DNA of 64,000 nucleotides from positions 48,670,001 to 48,734,000 of the forward strand of contig CM060733.1 in the NCBI GenBank assembly GCA_030704615.1, in the 5' to 3' direction. The notes under the pieces were generated by a model. It did not search any database. It worked only from the letters and a program-made list of their open reading frames with translations, and was not told the DNA's origin. Shown in pieces: positions 1 to 64,000 of the stretch. Position 1 is the stretch's first letter. Each line of letters starts with the position of its first letter. The position numbers were made by a program, and so were the translations under genes. Source of the stretch: Takakia lepidozioides. Its lineage: Eukaryota > Plantae > Bryophyta.

Positions 1-40
1 CACAAGTTAGAGGTTCTTTTTTTGTGCATTTCATGTGTCA

Positions 41-960
41 CTAAGAAGTTGAACTAGGGTCCTTCTTTAGCATAGCCCTAACCTCTAACTGGCTAAGGGA
101 AGGTTGGTGGATCTCATAAGCCCCGGCGCATCCTAGATGCACGTTGTACATGAAGTACATGTGCTTACAAGGTAGATATGTTTGTTTTTTCTTCTTGACG
201 GATAGCTCATCAAAGTCGGGACAATCACAAGATGGAAATTGACCAATGTATACATTGTAAGCCAATCCTGCTCTGGTAGATCCCTCTGTTTGTAGCTGGT
301 AAATTCTCCCATAACCTGGCTGAGGCACGTTTCTGAATCCACGAACCTCAGCAATAAGAGTCTCCGCTGACTCTTGGCGACTCAAGTCGAGGAGTCGGAT
401 CCCGACGCCGAATGCGCACCCCATAGCGTGTAGTGGGATACTTACCCACAGGAAGGACAACACCTTGATGAATATGTTGTTCCACTGGAAGTGGTCCCAC
501 AGGAAAGTTCGGATCAGGAACGTTGGGAGGATGGACTAGTCGAAAACCTGCAAGGGTCAAGTTGTCCACCTCTTCTTGTGTAAGGTTGGTTCCAACCTTC
601 ACAGGCCACACGTTAGGTATACCCGGTTTTCCCAAGCAATAGGATGGCACGGTCCCTCCAACACACGACAAAACATCTGTGGGGCAAAACCAAAAAACTT
701 GCAGTTTTGGTTCTTTCATGTTCGGTGCTAGTAACTTGCCAGTGAAGCAAGGTGCAGGACTTCCTTTACCTTTCCTGATGAGCGCTTTGCATTTATCTTT
801 GGAAACTTCAACCAAGGCAGAACAACGAACCATGGAAGCAGGACCTGTCCGCTGAATCCTGAACAATGCATCGGAAAAGTCTTGTGTCTCTCTCACTGGA
901 TTTCCCCATTGCATTGGCTGAGGAGGGATAGCAACATGTGGATTTGTCTCACAGAAAGTC
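41..960 (-). pseudogene. Frameshifted SWIM zinc-finger ORF, probably TE-associated
   Basis: ORF 348..914 (Cys-rich, FWFCP..., WPVKVGTNLTQEE) appears to continue after a frameshift near 350-420 into ORF 41..463, which carries YNVYIGQFPSCDCPDF...LPCKHMYF (CxC...CxH, SWIM). Confidence 0.65.
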
Positions 961-1284
961 GAAGAACTAGGAATGTCATGACTTGATTTGGCCAGGGATC
1001 TTGTATTCTCTTCAGTTTAAGGTGGTGCATTAGTTGGAGTTAGTGGTCACATGCATCTTTGACCATTGACTACTGATTTTGTTAGCTAATATTTTTTATT
1101 TTATTTTTTTTCTATATACATATGATGTAACATTTGCATATGCAATAAATACGTCGTATTCTATGTTATATAACTCCACTGCATACAATCTACAATGTGT
1201 GCATACAAATTTGTCACATGCATATATAATAAGGGATTTTGTGCATGCATGCACGCAACCTGTGCATATGGAATAGCAACCCCC

Positions 1285-2925
1285 TAGTGATGTTGTTGGA
1301 CCCACAAATAGAAGAACCAAACGAAGCACAGGCAATCGCGCGTGCTTCTTCCATCGATTATTTCACATATCCATTCTCCTTCCATTCTTCCCTAAATAAT
1401 CTCATAAATTAAACGACACAATCGATGACCAGCCTAATCGATGTTGACGACAAGTAATATTACTAACTATTGTGGGAAGTCAGAAAGTGGTTAAACATTT
1501 GGGATTTTGTCACTTCACTTTGTAGTGGCCTCATTAATGTAGGAACAGAAACACGCGCGATTGCGTGATTTTCATCTGTTTCTATAACATCCATATTCTA
1601 ATGGAATATATGTAAAGAATGCACAATCATTTTGATAACTTCCACTTGTTTTTGATAAAAAAAAAGTGGTAAAGCTAGAGCAAATAAATAATAACTTACT
1701 TAGTGTGCAAGACTAGTCTTGTGATCCACCCTGAGCACCTCCTCCAATCATACATAAGATTGACCATGCCACCACATACAGGAACTATCATATTCTGTGT
1801 GCATAGCAAGACTGATAAAGTGCGACGCAAGATTTTAGTTGACATTGTCTGATGAGAACTAATGTATTGCCTATCACTTTACAATTTTGAGGATGCACTA
1901 TGAGATGTCCTCATATGTGTTTAGCTAATCATCTGGGTATCAAGAGTGTTGATGATGGTCCCACGAATAGAAATACCAAATGAAGCACGCGCGATCGCGC
2001 GTGCTTCTTCAAACAATTCTTTCACATCACATCTTCACTGTCTAATCTCAAACATAAATGATATAATCGATGAACAACCTAATCGATGTTGACGTCAAGT
2101 AATATTACACACTGATCCAGACCTTTGGTTCGTGACTCGACTAGTATTGTATTGTCTTGTGGACCACACTGAACACCTCCTCCCATCATACGTAAGAGTG
2201 ACCATGTCAGCAGCACATACAAGAATTATCATACTCTGTGTGCAAGGCAAGACTGATAAAGTGCGACGGAAGATCTTAGTTGACATTGTATGATGTGAAC
2301 TAATGTCTTGCATCTCACTTTACAGTTTTGATGATGCACTCAGAGATGTCCTCATATCATGTGTCTCGCTGATCATCTGGGTATCAATAGTGTTGATTTT
2401 GGTCCCACGAATAGAATTACCAAATGAAGCACGCGCGATCGTGCGCGCTTCTTTAGACCATTCTTTCACATCACATCTTCACTCTCTAATCTCAAACAGT
2501 AGTCGACATAATCAATGAATTACCTAATCGATGTTGACGACAAGTAATATTACAAACTGCCCTGGACTTTTGGATCGATATTCGGATACTATTGTATACT
2601 ATTGGGTCCACACTGAACACCTCCGCCCATCATATCTAATAAGAGTAACAATGCCACCACATACAGGAATTATCATACTCTGTGTGCATGGCAAGACTGA
2701 TAAAGTGCGCCGAAAGATTTTAATTGATATTGTATAATGTGAACTAATGTCTTCCGAAATACTTTACAGTTTTGAGTATGCACTCAGACATGTCCTCATA
2801 TGTGTCTTCTAATCATCTGGGTATCAATGGTGTTGTTGTTGATCCCTAGAATACAAGTACCAAATGAAGCACGCGCGATCGCACGTGCTTCTTCAGGGCA
2901 TTTTTCACATCACATCTTCAATTTC
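1285..2925. repeat. Tandem array of ~440-bp units, each with a CpG-rich palindrome
   Basis: TGAAGCACGCGCGATC recurs at 1981, 2425 and 2865 (periods 444, 440) with collinear flanks (AAGACTGATAAAGTGCG, CTAATCGATGTTGACG); partial unit at ~1285-1470. Confidence 0.9.
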
Positions 2926-2929
2926 TCAT

Positions 2930-3825
2930 CCCAACCAACAGAGTTCGTGCTTTCATGGGGTTGGAAAACTAATATCGACGGTTTGTCAAGGGATTTAGCA
3001 GCATTGCAAAGGCTCTTACCAAGTTGACCAAGGTGGGTCAGGAGTGGCAGTGGGAGGAGGAGGAGGAGCAAGCCTTTGAGGAACTCAAGGCTCGATTAAC
3101 TTCTGCGCCTATTCTGAGGCGGCCTATTCGGGGGCGGTCTTTCCAGCTACATACGGATTGGAGTATGCTGGGGATTGGAGCAGTGCTCACACAGGTGGAT
3201 GATGAGGGAAGAGAGTTCGTAGTGGCATATGCTAGCCGCTCGAACAATGATGCCGAGGCGAAGTATAGTTCCTATGAAGGGGAGTGTCTAGCTGCAGTAT
3301 GGGCAGTGGCACATTTTAGATGCTACCTCTATGGCAATCTCTTCACCCTTGTCACGGATCACCAACCATTGAAGTGGTTGATGGAGTCAGACAAGCTTAC
3401 AGGGAAGCTTGCACGGTGGGCACTTATGCTTCAAGAGTACGACTTCCAGGTGGTGCATTGAGCCGGAATAGTCAACCGGGATGCGGATGGATTGAGTCGC
3501 AATCCATGCACAAGTGAGCTTGATGATACATGAGCTCGATGGCATGGTGAGACGGATGAGGAGATGGTGCTAGGATGGCATGCATCTGCCTTTTTATGCA
3601 TTCTAGCAATGGGAGCTCAAGCTGGTCCATCCCATGCGATTGGTCATAGAGATAGTGTATCCAGAGATCAGTGAGGAGCTTGGTGGTGCTAAGGATGTAT
3701 ATGAAGATGCAGCAGTGTTGGCCTACCTTCGGTACTAGAGAGACAGCAGCCAGTGTGACTGCTAAGGAGAGAGATTGGATCCTACAAACAGCCAAGAGGT
3801 TCAAGTGGGAAGGGACTCACCTGGT
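2930..3825 (+). mobile_element. Ty3/Gypsy pol fragment (RT C-terminus/RNase H), degenerate
   Basis: ORF 3024..3461: AFEELKARLTSAPIL, LHTDWSMLGIGAVLTQ, YASRSNN..EGECLAAVWAV.HFRCYLYG..TDHQPLKWL; after a stop the frame reads NRDADGLSR. Confidence 0.9.
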
Positions 3826-3829
3826 TAAT

Positions 3830-6060
3830 CAGCTTTAGCTCTTTCTTTGTTGACTAGAAAAGCTTGACGGCGGTTTCGCCATGCGCAAACCCAAGAAAAA
3901 ATTATCACTTGTCTCTTGACTCTTGATACTCAGACCAATCACCATTCCCTCATTCTGGACAACCAACATATAGCCCAGTGTTAAGGGCACATACCCTCTC
4001 ACGAGTGGTTGTGGGTTCAATCCACCATGTTGGAAGTCATTACGGTGTCCACCTTCCCATCAGAAGGCAGTAGCCCTATGGGGTCAAGTGACACCATAAG
4101 TTACGCTTGCTTCGGCAGCACGTCCACCTTTTTTCCCTCATTCTCCATTTTCCGGATCATGTCATAGTGAACATGTCCTAGACGAGCATGCCATTTTGCA
4201 ATGGTTGCTTTACCATAACTATAAGTAGCTGAATTGATGGCTGGCAACCAAGAATTATACAAAATGCTATTCTTGACCTACGGCGCAAGAGTCTTTTATC
4301 TGTTGGTCAGATGACTGATAAAGACATTGTGGCAGTGTATGATATCGACTCATGCAGAATGTATACTAATGCAAAGAGTAGGTTTGTCATGGTTGGAGAG
4401 AAAGTAAGTCAGCTCTGGAAAATGAACCTTAAGGTAGTAATTCCTGATGATCAAGCCAACTCTGTAGTGATAAGTCAGGAAGATTCAGAGTCTATGGGTT
4501 CAGAAAAATCAGTCATCACTTCAGAGTTTGCTAGACAAGAAGATCCAGAGTCTTTGATTTCAGAAAAAAACATCCATTCACTAGAGACATGATATCGATG
4601 TCCCCTATCCCTGCAACCCAAACGGTTGAGTCTATTGCAACACGCACTCCCCTGCAAATACCATGCCTAACTGGTTTCATGGTTCTGAACCAATCCTTTT
4701 CTATCTATCATAAGTTGTGATTCGTGAATTAGCTGCATTATCAGCATACCAGCTATCACCTATACTTGCAATACGTGCATAATATGTTCACGTGGCTCTC
4801 CAAGGAAGACCTGCTACCAGATCCGTTTGTGAATTCGATTCTAAGGTGTGAGATCTGATAACCTCAGTTAATGTCCTCTCAGCATCTGCAATAACCTCAT
4901 CAACAACGACAAAAACATTAGCTATTACAATGAGATTGGCTTCACTTGTACTGTGTTTGCTCTCACCCTTGCCATCAGTTTTGTGGATATCAGATTTCTT
5001 CTCCAACCTGTACTAGCATTCTTTTGCCCAATGGCCTTTCTCACAACACTTAAAACACACTCTGTTTTTCTTCAATTATGCTATTCGCTATGCCCTCTTC
5101 TTGCGTTGCTTTGGAGTGAGCTCTATTCTGTTGTGACCCGAACTGCTGCTCCCACCACTTCTTCCAGCACAAAATGTTTTATCTCCCTCTTCATGATCTG
5201 CCCCTGAACTGGCCAGTTCTTCAGCGTAGATTCTCTCTTAAGCACTTGTGTGTCTGTTCTGCTATGGGAACACTATCCCGTGCAAGTAGCAATGGATTGT
5301 AACTCTGGAAAACCTACTTTTGTCTTAGTAAGTAGTTCCCGCTCACTGACCGTCTCGCCAAGATCTGTAAGCTTCTTCGCCAGTGCAGAAAATGTACTGC
5401 AATAGGTCGATATATTATCACTCTCCCTCATGTGATACTTATAAAACTTCTCTTGAAGATGAGCAATATTCTCTTCAGTAGTTTGATTGTGTATTGTCGC
5501 CCATATCTCTGCTGATGTGGTGCAATTTATGAGCTGCTCCATGTGCGCTCGATCAATGGAATGCAATATCATGACTGCCACTCCATTTCAGGCAAGATGG
5601 TCTCAGAACCATCGACAATTGACCACAACTCCTTTGCTTCGAAAATGAACTGCATGTGAAACTTCCAAAGATGGAAGTTGTCACTAGTAAATTTTTCCAC
5701 CCCTATAACCTCCATATTCTCTTCCTTAGTGCTCATTTTCGCACTCTTAACTCGCTTAACACTATGACATAGGCGATTCTTAATCCAAGAAAACCTTATT
5801 GTTACGTGCTACAGAAGACTATAAGGTTTCTGAAGAACAAGAAATTCAAGAAGGCTCTCTATAATAATATGTTGATCGTGCAAAACGCTTCTCTAATCTT
5901 TAGTAACTTGTTTGAAGACTAGGGCTGCAGATATTTTGCTACACTTGTAGAGTTTCTTGAAACACCACTAAGAAAACATATCATTTTTACAGCTACATGC
6001 AGTAAGAAAACTGACGAAGTCTCCTCCAACTAAACTGCACCCGCAGTGGGCCCATAACCT
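3830..6060 (-). mobile_element. Degenerate Ty1/Copia element (PBS, gag, zinc knuckle, protease, GAG-pre-integrase); 3' part lost
   Basis: Minus strand: MSTKEENMEVIGVEKFTSDNFHLWKFHMQFIF from ~5736, gag ORF 5273..5581, CFKCCEKGHWAKEC (~5015-5060), WYADNAA protease-like motif (~4740), KWHARLGHV (~4170-4200). Confidence 0.85.
6047..6059 (-). promoter_or_regulatory. Copia primer-binding site GGTTATGGGCCCA (half-tRNA-iMet type) directly after an LTR 3' end ...CTTCTACA
   Basis: Plus strand reads TGGGCCCATAACC-TGTAGAAG at 6047-6067, ~310 bp upstream of the gag start on the minus strand. Confidence 0.8.
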
Positions 6061-6544
6061 GTAGAAGGAAACAACTGAGATCTAATACAATGGATTTAGA
6101 CAACAGTTCTTTGTTGCAAATCAAAGCTGTATGACATCCTGTAGAAAAGACGAGTCCAACGAATAGTGCAAGGAATATATACTGAGCAGGATGGGGCCAG
6201 GTAGGACTAGGAAGTATCATTGTTCAAAATATATGACCTGGATGTTAGCACGTGGAACATGACATGGTCTACATGGAACTACAAACTAAATGACCACCTT
6301 ATACATGTATGTTGGACATCTCTTTAGAGAGAAGCTACGCCGTGAGCAGGCTCACGCTTTGCACATAATGCATGAGCAGATTTGACTAAGCGTGAACAGA
6401 TTTGAATCGTGAGCAGAAAGGAAAAGCCGAGCCTATAAGCATGAGAGACCATGGGCCCTATTACCGTGGATGCAAAGTGAAAAGTGAAGTGAAATGCTTG
6501 CGGAAGAGCGGACAAATGCTACACTTCACACGAGATATGGTGGA

Positions 6545-6786
6545 CTCGGAAGTGCCCAAAACAGATAAACGCAGAACTTCGAAGTGCAAGCCAACCATTA
6601 ATACAAAACTTGGAAGTGGTCAGAATTATGCTTGCTTTAAACCAAGCATAATTCAGAGCAAGCCAATGCAAAACTTGGAAGTGTCAGAGTTATGCTTGCT
6701 TTAAAAGCAAGCATAATTCAGACCACATAAACGCAAAACTTGCAAATGGCTAAAACATTGTATTCTACAAAGCAAACATAGTTCTG
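6545..6786. repeat. ~65-bp tandem repeat with an internal hairpin
   Basis: GAATTATGCTTG-CTTTAAAC-CAAGCATAATTC (6623-6654) and GAGTTATGCTTGCTTT-A-AAAGCAAGCATAATTC (6687-6719), each preceded by AAAACTTGGAAGTG; degenerate units on both sides. Confidence 0.75.
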
Positions 6787-6979
6787 TGAAGACATATGAT
6801 GGACTTGGAAGAAATGTTTCCTCAAAACCCTAAATTATAAATCACATCTGTAGACAGGAAACATAGTACATGTAATACATCTCATTGCCTTGAAAACGAT
6901 ACATGAACAGATTCATAGACTGGGTGAGCTGTCCCGCTGCAAAAGTCTAACCACCTCACTATAACCATAAGCACCTTAA

Positions 6980-7587
6980 CCGCAAGCTTGATTCCTAGCT
7001 TGTTTCCCTGCACAAATAGGGAAGTTTACTAGGGCTCAGTTTTTTTTTTTTTCCTAAACAAATTCCCATGTGCCAATAGGGGTTGGGATTAAGCTTGCGT
7101 CAACGCCAGCTTGATTCCCAGCCTAGTTCCATGCACAAACAGGGCAGTTTGCTAGGGCTCAGTTTTTTTATTTTTTTAATTTTTTTCTTTGTGAATTTCC
7201 ATGTGCCAACAGGGGCTGGGATTAAAAGCTTGCGTCAACGCAAGCTTGATTCCCGGCCTCTTTCCCTGCACGAATAGGGCAGTTCGTAAGGCTCAAGTTT
7301 TTTTTTTTGGAATTTCCATGTGCCAACAGGGGTTGGAAATCAAGCTTGCGTGGCACATGGGAATTCCCCAAAAGAAACAAAAAAAAGAAAGAAAAACCTG
7401 AGCTTGCTTCGTAGCCTATTAACCTGCACGAACAGGGCAATTTGCTAGGGCTCAGTTTTTTTTTTTTTTTTTTTTTTTTGGGTTGGTTTTTGAATTCCCA
7501 TGTGCCAACAGGGGCTGGGATTAAGCTTGCGTCAACGCAAGCTTGATTGCCAGCCTCTTTCCCTGCACGAACATGGCAGTTTGTAAG
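6980..7587. repeat. Palindromic ~125-bp tandem array with poly(T) tracts; left part, interrupted by the MULE
   Basis: Unit: AGGGCAGTTTGCTAGGGCTCAG(T)n..ATTCCCATGTGCCAACAGGGGCTGGGATTAAGCTTGCGTCAACGCAAGCTTGATTCCCAGCC..CCCTGCAC, about 5 copies. Confidence 0.85.
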
Positions 7588-7912
7588 GCCTCTCATTTTA
7601 AGATAATAGGGTCTTCAATGGGCACGTGCGATGTGGCCGGTGGGCCCCACGCACAGACGCCCGGCTCCCCAGCACCCCGCCCGCCGCTGTGCGCGGTCGC
7701 CCAGCCACGGGCGCGGGTGCAACAACCGCGCCCGCGCCCCCGTCCGCCGCGCGGCCAGCCCCCCGCCCACGAGTCCGCTGCCCTCTAGTCTGCCAGTCCG
7801 CCAGTCTGCCCGCCAGTCCGCTGGCTAGTCCCCTGCCATCCAGTCTGCTGACGGCGCAGGATCGCCACCGTCCATTCCCATAACCCATCCGAGCCCTCCA
7901 TTTTTAGGGCTG
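7588..7912 (+). repeat. Left terminal inverted repeat of the MULE (GC-rich)
   Basis: Reverse-complement match to 24388-24684, running to CCATCCGAGCCCTCCATTTTTAGGGCTGC. Confidence 0.92.
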
Positions 7913-9406
7913 CGAAAATGGCAATGATCTTCCCACCAAATCCCGGCCGCTCTCTTTTGACGGCTGTTTGTTGTCCGATGTTGCGGTAGGCGTTCCATGC
8001 ACGCGACTGTTCCTCTTTTGCGCGCGATGTTCATGATGATGATGAAGCGTGTGCTTGAACATGAGAGGACTGTCTCGGCACTACAGCCACCATCGTGCAT
8101 ATGCTTCCACTATTTTGCCTTCTTGTTGTGCTTTCGGGAACCTTCGTTTTATGGTTTGGTTCTATGTCATAAATATGGAAAATGCGGACATCTGTCGTCG
8201 ATAACGTCCTCTGCTTGTGATCCGTCATGATATGTTTAGCCCCTTCGTACTGCATCCCTCATGAGAGCCTTCACAAGTTTAGTTCGTTAAAGGAACCCAT
8301 GGGTAACATGGGCGCGAAAATGGTGGAAGCGTATGCACATGGGGGCGTGTATTGCAGAGTATCGGACGATGGGACTGTTTATGTGACCAAGTATAGCGGC
8401 TTGCATCCGTCGTGCTTAAGTTGTGGAAAATGGTGGAGAATCTGAAGAAACCCAGCTTTGTGATGGATCCACATGGTATTATATAAGGGATGGCAACACA
8501 AAAAAACAATTCGAGTCGTCACGGAACATCATCCAGTCGTAAGGTCCTCAAACATCCACACCTTCCTGCTGAATGCAAATGTCTGAGCCACGACGGGAGA
8601 TGTCTGAGACAATTGCATCTGCAAATGCGCGTGGATGTTTGAGGTCCGTTGTGTCGCGAGTCTGTTCACAGTGGGTCCGCTGGCCCGTCAGTGCTCCGGA
8701 TATTCCCCTTATCGCGTGCATAACAGTCAGTTTGGAGGCGGTCTGCTGGAAGTCCGTCTGTTGGGATATCAGTCTTTTGCACTTGTGAATTTGTCAGTCT
8801 GTTGTGTTGGAAGTCTGTTGCACTAAGTCTATTTGACTTCTTATTTTCCCTTCGGTCAGTCTTTTGGCTTGTTCTCCCGCCAGTCTGGCGAAACGTCTGT
8901 CTGCTAGACAGTTCTCCTCTATGGATATCAGTCTGTTGGACTGTGCATGCATCAGTTTGTTGTGCCGCGAGTCTGTTTGCAATGGGTGTGTTCGACTTTC
9001 CTGTTCTCCCCTTACTCTCTTTTGTCTTCATTCCGCTAGCAGGGAAGTGCCTCCAATATGAAGCCGCTTCACCTCAGCAAAGCGAATAGTCCGCTGGACT
9101 GGCGTTCCGGTGGACTCTCGGCCCGATGGGAAATGAGTTTGCTGCACTTGCGAGGAGCGTGGATGAATTTAGTATGATGCGTTCGTTCGGTGGACGTATT
9201 CAATGCGATGACGACGGATAGTTGGTGCCTGTGAAATCGCGCCACGTTGGCAGTGCCATGCCCGCTTTTCCCCCTTCTACTTCTACTTTCTCCATTCTCT
9301 TCGCGCCTGTTTCTTCGCACAGTTTTGCACTGTTTTGTATTCCTCTTTGCGTTTCCATCACCGTAACGAAAGACGACCGTTCTTCCCCAGGTGTGGAGAG
9401 TCGCGG

Positions 9407-10127
9407 TGTCGCGGCCCTTTGCCTTGAGGGCAGGGGGTCGGGACACATGAGGGGCTGCCCCTGTGGGGCAGCGGCAGCGATAGGTATGGGGGGCTGAAGC
9501 ACCCTTGAGTGCCCAAGGCACTCAAGGAGGCGGAGGCGCTCACTAGGTGGAGCCCCGCACACCGGGTTGCGGTGGGGGTGGCTCCACAAGGGGTGGTGGT
9601 AGCTTAGCGGGACTTAGTGGGGGTGGCATAGGACTCACCATGGGGGCGGAGACCTCGTGGTGGGAGTCGTGGGGAGTCTTGGGACTCATCATGGTCCATA
9701 GGGGCCGTGGTGAGTGGGCCAAGACTCACCGCGACTCATCACCGGGAGTCGAGGTTTTCGTGGTGGTTCGCCATAAAATGGCATGGCTGGTTGTGAAACC
9801 CCCGCGGACAGCTACAGAAGTATATATAGAGAGTAGTAACCCCGAGAAGGGTGCAAGCCCGTTGGTGACCAAAAACTAGTGAGTAAGCGAGCGAGCCGGA
9901 AAGCGACCAAAGAGTGGGGAGCTGTTCCGGACTGCCATCTACCAAAGGGAATTCCACTAGTCCCAAATAGGTGGAGGGTTTAGTGGGAAGCGAAGGGGGG
10001 ACCGTTATGTCCCGGTGAGCAGCCGAAGCTCCAAGTTGGCCCGGCGGCCAGGTTGGGAGTCAGGCGCGCGCATCAAAGCGAGTAACTATGACGTGAAGGG
10101 GAGCTTACCGAAGGGAGGTGCGCGACA
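9407..10127 (+). repeat. 5' LTR of the chromovirus
   Basis: TG...CA ends with 7-bp inverted termini; nearly identical to 15617-16342; TATATATAG near 9821. Confidence 0.95.
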
Positions 10128-10129
10128 CT

Positions 10130-10141
10130 TGGTATCAGAGC
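10130..10141 (+). promoter_or_regulatory. Primer-binding site, tRNA-iMet
   Basis: TGGTATCAGAGC 2 nt after the LTR end. Confidence 0.95.
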
Positions 10142-10182
10142 TTAGAGTTCAGTACGCGATCGTCCTTGGGATTGGCCTCATA

Positions 10183-13100
10183 ATGGGGTCGGGCAAACCA
10201 AAGCGAAAGCGGAACGGCCCAAAAGATGATGATCCTGGTGAGCCCGATGGGGGCGACGTGTCACCGAGGCGGCCGTTTGAGGAAGCGATGAATGTTTCCA
10301 AAAACGAGGCCGCTCAAGAGGGAGGAATCCGAGGAGTCGGAGCCCGAGGAATCCTTGAGAGCTCCGACAAACCAAGAGATGCCTCCCATGCCGGCAGCCT
10401 TTCGGGAAGGGTTGTTGGCGCAGTTTGGCGGGACGTTGAAAGACGTGTTGAAGGCGGCTAATGCCACTTCCACTAAGGCAAAGTTTAAGGTGAAGCCTAA
10501 GGAACCCGGCACCTTCGAGGGCGTTGAAATCGGAAGGCACTCAACACCTGGCTCCTGGAGCTAGAGCAGTACTTCCGGGCGGCGAAGTTGAGTGACGAGG
10601 ATCGGGTGGAAGTGGCTCCCACCTATTTGAGGGGCTATGCTCAACAATGGTGGCAAAAACGCCTTCACGACCGAGGCCCAAGCCCGGAAACCTTGAACTG
10701 GAGTGGGTTCAAGGAATTGATGAAGAGACAGTTTGTGCCCCTCAACGCGTCCTGGCTTGCCCGGGACAAGATGAGGAATTTGAAGCAAACAGATGACATT
10801 CGGGGGTATGTCCAGGCTTTCAATGTGCTGTTGCTCGAAGTCGCGGACATGGCAGAACAGAAATGGTCTTCAACTTTGTGGCGGGACTGGCCCCATGGGC
10901 CAGGCGGAAGTTGGAGGAGAAGCCACCCAAGACTTTGAACGAGGCAATTGAGAGGGCTGAATGTTTCTCGGATGTCCCTAGGGGTGAGAGACAAGGCCGT
11001 ACGGAGCTGAACCACAAGAAGACCCGGCGGGAAGGTGACTCCTTCCGACCGGAAAAGAAGTGGGATAGGCCACGCGGCGACAATGGCACGTGGAAATCGA
11101 AGGGAGGGCCTTCACACGTCAAGGCGGCACCCGGTGCTTCGAAAGGAAAAGCGGGGTGGAGCTTATGGCGGACAGAAGGCGACCTTTGATGGAGTGTGTT
11201 TCAATTGCGGGGAGCCCGGGCACATGGCCAAGAAGTGCACAAAACCTCGACAATTGAACATGACTCGAGACGGAGCTGTCGGAAGATACCATCAGTCGCT
11301 TTGGTGGAAGCGGTGGTCGCCAGGACTTGCAAGGTAGGCAACTATTCTTGTGAGTTGTATCAGGAAACTGGCGCCCTGCGTAAAGGGAGTCAGTTATTGT
11401 TCGTGGATGGGATAATATCCGAACTAATGTGTCGTTGTTGGTGGACACAGGAGCGTCGTCGCACTCCTTCATGACACCGGCGGCGGCGCGAAAGTTGGGA
11501 CTCCCGACAAGTGACGTGGGGCCTCTATTGAGGTGCGTTCTGCCAAAGGAGAACCACAGTTGGCGACAAGGTTGGCGTTTGATGTTCCTCTTCAACTGGG
11601 GAGTTGGGAGGGACGTGAGAACTTCACCATCTGCGAGATCGATGGAGTGGATCTCATTTTGGGGATGACCTTTTTGAGCAAATCCGGAGCGGTCATAGAT
11701 GGCCGCAAGAGAGTAGTCACGCTGCCATGTGGGAATGGTGGCGAGGTTTTACGAGTGTCGGAAACGCCCAAATCCGTGGGAGGGCGAATAAACCTTCTGT
11801 CAGAAAGGGAGTGGGCCGTGGAGGAGGCACACGAGCCCCAGTTTTTGCTTTACATTAGAGAAGTGAAGGGAGAAGGCGATGGGGAGCCGAGCCCAGATTG
11901 GATCAAGGGGATTTGGAGAAATACCAGGATGTGATGCCGGAGGATTTACCAAGCGGCTTGCCACCGCGAAGAGGAGTTGACCACAAGATTGAGGTGATAT
12001 CGGGATCGGAACCGCCTGCCAAGGCACCCTACCGGTTGAGCCACAGGGAGTTGGTCGAGCTGAAGACTCAGCTCAAGGATCTAATGTCAAAGGGGTATAT
12101 CCGGCCGAGTAAGTCACCTTACGGAGCCCCGGTGCTATTCGCAGACAAGAAGGATGGGACGCTGCGGATGTGTGTCGATTACAGGGCTTTGAATAAGGTG
12201 ACTATTAAAAACCGGTTTGCCAAGGATCCCTTGCCAAGGATACCTTTTCGATCGGTTGGCAGGAGCGAAGTATTTCAGCCGGATCGACTTGCGCTCCGGC
12301 TATCATCAAATTCGGGTGGCGGAAGGAGATGAGAGAAGACCGCGTGCAGGACAAGGTATGGTTCATATGAGTTCTTGGTGATGCCTTTTGGGCTCACAAT
12401 GCACCGGCGACCTTTAGCACGCTGATGAACAACCTTTTCAGGAGTGGTTGGATGACTTTGTGATCGTGTACATCGACGACATCTTGGTGTACTCGAAAAC
12501 AAAGGAGGAGCACCTGGAGCACCTCAAAAGGGTGTTCCAAAAGTTGCGGAAGGGAAGCTATATGCCAAAGCTTCAAAATGCGAATTCGGGGTCACGAAAG
12601 TGGAGTTCTTGGGGCATGTGATTACACAGGATGGGATCAAAATGGATGACAGAAAGTGAGGGCGATCTTGGACTGGGAGCCTCCGACTTCGGTCCCGGGA
12701 GTGCGATCCTTCCTAGGACTCGCCTCCTATTACCGGAAGTATGTGAGAAATTTCGCCAAGATCGCGGGGCCGCTGTCGGACCTTCTGTGTAAATCCAAAG
12801 TCTGGGTATGGAACACATTTGTGGCCAAGCTTTTGCTGAATTGAAGCAGCGGATGGCGGAAGCTCCAGTCTTGAAAATCCCGGAGTTCGATCGTCCATTT
12901 GAGATTCATACAGATGCGTCGGACTTCGCGATTGGGGGTGTACTTATGCAAGATGGACGTCCAGTGGCTTACGAAAGTAAGAAACTGAATGAAGTGGAGC
13001 GACGGTGGCCGACGCACGAAAAAGAGATGAAGGCGGTGGTGCACTGTCTTGAGCTTTGGCGCCACTATGTTGGTTCCAACCCAGTGAAGGTGTTCACGGA

Positions 13101-14717
13101 CAATGTCACGGTGAAGTATTTTGCCACGCAGCCCAAGTTGTCCCCAAAACAACTTAGGTGGCAAGATACTTTGGCGGTGTTCGACGTGGATATCCAGTAC
13201 AAACCGGGACGAGACAACGTGGTGGCCGATGCTTTAAGTAGAAAGCAGCAGCTTGTTGGTGTACAAGGGCGAGACGGCGCTCCAAAGGAAGATCCGGAAG
13301 GCTTGCCGGAAGGATGAGTTGGAAGTCCGTGATGCAGGACTTGAGAATGGGGGTTAAATCGCAGTTCCACTTGCAAAATGGACTGCTCCGGTATAAGCAA
13401 AAACGCTCTACGTGCCGAAGGGAGGGATCAGAGATAGCCTCTTGAGAGAATGCCATGATAGCCCTTGCGGGCCACGGCGGAGCCAAGCAAGCGCACTGCG
13501 GCACTCTTGAAGAAAGAGTATTTCTGGCCCAAACTGAGGGAGGAGGCAGAGGAGTATGTCAAGACATGCACCACATGCCAACAAAACCGGAGCGAGTAAA
13601 AAGCAAGCGGGGCTGTTACAACCCTTGCCGATTCCAGAGGGGACTTGGGAAAGCGTCTCGATGGATTTCATGACTGCTGTGCCGCTGTCAAAAGGATTCG
13701 ATGCAATCATGGTGGTGGTGGATAGGTTCAGTAAAATGGGCCATTTCATCCCCACCAAGGAGACGGCAACGGCGCAGGAGACAGGGCGACTTTACTTCGC
13801 CCACGTTTTAAAGCATCATGGAGTCCCGAAGGATATTGTCTCGGACCGCGATCCAAAGTTTACGAGTAAATTCCTTTGGAAGAAGATGGGGACGAGGCTG
13901 AAGATGAGCACCGCCTTCCGACCTACGACCAACGGCCAAACAGAAAGAGTGAATTCCGTAGTGAAGCAGATCTTGCGGAATTACGTGTCGGCAGACCAAA
14001 CAGACTGGGTGGAACACTTAGACGCGGCAGAGTTCTGTATAATAACACAGAACACTCCGCACGGGAGTTTCCCCTTTCGTATTGGTCTATGGAAAAGCAC
14101 CTCTGGTGCCGACAAGTTGGGCCGCCCAGGACGTTGAGGAACCGGCAGTAGCGGCGGTACTGGAAGAACGCGAGCGTTTGTTGAAGCTCGCAAAGTACAA
14201 CATTGCCAAAGCTAGGAAACGGTATGAAAGGCAGGCGAATCGGAAGCGGAGGGAAGTGAAGTTTGAGGCAGGCACAGAGGTCTGGTTGAACATCAAGAAT
14301 TTTCGACTACCTCCGGAGTGAGTCCGAAGTTCGTACCTCCGTATGCGGGCCCCTTTCGCATTCGGAAGGTTTATGAATGAGGATGTGTATGAATTGGAGC
14401 TGCCGGCAAACAGCAAGGTGCACCCAGTATTCCATGTCTCCCTTTTGAAGCCTTACTTCAAAGATGAAGCACGTCCGAATCGGCATCAAGTGTTGCGTCC
14501 GCCACCTATGCTGTTGGATCATGAAAATGAACCTGAGTACGAGGTGGAGGCAATACTTAAGTCGAGGAGGTTCAAGAACCGAGAAACGGAGTATCTCGTC
14601 AAATGGAAGGGCTATCATCATGTGGAGGCATCTTGGGTGCGTGCCTCAGAAATGGGAAACGCATCCGAGGCGGTTGCAGCTTTCGAAGGGCGACCTCAAA
14701 AGCGAAGAAGAAGTTGA
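10183..14717 (+). pseudogene. gag-pol polyprotein with C-terminal chromodomain, broken by many frameshifts in this assembly
   Basis: YLRGYAQQWW (gag), [46 protein letters not shown] (~12470-12495), [74 protein letters not shown]. Start codon approximate. Confidence 0.9.
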
Positions 14718-15616
14718 TGGGGACATCAACCTTGGAGCGTGGGGGAGGAAATGCATGCTTAGCCCGGCTTAGCTAGCTAGGAATCCGATTGCAAAAACTT
14801 GTATTGTACAAAATTTGCTATAAATGAAATGGATTCCAAATGTTGTGCGTCCTATTTTGTTTGGAATGGTGATGCATGGTATGGTTGGCTAGTGTGTAGA
14901 ATGCATGCTAGCTTATAAAAGTGGGAGAGGTAAATTGTCATGTGTTTGTGTAGTGCCGAAATCGGGTGACCCCCATCCGAGGGGTAAGGAAACTTGCGCC
15001 TTCTTTGGGAGTTCACGTGCTAGTGCGCACCTGGCGCGTGCGCGTACTATAACTGCGCTACCGAGGGGGTTGCCTTGTAGTGGGCTAACGCGGAAGCCAC
15101 GTGCTTCCGTTCACGTACTATAATCGTGTAGCCTCGGGACGAAGTCGTAGTGCGGCTTCGGCGTGTTCCCGTACCTCAGGCCAGCATTCCAAGGCGGACC
15201 CAATTGTAGTGATTGGGGCGCACGGTTGGTTCAAGGTTATCTTCCTAGTCAAAGAGGGTTCCAGGTGAACCCTTGCTCAAGGTGATGCCAAAAGCGGCAT
15301 CATGAGCGGTCGCAAGCAATGTTGTTGCAGTAAGGCGATTCGATCCTCAAGGAGGATCGTTCCTTGGCCTTGAAGTAGGCCAAGAAGAGTGCACTGGGAG
15401 GAGCTGGAGAGGCTCCACCCTTGGCCGGGACTTGGAGGAAGTCGGCCGCCGAACTAGCTAGTGGAGAGTAGAGTCAAGTGTGGGGTTTGGTTCTTTGCCA
15501 TGGGACGCCATGGTGCGGAAACAAACTCCTTGATGTGGGACGCCACAACTTGGATGTTCGTTTCTACAAAATGGACAAGTCGATGAGGACATCGACTCCC
15601 TGTTGGTAGGGGTGTG

Positions 15617-16342
15617 TGTCGCGGCCCTTTGCCTTGAGGGCAGGGGGTCGGGACACATGAGGGGCTGCCCCTGTGGTGGGGGCAGCGGCAGCGATAGGTA
15701 TGGGGGGCTGAAGCACCCTTGAGTGCCCAAGGCACTCAAGGAGGCGGAGGCGCTCACTAGGTGGAGCCCCGCACACCGGGTTGCGGTGGGGGTGGCTCCA
15801 CAAGGGGTGGTGGTAGTAGCTTAGCGGGACTTAGTGGGGGTGGCATAGGACTCACCATGGGGCGGAGACCTCGTGGTGGGAGTCGTGGGGAGTCTTGGGA
15901 CTCATCATGGTCCATAGGGGCCGTGGTGAGTGGGCCAAGACTCACCGCGACTCATCACCGGGAGTCGAGGGTTTCGTGGTGGTTCGCCATAAAATGGCAT
16001 GGCTGGTTGTGAAACCCCGCGGACAGCTACAGAAGTATATATAGGGAGTAGTAAACCCGAGAAGGGTGCAAGCCCGTTGGTGACCAAAAACTAGTGAGTA
16101 AGCGAGCGAGCCGGAAAGCGACCAAAGAGTGGGGAGCTGTTCCGGACTGCCATCTACCAAAGGGAATTCCACTAGTCCCAAATAGGTGGAGGGTTTAGTG
16201 GGAAGCGAAGGGGGGACCGTTATGTCCCGGTGAGCAGCCGAAGCTCCAAGTTGGCCCGGCGGCCAGGTTGGGAGTCAGGCGCGCGCATCAAAGCGAGTAA
16301 CTATGACGTGAAGGGGAGCTTACCGAAGGGAGGTGCGCGACA
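15617..16342 (+). repeat. 3' LTR of the chromovirus
   Basis: Matches the 5' LTR; followed by TSD CGCGG. Confidence 0.95.
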
Positions 16343-16541
16343 CGCGGTGAGCCGCGAAGCGTCGCAAACACGCTCGCCTTCGTAACAACTCGAAGTTCAT
16401 CGGCTCGGTGAGGTTCTCACTTGCTGCGGTGTTTCCATTCCATTCTTTGTCCTCTTCCTTCTTAGGGTGAGTCTTTTCATAGGACTTCTATCTGTCGCTC
16501 TGTCGCTCATTGTCCTTGCACCTTTGTTTCATTCTGCAGCG

Positions 16542-19500
16542 ATGGAGGATGCTTGTGAAAAGGGTGGAGCGGACTGGTTGGATTGTGTGCACCAAACCAG
16601 ACTGAAGAAGGAGCGAAGGTACTGGTACTCACCAGACGAGTTTGATCATAAAATAGTGGAAGCATTTGTAGACCTCCGCGCCCGGAAGCCTAAAAACTCG
16701 AATTGGCAGAAGGACAAGCTCTTCTGTCCCTTCTGTGAAGAGGTAATCAAGGACAAAGTCCAACTAAATCGGCATTGTGTTGACACGGGTTGCAAGGAGA
16801 CTGTTGCAATAATTCCACGGGATTTCAAGCCTTGGCTGATACTGAAAGAAATGTCGATTGTCAAAGAGGCCACAATGCGCTTGCACGGATCAGTGCTTGA
16901 CCCCCGCACTTTGGAATTAGACGAAGTGCGCGCACGGTATGGCGTCCATTGTGGTGGCCCGTCAATGGAGGATTTGCAAGTGCAGGGAACGCCGGACGCT
17001 CCCAGAAAACGTAAACTGAGTGATGGGGCCCAAAAAAAGGAGAGGCAAAAAAGGAGAAGGCTGTAAGGTCTGCTCGCGAGGCAAGGGCAAAATCCACGCA
17101 ACAGACTGAACCCCATCCTGGGCGGCAGACCCACACCATCAGTACTGATACTGAAAGTGAATCTGCTCAGGGCCTGGAAGGGGTGACAAGTCCAGTGGAC
17201 ATTGACTTGCCTGACCAGACTCGGCAGCAGACTCACACAAATGTCGCGACCCATGCCATCGGTTTAGGGTCAAAACCAAAAACTCAACAGAGCACTGAAG
17301 GGCCAGTCTGCCCTGGCACATTGCGCCTCGTTGACTTTGGGCTTTTCCCACAAGAGTGCCCACCAATTGGGGATCCAGACTTCTTCCGTTATTTCTACAA
17401 AGTTGCCTAGTCAGGTCTGCTATGCACATTCATCTGACAGGCGGAACAGAACTGGTTGAACAGCTTTGAAGATGAAGATGACGATGATGAAGTAGAGGAG
17501 GTAATGGTCAGTTTGACCGCCCAGTCTGTTCTCTGTGCTGTTTGAGTCCATCATCGGGTTCACGTTGCCTATTCAGTCTGGTCAGTCCGCTGCGTTCTCT
17601 CCTCAGTCCGCTGGCTCACTCCGCACGTCAGTTAGTCTGTTTTATATCGCTACATTACTTACTGAGTCCGTTTGTTAGTCCGCTGGTCCAGTCCACTGGT
17701 ATAGTCTACTAGTTGCCTCCACCCTACGTACGCACGTTACAGTCTGCTGGTCTGTGAGTCCAGTCCGCTGCATGAGGTGAATATAGAGTTCACGTCCATG
17801 TTCCTGACGTCGAAGTTATTTGCCGTGTACCAGGATGAACGAGTTTCTATTCGTAGGGCCATTCAGGCTTGGCGGATACCTAGCAATGATGCTCCTTTAC
17901 AAGCGACTGCAGTGCGTGCGGAAGTGGACCGCGTGCGAGAGTACATATTATTGAAGTATCCTGGGTCATCTGCTGCTATAGCAGCATTACATATTCAAGA
18001 CACGTCGGGGGGGAATGCGTCTGGGACAGCCGAGTCTGCCATCCAGCAGACTCCCATTCAGCAGGCCGTCATCCAGCAGACTCCTGTTCAGCAGCCTGTC
18101 ATCCAACAGACTCCAACGGAGCAGACTCCCAACGAGCAGCCTGTCATCCTGCAGACTCCTCTCCAGGAGCCCATCATGCAGCCCATGCCAATGGGAAGTC
18201 CTGTCATCCAACAGACTGCCGACCAGCAGACTGCTTTTCTCTTACATAGCACGGCGCTTTTTGCAATTTGGCGATCGCCATCACCGGTAATTCGACCCGG
18301 AGCTGAAGACCTCACACTTCCCCAGCTTGGGAGAAATTAATCCCCATTTGGATTGGCATAATGAGCTCCACCGGATTGTTGCGGACCGCCGGTGGTCATT
18401 TGTACCCTTTCATTATTCCATGGAGTTTTCTATTGATGAAGCCAACCATGTTCTAGAAGCCGCCTGTGCTGTTGCCATTGAAGCCACAAGCGACCAAAAT
18501 GCGTCGCCTCTACTTGTGCAGCTGATTCTCATGGATGACCCACGGCCTGAAGACCTCAGACATATGCCTATGGCACATCCAACCTTTGGGGTGCGAAGAA
18601 AGCACTTGTTCAGATTGACTGAGGAGGACTTTGAGCGCATGGCAGCTTCCTTCCTACAACACAGATGGATGCAATTTGGCAATTTCCGCTCATACAACAA
18701 GTTGATGAAGGATCTGCATAGTTTGAGGATGGACTTACTCCATGGAACAGACCATTCACAGAAGTTTGTGGTCGATGACGCATTGCACTGGTTTGCATTG
18801 GTGATGGAGCGAGCAGTATTCGACATTATTTTGCAGAATCCCAATGTCTTCAAAGTCCTGTGGTGTGGGATCCCAACTGAAGACCGCATCGGCGCCATTG
18901 CTCATCTCGATGGAGCATGCCTGTGCCGGCAAATCAAGGACATTGGCCTCGTCGGAAATCTCTTGGAAGGTAAAATGTTATGGGCAACTTTCGTGTTTCA
19001 GCTCAATTTCTTTTGCCAATTTTTTTACAAGTTCACATTTGCATAAACATGTGTTGCAGGGCGAGTTGATCTGGGAGACAAACAAGTGCAGGCTGCTTTT
19101 GACTCTTATGCCAGAGGTGCAAGGGACCTTGTCCTGGCTTTACAAGGAGTTTGGGAGACTGTCCAGCAGACTGGCCACAAGAATGTCGAACAACATATTC
19201 CCACGACACATGTGGGCAGACTGCCCAAGTGCTGGAGACCGAGCATGTGCACCAGACCGTCCCGGGTAATAGGCCGGATCACTCCCAGCAGACTGCCCCG
19301 CACACACATACTCAGTATGTGCAAACAGTACTGAGCGGGTAGCAAACTTTGCAGACTTTGCAGCAGACCCGAGAACAGACCGGCCAACAGACTGCCCCTC
19401 AGCCGACTGTGCAGCAGACCAGCAAACATGGCCACCAGACTGTCCCTCAGCAAACTGTATAGCAGACCGTGCAGCAGACCAATGAATCCAGCTAGCAGAT

Positions 19501-20161
19501 TGCCCCTCAGCAGACCGACGAATCCAGCCAGCAGATTGCCCCTCAGCAGACCGTGCAACAGACCGACGAATCCAGCCAGCAGATTGCCCCTCAGCAGACT
19601 GTGCAGCACACTGGCGAACCCACTCAGCAGATGGCCGAGCAGACTATCCAGGAGACTAACAGCCAGTCTGTTCCCTGGATTGTGCAACAGACTCGGATGC
19701 ACTGGCCTCACCGGGACCCTGTGGACGAATTTCTATTGAGTTCCCAACAACATGTTTTTGGATCTGCCAGTTGGGGCTGTTACACTCACCTGAACTCTAT
19801 CAGGGACTTGCATAAATGTCTCTTTGTTCTAGGGTGGATTCGGAAACTTCATGCGTAGTGCTTAGGGTACTCGATGGACTCACCAGAGTGGCATGAGATT
19901 GTCCAAGCATTTCAGTTCCACGCGCCTGATGTGCCCCAGCAACCATTCAGCTGGGAGGGTGGCTTTTACGTCATGTCATTCATTCAAGTGTTTTATGAGT
20001 GGGTAAAAGTCAGAGCAAATGTCTCAGAGACTGCAAAGCCAGAGAGAGGAACACCTTTCACGAAGGACTGGTTTACTTTCAAGTTTGCACTTGGGCAGCG
20101 AATGCAGTGTGCCCAGTATATCGTGCGGGGGTTGGACAATTTAGAGAAACTGCTCTCATGA
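16542..20161 (+). CDS. MULE accessory gene (spliced/frameshifted): C2HC zinc finger, NLS, acidic tract, Gln/Thr repeats and degenerate ULP1/C48-like domain
   Basis: ORFs 16467..17066 (CPFC-x12-H-x5-C; PRKRK, KKERQKRRR), EDEDDDDEVEE before a GT donor at ~17501, 17777..18340, 18327..19046, 18844..19269, 19553..19858 and 19874..20161 (VPQQPFSWEGGFYVMSFIQVF...FTKDWF). Exon joins are inferred; this could be two genes. Confidence 0.6.
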
Positions 20162-20699
20162 GTATGATGTATTTGTCCTGTGAAGTCTATGTACCGAAAT
20201 AAAAAATGCGAGTCTTTTCGCTTACTATTCCAGTGGTGATGAGCACTTTTGTGTACTGTGGGTGCTGGCATGTTTTGTAATGTTGTCACTAAACTCAATG
20301 GACACAATGGTGTCAATTTTTCCATGCACTGTGCACCCGAGTCTGTTGAGCTTGAATGTGCGAGCAGTACGCAGCCGAGGCTAGGACTGCTGGGTCTGGT
20401 ACCTAGTCTGGGAGGCACCATGTCCATGAGTCCGCTGGGACGCTGATTGGCATAAGTTGCAGGGATGAGGTGGAAGTGTGGTGAGCAGACTTTTGGAGTG
20501 GGCAACAGACTGACCAGCAGACTGGCTTATTGGCGCTCGCAGTCTGTTGACTGTGACTCTGTTGGGAGACTGTGCGTGAGTCCGTTGGGAGACTATGCTT
20601 GGGAGACCGTTGGGGAGTCAGTTGGGAGACTGGAGGAGTCCGTTGGGAGACTGTGCATTAGTCCATTGCGGACTTGTATTTCAGAAAGGGACAATGCTA

Positions 20700-20900
20700 C
20701 CAGAAGAATTGCAGACTTATATTGTTTTCTGTGTGACACCTACACGACATGAAACCTTGTCTCTTTTCGAGGAATTGCAGACTTATATTGTCTTTCCGTG
20801 ACACCTACACAACGTGAAACCTTGTCTCTTTTCGAGGCATTGCAGACTTATATTGTCTTCTTCGTGACATCTACACGACCTGAAACCTTGCGAATTTTCG
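20700..20900. repeat. Three ~62-bp tandem repeats between the convergent MULE genes
   Basis: TTGCAGACTTATATTGT...GTGACA.CTACAC.AC.TGAAACCTTG at ~20709, ~20775 and ~20840. Confidence 0.85.
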
Positions 20901-21026
20901 AGTATATATGTGCTGCAGGTGCAGGTGCAGACACCATCTTGCTGGTTCTCCGCAAAACCCTAGGCCGGGTTTTCCAGGCCTCCACGAAATCTCGTCTCAT
21001 TTTCAGAGACATGTTGTTGTTGTCAT

Positions 21027-24000
21027 TCAGAGGACGGAAAGCCTTCGCTGCCGCAGGTACAACATTCCAGCCGCACTTTTCGCCAGGATATCAACGAGCT
21101 GCCCTCTGCACATATGAAGAGCAGATCGGGCATGTGTCTCCAGGTATTTGTCATCACCTACAATGCGAAGTATGTCCGCGAATTCTTGTTCCAATGAGGC
21201 TGAGACCTCCAGAGTTGCCTCGTCGTAGGGGAAGTCATCCGGAGGATGTCTTTCCATGAACTGATTGGATTCGTCGTTGCCGTCGGCACCATTGCCCAAG
21301 AGCAAGTTAGGTAATCCTCCATGCATGGTTCCTAGCGTCGTGCCACAAGCGCGCACAAGGAGGCCATCTTGCAGGTCAGGGTGAAGCATCTTCAGGACAC
21401 GGACCTGATGCTTGCATAAGTTTCCCTTCATTGCTCATGGGCACGTGCAACAACCCCAATCGCAATCAGGATTGTAAACAATGTATGTTGTGCCGGGGGG
21501 GGTTGCTGCTGAGAACGTAGGCTGGTTCACCATGACCCAAGGGAAGAGTAACACTCTCAGTAGGAATGTCTCGTGCCGCAAGTATAGAACTGGATATGTA
21601 CTTTTCGTGTTTGTCATTTCTTATGAACCCGTGGGTCTTCAAATGGATTGCGTACCAATAGTGTGTTAGCACACGACCAGTGAGTTCCCATATAAGCCAG
21701 TCCACTCTACGACCACTCATCTTGCCTTTCCCCATGGCAAGTCTTGCCTTCAGATTTCCATGGTATGCCTCAATGCTTGCGTTTGTGCCTTGGCTCGCAT
21801 GAGGGACATGGCGGGCTGCTGTACACCACATTGCTATTTTGGGCTTCCAGTACTGTTCAATATAGTCAAGAAATTCATGTCCTTTCGGGTATTTTGACCT
21901 CATACGACGGATTCTCCTTGCAACCCACCGAAGCGCTCTTTTCTCGTTGCGTGGTCCCCATCTACAGTACATGAGGTCTCCCATATCCTTCAACAAGTTT
22001 ACAGCGGTCACCGGGTCCTTCGTTTTCTTGCGTGATTGCTTCACCCATGCCTTGCGGACATGCCAAAGGCAGAGGAAAATGAGTACTCCTTCAAAAACAA
22101 TTCTGCACAACACACATGGTACACATTAGAGTCTTGGGATCGGACTGCAATGGTGAACTGCCGGAGTGGAATGTAACAGCGACCTGTATCAGCGGGTAGA
22201 GCCACTGGACTCGCCCAGTGGACAGTACAATGCCATGACGTTGATGTGCTGGAATATAACCCCATTGGACTACCCAGTGGACTTCCCCATTGGACTTCCC
22301 CTAGCTAGGACTGGGGCAGCGGACTGCATCAGCGGACTGCCCCATTGGATTGCCACAGCGGACTTGTCAGGGACTGCCGAGTGGACTTGGCAGCGGACGG
22401 CCGACCCCAGGGACTGCTGAGTGGACTTGGCAGCGGACTTGCCGGGGACTGCCAGCGGACTTGCCAGGGGACTGATGACCGGACTTGACAGCGGACTACC
22501 AGTGGATTTGCCCAGCAAACTGCCATCAGGGTTTGCCACATGAGTCTGCCAGTGGACTGTAGCAATGGACTGCTGCAGTGGACCTCGACAATGGACCGGT
22601 GCTGTGGACCAACAGACTTACCGAATAACGTTGATTTCTGCTTCGACATCGTCCACAATGAAGGCATTGGGTCGCCAGCTCGGCAAATCTGCAAGGAGTG
22701 AATCGCGCAAGGCTCTCATCCACGGAACCAGGTCTCTTGTCCGATTCCTCGCGGATAGGATATAGGCAACTGGTATACTGTTCAACCACTCGTCGAAGAC
22801 CATCAACGTGTACAATGGGAACTGTTGGAATGCACAATGTAAGATGGTCAGAGCATGCAAATTCCGCTCAGTTCTGCACGAGAAGACTTCATAAGAGTGA
22901 TGAGGTCTGTAGCGGTTCACAATGGGTCTGCCTCTCGGTCTTCCGCAACGTACACAACCCTAAACATACAGAAAGAGTCAGCACACCAAATATTATGTGA
23001 ATGTTGCATGGTACTATGCTATCATGCTCGTACAAGTTCATGGAATCGTTCGAATAGTACCTTGTCATGATTTGTCCCAAAGGTTGCATCACATGCAACG
23101 ATACGGTCATGTCCTAGTTCCAACATTCGTCGTTTCTGCCACGGAGTCTGTATGCCAATAGTGAATGTCAAATCTCCATCAAAATGCTCGAATGTTGGCT
23201 CTAATTTCTCCTCTTGATAGAGAAAAACGGACGCAGGATTCTGGTCTCTCCACATGCGTACACTCTCTACATCATCGGCGTGCTTTTTGAAGGTTTGCCA
23301 CGCACGTTTCTCGGCAAGGTTGCGAACATCTTGCTCCAACAAGAAATCATCGCGGGTCCATGCATCGCCCAAGCCGGTGTTGTTCATCACGTGCTCTTTA
23401 TGCTCCATCATGATTGGGACGACCGACAGGCCTCGGCACAAACACTCGACGACCCAGGCTTTCAATTCCTTGCTAATGTGGTGCATAGGCGTGGCGGGTG
23501 TTCCTGAACTCTGCGGACTTCCCATGCAAGGGTTTCCCTTGCGCATCTGTATGCTCCATGTTGTTGTAGTACGTGAGGATACAGATGTCAGGGGCGAGAT
23601 AGCATTGCTGGACCTTGAAACAGCATTGGCAACCACATTTGTAAGACTCTCCATACTCCGACTTCTTTCTCCTTGGGCCTTTATGAGGGCAAGATGTTCC
23701 AGCACCCACAAGAGGTCCTCCACGCTTCTGTTTTGGATCCTCCACTATTGTCTTGTTGGTGCGCTTGTCATCAGGACCGTAGCAGCATTGATACTGGACA
23801 GAAAATTCTAAAATCGATATCCAACGACTTGAGGAAGCATAAAATCAGAGAACTCGTGAAACAAAAAATGGCAACAGACATGCAATGTGAAACGTCAAAA
23901 GGACTGAGGATGGTGCACACATAATACTGGACAGAAATGTGTTGGCTCTGGGTGCTTTTCGCAAGCCGGGTTCCACTTTAGAATGGACATTCACCCAAAA

Positions 24001-24243
24001 CTGAGTGGGGTAGTCCTCCAAACTCTCCTCTCCCAGGACGAAGTCACCAACTCTATCCCAAGATATGCAGGCTTTTTCAACATTCACTCGCACACCCATA
24101 AACCCATATTGCATCTCACTCTTCCAATGGAGATCCTTCCTGTTGAAGGGTCCTGGTTTTGCTGTTTGCAAACATTGTCGAAGAGGCCGTATAAGCGGGC
24201 TTTCCGTGATTAGTATATCATCGGGTTTTGCTTCCACGTCCAT
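21027..24243 (-). CDS. MULE-type DDE transposase with SWIM finger, At4g13970/At1g60560-like; 4 exons, a few lesions
   Basis: Exons ~24243-23921, 23793-23061, 22821-22622, 22102-~21027. Motifs YQCCYGPDD, KCGCQCCF..H, GIQTPWQ, DATFGTN, FIVDD, CLWHVRKAW, TNASIEAYHGNLK, CTCP..KGNLCKH. GT-AG at introns 2 and 3; intron 1 phase needs a 1-nt correction; frameshifts near 23475 and 21500; TGA (likely from TGG) at ~21436. Confidence 0.88.
22160..22615. repeat. ~12-bp GGACT-core minisatellite in transposase intron 3
   Basis: Runs such as GCGGACTTGCCA GGGGACTGCCA GCGGACTTGCCA GTGGACTTGGCA. Confidence 0.8.
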
Positions 24244-24387
24244 GCCCTATACAATACAAAGGACACGCTTCTGAACATGCAAGAAACGCGCCGCAGTACA
24301 AGACACGATCGACAACGTGCCAGGAAAACAGTGCGCACGTTCGCGGCTGCTGGCAAGTGGTAGGCGACAGGGATGTAGGTTTGAATT

Positions 24388-24684
24388 GCAGCCCTAAAAA
24401 TGGAGGGCTCGGATGGGTTATGGGAATGGACGGTGACGATCCTGCGCCGTCAGCGGACTGGCAGGCGACTGGCGGACTGGCAGACTGCTGGGCAGCGGAC
24501 TGGCAGACTGGAGGGCAGCGGACGGGGCGTGGGCGCGGTTGCTGCAGCAGCGCGCGCGGCTAGGCGACCGCGCGCAGCGACGGGCGGGGGGGCGGGGGTG
24601 CGGGGAGCCGGGCGTCCGTACGCGGGGCCCACCGGCCACATCGCACGTGCCCATTGAAGACCCTATTATCTTAAAATGAGAGGC
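24388..24684 (-). repeat. Right terminal inverted repeat of the MULE
   Basis: Reverse complement of 7588-7912 with small indels. Confidence 0.92.
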
Positions 24685-25045
24685 GTTTGTAAGAGCTCAG
24701 TTTATTAAAAATAAAAATAATTTTTTTTCCCATGTACCATCAGGGGCTAGGAATCATTGAACCTTGCGTCAACGCAAGCCTGATTCCCAGCCCCTGTTGG
24801 AACATGGGAAATCCAAAAAAAAAAAAAAAAAAACTTGATTCCCAGCCTGTTTCCCTGGGGCCTGCACTTGAGGGCAGTTCGCTAGGGCTCAGTTATTTTG
24901 TTTTCTTTGAATTCCCATGTGCCAACAGGGGCTGGGATTAAGCTTGTGTCAACGCAAGCTTGATTCCTTGCCTATATCATTGTACAAATAGGGAAAATTC
25001 CTAGCTGGATCTCTATTTTACTTTCTCGAATTCCCGTTTGCCAAC
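24685..25045. repeat. Continuation of the palindromic ~125-bp array right of the MULE
   Basis: Same unit and orientation as 6980-7587, resuming at GTTTGTAAG-AGCTCAG(T)n. Confidence 0.85.
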
Positions 25046-25829
25046 CACAAGATTAACCACCTCAATGTAACCACCTCACATCGCAGCTGGAAGAGGTTAT
25101 AAGGTGAAGATTACGTCGTGAAATCAGGGATTTGTTGTGACATGAATGAAAATATTTTTCATTCATTTCTGGATGAGAGGTAGGGGAGGATGGACTTCAT
25201 TTGACATTTTGCATTTTCGTGCAATTCCATGATGTTCATCAGCATGCAGAGAAGACTCCATCTTTCATTCATCCATGCTTCATTCCTCGTGTAGGCTTTC
25301 AACAAGTATTCATCCAATATTCATCCACATTCCAACTATTTGAGTTCCAAAAACTAAGGGATTGTTGCCCGCATTTCCACAACTCCAGTCCGCGGTAATA
25401 AGCCTTATCAGGCATTGCTGTCCGTGGTCATAGGCCCCATGCGGTCAACGTCATCCTGAACCGTGAGCTGAATTCTGCTCACGGAAATTCCTGCTCACGA
25501 ACTAGCAATCCCCATGTTTGTATTGAATTCATATTGGATCATTCTATTCTATTCATGCAACACTCTTGCCATCCTGAATGTTTACTATATGCAATCAAGA
25601 TGTGTTGCATGACATCGGGTAAAGTTACCTTCGATGGAAATGGGATGCAGTTACACCAATCCCAATCTGCTCTGGTTCCTCACAGCTCCTAGTCTTGGCC
25701 TGTCTCTTCTGCAATTTGATCTAGGGGAGCGGATATGGAGAACAAGCAACATGCCCTTTGTTTGCCTACAAAGTTAAGTTAGGCTATTCCTTGCTTAAGC
25801 CGGTTATCTCTATGGATTCTAAGTGGTCT

Positions 25830-26300
25830 AAGAAATGGTCACATTAGGCTAACTGCCGATCACTTGGAAGGTATTTGGGCTGACATCTAGTGGATATAAT
25901 AGATCGTGCTGCCAGGGGGTTTCTAATTTGGAAGTTTGTCAATCGGACTTTACCAATGCTTAATTACTTTGCTGACACACTAGCAACATATATACTTTGC
26001 AACCTGCAAGTTCTCAAGACTCTGGAACATTGCTTCCTTGTTTGCCTTGTTGCTGCAAAGACCTGGAGGAGGGTTCTTTCTTTCTATTCCTATTGGAAAG
26101 TTTTTCCTGCTAATGCCTCATCTTTAAGTTTCTGAATTTTTTAAAGGATCGTTATGGTCAAACTATCCGTTTGGTCCACTATGAGAGCTCAATACTATAT
26201 GGAACCTTTGGAATTGCTCTTTGTGCATTTGTTTTTGATAGCTGGTTAATTTTGATGATGTGGCCTCCCAAACACCGGCGGGAAGACTTCCTGACCATCG
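25830..26300 (+). mobile_element. Degenerate L1-type LINE ORF2 C-terminal fragment (zf-RVT-like)
   Basis: FLIWKFVNRTLP...ILCNLQVLKTLEHCFLVCLVAAKTW matches the F.W....LP...C..C...ET..H.F..C..A...W pattern. Boundaries approximate. Confidence 0.65.
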
Positions 26301-29300
26301 GCAAAATGGCCTGGGCGAAACAACCCATCTCACGCTGAGATGTCTTCATAATTTTTATTTTTTTTTCCAGCTGGTAATCAGTCCTACAATGCAACTACCA
26401 ACCGGAAGAATTAGGATTCTTCCAAATATTTCCTACTCTATGATGTCAGTTGACCCATGGTGTGGATGGAAAGTGAATTCAGCCCCCCATTTGTACATAC
26501 AAACCAACCCCTATGAGATGTTGGAATTTTGAACTGGAAATCGGATACCCAGTAGATGCCCAAGAATATGAATCTGCAAGGCAATCACACATGAAAAATC
26601 CAAATGACCACAAAAAACTTTCTTCAAACTTGTATTCAGGTCCTAATTCTGAGCCTTGCTTCCAAAACCCACCATAGAATTTTGTTATGATCTACCAATT
26701 CCAAATGTGGATTTCCTAATTTCGTGGGGGCAGATGGATGTGTTAGTCAAGAATCTATTTGTAAGGTTCAAATTTGTGGATGATTCAGAGTAGTAAGATA
26801 GAGCGTAGGACATGTAGGTATGTAGTATGTACCATTTTTCGGGTGGCCCACCAAGTTCGGGTGGTTATATGTTTTTATCAAGAACTACCCACAAGCTTTG
26901 TTTTGTCCAATTTTGAAACCTAGCACCCTAACATGGTGAACATGACTCTATTATTCTAATCTAATATTCTAGATATTCTAGATACTTATTGAGCTAGCAT
27001 ATAATTTTCTTATGGTACATGTTTCAAATTTTTGCATTTTAGGAGGCCTTGAGTGTAGATTAGTTAGTAGTAGGTAGTAAGTTGGAGCGGGAGAGGCCTA
27101 GACCCTCCATTATATACCCTCTCGGAGTGTCCTTCCACGTGGGAGGAGCCCGGTCCTGAAAAGGAGGAGTTTGCTCAGCACTCGGAGAAAATAGCCGAAT
27201 CCCCTCTAGCGTTTCCACAATCATGTGGAGCTCGGCGGCCAATGCTCATTTTGGACTTTAGCGTGACGTGGTAGAGGATACCACTTGGTAACCGGTGTAC
27301 TCTTGGGAAACATACTTAGAATTGCTCTTTATGTGTTCACCAATACCCGTCAAGTATCTCGAGCATCTCGAGCTCTACATGTTTATCAAACCGTCTATAG
27401 CAGGTCGTGGTGGGTCTCTAACAGGCACATGCAGGTAAGTGGACACTGCAATCAATTCCCGATACTCGTCCGCAGAGCTCCCATCCCCATTTTATTGGGG
27501 TGCGCTACAAATGTGCTAGCTCGACGACCCGACCCTGCCGCCCCATACATGGAAGCGATGTGTTAACCCGGCCATTTTTGTCTGTTTCCTCCCTTAAACG
27601 ATGGGCATGGATGGCCTCTCTCACGGGCCCAGCCATCTCGGGCCCAGCCGTCTCTAGCCTTCGCTGGCCTTCTAGAAGGCTTTTTCGCGCCAGGTGTGCA
27701 GCCACAATGGGCGCCTGGTCGTGGCTGGACACAGGTCTTCATCCCATCGCCCTCCTGCTTCGATCTAAAGCACCCTTTCCTGCATCCCTATTGGTCGGTC
27801 CAATAGTCTCTCCCATTTTGACCTCCAAAAATTTCCCCCAACCTTTTATATACACCATGCCATGTGTGCTCCTTGAAAATCCTTGATGAGCATCAGTTGT
27901 GTCCCAATGCCTCTTGCAACAAAACTCCATAAACAACTAAACTCCATAAATAACTGGCAATTAGCAATCAATAGAAGCTTGCATTTTTGTTTTTTGTGTC
28001 CCATAACCCACAGGGAGGAGGTTCTCACTTATGCATACTTTGCTTATGTTGGCCGCGCAACCGTTCGATGGTAGAGCGAGGCAAGTCCAATATCCTTACC
28101 TCTCATGGTTCTGTCGGAATCACCTTTACATAACCATATGTGAAGGAAGAAGTGAAGTGCTGTGACATCTTGCATCAAACTTATTGTCCCTCATCTTTCC
28201 GATCAAAATAAAGATAAAATCCACTAGAGTCTGTCCCCCTCACGGCGAGTCCGGAGAATCCTAAGATGCATCCAAGCCAACTTTGAAGCCAGAAAGACAT
28301 CAACAGTGCCAGCATCTATACAAGATTGTTTCCCCCACAGCTAACACATACAAAAGGAAACTCATCCATGTTCCGAGATAGAAATACGCAGCAGCATGCA
28401 CAATCCACCTGGAGTCATAATAAACTCTCTCTTTCCACAACGGATTTCCAATCAACACATTGATCATATAAAGTCCAGCTAGCGAAGTAACTAACACAAG
28501 ACCAAAGCAGATACTACCGCGGCCATGCCATTTAAGAATTTCGTCGAAAGACCTTTATACACGAACCAAGACAACAACTTGCTAGCACATTGTAGTGCAC
28601 CGTTAAGAGATAAGAACCAGCTGATACACAGAATATGCGACTTCACATATTCTACTTCACATTCGCAAAGATGGGAGCACCAGCTTTAGACTCTTTAACT
28701 ATCTAGAAAATGCAATCTCAGCTCGCAAGAGTATCAAGAAGAACAAACCATTCGTTTGGATGTAAAAGCATCCATCTTGTTTCAAAATACCCAAGGCGTG
28801 GTTTGCAAAGGATATGCCAGCATGCTTTCATTTCATTATAGATCCTTCCTAGGTAGCTGCCCACTGAAAGACACTGACAGCAGGTACAGTAACATTGCCA
28901 GAGGAAGGCAACGTATGCATCAGCTAGCAGCCTGGCACTGCTGAAAGGCATGCGAAAGGCCCACCCTTCAGGCACTCGCCTATTTAGCAAGGTTTGTTTC
29001 GGAATGTTGATAGAAATGAGCTATTCACTGCACATCCAAGAGAGGCAAATTAACCCCTTCAGACTGATCAACTGGAAATACCTGGAACTCCCATAAAAGA
29101 CAGCAGTACGCGAGTCCATAATAAACTTCCAAGTAAACTCCAAAAGACGGAAACAAAATGTCTGAGGACTATTTTACAGTAACAGGACTGCGAGTTTTGA
29201 CTAGGCAGCCATATTTCTCCTTTCATTCACAAGCAAGTATTGTAGCATAAAGATTAAAGATGGGCCATTTGATTGCAATGAACCTTGTCTCAGAATCATT

Positions 29301-29370
29301 TATAAGGAGTTCTTCTAAATACTTAACCCTGGAAAGAATCACCGTATCACTGATTGAGTGAGAAATAATC

Positions 29371-32050
29371 CTATACCTCTGCTTCTTCAGCCCTTGCTGA
29401 ATCATCCCCTTTTGCCTGGTCATCACCTGACGAACATGGAAATGACACCCTCAGACATCCTTAAGGAAATGCTAAGTTACCCAAGGATATACCGATGTAG
29501 AACAACATAAAAATTGTAAACACTGCAGTGGAGCCCACCCTTCAAAGGGCACACTAGCCAAGAGGTAAAGTGGCTCTTATTTACAGTGCATTTGCAGAGT
29601 CTTCTCTCTCTCTCTCTCTCAATACTGCATTGCAAACAAGAAGGGAGAGAAAAAAAACAGCATAGAGAGCTTCAAATCAAGTTCCAAATGATGAAGTTCA
29701 GTCTGGAAATATATTCTTGCAACTGGACTTCCAACATTGTAAAGCAAACCTGTGGGTACAGTTTACAGATATATATATGTGACTGCAATAAACACAAAAT
29801 TCGTGTCTTACCTCCATCCTCCTGCAGATCTGACGTCCAGAGGGTGAGGTTATCCCTGAGAAGCTGCATGATCAAGGTGCTGTCTTTGTAGGACTCTTCA
29901 CTCAGAGTATCAAGCTCTGCAATAGCTTCGTCAAATGCTTGTTTGGCCAAATGGCAAGCTCTGGAATCCCACACATTATGCACCAGCATGTGTAAGTTTC
30001 CACATGATTGACATGCCCACTTAACATCGCTGAAAAATACATTTAGCTGGCCGGAAATGTACGAAAACAATTGACACAAACACTTACCGCTCAGGCGAGT
30101 TGAGAATCTCATAGTAGAAAACTGAGAAATTAAGTGCCAGCCCCAGCCTGATCGGATGTGTCGGTGCCAAGTCAGTGACTGCTGTGTTGGAGGCAGCCTG
30201 CACAAAGTGGAGACAAAGAGTTGCAGACCCTGGGCACATATAGGGTTGAGCGGTTGTTTAAGTTGTTGGAGCTTCGAATATCCGAGTGCAGTATAAGATT
30301 AGAAAGTCCAAAAGAAGTAACCCTCAAGTGTTTAAGCGTAACAGCTTGAGGTCTTTCAGCAAGTTGACAAACTGTGGGAATGCATACATGAGTACAACAG
30401 CCCTTGGCGCAAGGCTACCTTGTGAAAATAGACATGACACTTCACAACACATACAGTGAGCATTTGACTTGCTTAGAACTTAGAGAGATCATGTCACCTG
30501 GTAGGCCTTGAGGGACTGGTCTGCAGCTTCTTTTCTTTCGTTTCCAATCTTGAACTCTGCCAAATACCTATAATAATCACCCTTCCTAATACACAAGGAA
30601 ATAGCATGAAGATGTTAGTTGACAAAATGTAATGTAATCACTCGACATGCCTTTCAACATGTCTTTCAAAATCTTTACCTACAAACATTATGTTCTCAAA
30701 AGAACAAATTACCAAAACAAAAAAACCTACTAGATCTCATGGATACCTGTGGAAAGATTCAACATACAACCAAAAGAACTTGCAAACAAATAATACAAAA
30801 AGAAAAACAAAGACCACATTGGATAGCCAAAATATCAGTGACAGCCACCAATTTCAATAAATTAGTTGAAATAGTGTATGTAATAGTCAATACATCTTGT
30901 AATAGAAGACAGTGGATTCTCCTGTGCTGGATGAAGGAATCAAATGCTCATCAATGATAGTAAGGATGTCATTGCAAATCTTGGACAGCTCTTCCTCCAC
31001 TTTGTGTCGGTAGTCTTTGATGCGCTTCACATTCTGCTCGTTCCCTTTACTCTCCTCTTTTTGCTCAATAGATGACATAATCCGCCATGAAGCCCTCCGA
31101 GCACCAATGACATTCTTGTAACCCACCGAGAGCAGGTTTCTCTCTTCAACTGTCAACTCCACGTCTAGCTTCGCAACTTTCTTCATAGATTCAACCATCT
31201 CTGTCACAACAATGGAACCGTAAGAAGAGGGCATATAACACTTAGTGCTTTCAGCAAAGCACGAAAAAACAACTACTTGCAGAACCGTGACATCCAAGAG
31301 CCATGGCATATGCAATCGTAAATCAGGTGACACAATTTGGAACCAAATAACAAGTCAAAAGTTTATTGAGACAGGAGCTTGCAGTACAGTGGTTGATAAG
31401 GATCTGAATGTGCAAATTACACTTGTCAAGTAAAACAAAATTGCTGAATTACTGAAACGAGGCAAGTAGACAACCACTCAGAGACAAACGAAAATGTACA
31501 AAAATGTACATCAGCAACTCAAAATCCGAGTCTTCTGACAAAACAGAACCCCACCAACGAAGGAAACCTATCTACCTCAGGTTATGTCGAGAGGTACTAT
31601 ATCTCAGTAGCATCACCAGAATGACGAACCTATGTACGCCCAGGGCACGACCAACCCTACCGACGTCAGATAATCTGAAAATCAAGAACCACGACTATTG
31701 GACATCCAACGAGACTTGGACGAGAACAAACTGGCAGATATGGAGGCTTAAACGCAGACAAAAAGCCTCGTGATGCAAACGACGACATTCTCCCTCCACA
31801 AATACGAAAACCGAAATTTTTATACCCCGGACTGCGGCTGAACAACAAAATGTCTGGACTCCATACACCCAGGGGAGACCACAAGGCAGACAGTAAGAGC
31901 ATTCAGGAAAAAAGAAGCAAATAACCACGCCACAAGTGGCAGACTGAACAGATCAAGGCATAAAGCAGGTGATGCACCGTCATATCGCTCCGCTTGCTCT
32001 GCAAGCTTGGCCATGTACACGTAGCTTTCTCTCTCCTTCTCGGTATTCAT
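29371..32050 (-). CDS. 14-3-3 protein, epsilon-group gene structure
   Basis: Exons 32050-31978, 31200-30894, 30585-30498, 30197-30088, 29960-29812, 29426-~29371, all GT-AG; motifs [70 protein letters not shown]. Confidence 0.97.
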
Positions 32051-32980
32051 TTTGACCCCGCACCTCCCCGCAGATCACAAGAGCGCGCGAGACGGTCGCA
32101 AGGTCGCGGAGCAGCGCAGCGAAGAAGAAGGAGAAGAAACGTGGCACGAGCTGCCGTCGCTTTGCTCCCACCCCATTCTCCATTCGTTACTCACGTCTTC
32201 GCAAATGGATGAACCTCACCATTTCTCGTCGGCCCATTCCCGGCGCAATTGTTGCCCTCGATGGATGGAAAACCATCGATGGGATGCATATCTGTCTCAT
32301 CCGTCGATTATGAAACCCACTCATTGGGTGTACTGATAAGAACAAAATATAAATATTGATTATTCCGCTGCGTTGACCCGTGGATCTGGGGTTCAACTCC
32401 CTGTTGGTTCGTCGGCCTTCGGGCCTCTCCTCAAAAATACATTAAATAGGTGTTTTAGTGATTATAAAATTCGAGTAGGGGTATAAAGAGAAATATTGTC
32501 CAGGCTTTTTAATGGGCGAGATGACGTAAAGAGCACAACCATTCCATGACATGAATGGCCATTCCCATTTTTTATTTTCTAGGAATAGACGTATTCTGAT
32601 ATTTCCACGTGGCAGGGCCGTCCATCACGATTCTATAACTTTTCTGTCAAGTTCCCAGTAGGCCTAATGAGATAAGATTCCAAAGAGTAGGTTTGACACG
32701 TAGCCCTACTTAGGCTTAGGTCAACATTGGTTTTCTGAGCTGAATGCTGCACTGGATCTGCACCATGAATTCGAGAGCTCGGATGCTGCGGATTCCAGAC
32801 TTGAATTCTCGAAGATGCAAGAGCTGTGTGCGCTTGGTAGCTACCAGATTCGCACGATAGAATTCGCGCTGAGGTGGTGCTTGGAAGGAAGAGCAGGGGA
32901 TGTGCATTAACCCTAGCATGGTGCCTTGAGAGGGTCGCGGAAGCTATTCACGTTCTACAGACGTGCAGGTGGAGCTGAAA

Positions 32981-34956
32981 ATGCTAATGCTATCAAAGGG
33001 CATTAAATCGCACAAGCTGAAACTGAATTTGGTTGGAGTATTGGGGTTCAGAAACAAGGGGTTGCAAGGGGTGAGAGAATCTGGCCAGCTCGCTCGATCG
33101 ATTAAGACTAGCTCCAGGCTCCTTACTTCCGGGTCGTCAAGATGGAAATCCGACACAGAATTGGGGGATGCGCACAATTCGTCAGAGTTGGCGAAGCTCG
33201 AAAGCACGAAGTCAATTCCACTCGCCTGGTGAGTGTGCGGACTTTTTGCCACTTTTTTTTTTATCTTTATTCCTCTATATGCTGAAGTCGACAGCTGCCC
33301 GAGCATGATGGATTCTGTTCGTCAATCTCAACTCTGAGATTGGCGGGTAGAGCATCTTCGCGATTGATCTAGGGTTTATTTGGGTAGATGGCAGGACTGT
33401 GTTGTTTGAATAGTTCGCATCAGCTGTTTTTTTACCGCACAATTTTCTTCATATGAAAGACGTTTTACGGATTGAGTTGTTGCGTGAGTGGGTTTCGCAG
33501 GTGGGAGCATTACAAGCCTCGAAACATGCTTAGTCGCATCTCTAGATTTTTCATGCCCTCAGTCCTGCCCTCGAACCACAGGTGAGATTTCCCATAGTAA
33601 GGGCGGACCTCTCTTCGCATTACAATGATCCACTGAGGGTGTTACATTGTTGAGGACCCAGTGGGAGAGTTATTGAAGACCAAAGAATGCAAAAGGTTTG
33701 AAGTACTCTGTTTGATTTGTCAATTGTTACTACATTTGAGCACAAAGTACATCTGCGATAATCTGTTAATACTGGAACGGGCGTATGTGAAGGACTTGAT
33801 CGATGAGGGGACTTGGTTGTTGTTGAGTACTCGTTGTGAAGACACTAGGGTCAAGGATTGGGATTTTTAGTGACAAATCAAGCTGAAATGTGTGTGCCAA
33901 GGGCAGTTACAGGACTTCGTGTATGGGCAGTTCCGCACCTAGTCATAGGCAACATGATTTCCTTGTTGAGGAGATGTAGACACCTATCTCATCACCAAGC
34001 TAAGAAGGAACTTGCTGTGTTATTGCTAGTACATCCATTAAGGGAGGAGAAGCCGGTGGGTCTCTTACAAATGAAGAGATGGCGGAGGCTCAGGATGCCT
34101 TTGTAGTGTTTATGAAGGGCGAAGATGGCCAAAGCCTGGGCACAAAGGAGCTGGGGGCTTTGATGCGCTCAATGGGCCAGAATTTGAGTGAAGCCGAACT
34201 CCAAGAAATCATGAAAGTAGTAAACAGTCCAGGAATTGGGGGTGATCCTCAGCTTGACTTCCCTGGATTCATGCAATCCATGGTTCAGAATATGGAGGGG
34301 ACCAAGCTGGGAAAGGAGCTCAGATCAGTCTTCAAGGTAATTGACTGATCAGGCCTGTGAAGTGGATTGATGTGATAATAGATTTTCTTCCCAGTGTTTG
34401 GTTGGCCCTGCTTGCTATTTGTGCACATTGGAAGGTTGCTGATAGGCCTGACATGGGTTGGGCTTTGCTGGAAATTGGTTAACCCTATTTCTCAAGGTGC
34501 AGAGGGCTGCCTTCCTCAGCTCTGGAGTGAATTGGTGCTATATGAGCCCTTTTTGTCTCCAGTTTAAGTTTTTTAGTACAACACCTGCCATTTGTCCTAT
34601 GGCTCTCTAATCATCACTACCTTATTGGTGAAGGCAACACCCTTTCAAGCCTTGAGTGGAAATAAGAATGCATTATAACTGAAGAGTAATGGCTGTAGTA
34701 TGGCAGGATCATTGAACTTGTCTTTCAACCACTGTCACTAATGACAATGTTGTGTGGATACCAGGAAATTGATAAGGATGGGGATGGTTTTGTGTCAGCA
34801 ATTGAGTTAAGGCAAGCTATAGCAGACATGGGTGCAATACTGACTGATGCTGACTTTGAAGAGATGGTGAGCGATGCCCGTGTGGGCCCAAATGGCCTTT
34901 TGAATTTTGAGGACTTTGTCAAAGCAATGATGGCCCAGTCAGAATTTTGGGGCTGA
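32981..34956 (+). CDS. Calmodulin-like EF-hand protein with a probable N-terminal extension
   Basis: Core exons ~34030-34336 and 34765-34956 (LTNEEMAEAQDAF, TKELGALMRSMGQNLSEAELQ, EIDKDGDGFVSAIELRQ, LNFEDFVKAMM). Upstream exon ~32981-33228 with GTGAGT donor is inferred. Confidence 0.8.
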
Positions 34957-35883
34957 GTGTCCTATCTATTATAATGATCAATGTCATATATGTCACTCTA
35001 AATTAGAGAACCGTCTTATAAGGGGTGGATCTGAGATTTTGCAGGTATTCTGCTGAGAAGGTAGGCTAGGAGATACAATGTGGAGAAATTATTTAAACAG
35101 ATGTATAAGAAAAACAAAGATAACTCTAATTCAAAGTTGCCACATGATGCAAGTCAGTGAGATGCAGTGGACTTGTTTTGAAATTATCTGTTTTTGTTGA
35201 AATGTGAAAAGAAGGTAGATTGTGGTTGAAGCATACCTAGGTAGCATTGACAGGTTGCAGTAGGAACTGCTGGCGACCCTAATCTGCAGCTTTTTATGAA
35301 GGGTCACTCCCTGCTGAGCACATTTTCATCCCTCAATGAACTACATTCCTCAAACCCAGAAGGCAATTCCATTTGGATAACACCTTACCACTGCTTGATA
35401 AGAAAGAAGAACTTTATTGCATCCACTGGAAACTCAGATAAAAGATAAATCAGATAAATCAGAGGCAAAGCTGGCTTGTGGCTGGCCAATTTTGCGAGGG
35501 ATGCATCACGGGATGGATTCTATTCACTCACAAATTTTGCTGCAGTTCACACAGAACATTTCAACATCTCACAAGATCAGCCAAACAAGGCTGTCTATCG
35601 GAACAAGGGCACTTAATGAGTGTTGTACCCCAGAGTGTAAATAACCTCTGCCTTAGTGTCAAGCAAGTCCCAGCAAAACTGATTGCTCTCTCTGTTCCTC
35701 ATCACAAATAAGCAACTAGTACAATGCATCGTGGGGTCAGTCTGGAGTGATGGGTTCACAGAAATCACATTGCCTGTCTTAGCTCTGGGGTTGTTACGCC
35801 AACAACATATGGTATCAGAACTCTGAAGTTGCAACCATTCTAGATGACATCATTAAGAATGAGGGTCACTTCCAAGAGGGTAG

Positions 35884-38800
35884 CTAGCCAATGCCGCTGC
35901 CACTGCTCACTGCCACATGATGCATTGGACTGGTTGCAGAACTCTTTGTTTGTTCGATGCCATTGTTTCCTTCACCCTCCATATCCTCCTCATCACTTTC
36001 CATAGTGTCATCCTCACTCTCATCTGAGCTTGTGTCAACTCCTTTTCGAGATACCTTGGGCTGCTGCACCACAGTTGGTCGCAACAAGACCCATGCACGG
36101 TGCTTTTCCACTCTTGGCCCATTTTCCACTTTCGTGATCTTCTCCAGCTGCAGCCATGATGCAAAGGAAACCCACACAAAGTGGTGCTGTTCTCCACTTA
36201 AAACCATACACAAGCCTGCGGCACTACTTTTAATCAATTATGAAACGAGGCTCTACCAAGATTGGCACCACCAAATCAGTCATTTGGTCAAAAAGGAAAT
36301 ATGCAGTAGGTAAATACCATAGTCATCATGCGCTGCAAAATTTGTCCTCCAACTTTGTCCACCTCATCTTTAGCATGCGATTGCACCACCACCTATATCC
36401 ACTAGCACACAATTTAACCTGAATGCCCTACCTTACCGTCGTCATTTCTTTAGCCACCCTTCCTGTTTCCCTCTCCTCAATTGCCAACTCAACCCCTGCA
36501 AGCAAGCTGGCTTATTATAGGATGTGGCAAAGCAAAGTTCCGCAGCCCATTCATCCTCTGCAGGCACACTGCACTCAGCCTACACGTCACACCCTTTTCC
36601 TTTGAGGGTGTCACTGGAAGTGCAACCAAAGAAAGAAAAGTGTTTTGCCTCTTCAAAGTGTGCACAAACCTTTTTATCAATCTAGTGGTGGAGGACAGGA
36701 AGGGGGGTAGAGCCTCCAAAAATAGAAGGGGGCTACCCCTTCAGACCAGAAGGGCCACCCTAAGGTCAAAGCCTAGAAACGTCTCTGCCAAAAAATAATT
36801 CTGTACTGCCACAGTGGTGCAACAACTCTGCTACCTTAAACCTGGAGCAAGGACATGGCTCAAGGCAATGGCAAACACAGTTCAATGAGTACATTCTCTC
36901 AAACACACTGGCCACATGCTTTACTGTGTGAATGTGTCACCTTGATGCGGTGGCCACGAGTCAGGAGCCTTGAAGCAATCTCAGCCTTCAGTTCTAGATC
37001 CTTTTGCTCCTGCACCCTCCTAGTCCCATCCATTTAGAGTTTGCTTTTGCATACAGAACAGCTGCCAACAGGGTTTGATGGAAAAGAAAAATGCCCCCAT
37101 TGGACAGAGAAAACCTTGACAGTCTGAAACTCCCTTTCAACAGTCCAGTGGGAATAATCTACATGTCCATCTATTTGTTCAAAGTCCGTGGATCTATGCA
37201 TGAGAATCTGTGCATTCTGACCTGGGTATGCAGGTGGATGGAGAAGAAAAGTGACTCACCCACGAGATTAACAGAGATTGTACAGCATAATAAATTAGGA
37301 ATCTGGCATCAAGAGGTTGTCTTACCAATGGTCCGTGTATCCTATGTGGGAGGACTATATATGCCCACCTATCCTCTATTTATGCTCATTGGAAGTTGGT
37401 TGGTGAGTGGGTAAGAGTACTCGGGAATAGGGACATACCGTTCTAGTGCTGAAGCGCACCTCTTTCAAATCATCCAACCGCCTCCTTTCCAACTGAACCA
37501 TCCAGAGTCACACAAGATATCATCAACCGCCACTACCTCTTTGAACAAATAAATGAAGAGATGATGGCGAGACAGAGATGGGAAGTAGTATGATAGGTAC
37601 ATTTGAGCTTGTTTAAAGCTCTTGTCTAGGTGTGTGCTTTGATGTCTGAGATGGCTGTGTGTATGTACAATGCACTTTGCTGCACAACAAGGGGCAAGCA
37701 AACGAGACACATTTGCATCCGCAGCTGGAAGCATACAAACCGGAATATTCAGGGTGCTGCTCTCCCACCTGCTTTTTGCGAAGCTCTTTCTCGCGTCGCT
37801 TCTCCTTGAAACGCTCCTTGCTGAAGTCCATCAGCTTGCACACAGGAGGATCTGCCCTTCCATCCACCTGGACCACATTCCGTAGACCGTCAACATCCGT
37901 TTGAGTTGTATGACCTAACAATGAGCTAATACACAAACCAGTGCTGCTGCTGCCACTGCCACCACCTTCCCACGTCCTTTGACTCCATGGAAGAATGGTT
38001 TAGTGACCACTTAAGGATTGGTACGTAGCGCAATGATCAGTTGAGAGCATTGCTGGAGACAGACAAACTCATTGGCCACTCTGTTGAAAGCAAAGTCCAT
38101 GAAAAATACCAAACCAAAGACCCAGCTTGTTGGTTATTTGTCCACTGGAATATTCAATTGAGACTAAGATTACCAAAAGATCATGCAGAGATGATAACAG
38201 ACACACTACTTAGTTAATTCAAGGGATGGCATTCCACAAAAACACATTTCATCAGTTTCTAAACTCTAGATTCTGAGAAAGAAATAGGGTACGGATTGAT
38301 GTGGAGGCTTGAGAAAACCAGCTGCAGACAATGACCAAGCCTTGTGTTTGGGGGAATGAGGGGAGGGGGAAACAGTTCTTGAGAACATGTAGGTAGCAGA
38401 AGTCTGCCCGCCCCTCTGTAAGAAACCTAGGTATGTTCGGACACAAATTCCTCTGTTCGGGCAGTTATAGACAAGACCAAGTAGCAAGAAGTCCAAACCA
38501 AGTTCGGAACCCTTAAACCCTGACCTAAATCCAGCTGACTGTGAAGAACTTGACAAACACTGCAATCTGTGAGTATATATGTAAATCAAAATACACTAAC
38601 AACACGCTCTCTAGAATCAAAACAACACACACACACACACAAACTCTCACTCTCGAGGGTACCCAGATGCATTGACCTACCTCGACAAGATCCAACCCTG
38701 CCACATGAGCACGGTTCAGTGCTTCGAATCGAGTCAAAATCTCATGACCTGTATGTTCAAACAAGTCACCAGAATTACAGATAATCGCACCCGTCCCAAC

Positions 38801-39327
38801 CTCAACGGCTCGCGCACTAAGGCAGTAGAAAGGAGGCCTAGTATTCAAAAAACACACCAGAATCAGTGACGAGGCGCACATTTCTCGCCACAACTGCTCG
38901 GTTGATGCGGCGATCGCCCTTGTCAGGCCCCAGCTTTTCCCCCTTGCCGTCTCCGGAAGCGTTCCCAGTTCTGCTCTGCACGGAGATCCAGGTCAATACA
39001 AACCTGCAAATCCACATGCTCTAAAACAGCTTCTGTCTCCAACGTGCATCAGGATGGCAGAAAGGAACACCAACGCAACAGAGCATTCATTCCCGAAAAG
39101 CGGAAACGTAACTAGCCCCAATCGATAAGAAAGAGGAGTCTGCATACAAGTGGAGCAGCATAAAATCTCCAAACGCGCCAAGTATGCGGCACTGGTGGTG
39201 CTGGTGAAGGAGCTGCGCTACTAGCAACACCACCACGAGCCAAGAGACCGCAATTTGCTTTGTGGCAGCTCACTCCCGAGTACTGCGAGATGAATGCCAC
39301 CAAACGGGGCCATGTCCGCGGCCGCAT
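35884..39327 (-). CDS. Translation initiation factor IF-3, mitochondrial type (~8 exons)
   Basis: Spliced: MRPRTWPRLVAF.. (presequence-like), RINRAVVARNVRLVTDS-GHEILTRFEALNRA..LDLVE-VDGRADPPVCKLMDF..K, LKEVRFSTRT-EQKDLELKAEIASRLLTRGHRIK-VVVQS..-LEKITKVENGPRVEKHRAWVLLRP, then an acidic tail. Confidence 0.9.
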
Positions 39328-39331
39328 CTCC

Positions 39332-39363
<32 letters not shown>

Positions 39364-39807
39364 ACTCACAAGACCTCACCTTCCCCCATCGCAGTTAGAA
39401 ACACAAGCTTCCATGGCGACAGACAGCCTTGGTGAAGAAGAAGACAAGTTCACCAGACAAAACCTCGCCGTCACACCCCTCTGTGGATTCGAACCCAGCA
39501 CCAATAGACTCCTGGCATTATCAGCAGCCTCCAGATATAAGGTCCGGTCCAACCAAATGATCCCACGTGTAAAATTTATGAATTAACTGGGATTGTTCGG
39601 TTATAATATAATGTTTAGGAGGAAGGAGAAGGAGAGTGTCGTCGTCGTCACGAGCTCCGAGGGCCATCTCCTTCGCAGCGAAGAAGAGAGCTTGAACGGA
39701 GCTTTGCTTCGTGTGTTTTTGGAGCTCGAAGGAGCTTCGTTGTGATCGCAAGAAAGAGAAATAGAGGAGAAGTAGGAAGAGGGAGTGCGAGGAGAGCCCT
39801 CCCCATC

Positions 39808-42800
39808 ATGGGGACGGGCAATGCTGTGGGCTGGCCAGCTGTGCTGGGGCCAGCTGCTCGCCATAGCCCGTGCTTGCCCTCTGTTGGACTGTCCTTAAAT
39901 CCGCTACCGATTTCTCGCAGAAGGCCTGCTGCAGGTGAAGCTGGTTTTTTTTGGGGTGGGAATCGTGGAAGCAGGCATACTACGGGCGTGGAGTGCTGCG
40001 GAGGTGTGTTGGGCTCACGGGAGTTGACGGAGTATTTGGTAAGTGGTTTGAATTGAACTCCCTCCAGCTTTGAGTGAAGGGGGTTGTTGCCAACGGTCTG
40101 CACATGTTGTCTGGCAGTTTGAATTTTAGTTTAATTTGGAGCGAATTTTCTTGAGGAATGTACAACGCACTGGTCCAGCAGCCTTCGTGTATGGGGAAAG
40201 AGATATGCGTCCTGCTGTGCATCATAATTTTTCCTTCTATGGAGGAAATGTGAAGACGGAGGAGATGACTTTGGCAACATTTCGAGCATCCTTTTGAAAT
40301 GAGTGTACTGTACAGTCTTTGGTGCAGTGGCAATATTTGTTGTCTCATATTGGCTTCACACTTGGCATTGCAGCTCCTGAAAAGTAACGATGATGAGATA
40401 ACAAGCAGTTCGGGATGTGTGCAGACAACCATTTAATTTCAAATTTGAAAATGAAACGTCAACATCGTTAACTTTGCCTGAGGGAGTAGGAGCACAGAGG
40501 TTGACCAAAGAACTGCTAGCTCTAAAGTGTTGATAAATACAGGGTGGAGGGTGAAGTAAAGGTTGGGCAGAACTGAAATATGGGCATTTCCTTTCTGTGG
40601 GGACAGCACAACTCGCCCCTGCACTTGCCTGATGCTTGCTGAGTTTGCTGAACTCCTGCTGTACATCTTGGATGGTTGCCTTTTGTTACATTCAGAAGAG
40701 CACGAGACAAAAGCTGCCTGCCAATATAGAATTTTATGTTTCACTGGAGACAAGTAGTTTTTCCTCCAAAAAGTGGGGCGTCATAATCAATTTCACTGAC
40801 TGCAGTGATGCCAAGATTTGCTCTATGGATTGTGAAGTGGGTAAACCAGATATAACTTACCCAGGTGCTGTGTTAATCACTTCACCCTGTCACACTTCAC
40901 TGAAGATTTGCTAATGGTTGACCTTTTTGAGGTTGGGTGCCTTCATATCTAGCCAAGTGGGGGCATCAGCTCTTGAGATAGTTGAATACATGGATTGATG
41001 ACTAAATACCAACAGGGGTTGAAGAAACGATGGCGGAAGTCGAGGTCCTTTCTGTCTCAAACTGTTAGTAGAACTCAAAAGGTCAGAAACCTGAAGCAGG
41101 ATGGTGAATGGTCCACAATTGAATCTGGTAAGCGAGATCGGGAAAAACATCAAGATCGAACAGTCCACAAGTCGGCCACATTTGGGGGCCTTGGACTCTT
41201 GAAAGAAGATGAGAAAATAGATTCTTATGGATCGCTCAACTATGTCGACAAAGATTGGCTTCACATGGTTTGTATCTACCTTTTTCCTTCTACTTTATAA
41301 TTGCGGGCTTCTCCCTCTCTCCTTCTTTTTTCTGTGGATCTTCAGGCTGCGGCACACAACGTTTACAAGTACATTCTTTTCTGTGGATCTTCTAGTTTTC
41401 ATCTATATGGCACTATAAGAGAGCACCATATGATGATAGTCAATGATGGTTTGGGTTTGGTAGTTGATGCTGAGCAGGTCACTAAACTCAAAAACCCCAT
41501 TTTTTCATGGAGTGAGCACAGACTGTGGAGTCCTCTATAGTCTGTGGCCCAAAAGTTTCTAGGGTACTGTGGGCAGTACAGCTAATCAGTGGTATATGGG
41601 TAGCAGATTGATGAGGTTGGCGATCTACCAGACGCTCCTTTTTTGGATGCTGTAGTTAAGGTGTGTCTTATCCGCCCCTCTTTATTACAACTCTAGGAGG
41701 AGTATGGTCGTTATGTTTCATGACCTATTATGACCTATTCCAAAGAATTCTGCTGGATTTGAAGCTATCTAATTTACGAAAATGATATTGTGTTATCGTC
41801 TTCCTCCTTTTCTTTGAAACTGATCCCCCCTTTCTGTGTGTATCTATGTCTCTCTCTGTCTAACATACACACTTGGGTAGTACTTTAGCCTCACCAAACA
41901 AGTAAAGGCCGTATCTTTATGAAATGACCTGATCAGCATGTGCTTATGTACATTGAACTCGACATTCATTAAACCGTCCTGTACACTGTTTTGCCATTCT
42001 TTGTACTCGATTACAGAGGTTACCAGGGTTTTCGCATTGAGATATACTCAATTATGTAGTGCAAGGTAGGATTCTGAGATGCGATTCTAAAGCTTGGTGT
42101 TTGTCCTTTCAAGCGCTGATTGTGGTATGTTGGAACGACAGGTGTATTGCACACACACGGATCCCAACTTTTCTCTCCCGTGGCAGAAACGCAGACAATA
42201 CTCCTCTACAGGCAGGCAAGCACTTCTTGTTCTCTTCATGGAATTTTGAGTTGATAAAAGCTACCATTAGCAAGAAAACAGCTGTTGGTAGGTGGGAGGT
42301 GACCTATTTTCAATGCTGTGGCGGTTATTCTGAATTCCTGGTTTCAAGTGATTGTAACAACAGTGTGGGTGGAATTTCAGGCCACCTTTGCATCGGTATG
42401 TACGTCATCTTAGTTAGGGGGCTGTTGACGAGAGGAACAGTTTGGCTTGAAAGCTCATCTGACATGACTCTTTCTTCTTGTGCAGTGGCTTCATGATTCC
42501 TGGTCGCAGATTACTGACAAATGCACACTGCGTGGAGCATCACACACAGGTGGGCCCAATATTATCATATTTGTCCAACTTCAATGCCGTCAATCTTCAC
42601 ATCCTTAGGGTTGCTACCTAGGATTTACATTTGGTGCAATTGCTCTGTTGTGGGACAATTACTTTAGACTGTTTCAGCACTGTGTCTCTCTCTGTCCCTC
42701 TCCTCCACCTGCATAACTGGAGGACACATGTGATTTTGGATTAAGGATTTCTGGATACAAAGGTCACTGGTTGCACAGACTGGCATGTAGCAGTTAACTG

Positions 42801-45800
42801 TATTTTAAAAGCACACTTAGAACTTTCTACTTCAGGAAATTGGTTATTTAGCATTGTTTCACTGTTCAGAATCATTATGTTTGTGCTTCTCTGGGAACAT
42901 ATTGTAGTTGATATCTGAAGGGCCTGCCAGTTAGTTGTAACTAGCTTGAGCCGCAAAACTTGTGTCCGATACAGGGTCCAAGGTCACTCTGCCAATTTAG
43001 CAGTCACAACATTCTTAATTCTTATATTGACTTGACCTATTCATAATCAGTTTCTGTTGCAAATTAAATAGTCCTGCTACAGTGGTAACTGGGGGAGGTA
43101 GCTTTGCGGTTATGGACTTCAGCGAATAGTTCTTGGTTTGTTCCATCTGTCCCATGGGCCCTTCTGTGGCCATCTGCAGATGTGATAACGTTTTTTACTT
43201 TCTTTCTTGCTAGAGTGGTATCCCCTACCCAGCGCATGCTGGACATATTCCACATAAGACTTGAGTTAGGCTGATGCTGAGGCATTTAGTACAAAGATAC
43301 CCATGCAAAACAAGATCGTAGCTGGTGCTCACATATCAAACTGGCCGCTTGATGTGGGTGCAGATTGAGGTGGCACCAGTCCAGAGCCCGCTGCAGCTCT
43401 TTCCCCGCCCCCTGCCCCCACCCCTCTAAACAAAGTGTGTGGCTTGCCAACACACCGAGGACTATCATCTAGTTACGAAGAGAGCCTGTACATTCTTGCC
43501 TGTTGGCTTAGTTCTTACCTGGGTGGCTCACATGATCTTTGACTGAAGGTCATCGTCTTCGAATCCCTTATTTATGGATCTTCCACTTGATAGTGGATTT
43601 ATGTATCCCATTCTTTTAAAGAGCTATTTCCTCCAGTGTACATGTGTTTAGATTGGCTTTTGAGTAATGCTCTTATTCCAGGTTCCTGGTACAGATGTTG
43701 AGCTGTGTGGTTATCAATAGTCAGACAATGATTTTGCATGCACCCATTGAAGTTCTGGGGTTAGCTGAAGTGTGCGAATGTTTATGACTTGACGACCCAG
43801 CCAAAATTGGGATCTGATACATGCCTATGGGAAACTGTCTTTGCTTTAGTTTAGTGGTATTGCAAGCCGACTTTACTGATCTTTATGGGCTCCATTCTTA
43901 CACGGGCTATCCCTCTATGTATTTCCATCAGCCTATGTTCCCAGATTTAATGCCTCTGCCCCTACACTTGTGAACGACCCTCTTGTCCTAGCTCTGTTTA
44001 TGGAGCCAACCTAGTTGATTTGGACATGCATGCATATCTTTAGAGAGTACAGTAGCTTTTTGTAGTTTAACTGATGTGTGTCACATACTAAAACCTGACC
44101 AACTTGAAAAAGAGGTGGACACTGCCAAAGCTTGCATATAGTATGGTGTACTACCTTCCCTTAGAAGGTCGACACCTTTTAACGGCCCACACATTTGGTC
44201 CTAGTGACCTCTTTTTATATTATATTATAGTGACCTCCTTTTCCTTTCATATTTTACATCCAACATATTGAAATCAATGGCCACTTGTAATGCGGCCCTG
44301 TGTCCTAACCACTGGGCCATCTCTTAGATGCTTGACCAAGCGATTAACGTTCAGTCAAGTAGTAGAGGTCTTCCACTGAGGGTCTAGATGGGAAAATATG
44401 TTATTTCCGCACCACAAATATCTTGGAGAAGGGAAATTTAGGGGTGCTGATTTTTGTAAACTCTTGATATGATCTTGCTCAACAGGTGAAGGTGAAGAGG
44501 AGAGGAGACGACACTAAATTTGTTGCAACTGTATGTTCTCTACCTTCAACACATTCTTGGGTCTGCATTTAATGATTGGTGTGCAATGCAAATGTGTGCT
44601 TTGGTTTTGCAGTCTTGCTAAAGTAATTACTATTGTACAGCACATGGAAAGTATACGAATTGTATGGCCTTGATGCCACACGGTTCACTTTTATCTGCTT
44701 CTACAACATATTCTCTCAGATATGGGGATCATGATCTATCGAACTGCAGGTTTTGGCAATAGGGCCAGAGTGTGACATAGCTCTACTTTCAGTTGAGGAT
44801 GAAGAGTTCTGGAACGGGGTGGAGCCCTTACGATTTGGGAACCTTCCTCGCCTACAGGTTCTTTGCAAAGCTGCAAGCTTATAGTCTCTTGTTTTCTACA
44901 TTGAATGCTAGTAGCCAGTTTGCCTCTGAATTCACTGTGTAGGTTGTAGAGTCTCTCTTGCTCCAATGATCCTGTTTGTGGGTAGCTTAAAGACAGCTAG
45001 ATCCACAGGGTGTGGGCTAACAAAGTTAAACTGGCTTGCAGGATGCAGTTACTGTTGTAGGGTATCCTATTGGAGGAGATACAATTTCCGTTACAAGTGG
45101 TGTCGTTTCTCGTATTGAGGTGATGGCACCTTCCTCCTTGTTATCATCCTCCCTTTATAGGCATGGGCCTTTGAAAGAGTGTGCAGGGAACAATGTGTGC
45201 TCCAGCAGGAATGGCCTTCCTCTCCATTGCAGAGGCAAGGCATTAGCAGGATATTAAGAAAATGCACAACTTCCTTTCTGATCTAGCTGCAAATGTACAG
45301 GTGACGTCATATGTGCATGGAGCATCAGAACTCCTGGGTGTGCAAATTGATGCAGCTATCAATGCAGGTACCATCTCAGTCAACAGTCAATCCTTTATGT
45401 TTACTTACCGCATGTTTTAGGATGAACTTGCGCAATTTGTAGCCAAATTATATATTTACCTGGAGGTCTGTACTGCGAGAAAACCAACATTTACCTGCTC
45501 CCTCCCCATATAAAAGCCCCGCCAATTAGCATTTTGTGTCAGTGATGATGCAGAGAATTCAATCATGGCTTGATTGATGATCATTGTTGTTGATATGTAA
45601 TTAACCACCTTTAGAGCCCCTCTAATTTTTGGTTGTCAGTGAAGGTGCACATATTTTATATTATCATTAAATCTTGTCATTATATGATGCTGGGAGCTTA
45701 GGAAACAGTGGAGGTCCAGCATTCAATGACAAGGGTGAATGTGTAGGTATCGCCTTCCAGGTGCCCTTCCCCTGCCCTTGTACTTTGTTTGTATGTTCTA

Positions 45801-48800
45801 CTGAGTCTTGTAGTGTTTTCTTAGCATAAGTCAAGCTATGGGGACGTAGGCATTCACCCCTCCATCTTGGCCACTACCTGCTCACAAAGATTTCTTCAGG
45901 AAAAGCACGCAATAAAGTGTGGGAGGATCCGTGTTAGTAATTTAAGCTGTGGGCTGAAATAGAAACCTGAGAATAGAAATTTTACATAGTTCTGTTGGGA
46001 GCCAGAGTCTGGAAAAGTGTTTGATGGGATGGTGGTTGCAGTCTTTAAAGGGGGCAGATGCTGAGAACATTGGCTATGTCATACCCACCACTGTCATTCA
46101 CCACTTTTTGAGTGACTTTGAGCGTAATGGGAGATACACTGGTCAGTGCTCCCAACCATTGTCTTATGTCATCCAAATTGGGTTAAGGGGGCAGATATGG
46201 CAGATTATTGTTGCTAGAGGATGGCAAAGGAAAAAGATTGGCATGATGCAGTATTGTGCTGATAGTAGCGGATATGTAGAGCTGATGGCTAGCTTTTCCT
46301 GCGGTAATGTTGTAGTAGGCATGGACACCGATGTTTGATGGACTGTAGTGTCCAGGAGTGTATTGTATCTTTCTTCTTCATCAGGAGGGAAAAATTGTTG
46401 ATTATTGGAGATTTGGGGTTGCTATTTTGTTGGCTGCATTCCAGGGTTTCCTGCAATGGGAATACTATGGCAAAAACTGGAAAACCCTGCTTTGAGGGCT
46501 TCTTTACAAATGGCCACTGGCCAGAAGGTGCTCTCTCCCCCATGCTCCCTCTCCCCTTGTTTCCAGGCGTAATGTGTGCTTACTGATGTGGTGTCTTCTA
46601 CCCATATCTCTCTCACAGTTGTACATGCCCTCTGGAGAGTCTCTTTCCACTAACTACCATGGTAGAGTTGGGATACAACTGTTGGCATGACGATAGGGTG
46701 TGTTGGTGCGGAAGGTGGAGCCAACATCCCCAGCCTTTAATGTTATACAAGCGGTCTGTATCTCTTACACAAAAAGTTGACTATTCAAATTTTGTCATAA
46801 ATGGCAGTAATCCATGTGAATGTTTTCTGGATGTCGTCAACTAGCAGATTGCATAAAGGTTTGTGAGGAGATTGACCTTTGCAGATATGCCTGTATGACT
46901 CACATGTTCTCTGATTACAGTACAAATATGGTGTTTAAATCAAAGCTACTTCAACAGGTGTTCTGATGCCTGTGTATGCTTGATGGTGTAGGGTGATGTA
47001 CTTCTGAGCTTTGATGGAACACCAGTGGCCAATGAAGGCACCGTCACATTCCGAGCAGGCGAACGCATATCTTTTGGGTTTTTAGTTAGTCAGAAGTAAT
47101 TTCAAGACCTTGGTTACACTTCTTATTCTTTGTGGGGAAGTTCTGGTTTATTGGCTGAATGAAGATTTAAAGATTCTTAGGTAGGTATGCAGCAGGCTTA
47201 AGTATCCATACTTAATGTTAGTCTTCAACTGACTTGGGGAAGGTGGAGATCAATTGACGGAGACTCCAGTACAACATAATTGTGTATATCTAACCAAAAT
47301 GGTGAATCAGGCAAATCCTGAGAATTTATTGAGTGGGTTAGAGGGAGCTCCTTGCAGCTGTAATGTAGTGGCCCTTGTCATCCATAGTGGGAGAGTGCAA
47401 GTGAAGGAGGGATGATGCTGATTTGTCACTACCTGCAATCCTAGCGCAGTTGCATACATCAAGAGCCTGCTAGAGTTCACATCAGTGAGATGACTTCTCA
47501 ATTGTGTCCCAACTGCCTCCTTCCCCACTGAACAGATGATTGGTTGTATGTGTATAGGTTTTCAGGGGAAACAGCAGACCTTGAGTTGCTACGCGATGGC
47601 AAGGTTATCAATGTTCAAACAACTCTCAAGACACCTGTTCGGCTGGTTGGCTCCCTCTCATTCTCTCTTGAGCCCTTCTATTCACACTACTTGAGCATCT
47701 GTCAGCTTCTGATGAATAGCCTATTGGTTAGCCCACTGTGACCACACAGTAGCTGGTCCTGGTTCAAATCTGCAGGTCTTGATTGAATGTATATGCTGCT
47801 ATATTAAAGTGAAGGTCTTAAATGAATTTAGCATCAAATTGTTCTATTTGGCAGTCTGCAAGTCAGCTATTGAGTAATTTTAGGGCATCATGATGAGGTG
47901 TTGGAATGCATGCATTGACTGTGGCGAGTTGTTGTGGAATTGTAGGTGCCTGTGCACATTGAAGGAAAACTGCCGTCCTATCTGATCGTGGCAGGGCTTG
48001 TCTTCACACCTGTTTGTCAGCCTTTTCTTGAGTATGTCAGATCTCTAATGTGTAGATGGATGGAGATGGAAATGCAACACAGGCAGAGTCAAAATCATTA
48101 GTACAGGTGGCTATGGTGCTTTAGTATGTTGGGGTCTTTTGTTACTTTCTCGTTGGACCTCAAAAGCTTGTCATTTCAACGTTGCTGACAATGGAATGGT
48201 TCCTGTGCAGATCAGAGTATGGTTCCGACTTTGAGTTTGATGCCCCTGTATGTTCATGTCCAACCCTACCCTCACTTTGTGGCATGAAGTCGATGTTGAA
48301 AGGCAATATTACTATGTCCCCTGGATTGTGTGCTGCAAAAACTTGCCTATGCCTTGTCATAACATCTGCATTATGCGGCTTGGAAGTCACCTTGAATTCT
48401 TCCTATAAGGAAGTGCATACACGAAGAAATTGGAAGCTAGGGAACTCAAAGCAAGTTCTTTCACAATTGTACAGGTCAAGATATTGGAGAAGGCAAGGCA
48501 TGGACTAGCTGAGTTTGACGATGAGCAATTGATTGTTGTCTCTCAGGTAATTAATATACATGTGTGTGTGTGTGTAATTAGCCTTGATTGTACTGCAATA
48601 GTGAGTCTAGGTTTAGAACTTATTCAAGTAGCATCCGCCCAAGGGTAGAGTTGTTTGTTTCAAAAAAATGAAAGTCTCATCAAGGTGGGTTGGACCTTTC
48701 CACTCAGGGTTTTAGCTGTGGATGCTATGTGAGTGTATGCAGAAAGCAATAGCATCTGCAGTTTGTGCTGATGATATTGTATCTCTTTGTCTATAGCCTT

Positions 48801-50123
48801 TTCATATGGTTAGGATTTCCAAGAGGGCGAGTGTACACAGACGCAGTTGGATGGTGTGAGGGACGTTTTCTTTTTGGTTCTAGACTAAACTAAACATCTG
48901 ACATGTGTGGTCTGTCTCACCAGGTTCTAGCGAACGATGTTAACATAGGTTACGAGGACATCAGCAACACTCTGGTAAAGTTCTCTTATACCAGTTTACT
49001 TGCCAATTGGGTTGATTCCATCCTCTGATTTTGATAAACAAGGAGTCATCATCGTTGTTTCTGTTTGCTCAATATATGAGCGTTTGCACTCAAGGTGGTG
49101 TAAAGCTGGGGAGGTTGAAAGTTTGCTGTTGCCATCATAAATAAAGGCTGTCTTGGCAACAGCAAGGAGTACTTGTGACTGATCCCTGCTAATTTGGGTG
49201 TGATTTACCCTTCAGGACATTGCATTTATGCCCTCAAGGGGATACGTACCCTGGCAGAATTGGTCTGTTGACACACCATGGTGCAAATCTTAGCAACCCA
49301 ATCAGGCATATTAACTGCAGAAATCCAACCACCATCTCAGCTTATAGAAGGGGCTGGCATGACCATCATACTGGAAAAGGACTAAGTTTGAATCCAGCAC
49401 TGTGCTCTTCAACATGCATGTGGAACTCAGGCTACGGTTGCACATCTAGTCAAAAAGGAAGGTTGGCTTTAACTCCTTGTGAATATGTGGGGTTGCAGGT
49501 ACTACGCTTCAATGGAGAGAAAATACGCAACCTCGTGCACCTCGCCCAACTCGTTGACTGTCTGTATCTCACCTTCAGTCCATCAATTACTCTTTGTGCT
49601 GCATGTCAGACACCAAAGAATTTGTTGAAAGATATCATTATTATTTTGTAATCTTGTCTGCTATTGAGAACCCTGAGAAGAAATCAACGGTATAGTGGGC
49701 AAGTCCCTGGACCTTGTGTGCGTGAGAGGTTGCTGTGATTGCGTTCCTGACTTTATATCAGATATTAACTAGATGATGGCCAGGAGATAAACACAACCTC
49801 TGCCATTTTGTATGTTGGTCAGGTTAGGATCTTGCCATTTTTGCTGATGGAATGTTTTGCTGGGTTTGTCGGGATGTGTTGCAGCATGCACAGATGGGTT
49901 CTTGCAATTTGAACTCGACTACAGTTCTTTAGTGGTGCTAGAGACCAAGGCAGCAAGGGCAGTCACTTCAACTATTCTTCAGGACCACTGCATTCCGACA
50001 GACCGGTCCCAGGATCTGATGGAGATCACTGTGGATGCCACCCCCATTAATGGGCAAAGCCCATTGCCAGATGGAATTCCTCCATCAAACAGTGCAGGGC
50101 TCAATCCCGCTTCCAACATGTAG
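39808..50123 (+). CDS. Deg/HtrA serine protease, DEG2/DEG9 family, ~21 exons, probable plastid transit peptide
   Basis: [88 protein letters not shown], plus PDZ segments to ..IPTDRSQDL; His-Asp-Ser triad intact. N-terminal exons less certain. Confidence 0.93.
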
Positions 50124-50678
50124 TTGCAGCAATAGTGAAACCCAATTTGCATAGGGAGATAGTATTGAAAATGTCACATTCTTATTTATTACTTGGCCAC
50201 CAGCGGACAAAGAGCACTCCCGCCATTCATTTCAGGCCTGTGCTTTTCACCATTTGCATATCCACATTTCAAAGAGTCCCAATGTACTGAGGAAATTTGG
50301 GTGTTTCAGAGGATGAAGACCATTTTTCTTTCCCTTGTGTTACTCTTGAATCACAACCAATCACACTTGATTGTACAGTACTGGAGTGCAGTTACAGGCT
50401 ATTCCCTAGATCAAGCTTTGCCCTGACTGGTCCTCATGAATTTTGGTACATATTGGACGGTTGTCAGAACTTGTAACCAGCAACTGTTCAGATGAGTCCA
50501 AGCATCTGGAGAACCACATCCACAGATTGCATAGAAATGTGCGGTTCCGCTGTGAATGGCATAAGTTCCTGTAATGTGAGATTCAGATCTTGACAATGAG
50601 GAAGAGGAAGGGCTTGTCTCTATGAGGGCAGGTCTCTGGAAGTAGGGGCAAGGGTAATTTGAGGGGAGAAGGGCGGCC

Positions 50679-50963
50679 ATGGCGTTCTCGGGGCTGAGAG
50701 GGCTGGCCAGCATGAAGCTGAAGGACGTGCCCAGCTTTGTGAGATCTAGCGTAACGAAGGAGAATGTGTCGAAGAAGACCTCGGGCTTCCTGTACAATTA
50801 CACCGAGAAATATATAAAGACGAGCAGCATTAGGCCCCTCAACGATGTGATGATCGGTATCTTCATCTTGTCTTATGCAGTTGGCTGGCCTACTGAGATT
50901 CGCCACTTGCGTCATGCTGAGGAGATGGCCAAACATAAAGGGAAAGGGAAAGAGCATCATTGA
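50679..50963 (+). CDS. ATP17: Mitochondrial ATP synthase subunit f (plant ATP17-like), intronless
   Basis: 94 aa: MKLKDVPSFV..YNYTEKYIKTSSIRPL...SYAVGWPTEIRHLRH, His-rich end; matches the At4g30010-type pattern (KELP..NYNEKYIQTSS.DP..SYLVALP.ERRHL) from memory. Confidence 0.85.
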   Translation: MAFSGLRGLASMKLKDVPSFVRSSVTKENVSKKTSGFLYNYTEKYIKTSSIRPLNDVMIGIFILSYAVGWPTEIRHLRHAEEMAKHKGKGKEHH

Positions 50964-52345
50964 TCGGAGATCACTTCTTTTCAATTCTTGGTCCTTTGAA
51001 CACTCTTGAGCCGGTTAGAAGACATGGCTGAACTTAGCTATGGAAGAAAAAGCGCTTGGTAGAGCACCCATGTGGAGGGTTCATAGCTGCAGGAAGCTGT
51101 CTCTTCTTTGAACCGTCATTTATGACACCATGCTCCAAAGATGGAATTCTTTTGGCAACACCTGTGATCTGACATTTGATATGAATGCAATTGCAAATGG
51201 AAGCCCTGAATGCTTAACGATTATGAACAACGCAACTCAGAATGCGTGTATCCATGTGTGTGAAGATTGCATGGAAGAAAGACAGTGACATGGTTCTTAA
51301 AATGCATTATCCTCCTTCAATCTTGATAACGCCAAAGTAGGAGTGCCATCTCATAAACCTCATCTCAGGGAATCTGCTTGCCTAGAGAATGCACATGGGA
51401 TTTCATCTTCATGACTCGCTCCATTTGAAGATACACAAGCCTTCCAGGAAGTTGGAATTTCTACAAGAAGCCGGGACCTTTCCACCATCATTGCAGCGGA
51501 GGGTTTGTTTGCTCTAGCCATCAGTGAGACCTGAATTGAGATTCCAGTTATGCACTTGAAGGAGGATAGATCACCAATCCATCCGAAAGATCAATGCCCT
51601 GATGGGCACTATCCTTATGCACTTGTATCGAAATTCCAACACAGATTTTTGAGGCAGATAATACGAAGAAGACACCATTGACTTGGAAGTAGAAAAGAGA
51701 AAAAGAAATCCCTTGCACCTCTTCTTTGTTCTTGGAAACTTGGTCGGAAGCTTCCTCAGCATGAGCCTAGGTGCTTTTAATTACTGTACTTCTAGCCAGG
51801 TTTCTTTGATGTGCTTTGCAGAGGGCTCAAAGTAAAGTGATCACTTTTGTTCTCTATGCCATTTCTGCCCTCCCTTGTTTGAGTTACTTCGATTGATTGG
51901 ATTTTAGAGTTGGCTGTTGAAGTCTATGGTGTCACTTCATTCCAAAGGGCTACTGCATTCCGTTTGAAAGGCGGACACACCTTCCGGTCTGAGAGTCCAC
52001 ACAATTGGACCTTGCGACCTTCTTTTGCAGGTGGGTTGATTGAAATGGGTGACATCCAACATAGACCCACCACGCTCAGTTGTAAGAGAGCCTTGTCCCA
52101 GAACCATTGGGCCATCTGTTGGATACTTGCATGTTATTAGTAAACTTAGCAGGCTGACTGTGTATTTTTTTTGGGTTGAAACAGAGTATCATAGAATAGC
52201 ATTTGACCGGAAGAACCGGTGAGCTCTTGGCGGAGAGTGCAGGGTTCTCTCATCGCTGCCTCTCGTACCATCTGCTCTTCTTCTCTTCTCCTGTCGCTTT
52301 TCTGGGGCAGCTTCTAACGCTAAAACCCACAATCAGAAGGAGGCT

Positions 52346-54726
52346 ATGGCTCCCGTGAAAGCTGTGGTAGTGCTGACTGGATCCGGTGGAGTGGGCGGGA
52401 CCGTCACCTTCGTGCAGGAGGGCGAAGGTATGACTTTTCCTCCACCATGTGATGGCAGGTCAGACTCTGCTTATTTGTGGGTGTTTTGATCAGTCTGGCA
52501 CACCACCCGTGTAACGGCCATAGATGGGTACTGTTTTCTTGGTTGAGGAGGTGTCATGGAGCTGGAATCTAGTCGTTTCCTTCCTACCCCTTTGATTTAT
52601 CAAGATCGTTGTTTTCGCCAGGGATCGAGCTTAACATTAGAAGGTTCCCTCGCGATGAAGTGACCTCTCACCGTATGTTTGGTGTGATCGGGTTTGGATG
52701 TCTTACTGCTGGAGCATTTTGTGGGTTTCCCTTTGCGCCCATGTGTGTTGATGTGGGTATTAAAGTAGGCATGCCTGAGGTGTATTTTCCTTGGTAATCC
52801 TCTGATTCCCAGTGGATGTGCATGGGGTCTTTATAGTTGTTGTGGGTAGAGTGCGTTTGGCCTTGTTGCGCAGTCGGAGTGCGGAATATTTTCGTTGAAT
52901 GCAAAATTATCATTGTTAAAGGGCTTTCTTTTTAAGAATCGTGAGAGACCCGAAATCCCACAGACTGGGTATGAAGCTCAGGGGTGGAGAAAGTTATTGT
53001 AACGCATCCGTCTCATTTTTGGACTTCCTGTGCACTCTACTTGGTAAATATTAAGATGCCAAACATGTTTCATCACCACGAGGGCTGACATGCAGTCTCT
53101 GGAATGTAGTTGTGCGATGAAGATGCGGTCTAGTCTGCATACTTCTTTTTTCACATCAAATTTATGATTGTTTCGCTATGACACTGCCTAATGGGTGTCT
53201 GAGGTCAGTCTTGGCCATCGCTCGTGCGGCTTGGTTGGCTTCAGCGCCCTGCACATCTACCAGAGGATTGAGGAAATTCAGTTGGATTGTGAAAGTTTCA
53301 AAAAGAAAGAGGCTTGCCCTGCTACCTGCAGCCTCAAGGCCGGAGACTGTGCTGAGTTTGGGCAATTGAAGAAGAAGACACTGGCTGACAAGGAACATTA
53401 TTGAAGGCTAGCTGAAATAATGGGATTGATTGGCTGCTATATTCCTTCTGGCCTTCCTGACTTTCTGTAGAAAGTTCTTACCACAGCCTGACATGTCTTC
53501 AAAACTTCACTGTTTCAGCACAGTGAATGCCCACTGTCATCTTGAAATGAAAAAATGATCTCTCCAGTTTTCTTGTCAACCTCAAAAAGCAGGTGTACAT
53601 GAGCTGAAGTATCCATAAACTATGGTATCTCTTCACTCTAAAGGGCTACTGCCTTGTTTTTGGAAGGACACCTTGTAACACGGAACGGAGAAATGCCATT
53701 GCAAAGAAGAATACTGAAATGAGTAAGCGGCACCACAATGAAATGAAGATCTACTTCCTTGACCTGGTAGTTTATCCACATAGAGGAAACTGCATAGCCA
53801 ATTCGGCCTGCAGCTGGTGTAGACTGAATGGAATGGAGTTCACGATGTCCTCACTGAATGAGTTCTCTTTTATCATAATCTCATAGCATCAACCATGACA
53901 CAGTTGTGTTGAAATAGCATGGCAAAGTCCTATGTGAATTTGATTCATGTCAGATATTGCATGCAAATGAACCTGTACAACTGGTGACAATAAGAGGCCA
54001 ATGACATGAGCTGTGAAAATCATTCTGGTTGTGATAAATTCGAACATGAGGCAAGGTTCCTAGAGACACTCAACCTCAGTCATGAGAGGCAAAATTTAGG
54101 TTGGAGCCTGGAGAGTAAGGCTGTGCTATGTAGGTCCCCTGATGTATGGATGCTCTGTGTGGAGATTGGAATCATTGGTCCCTTCAATGTCTGCCTTGCA
54201 GAAGAGATTTGGATCATACATGCACATATCCTGAGGATTTAATTTATCAAAACGTGTGGATGTCCACGAGTTCTGTTTTCCATTTCTGAAACAATTTTTG
54301 TTTCCTAATATCATGGAGAACAACTGTTCAAAGTTATTGCTTGAGGATGCCATTGGGGTGAGCATCCACATTGATTGTATTCTGTTTTAACTGTGACAGG
54401 TCCCACAGTCGTGGAGGGAAAGGTGACTGGCTTACAGCCGGGCAAACATGGATTCCATGTCCATGCTCTCGGTGACACAACCAATGGTTGCCTTTCTACT
54501 GGTAATGATCCTGGCTGTCCTCCTTGATGACAGATATCAAAATTCTAAAGCAGGGGATGTGCACACCGTTGTAGTTCAGTCGCCTACTATTGATGTTCAC
54601 TGAGTGTGTGTGTGTATGTGTGCACTAGGCCCACACTTCAACCCCAAGGGAGTGGAGCATGGGGCTCCTGAGGATGACCTCCGTCATGCTGGGGACCTAG
54701 GCAACATTATTGCTAATGACGAGGGT

Positions 54727-54798
<72 letters not shown>

Positions 54799-54938
54799 CC
54801 TCTCTCTCTTTGTATCAAGGTAAGTCACACTGCTGGAGTGAGCCCCTCACAAAGGTAGTACCTATTCCCTGTGTTTCTGTCCAAACTGGGTGTGGGATCT
54901 TTGGCCACAAGGCTACAGCAAACAAAGTGTTATGAGTA

Positions 54939-54979
<41 letters not shown>

Positions 54980-57240
54980 TTGTAATGGCCACAAGGCTAC
55001 GGCAAACAACGTCTTATGAGTACATTCTCTCTCCGTGTTGGATGCCCAAAGACTGTCCGATGAAATGAAGTTAGGCATCAATCTTCCCTGAACTTGTTCG
55101 CAGACTTTGACACGGGTGAGGATCTTAAGGATGATCTCAAGGGCCTGCCAACCCTAGGCACTACTCTGAAATTTAAACTCGGGGCAGGAACCGTTGAACA
55201 AAAAACAGATGCAGAGAGGGAAAGGAGATTGTAACTGCCTGATGTGCTGGCAGCCTGAACACAATATCCAGTTTCTGATAGATTGGCCGGAATATTCTTA
55301 CCAAAGTGTGACCCTCTTCGGGAACATCAAGAACATTGTACCCACCCATACTACCGGATTGAGACCCTCACAAAGGTAGTGTCTGTTCCCTTTGTTCTGC
55401 CCAAACTGAGCGCGCAGGCCGCAAGGCCAAACAACGTCTTATGAGTACACACACACTCTCTCTCTCTCTCTCTCTCTCTTCATGAAGAGGTATCACTGCT
55501 TGTATGTAATGCAATATCCACACATTGCAGCTGGAGACTCCAGCCCTGCCAAACCTTTACAAGTAAACTTCTTCATTCATTTCGGCTGCCTGTTCACACA
55601 TACAGCTGCACCCTCAACATTACAATTGAAGTGAACTTCAGTGCAGGCATCTGCATTCCAACTGTGGGAATCCAACCAATTCCTCAGTGACTAGGACTTC
55701 AACCACCAGAATGAAAGGAGAGATAGATGATCTTACCACTTGAATGAGGTGAAGCATGTTTGGTACACCTTGTGGTGATTTATGGTAAACAATCAATATA
55801 CAGTTGAAGTTTATTTGCAGTCTGTTTGTTGGGAGTACAGACATGCACCCTGGTAACAGTCAGAGGGTTGGGCTGTGACATGGATGCAGGTGTTGCAGAG
55901 ATCAGCTTGAAGGATAGTCATGTACAATACACCACAAACAATACCTCCTTCACATGATTGACGTGTTTCCTCAATGTTTATCTCTCACAAATAGTTCCAT
56001 GGTTAGAGCAGGGAAGACACGAGTGAGCATTGCTTGCTCAGTCACTCCTCATTTAGGTTGGATATCCAGTGACTCATCTATAATAGATGGTACTCTGTTA
56101 GCAAGAGCTTGAGAGGCAAACTTCCCAGAGAATAACCACCCTATGGAATTTGTGGATTGCGAAGGAGTGGTCTCACCTCTGTTTTGCATTTGGGCAGATT
56201 CCACTGTGTGGGGCAAATTCCATTGTCGGTCGTGCTGTGGTGGTGCATGCTGACCCTGATGATCTTGGCAAGGGTAAGTCTCTTCTTTTGGATGCTGCAA
56301 GTGATGTAGCTTGAATTCTGTTTGGGAAGTAGTGATTCGGAATGGCCAGGATTGTCTGTAGTCAGCTTTTGTGGTCAGTTTGTCATCAGTTATACCTGTA
56401 TAAGGTAGTATGCCATCTTGAAGGTTCTTCTGTGAGGATTGTGACCGTTTAATAACACCAAAGGATATATAATGACATCGGAGTATAATCCAAGAACTAG
56501 TCAGAGGGTTATGCTCCTTGTGGTTGGATCGAAAAATGTTTCACAAGAGAAACTGAAGCACAAAGAATGTCAGACACCCTAGTATTGCGTTGCATGTGTT
56601 CACATCAGAGGTTTGTCATAATTTCCAAAGAAGATTCTTGATTGGGCTCTTTCACCGTTGGGCTTGTGGAAAATGGCAAACACTTTCCGCCGCTGAGTCG
56701 GAGTGGTCCATAAAGTTAGCCGTGAGTAGTTTGGTCATGGGTTTTGCGGGAATGTTACTTGGTGCGCCCAAAGTGAATTTTAGATGTGACAAGACTGCTG
56801 TGGCATCCTTAAATCTCTGCAGGTGGCCATGAGCTGAGCAAGAGCACCGGGAATGCTGGTGGCAGACTTGCCTGTGGTGAGTGGCACTTCTATTGTGGCC
56901 ATGTTCATGAAGCGTCCTGTCATGTATGTCTCAGTTGATATGCATGTGTCTAGTGCTGTGTATTTCCTTGGTTTATGTGGTGGCTGGAGATCCTGTGTTT
57001 TCATGGAGTTCTAGTGTATTTCTACACTCTGATGGAGTGCTCTAGTGCTGTGTGCTCCCTTGGTTTATCTGGTGGCTGGAGATCCTGTGTTTTCTTGGAG
57101 TTCTAGTGTATTTCTACACTCTGATGGAGTGCTGGTGCCTGTGAACTGGTGGATTGCTGCTCCTGTTTTATGTCATACACGGAGTATTACAACACAGACT
57201 TCTTTGTGCAGGTGTGATTGGCTTTCAGGCAGCAGCTTGA
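52346..57240 (+). CDS. Cu/Zn superoxide dismutase, non-plastid type, 7 exons
   Basis: Exons 52346-52427, 54400-54501, 54629-54724, ~55890-55921, ~56197-56272, 56823-56876, 57212-57240; [67 protein letters not shown]. Confidence 0.97.
54730..55480. repeat. (CT)n microsatellites with duplicated ~120-bp modules in SOD intron 3
   Basis: CCCTCACAAAGGTAGT..CCAAACTG..GGCC.CAAGGC..AAACAA.GT.TTATGAGTACA(CT)n at ~54844 and ~55365; partial third copy at ~54987. Confidence 0.8.
56968..57133. repeat. ~92-bp tandem duplication in SOD intron 6
   Basis: TTGGTTTAT.TGGTGGCTGGAGATCCTGTGTTTTC.TGGAGTTCTAGTGTATTTCTACACTCTGATGGAGTGCT occurs twice. Confidence 0.85.
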
Positions 57241-59042
57241 AGTTTGGCCAGCAGTGATGCCCTGAGGGCCTGACTTTCCACGATGTGTAGGGAGGCCAAT
57301 ATGAAGTTCGGTGAAGGTAGAAGTGTTGCACCGTGTTTTTACTTCAACCTCTTTAACAGATGAACTAGTTGTAATCAGTTAACTGCATCTTGTCTCCAAG
57401 ACTGATACTAAGCAGTAAAGCTGTTGATTTTGTATTGGGTGTGATGGTTAATTAATATCCCTGAGAAGAGCTGTGGGTCAAGGTGCATTCTCTTACACGG
57501 GAATTGCATATTTCTTGGAGAAATTCGGACAAACAGTACTCGACAAATTAGATTGTGGTTACCCAACTAAGTCAGACTCATGCTACTGCTCAATTCATGT
57601 CGAGCAAAATCAAAGATAGTTGTACAGGAAAAGTATTGTGCGAATTGTGCATAGTTATCCCATCCTCTTCATCCTCTTCAACCTGCTGAAGCTAGGGTAA
57701 CTGAAATTTTCAACAGTCTTCTTGCAAGGATGGTTGTCCCTTGCAAACCCTCGCAAGTGCCTTTCCTCTCTCTAATGCCCTATACACAATGCGGGGTCAA
57801 GCTACTTTTGGGCAGCCTTCACTCTTGTGATGCACCATGCCTTGGTATAGTAATTTTCAATGTGTTGCATTCATCCGTTCTCATACTTTAGTTCTCAATA
57901 AAAAAAATTGGTCCGTGATCAATGTGCTTTAAGACATTGAAGTTTGGAAAAGAAAGGATTTGGAGGGAGCGATATCTCTCGTCCCCTGCCGAGCTCTTTG
58001 AATCTAATCCCTCCCTGAGATCATGTACGGGAAGCTTTTTACTTTAGATGTGAACCTAACCTCCTAACTTTTATTTTGATATCACAATATCAGATTCAGG
58101 TTTTACGGAAGTTCATCATTCCTTCATCCAGGCTACCACTCTTCAACTCCCTTCTTGTTTGGCGGCGCCATGTATCCGTATCAGACTCCCCCCACTCCCT
58201 CACCTTGCTGCCGCCGTTTCGGTCAAGTCATATAATTTCGCCCCTGCCACTTGGTCGGCTTCCTTTGCTGCCAACATTTCACTACCCGCCTTCTTCTCCC
58301 CTTCTCCTACTCTGATGCTCAGCCCTTCAGGCTGCTTCAGCGTGTTCAGGTTTTGCACCTTAATCTACGTCTATTCTCTACTTCATCTCCTACCCCTTCT
58401 ATCAGCAATGGGTCCCTATAGCTCCTCCCAACTGCAAGCAATTTGTGGAATAGGCCTTAGCGGGAGTCCTCTAGAATTCCTCCGGAGGTCGCACTCAGCC
58501 CATCTGGAACATGATTTTTTCTGGCTCATCAAGCCCAATCCCTTCCACGATCACCTCAGGTTTGGGTGTGTTTTCTCCCCCACTTCCCCTAGGTTCTACA
58601 GCCCATCCAGAACCCAACGAGGCAGCTACAGTGAGGAAATGCTTCCTTTCCCTGACTCGGTGGAGCAAATCGTTGATATTGTGGCAGAACATGAAGCTAT
58701 GAACGTAGACTTCCTGATGATTGCTTTGAAATTGTGGACATACACAAATGAATTTCATGCATGAAAGAAAATGGCATTCTGGTTCACTTCCCTGTTAAGA
58801 AAGTTAATAGAGCTTACGTTAGGGATTGGGCCATTTGACATCTGGGGAGGCCGGTTGAGCTCAAACAACATCTTTGTTATACTAAGGGTAGAAGGTTTTT
58901 TTCCATTGTCTTTTGAAACTTAGCATGTTGCAGCTCAAGCCCTGAAGTTCAATCCTCACCTAAATGGATTCAATGTCAACATTTTTCCATGGTCTTCTAA
59001 GATCCAAGGTAATATGAATGGTAAATTGTGGGGGCCCAGAAT

Positions 59043-59143
59043 CGGCGTAACTTCTGTCCTGAAGTTACGGCGAAGTGGCTCTTAGTTACACCGGTTCCGG
59101 CCGATTAAGTTCTGGAACCGGCGTAACTAGGAGTCACTTCGCC
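59043..59143 (+). repeat. Two adjoining inverted repeats; the larger has a 32-bp stem
   Basis: GGCGAAGTGGCTCTTAGTTACACCGGTTCCGG (59069-59100) pairs with CTGGAACCGGCGTAACTAGGAGTCACTTCGCC (59112-59143); a smaller CGTAACTTC/GAAGTTACG hairpin lies just upstream. Confidence 0.85.
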
Positions 59144-59475
59144 TCAGGCTACTAGCCCCTTTCGGGTGTGGGCTCTGTTAAAAAAGCAGGCAAAGCCTAC
59201 AGGTGTCACGGGGACACGGGGTAACCAAGGGATAGGGGTACCTAGGGTACCGAGAGGGGGTTGGATTCTATTTGCCGCTTATTAGTAATAATAGTTATGA
59301 GGGAGCAAAGCGCCGTGAGGCGGATTGCCTTGAAGCATTTATAGATATGAGAAATAGAGATATTAAGTTGTGTATTGCGGTAATACTGGCATTGTGGATG
59401 CCACATCTAGTTCCAGCAATGATAACAGTTAGTGGGCCGGTGTTCCAACCTCGTTGGCAAATTGTGAGGATGACT

Positions 59476-62400
59476 TGTCGCGCACCTCACTTCGGTAAGC
59501 TCCCCTTCATATCATAGATACTCACTTTGATGCACGCGCCTAACTCCCAAACTGGCTGCCTGGCCAATTCGGAGCTTCGGCTGCTCACCGGGACATAACG
59601 GTCCCCCTTTGCTCTTCCACAAGACCCTCGTTCACTTTGGGCCTAGTGGAAACTCCCTTTGGTTGTTGGCAGTCCGGAACAGCTCCCCATACCTTGGTCG
59701 CTTTCCGGCTCACACGCTTACTCACTAGTTTTTTGTCACCAACGGGCTTGCACCGTTCTCGGGGTTACTACTCCCTATATATACTTCTGTGACTGTCCGC
59801 GGGGGTTTCACAAACAACACCGTCTTTTTATGGCGAACCACCACGAAGACCTTTGACTCCCGGTGATGAGTCGTGGTGAGTCTTGGCCCACCCACCACGG
59901 CCCCAATGGACCATGATGAGTCCCAAGACTCCCCACGACTCCCACCACAAGGTCTCCACCCCATGGTGAGTCCTATGCGACCCCCACTAAGACCCACTAA
60001 ACTACCACCACCCCTCGTGAAACCACCCCCGCCGCAACCCGGTATGCGGGGCTCCACCTAGTGAATTCCTCTGGCTCCTTGAGTGCCTTGGGCACTCAAG
60101 GGTGCTTCAGCCCCCATACCTATTGTTGCCACTACCCCCATCACAGGGGCAGCCCCTCTTGTGTCCCGACCCCCCTACCCTCAAGGCAAAGGGCCGCGAC
60201 ACACACCCCTACCAATAGGGAGTCGATGTCCTCGTCGACTTGTCCATTTTGTAGAAACTAACATCCAAGTTGTGGCGTCCACATCAAGGAGTTTGTTTCC
60301 ATACCATGGCGTCCCATGGCAAAGAACCAAACCCCCACTTGACTCTACTCTCCACTAGCAAGTTTGGCCGACTTCCTCCAAGTCCCGGCCAAAGGTAGAG
60401 CCTCTCCAGCTCTACCCAGTGCACTCTTCTTGGACCACTTCAAGGCCAAGGAACGATCATCCCTGAGGATCGAATCGCCTTACTGCAACAACATTGCTTG
60501 TGATCACTCATGATGCCACTTTTTGGCATCACCTTGAGCAAGAGTTTACCTTGAACCCTTTTTGACTAGGAAGATAACCTTGAACCAACCGTGCGCCCCA
60601 ACTATTACAATTGGGTCCACCTTGGAATGCTGGCCTGAGGTACGGGAACACGCCGAAGCCGCACTACGACTCCGTCCCGAGGTTACACGATTATAGTACA
60701 TAAACGGAAGCACGTAGCTTCCGCGTTAGCCCGCACTACAAGACAACCCCCTCGATAGCGCAGTTATAGTACGCGCACTAGCACGTGAACTCCTAAAGAA
60801 GGCGCAAGTTTCCTTGTCCCTTGGATGAGATTCACCCGATTTCGGCACTGCGCAAACACACGATTAATCCAATTTACCTCTACCACTTTTATAAGCTAGG
60901 ATGCATTCTACACACTAGCCAACCATACCATGCATCACCATTCCAAGCAAAATAGGACGCACAACATTTGGAAATCATTTCATTTATAAACAAAATTTGT
61001 ACAACACAAGTTTTTACAATCGGATTCCTGAGCTAGCTAAGCCGGACTAAGCATGCATTTCCTCCCCCACGATCCAAGGTTGATGTCCCCATCAACGCTT
61101 CTTCAGCTTCTGAGGTCGCCCTTCAAAAGCTGCAACCGCCTCGGATGTGTTTCCCATTTCTGAGGCACGCACACAAGTTACTTACACTTGATGATAGCCT
61201 TTCAATTTCACGAGATACTCCGTTTCTCGATTCTTGAACCTCCTCTACGTAAGCACTGCCTCCACCTCGTACTTAGGTTCATTTTCATGATCCAACAACA
61301 CAGGTGGCGTATGCAACACTTGATGCCGATTCGGACGCGCTTCATCTTTTGAAGTAAGGCTTCAAAAGGGAAACGTGGAATACCGGATGCACCTTGTTGT
61401 TTGCCGGCAACTCCAATTCATACACATCCTCATTCATAACCTTCCGGATACGAAAGGGCCCCGCATACAGAGATATAAACTTTGGACTCACTTCCGGAGG
61501 TAGTCGAAAATTCTTGGTGTTCAACTAGACCTCCGTGCCTGCCTCAAACTTAACTTCCCTCCGCTTCCGATTCGCCTGCCGTTCATACCGTTTTCCTAGA
61601 TTTGACAATGTTGTACTTTACGAGCTCCAACAAACGCTCGTGTTTTTCCAGCACCACTGCTGCTGCCGGTTCCTCAACGTCCTGGGTGGCCCAACTTGTC
61701 GGCACCAGAGGTGATTTCCATAGACCAATACGAAAGGGGAAACTCCCGTTGCGGAGTGTTTTGTGTTATTATAACAGAACTCTACCGCATCCAAGTGCTC
61801 TACCTAGTCTAACTGGTCTGCCGACACATAATTCTGCAAGATCTGCTTCACCACGAAATTCACTCTGTCCGTTTGGCCGTCTGTTGTAGGTTGGAAGGCC
61901 GTGCTCATGTTGAGCCTCGTCCCCATTTTCTTCCAAAGTGTCCTCCAAAATTTACTTGTAAACTTTGGAGCGATTTAACCCCCAACCTCAAGTCCTCCAT
62001 CACGGACTTTGTCATCTCATCCTTCCGGTAAGCCTTCCGGATCTTCCTTTGGAACGTCGTCTCGCTCCTGTACAGCAACATGAGCTGCTGTTTTCTACTT
62101 AAAGCATCGGCCACCACGTTGTCCCGTCCCGGTTTGTACTGGATATCCACGTCAAACATTGCCAAAGTGTCTTGCCACCTAAGTTGTTTTGGTGACAATT
62201 TAGACTATGTGGCAAAATACTTCACCGTGACATTGTCCGTGAACACCTTCACTGGGTTGGAACCAACATAGTGGTGCCAAAGCTCAAGGCAATGTACCAC
62301 CGCCTTCATTTCTTTCTCGTGCGTAGGCCATCGTCGCTCCACTTCATTCAGTTTCTTACTTTCGTAAGTCACTGGACGTCCATACTGCATGAGCACACCC

Positions 62401-62854
62401 CCAATTGCGAAGTCCAACACATCTGTGTGAATCTCAAATGGACGGTCCAACTCCGGGATTTTCAGGACTGGAGCTTCCGCCATCCGCTGCTTCAATTCGG
62501 CAAAAGCTTGGCCACAAAAGGTGTTCCATACCCATATCTTGGACTTACACAGAAGGTCTGACAGTGGCCCCGCGATCTTGGCGAAATTTCTCACATACTT
62601 TCGATAATAGGAGACAAGTCTTAAGAAGGATCGCACTCCCGGGACCGAAGTCGGAGGCTCCAAGTCCAAAATCGCCCTCACATTTCTGTCATCCATTTTG
62701 ATCCCATCCTGTGTAATCACATGCCCTAGGAACTCCACTTTTGTGACCCCGAATTCGCACTTTGAAGCTTTGACATACAGTTTCCCTTCCCGCAATTTTA
62801 GGAACACCCTTTTGAGGTGCTTCAGGTGTTTTTTTCGAGTACACCAAGATGTCG
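59476..62854 (-). mobile_element. Older, internally deleted copy of the same chromovirus (3' LTR, 3' spacer, chromodomain, partial integrase, RNase H, part of RT)
   Basis: LTR 59476-60201 homologous to 15617-16342 with many substitutions; ORFs 61342..61524, 61905..62198, 62205..62864; deletion junction near 61970. Confidence 0.93.
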
Positions 62855-64000
62855 TGTTGCGCACCTCACCTCGGTAAGCTCCCCCCTCAAGTCATAGTTA
62901 CTCGCTTTGATGCGCGCGCCTGACTCCCAACCGGCCGCCGGGCCAACTTGGAGCTTCGGCTGCTCACCGGGACATAACGGTCCCCCTTCGCTCTCCCGAA
63001 AGACCCTCCACCTATTTGGGCCTAGTGGAATTCCCTTTGGTAGATGGCAGTCCGGAACAGCTCCCCACTCTTTGGTCGCTTTCCGGCTCGCTCACTTACT
63101 CACTAGTTTTTGGTCACCAACGGGCTTGCACCGTTCTCGGGGTTACTACTCCCTATATATACTTCTGTAGCTGTCCGCGGGGGTTTCACAACCAGCCATG
63201 CCATTTTATGGCGAACCACCACGAAGACCCTCGATTCCCGGTGGTGAATCGCGGTGAGTCTTGGCCCGCTCACCACGGCCCCTATGGACCGTGATGAGTC
63301 CCAAGACTCCCCACGACTCCCACCACGAGGTCTCCGCCCCCATGGTGAGTCCTATGCCACCCCCACTAAGTCCCACTAAGCTACCACCACCCCTTGTGGA
63401 GCCACCCCCACCGCAACCCGGTGTGCGGGGCTCCACCTAGTGAGCGCCTCCGCTTCCCTGAGTGCCTTGGGCACTCAAGGGTGCTTCAGCCCCCCATACC
63501 TATCGCTGTCGCTGCCCCCACCACAGGGGCAGCCCCTCATGTGTCCCGACCCCCTGCCCTCAAGGCAAAGGGCCGCGACACACACCCCTACCAACAGAGA
63601 GTCGATGTCCTCGTCGACTTGTCCATTTTGTAGAAACGAACATCCAAGTTGTGGCGTCCCACATCAAGGAGTTTGTTTCTGTACCATGGCGTCCCATGGC
63701 AAAGAGCCAAACCCCACACTTGACTCTACTCTCCACTAGCTAGTTCGGCTGACTTCCTCCAAGTCCCGGCCAAGGGTGGAGCCTCTCCAGCTCCTCCTAG
63801 TGCACTCTTCTTGGCCTACTTCAAGGCCAAGGAACGATCCTCCCCGAGGATCGAATCGCCTTACTGCAACAACATTGTTTGCGATCGCTCATGATGCCGC
63901 TTTTGGCATCACCTTGAGCAAGGGTTCACTTGGAATCCTCTTTGACTAGGAAAATAACCTTGAACCAACCGTGCGCCCCAATCACTACAATTGGGTCCGC
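62855..64000 (-). mobile_element. Third copy of the chromovirus (3' LTR 62855-63580 plus 3' spacer), interrupting the older copy and running off the window
   Basis: TGTTGCGCACC...GGCCGCGACA LTR followed by sequence homologous to ~15195-15616; closer to copy 1 than the 59476 LTR is. Confidence 0.92.

Follow-up and report, generated by a model that had tools for sequence, protein, structure and literature searches.

The 64,000-nucleotide stretch of Takakia lepidozioides DNA that was analysed (the window) very likely contains a 17.1-kb decayed copy of a multi-copy MULE, whose transposase falls in a subgroup common to the AT1G60560- and AT4G13970-type host genes, the window lineage being collateral to these genes. 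As a dead transposon the element is unremarkable. Its value lies in the connection it makes between two plant genes of transposase ancestry, both deeply conserved and uncharacterised, and mobile relatives of those genes, bounded by TIRs and a TSD, that persist in non-flowering plants.

Architecture and cargo of the element

The MULE has a length of 17,097 bp (7588-24684), with the transposase gene located at its right end. The left TIR of ~326 bp (7588-7913, plus strand), which exhibits CAGTCYGC-type subterminal repeats, and the right TIR of ~297 bp (24388-24684, minus strand) were delimited using BLAST and MAFFT. The inverted BLAST match between 7588-7913 and 24388-24687 showed 79% identity over 338 nt, while the MAFFT alignment yielded a column identity of 83% with the first ~60 terminal bases identical. 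The arms were detected only by a BLAST self-search of the whole window; self-BLAST of 17-28.5 kb yielded no TIR near the transposase gene. The original prediction had placed the gene inside TIRs of ~300 bp with a perfect 9-bp TSD. Both the repeats and the duplication are real, on the evidence of BLAST, MAFFT and the flanking repeat units, but the arms lie 17.1 kb apart (7588-24684) rather than close around the 3.2-kb gene.

The same 9-mer, GTTTGTAAG, is present directly outside both TIR ends (7579-7587 and 24685-24693, without strand), forming a perfect direct repeat that abuts both arms; the chance of a 9-bp repeat occurring at fixed positions is ~4e-6. Mutator TIRs are typically 100-500 bp in length and the TSD 8-11 bp, usually 9, and the window element lies within both ranges. 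No exact empty site was found in the 64-kb window with up to 3 mismatches allowed. The left flank consists of a MITE-like array in which, as read by eye, paralogous units at 7125-7165 and 7258-7300 run uninterrupted through the TSD site, and these units therefore serve as an empty-site analogue. The MULE would have inserted into this MITE-like repeat array by cut-and-paste transposition, with duplication of 9 bp.

A Ty3/chromovirus-type LTR retrotransposon (9407-16342, plus strand), recognised by its LTRs, TSD and ORFs, is nested within the MULE as a later insertion separate from it. Its LTRs (9406-10128 and 15616-16343) are 98.4% identical by BLAST, its ends are of the form TG..CA and a 5-bp TSD, CGCGG, is present on both sides; the ORFs resemble integrase, RT and chromodomain by eye only. 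The retrotransposon would have struck the MULE after insertion of the latter, and the transposase gene would have decayed. A second gene region of the MULE (16467-20161, plus strand), identified from ORFs, is convergent with the minus-strand transposase gene and has a weak Ulp1/C48-like tail, for which the Pfam Peptidase_C48 match at 19874-20161 was below threshold (E=0.1). Comparison of the accessory region with loci L001, L008 and L009 by tblastx gave no match.

The transposase gene and its decay

The transposase gene is encoded on the minus strand and comprises four exons separated by three introns with canonical GT..AG borders. Exon 1 (23921-24243) begins with an ATG at 24243 and carries the RVGDFVLGEE..PTQF block; its extent was given by the ORF and by tblastn matches of the relatives P0279 and P0027 from residues 1-6. 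Intron 1 (23794-23920, 127 nt, GT..AG) is in phase 2, in the codon before a conserved Tyr, if the base of other copies is counted. Homologue alignments place a zinc-chelating N-terminal block (YQCCYGP, KCGCQCCF, HTD..HG) and the first catalytic D (DATFGTN) in exon 2 (23061-23793), which is followed after ...FGTNHDK by intron 2 (22822-23060, 239 nt, phase 0, GT..AG). Exon 3 (22622-22821) contains the second catalytic D (FIVDD), as determined by tblastn to P0008, P0027 and P0279 and from a motif table. Intron 3 (22103-22621, 519 nt, GTAAGT..CAG) interrupts an Arg codon in phase 2 and is filled with a GGACTG-type minisatellite. Exon 4 (20965-22102), defined by tblastn and a splice acceptor of TGCAG followed by A, encodes the CxxH (CLWH), the catalytic E (SIEAYH), the SWIM finger and a C-terminal tail. 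Splicing of intron 1 was observed for a related copy, exon 1 being joined to exon 2 in contigs of two runs labelled 'RNA?', a label that is a guess.

A full Mutator catalytic set with a SWIM finger had been predicted. All of its motifs are present in the order stated (DATFGTN, FIVDD, CLWH, SIEAYH and SWIM CxC...CxH), and the D, D, CLWH and E share alignment columns with 40 relatives, but the reading frame of the window copy is broken by five lesions. Exon 2 lacks its first base at 23793 and has undergone a 2-nt deletion at ~23477, outside any homopolymer, that shifts the frame between ORF pieces. In exon 4 there is an extra G in a G8 run (21488-21495), a TGA at 21435-21437 instead of the conserved SWIM-finger W, and one base missing at ~21055; the annotated end at 21027 is therefore premature, and relatives read on to ~20965. 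An uninterrupted transposase frame, as expected of an autonomous element, is absent given the four frame-shifting indels, the in-frame TGA and the nested LTR retrotransposon. The window copy is a dead, non-functional MULE.

It is most improbable that the copy is intact and autonomous and that its frame breaks represent assembly or sequencing errors. One lesion does lie in the G8 homopolymer, a typical error site, and each of the four indels is missing from many other copies seen in public runs of this species (at 23477 as judged by the loose ends of few contigs only). However, the five lesions are independent, among them a base change that creates TGA and, away from homopolymers, a deletion of 2 nt, and the window's states at 21495 and 21055 are also found in these runs, in part of the contig depth of run X1, which may be the source sample. 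The nested 6.9-kb retrotransposon and the divergence of the TIR arms to ~80% likewise argue against an intact element.

Each search and tree used the window exons singly. No family was reached in the Pfam search of single window exons. The lack of a match to PF10551 in any window exon is explained by the splitting of the MULE domain over three exons by two introns, and family membership consequently rests on relatives and alignments. The exon 4 search returned 483 matches, with E=3.8e-14 for exon 4 against P0090. The full-length relatives P0008, P0043, P0063 and P0069 pass the Pfam MULE profile PF10551 with 44-59 bits (cut-off 27.6), and full-length relatives match the SWIM profile just under its cut-off. 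Ten full-length relatives, screened at E<=0.01, and the window exons, screened at E<=1, gave neither the FAR1 (PF03101) nor the MuDR (PF03108) DNA-binding domain. An AlphaFold model of P0043 (mean pLDDT 72, core >90) yielded ISCth4 of the IS256 family as the best Foldseek match (probability 1.00, E=7.5e-6), with Hermes next. The model shows an RNase-H-like fold of IS256/Mutator type for this relative, as distinct from the window protein. A PDB sequence search with P0008 gave no match. Searching the ESM Atlas returned only rotifer and arthropod clusters, which represent a lead and not evidence.

Kinship with AT1G60560- and AT4G13970-type genes

The family is present in multiple copies in the same species, one run yielding 3837 contig pieces of 88-99% identity. 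Related transposases of other organisms lie between inverted repeats of 470-550 bp at loci L001 and L002, the latter having clear 550-bp TIRs and no convincing TSD. Convincing TIRs were not found within 10 kb of the gene at Riccia L008 or Diphasiastrum L009, where L009 gave a single weak inverted match of 119 nt. Rather than one captured copy, the family is a genuine multi-copy transposon with TIRs. The proposal that it survives as a real transposon does not extend to the window copy, which is dead.

P0279 from Hibiscus, annotated 'like AT1G60560', provided the host-family reference. The window gene is collinear with residues 1-607 of P0279 by tblastn, and every block listed in the original prediction aligns in order with P0279, Adiantum P0008 and Riccia P0027. 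Judged by sequence, homology between the window transposase and conserved angiosperm host genes extends over the whole length. These genes form two angiosperm clades, A and B, of which clade B is equated with AT4G13970 by transferred names only ('zinc ion binding'); identity among them is 70-88% across angiosperms, and they are presumably low-copy. A further host clade, C, is of the Cannabis P0442 type. The liverwort gene MPTK1_8g13000 of Marchantia is 75-86% identical across liverwort classes. A 2.3-kb contig in the 'RNA?' runs, with a match to the GIQTPWQ block only, is a candidate for a TIR-less single-copy orthologue of MPTK1_8g13000 or AT1G60560 in the window's own species. No inverted repeats were found flanking the gene in 2-3 kb on each side at host loci L005, L006 and L007. 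In the alignment both host clades retain D, D and E and have W-R where the CxxH stands; the loss of the His, which the prediction had stated, was borne out by the representatives of clades A and B.

The position and phase of intron 2 are the same in all five of the mapped relatives, and those of intron 3 in Hibiscus P0279, Euphorbia P0341, Marchantia P0438 and Riccia P0043. The codon interrupted by window intron 1 also carries a phase-2 intron in host genes. All three introns had been put forward as candidates for shared positions; introns 2 and 3 agree exactly in position and phase, but the agreement of intron 1 is inferred, holding only if the base of other copies is counted. The transposon and the host genes therefore share at least two introns, probably three, which indicates that the ancestral transposase gene was already intron-bearing. 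A fourth host intron (phase 1, after PK(I/L)) is present in the single gene mapped for each of clades A and B and is absent from the window gene. The host family is marked by a conserved gene without TIRs, by replacement of the CxxH together with the fourth intron, and by position in the host clade, none of which applies to the window gene.

MULEs can capture fragments of host genes (PMC6446971), and the window introns occupy host-gene intron positions; the MULE might on these grounds have captured the AT1G60560-like host gene of its own organism, introns included, the 'transposase' being cargo. This is very unlikely, since the window gene keeps the CxxH lost in all A and B host members, lacks host intron 4 and is not nested in the host clade, while long TIRs also bracket its closest relatives in other organisms. 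Furthermore, ORF and Pfam inspection revealed no other transposase gene in the MULE, and what the element holds, in place of host fragments, is a transposase homologue of full length that bears the catalytic signature. The prediction had itself named a single captured copy nested in the host clade as an outcome that would count against it; the window gene stands outside that clade and its family is multi-copy.

The trees contain no outgroup (MURA, FAR1, MUSTANG, VANDAL or IS256) and are hence unrooted, so that the subgroup is not set against classical MULE clades, and the window is represented in them by exon 4 only, ~190 residues. In both trees the window is placed in a separate clade of ENA/JGI/Logan environmental sequences that includes a locus with 550-bp TIRs. 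The angiosperm host clades join a divergent Amborella gene first and then conifer (Taxus, Cryptomeria) and lycophyte sequences, with SH-aLRT values of 96 and 94 for the grouping of host clades, conifers (a multi-copy Taxus cluster and Cryptomeria) and lycophyte. The trees did not resolve the branching order of the liverwort, fern, window and Riccia clades. An AU test rejected (p=0.00125) a single exclusive clade of the angiosperm host genes and the liverwort gene; the conifer rows stood outside that clade in the test, which so does not settle one versus two domestications.

The window MULE lineage had been proposed as the donor family of the host pair. Homology to the host genes and the shared introns uphold the relationship in the broad sense, and the whole-length homology, the sharing of introns 1-3 and the presence in the transposon of a CxxH lost in the hosts could be read as favouring a strict donor, namely the specific source of the AT1G60560/AT4G13970 genes or their closest surviving mobile sister. 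That strict reading is nonetheless quite unlikely: in both trees the host clades join the Taxus cluster, Cryptomeria and the lycophyte, and not the window clade; the window clade as exclusive sister of the host genes was rejected (AU p=0.0045); and the exon-4 tree recovers the window clade as sister to Riccia MULE clades (91/92). With conifer sequences closer, the window lineage would be a collateral mobile relative, or cousin, of the host genes and neither their direct source nor their nearest relative.

Implications and comparison with known systems

By analogy with the MULE family, an intact transposase would combine a zinc-chelating block at the N-terminus for DNA binding with a DDE core of RNase-H-like type, containing CxxH, and a SWIM finger at the C-terminus. 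It would bind the long TIRs, perhaps at the CAGTCYG subrepeats, and would then excise and reinsert the MULE. Such transposases would constitute a distinct MULE subgroup in liverworts, lycophytes, ferns and conifers. The AT1G60560-type and 'zinc ion binding' AT4G13970-type angiosperm genes would derive from the same subgroup through an ancestral transposase gene already containing introns, D, D and E being kept and the CxxH histidine lost.

A more tentative proposal, to which we give somewhat less than even weight, is that the AT1G60560- and AT4G13970-type genes represent an unrecognised third MULE-derived host family in angiosperms after FRS and MUG, that nuclease or strand-transfer activity may persist in them, since the full DDE triad is kept, and that liverwort MPTK1_8g13000 may have been domesticated independently from the same MULE subgroup. 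Neither AT1G60560 nor AT4G13970 appears in the exapted-TE lists examined, which covered the main Arabidopsis surveys. If the proposal is true, mobile intron-bearing relatives such as the window family would allow the steps from transposon to host gene to be traced. The host genes would also offer a third example, alongside FAR1/FHY3 and MUSTANG, in which to study the manner and frequency of MULE transposase domestication. Host genes with the DDE residues and without the CxxH histidine also pose testable questions on function.

MuDR/MURA-type plant MULEs resemble the window element in their long TIRs (hundreds of bp), 9-bp TSD and second gene, and in a DDE transposase with C/DxxH between the second D and the E and a SWIM finger. 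They differ in that PF03108 was not found in the full-length relatives of the window, which give only a moderate Pfam MULE match, and in that the window-type transposase gene contains three or more conserved introns. MULEs that carry C48/Ulp1 (KAONASHI-type; 'C48-MULEs', PMC4948706) share the Ulp1-like tail of the window's second gene, although the window C48 match is sub-threshold (E=0.1).

The best structural match of modelled P0043, IS256-family ISCth4 (PDB 6XGX, 6XG8), is a bacterial transposase of ~400 residues that is 13% identical and is without the SWIM finger or N-terminal zinc block. The match fits the known kinship of IS256 and Mutator transposases. Animal ZSWIM1 and ZSWIM3 are MULE-derived SWIM proteins too, and the profile PF21056 (ZSWIM1-3_RNaseH-like) matches several relatives and a few AT1G60560-type proteins, a likeness at profile level only.

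FAR1/FHY3 (FRS) and MUSTANG (MUG) are the two described MULE-derived plant host gene families (PMC4948706). The AT1G60560 and AT4G13970 types are similar to both as conserved, TIR-less, presumably low-copy MULE descendants with mobile relatives elsewhere. They are distinguished from FAR1/FRS in that PF03101 was not found in the window's relatives and in that clades A and B retain the whole DDE triad, the CxxH histidine being their only loss, in contrast to many FRS proteins.

Element structure and insertion site

Self-comparison of the whole window paired 7585-7913 with 24388-24687 as an inverted repeat of 79% identity over 338 nt; no close-by inverted repeat was found near the transposase gene. 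The aligned arms share approximately 60 identical bases at their start. The Mutator-like element (MULE) ends exactly at 7588 and 24684, both flanked by the 9-bp TSD GTTTGTAAG (7579-7587 and 24685-24693). The left and right flanks form a single array of MITE-like palindromic units of approximately 130-190 bp each (6981-7592 and 24727-25045), in which units at 7125-7165 and 7258-7300 are uninterrupted across the equivalent of the MULE insertion site. The matching flanks and uninterrupted array units indicate that the TIRs and TSD mark a true insertion; the MULE is inserted into the MITE-like array. The TIRs of approximately 300 bp and perfect 9-bp TSD of the original prediction are therefore real, but the element spans 17,097 bp rather than approximately 4 kb. 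Without a nested LTR retrotransposon it would measure approximately 10.2 kb.

The nested retrotransposon is of the Ty3/chromovirus type (9407-16342), with LTRs 98.4% identical, ends TG..CA and its own 5-bp TSD, CGCGG. An inverted second copy, 89-96% identical, lies at the right end of the window (59469-64000), 12476-16344 being matched against 61970-64000. Between the nested retrotransposon and the transposase gene, a second gene region of the MULE (16467-20161, plus strand) is convergent with the transposase. Its last ORF gave a sub-threshold Ulp1/C48 match (E=0.1), in which the catalytic Cys position is apparently not kept; an ORF with a C2HC-like zinc motif and Q/P-rich repeats with a low-complexity 'Extensin' match were also observed.

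Counted on both strands, the heptamer CAGTCYG has a density of 3.6 per kb within the MULE, compared with 0.43 per kb for the nested retrotransposon and 0.32 per kb outside the MULE. TIR subrepeats and a minisatellite in intron 3 of the transposase gene are built of this heptamer, which is dense at 17001-20000, in both TIRs and in intron 3 (22130-22600). The minisatellite differs in length among copies, with 12-nt insertions in other copies. Just downstream of the 3' end of the transposase gene, a unit of approximately 65 bp is repeated three times in tandem (20703-20925), and a dinucleotide microsatellite is found at two places in the window (54731-54806 and 39327-39367).

Transposase gene and multi-copy family

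The transposase gene lies on the minus strand, from an ATG at 24243 to a stop at 21027. Stop-to-stop pieces and tblastn of full-length relatives yielded a model of four exons (24243-23921, 23793-23061, 22821-22622 and 22102 to approximately 20965), separated by introns of 127, 239 and 519 nt, all with GT..AG sites. The catalytic residues (first D, DATFGTN; second D, FIVDD; E, SIEAYH), the CLWH motif and the SWIM finger (CxC..CxH) are all present and occupy the same alignment columns as in approximately 40 relatives. The full catalytic set originally proposed thus holds for the residues but not for the gene, whose reading frame is broken five times: by loss of one base where exon 2 begins (23793), of two bases between ..YAPH and ISKELK (approximately 23477) and of one base at approximately 21055, where relatives run on for approximately 30 residues in another frame; by an extra G in a G8 run (21488-21495); and by a TGA (21435-21437) in place of the Trp (CxCxW) found in all relatives.

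Versions without the four indels exist among contigs from public runs of the same species, with a base inserted at 23793 and 21055 and a base absent at 21495; at 23477 such versions are loose ends reading ..CACACATTAGC... The state of the window at 21495 and 21055 is retained by part of the contig depth in these runs. The window copy is a pseudogene.

One DNA run of the species yielded 3837 contig pieces with 88-99% identity over 3.85 kb, gene and TIR alike. In two putatively RNA runs, a label that is a guess, contigs of a related copy join exon 1 to exon 2. From the putatively RNA runs X7 and X8, two contigs (2.3 kb and 0.85 kb) match only the conserved GIQTPWQ stretch (23124-23221), over 78-98 nt at approximately 88-91%, and are divergent beyond; they may be transcribed from a host-type gene of the species or from a more distant paralogue. 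The nearest proteins to the window (P0001, P0002 and P0004) come from ENA, JGI and Logan assemblies. On contigs L001 and L002, inverted repeats 470-550 bp long flank the P0002 gene, and convergent genes follow downstream, the arrangement also seen in the window; the L002 element measures approximately 10.5 kb. The window element itself is ordinary and dead, and it belongs to a new MULE family.

Homology and shared introns with host genes

Every search took the window exons one at a time, and in the trees the window is represented by exon 4. Exon 4 found 483 proteins in a representative protein library. Its full-length matches included Adiantum P0008 and several Riccia proteins, with Pfam MULE passed and SWIM just under the cut-off. 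The match to angiosperm P0090 ('SWIM zinc finger family protein') gave E=3.8e-14. Members of the P0090 family, from Magnolia and Nelumbo to asterids, keep 71-88% identity, and one of them, Hibiscus P0279, is annotated 'like AT1G60560' (clade A). Residues 1 to 607 of P0279 were collinear with the window in tblastn, and all the conserved blocks listed in the original prediction were present, in order. A sister angiosperm family of 700-1200 residues (clade B) frequently carries the name 'zinc ion binding', which is how TAIR describes AT4G13970 (PMC6265505); judging from these names, it is probably AT4G13970-type. A third, conserved eudicot clade (clade C: Cannabis P0442, Melia P0443, Syzygium P0446 and Glycine soja P0129) has 46% identity with clades A and B, and a divergent Amborella gene, P0133, is also among the relatives. 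A liverwort gene from the same MULE subgroup (Marchantia polymorpha MPTK1_8g13000, P0438; relatives P0027 and P0439) shows 75-86% identity across liverwort classes, between Riccia, Marchantia and Calypogeia; no inverted repeats were found within 3 kb of the Marchantia locus (L006).

Exact mapping of annotated proteins onto their loci placed four introns common to Hibiscus P0279, Euphorbia P0341 (clade B) and Marchantia P0438. The first, of phase 2, splits the codon that precedes the conserved Y of YWCxxGP; the second, of phase 0, precedes (Y/F)P..T.L; the third, of phase 2, splits the R codon that follows ..I; and the fourth, of phase 1, follows PK(I/L). Window introns 2 (HDK|FPLYTLM, phase 0) and 3 (CG|GTAAGT..CAG|A, phase 2 in R) lie exactly at the second and third positions, as had been suggested. 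Intron 1 (donor AT|GTGTGC, acceptor CAG|TAT) would likewise be host-like, splitting the codon before Y in phase 2, if the 23793 base of other copies is counted. The fourth common intron is absent from the window gene. The TE-type Riccia P0043 has common introns 2 and 3, and shares with Marchantia a phase-0 intron after CKHQ. Since introns are common to the window, Riccia P0043 and the hosts, the ancestral transposase gene had introns already, and the host genes derive from a genomic copy rather than a retrocopy. The comparison with host genes at the centre of the original prediction was right, and is strengthened by these shared introns.

No motif has been lost from the window, its clade or the Riccia-874 type. 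In clades A and B, D, D, E and the SWIM finger are retained and the C-x-W-H site of transposon forms reads ..W-R, in agreement with the original prediction, in which CxxH is absent from the host genes. The liverwort gene has ..W-Y at this site. Clade C has lost the first catalytic D, having H instead, with CxxH retained in its Cannabis, Melia and Glycine soja members; Amborella P0133 has lost the catalytic E.

Phylogeny and comparison with known systems

Two unrooted trees were constructed, from ingroup sequences only. In a careful run restricted to exon 4 (49 rows, 192 columns), the window grouped with P0001 (98/95) within a nine-row clade of ENA, JGI and Logan sequences (100/98), sister to Riccia MULE clades (91/92); the same tree paired clade A with clade B as sisters (100/97), joined by Amborella P0133 (97/86). 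A quick run on full-length rows, with the window as exon 4 only (43 rows, 740 columns), grouped clades A, B and C (99), joined in turn by Amborella P0133 (91), Taxus and Cryptomeria (96), and Diphasiastrum with one Riccia gene (94). On the opposite side lay an unresolved group of the liverwort gene, window clade, ferns and Riccia MULEs. Behind the Taxus protein is a cluster of 18 sequences, at least 90% identical and scattered over many chromosome-size records, which is transposon-like behaviour.

An exclusive clade of host genes and window clade was rejected by the AU test (p=0.0045). The proposal that this lineage was the donor of the host genes is weakened to membership of the same ancient MULE subgroup. 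Among the sequences compared in these unrooted trees, the conifer sequences are the closest mobile relatives of the angiosperm host genes, and the window family appears as a collateral mobile relative. The liverwort gene has all four angiosperm host introns, yet its exclusive clade with the host genes was also rejected (p=0.00125), reflecting a second domestication or else an artefact of the tree.

In the literature searched, AT1G60560 or AT4G13970 was mentioned by only two papers, in neither case in a transposon context, and both loci were absent from the text and supplements examined of exapted-TE surveys and a MULE-derived gene survey, a scope that excludes Hoen and Bureau 2015; earlier recognition of these genes as MULE-derived is possible. 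The AlphaFold model of P0043, computed with an alignment of relatives, has a mean pLDDT of 72, with a core above 90. Its best structural match was the IS256-family transposase ISCth4 (probability 1.00), followed by Hermes. The match to ISCth4 fits the known relationship between IS256 and Mutator.
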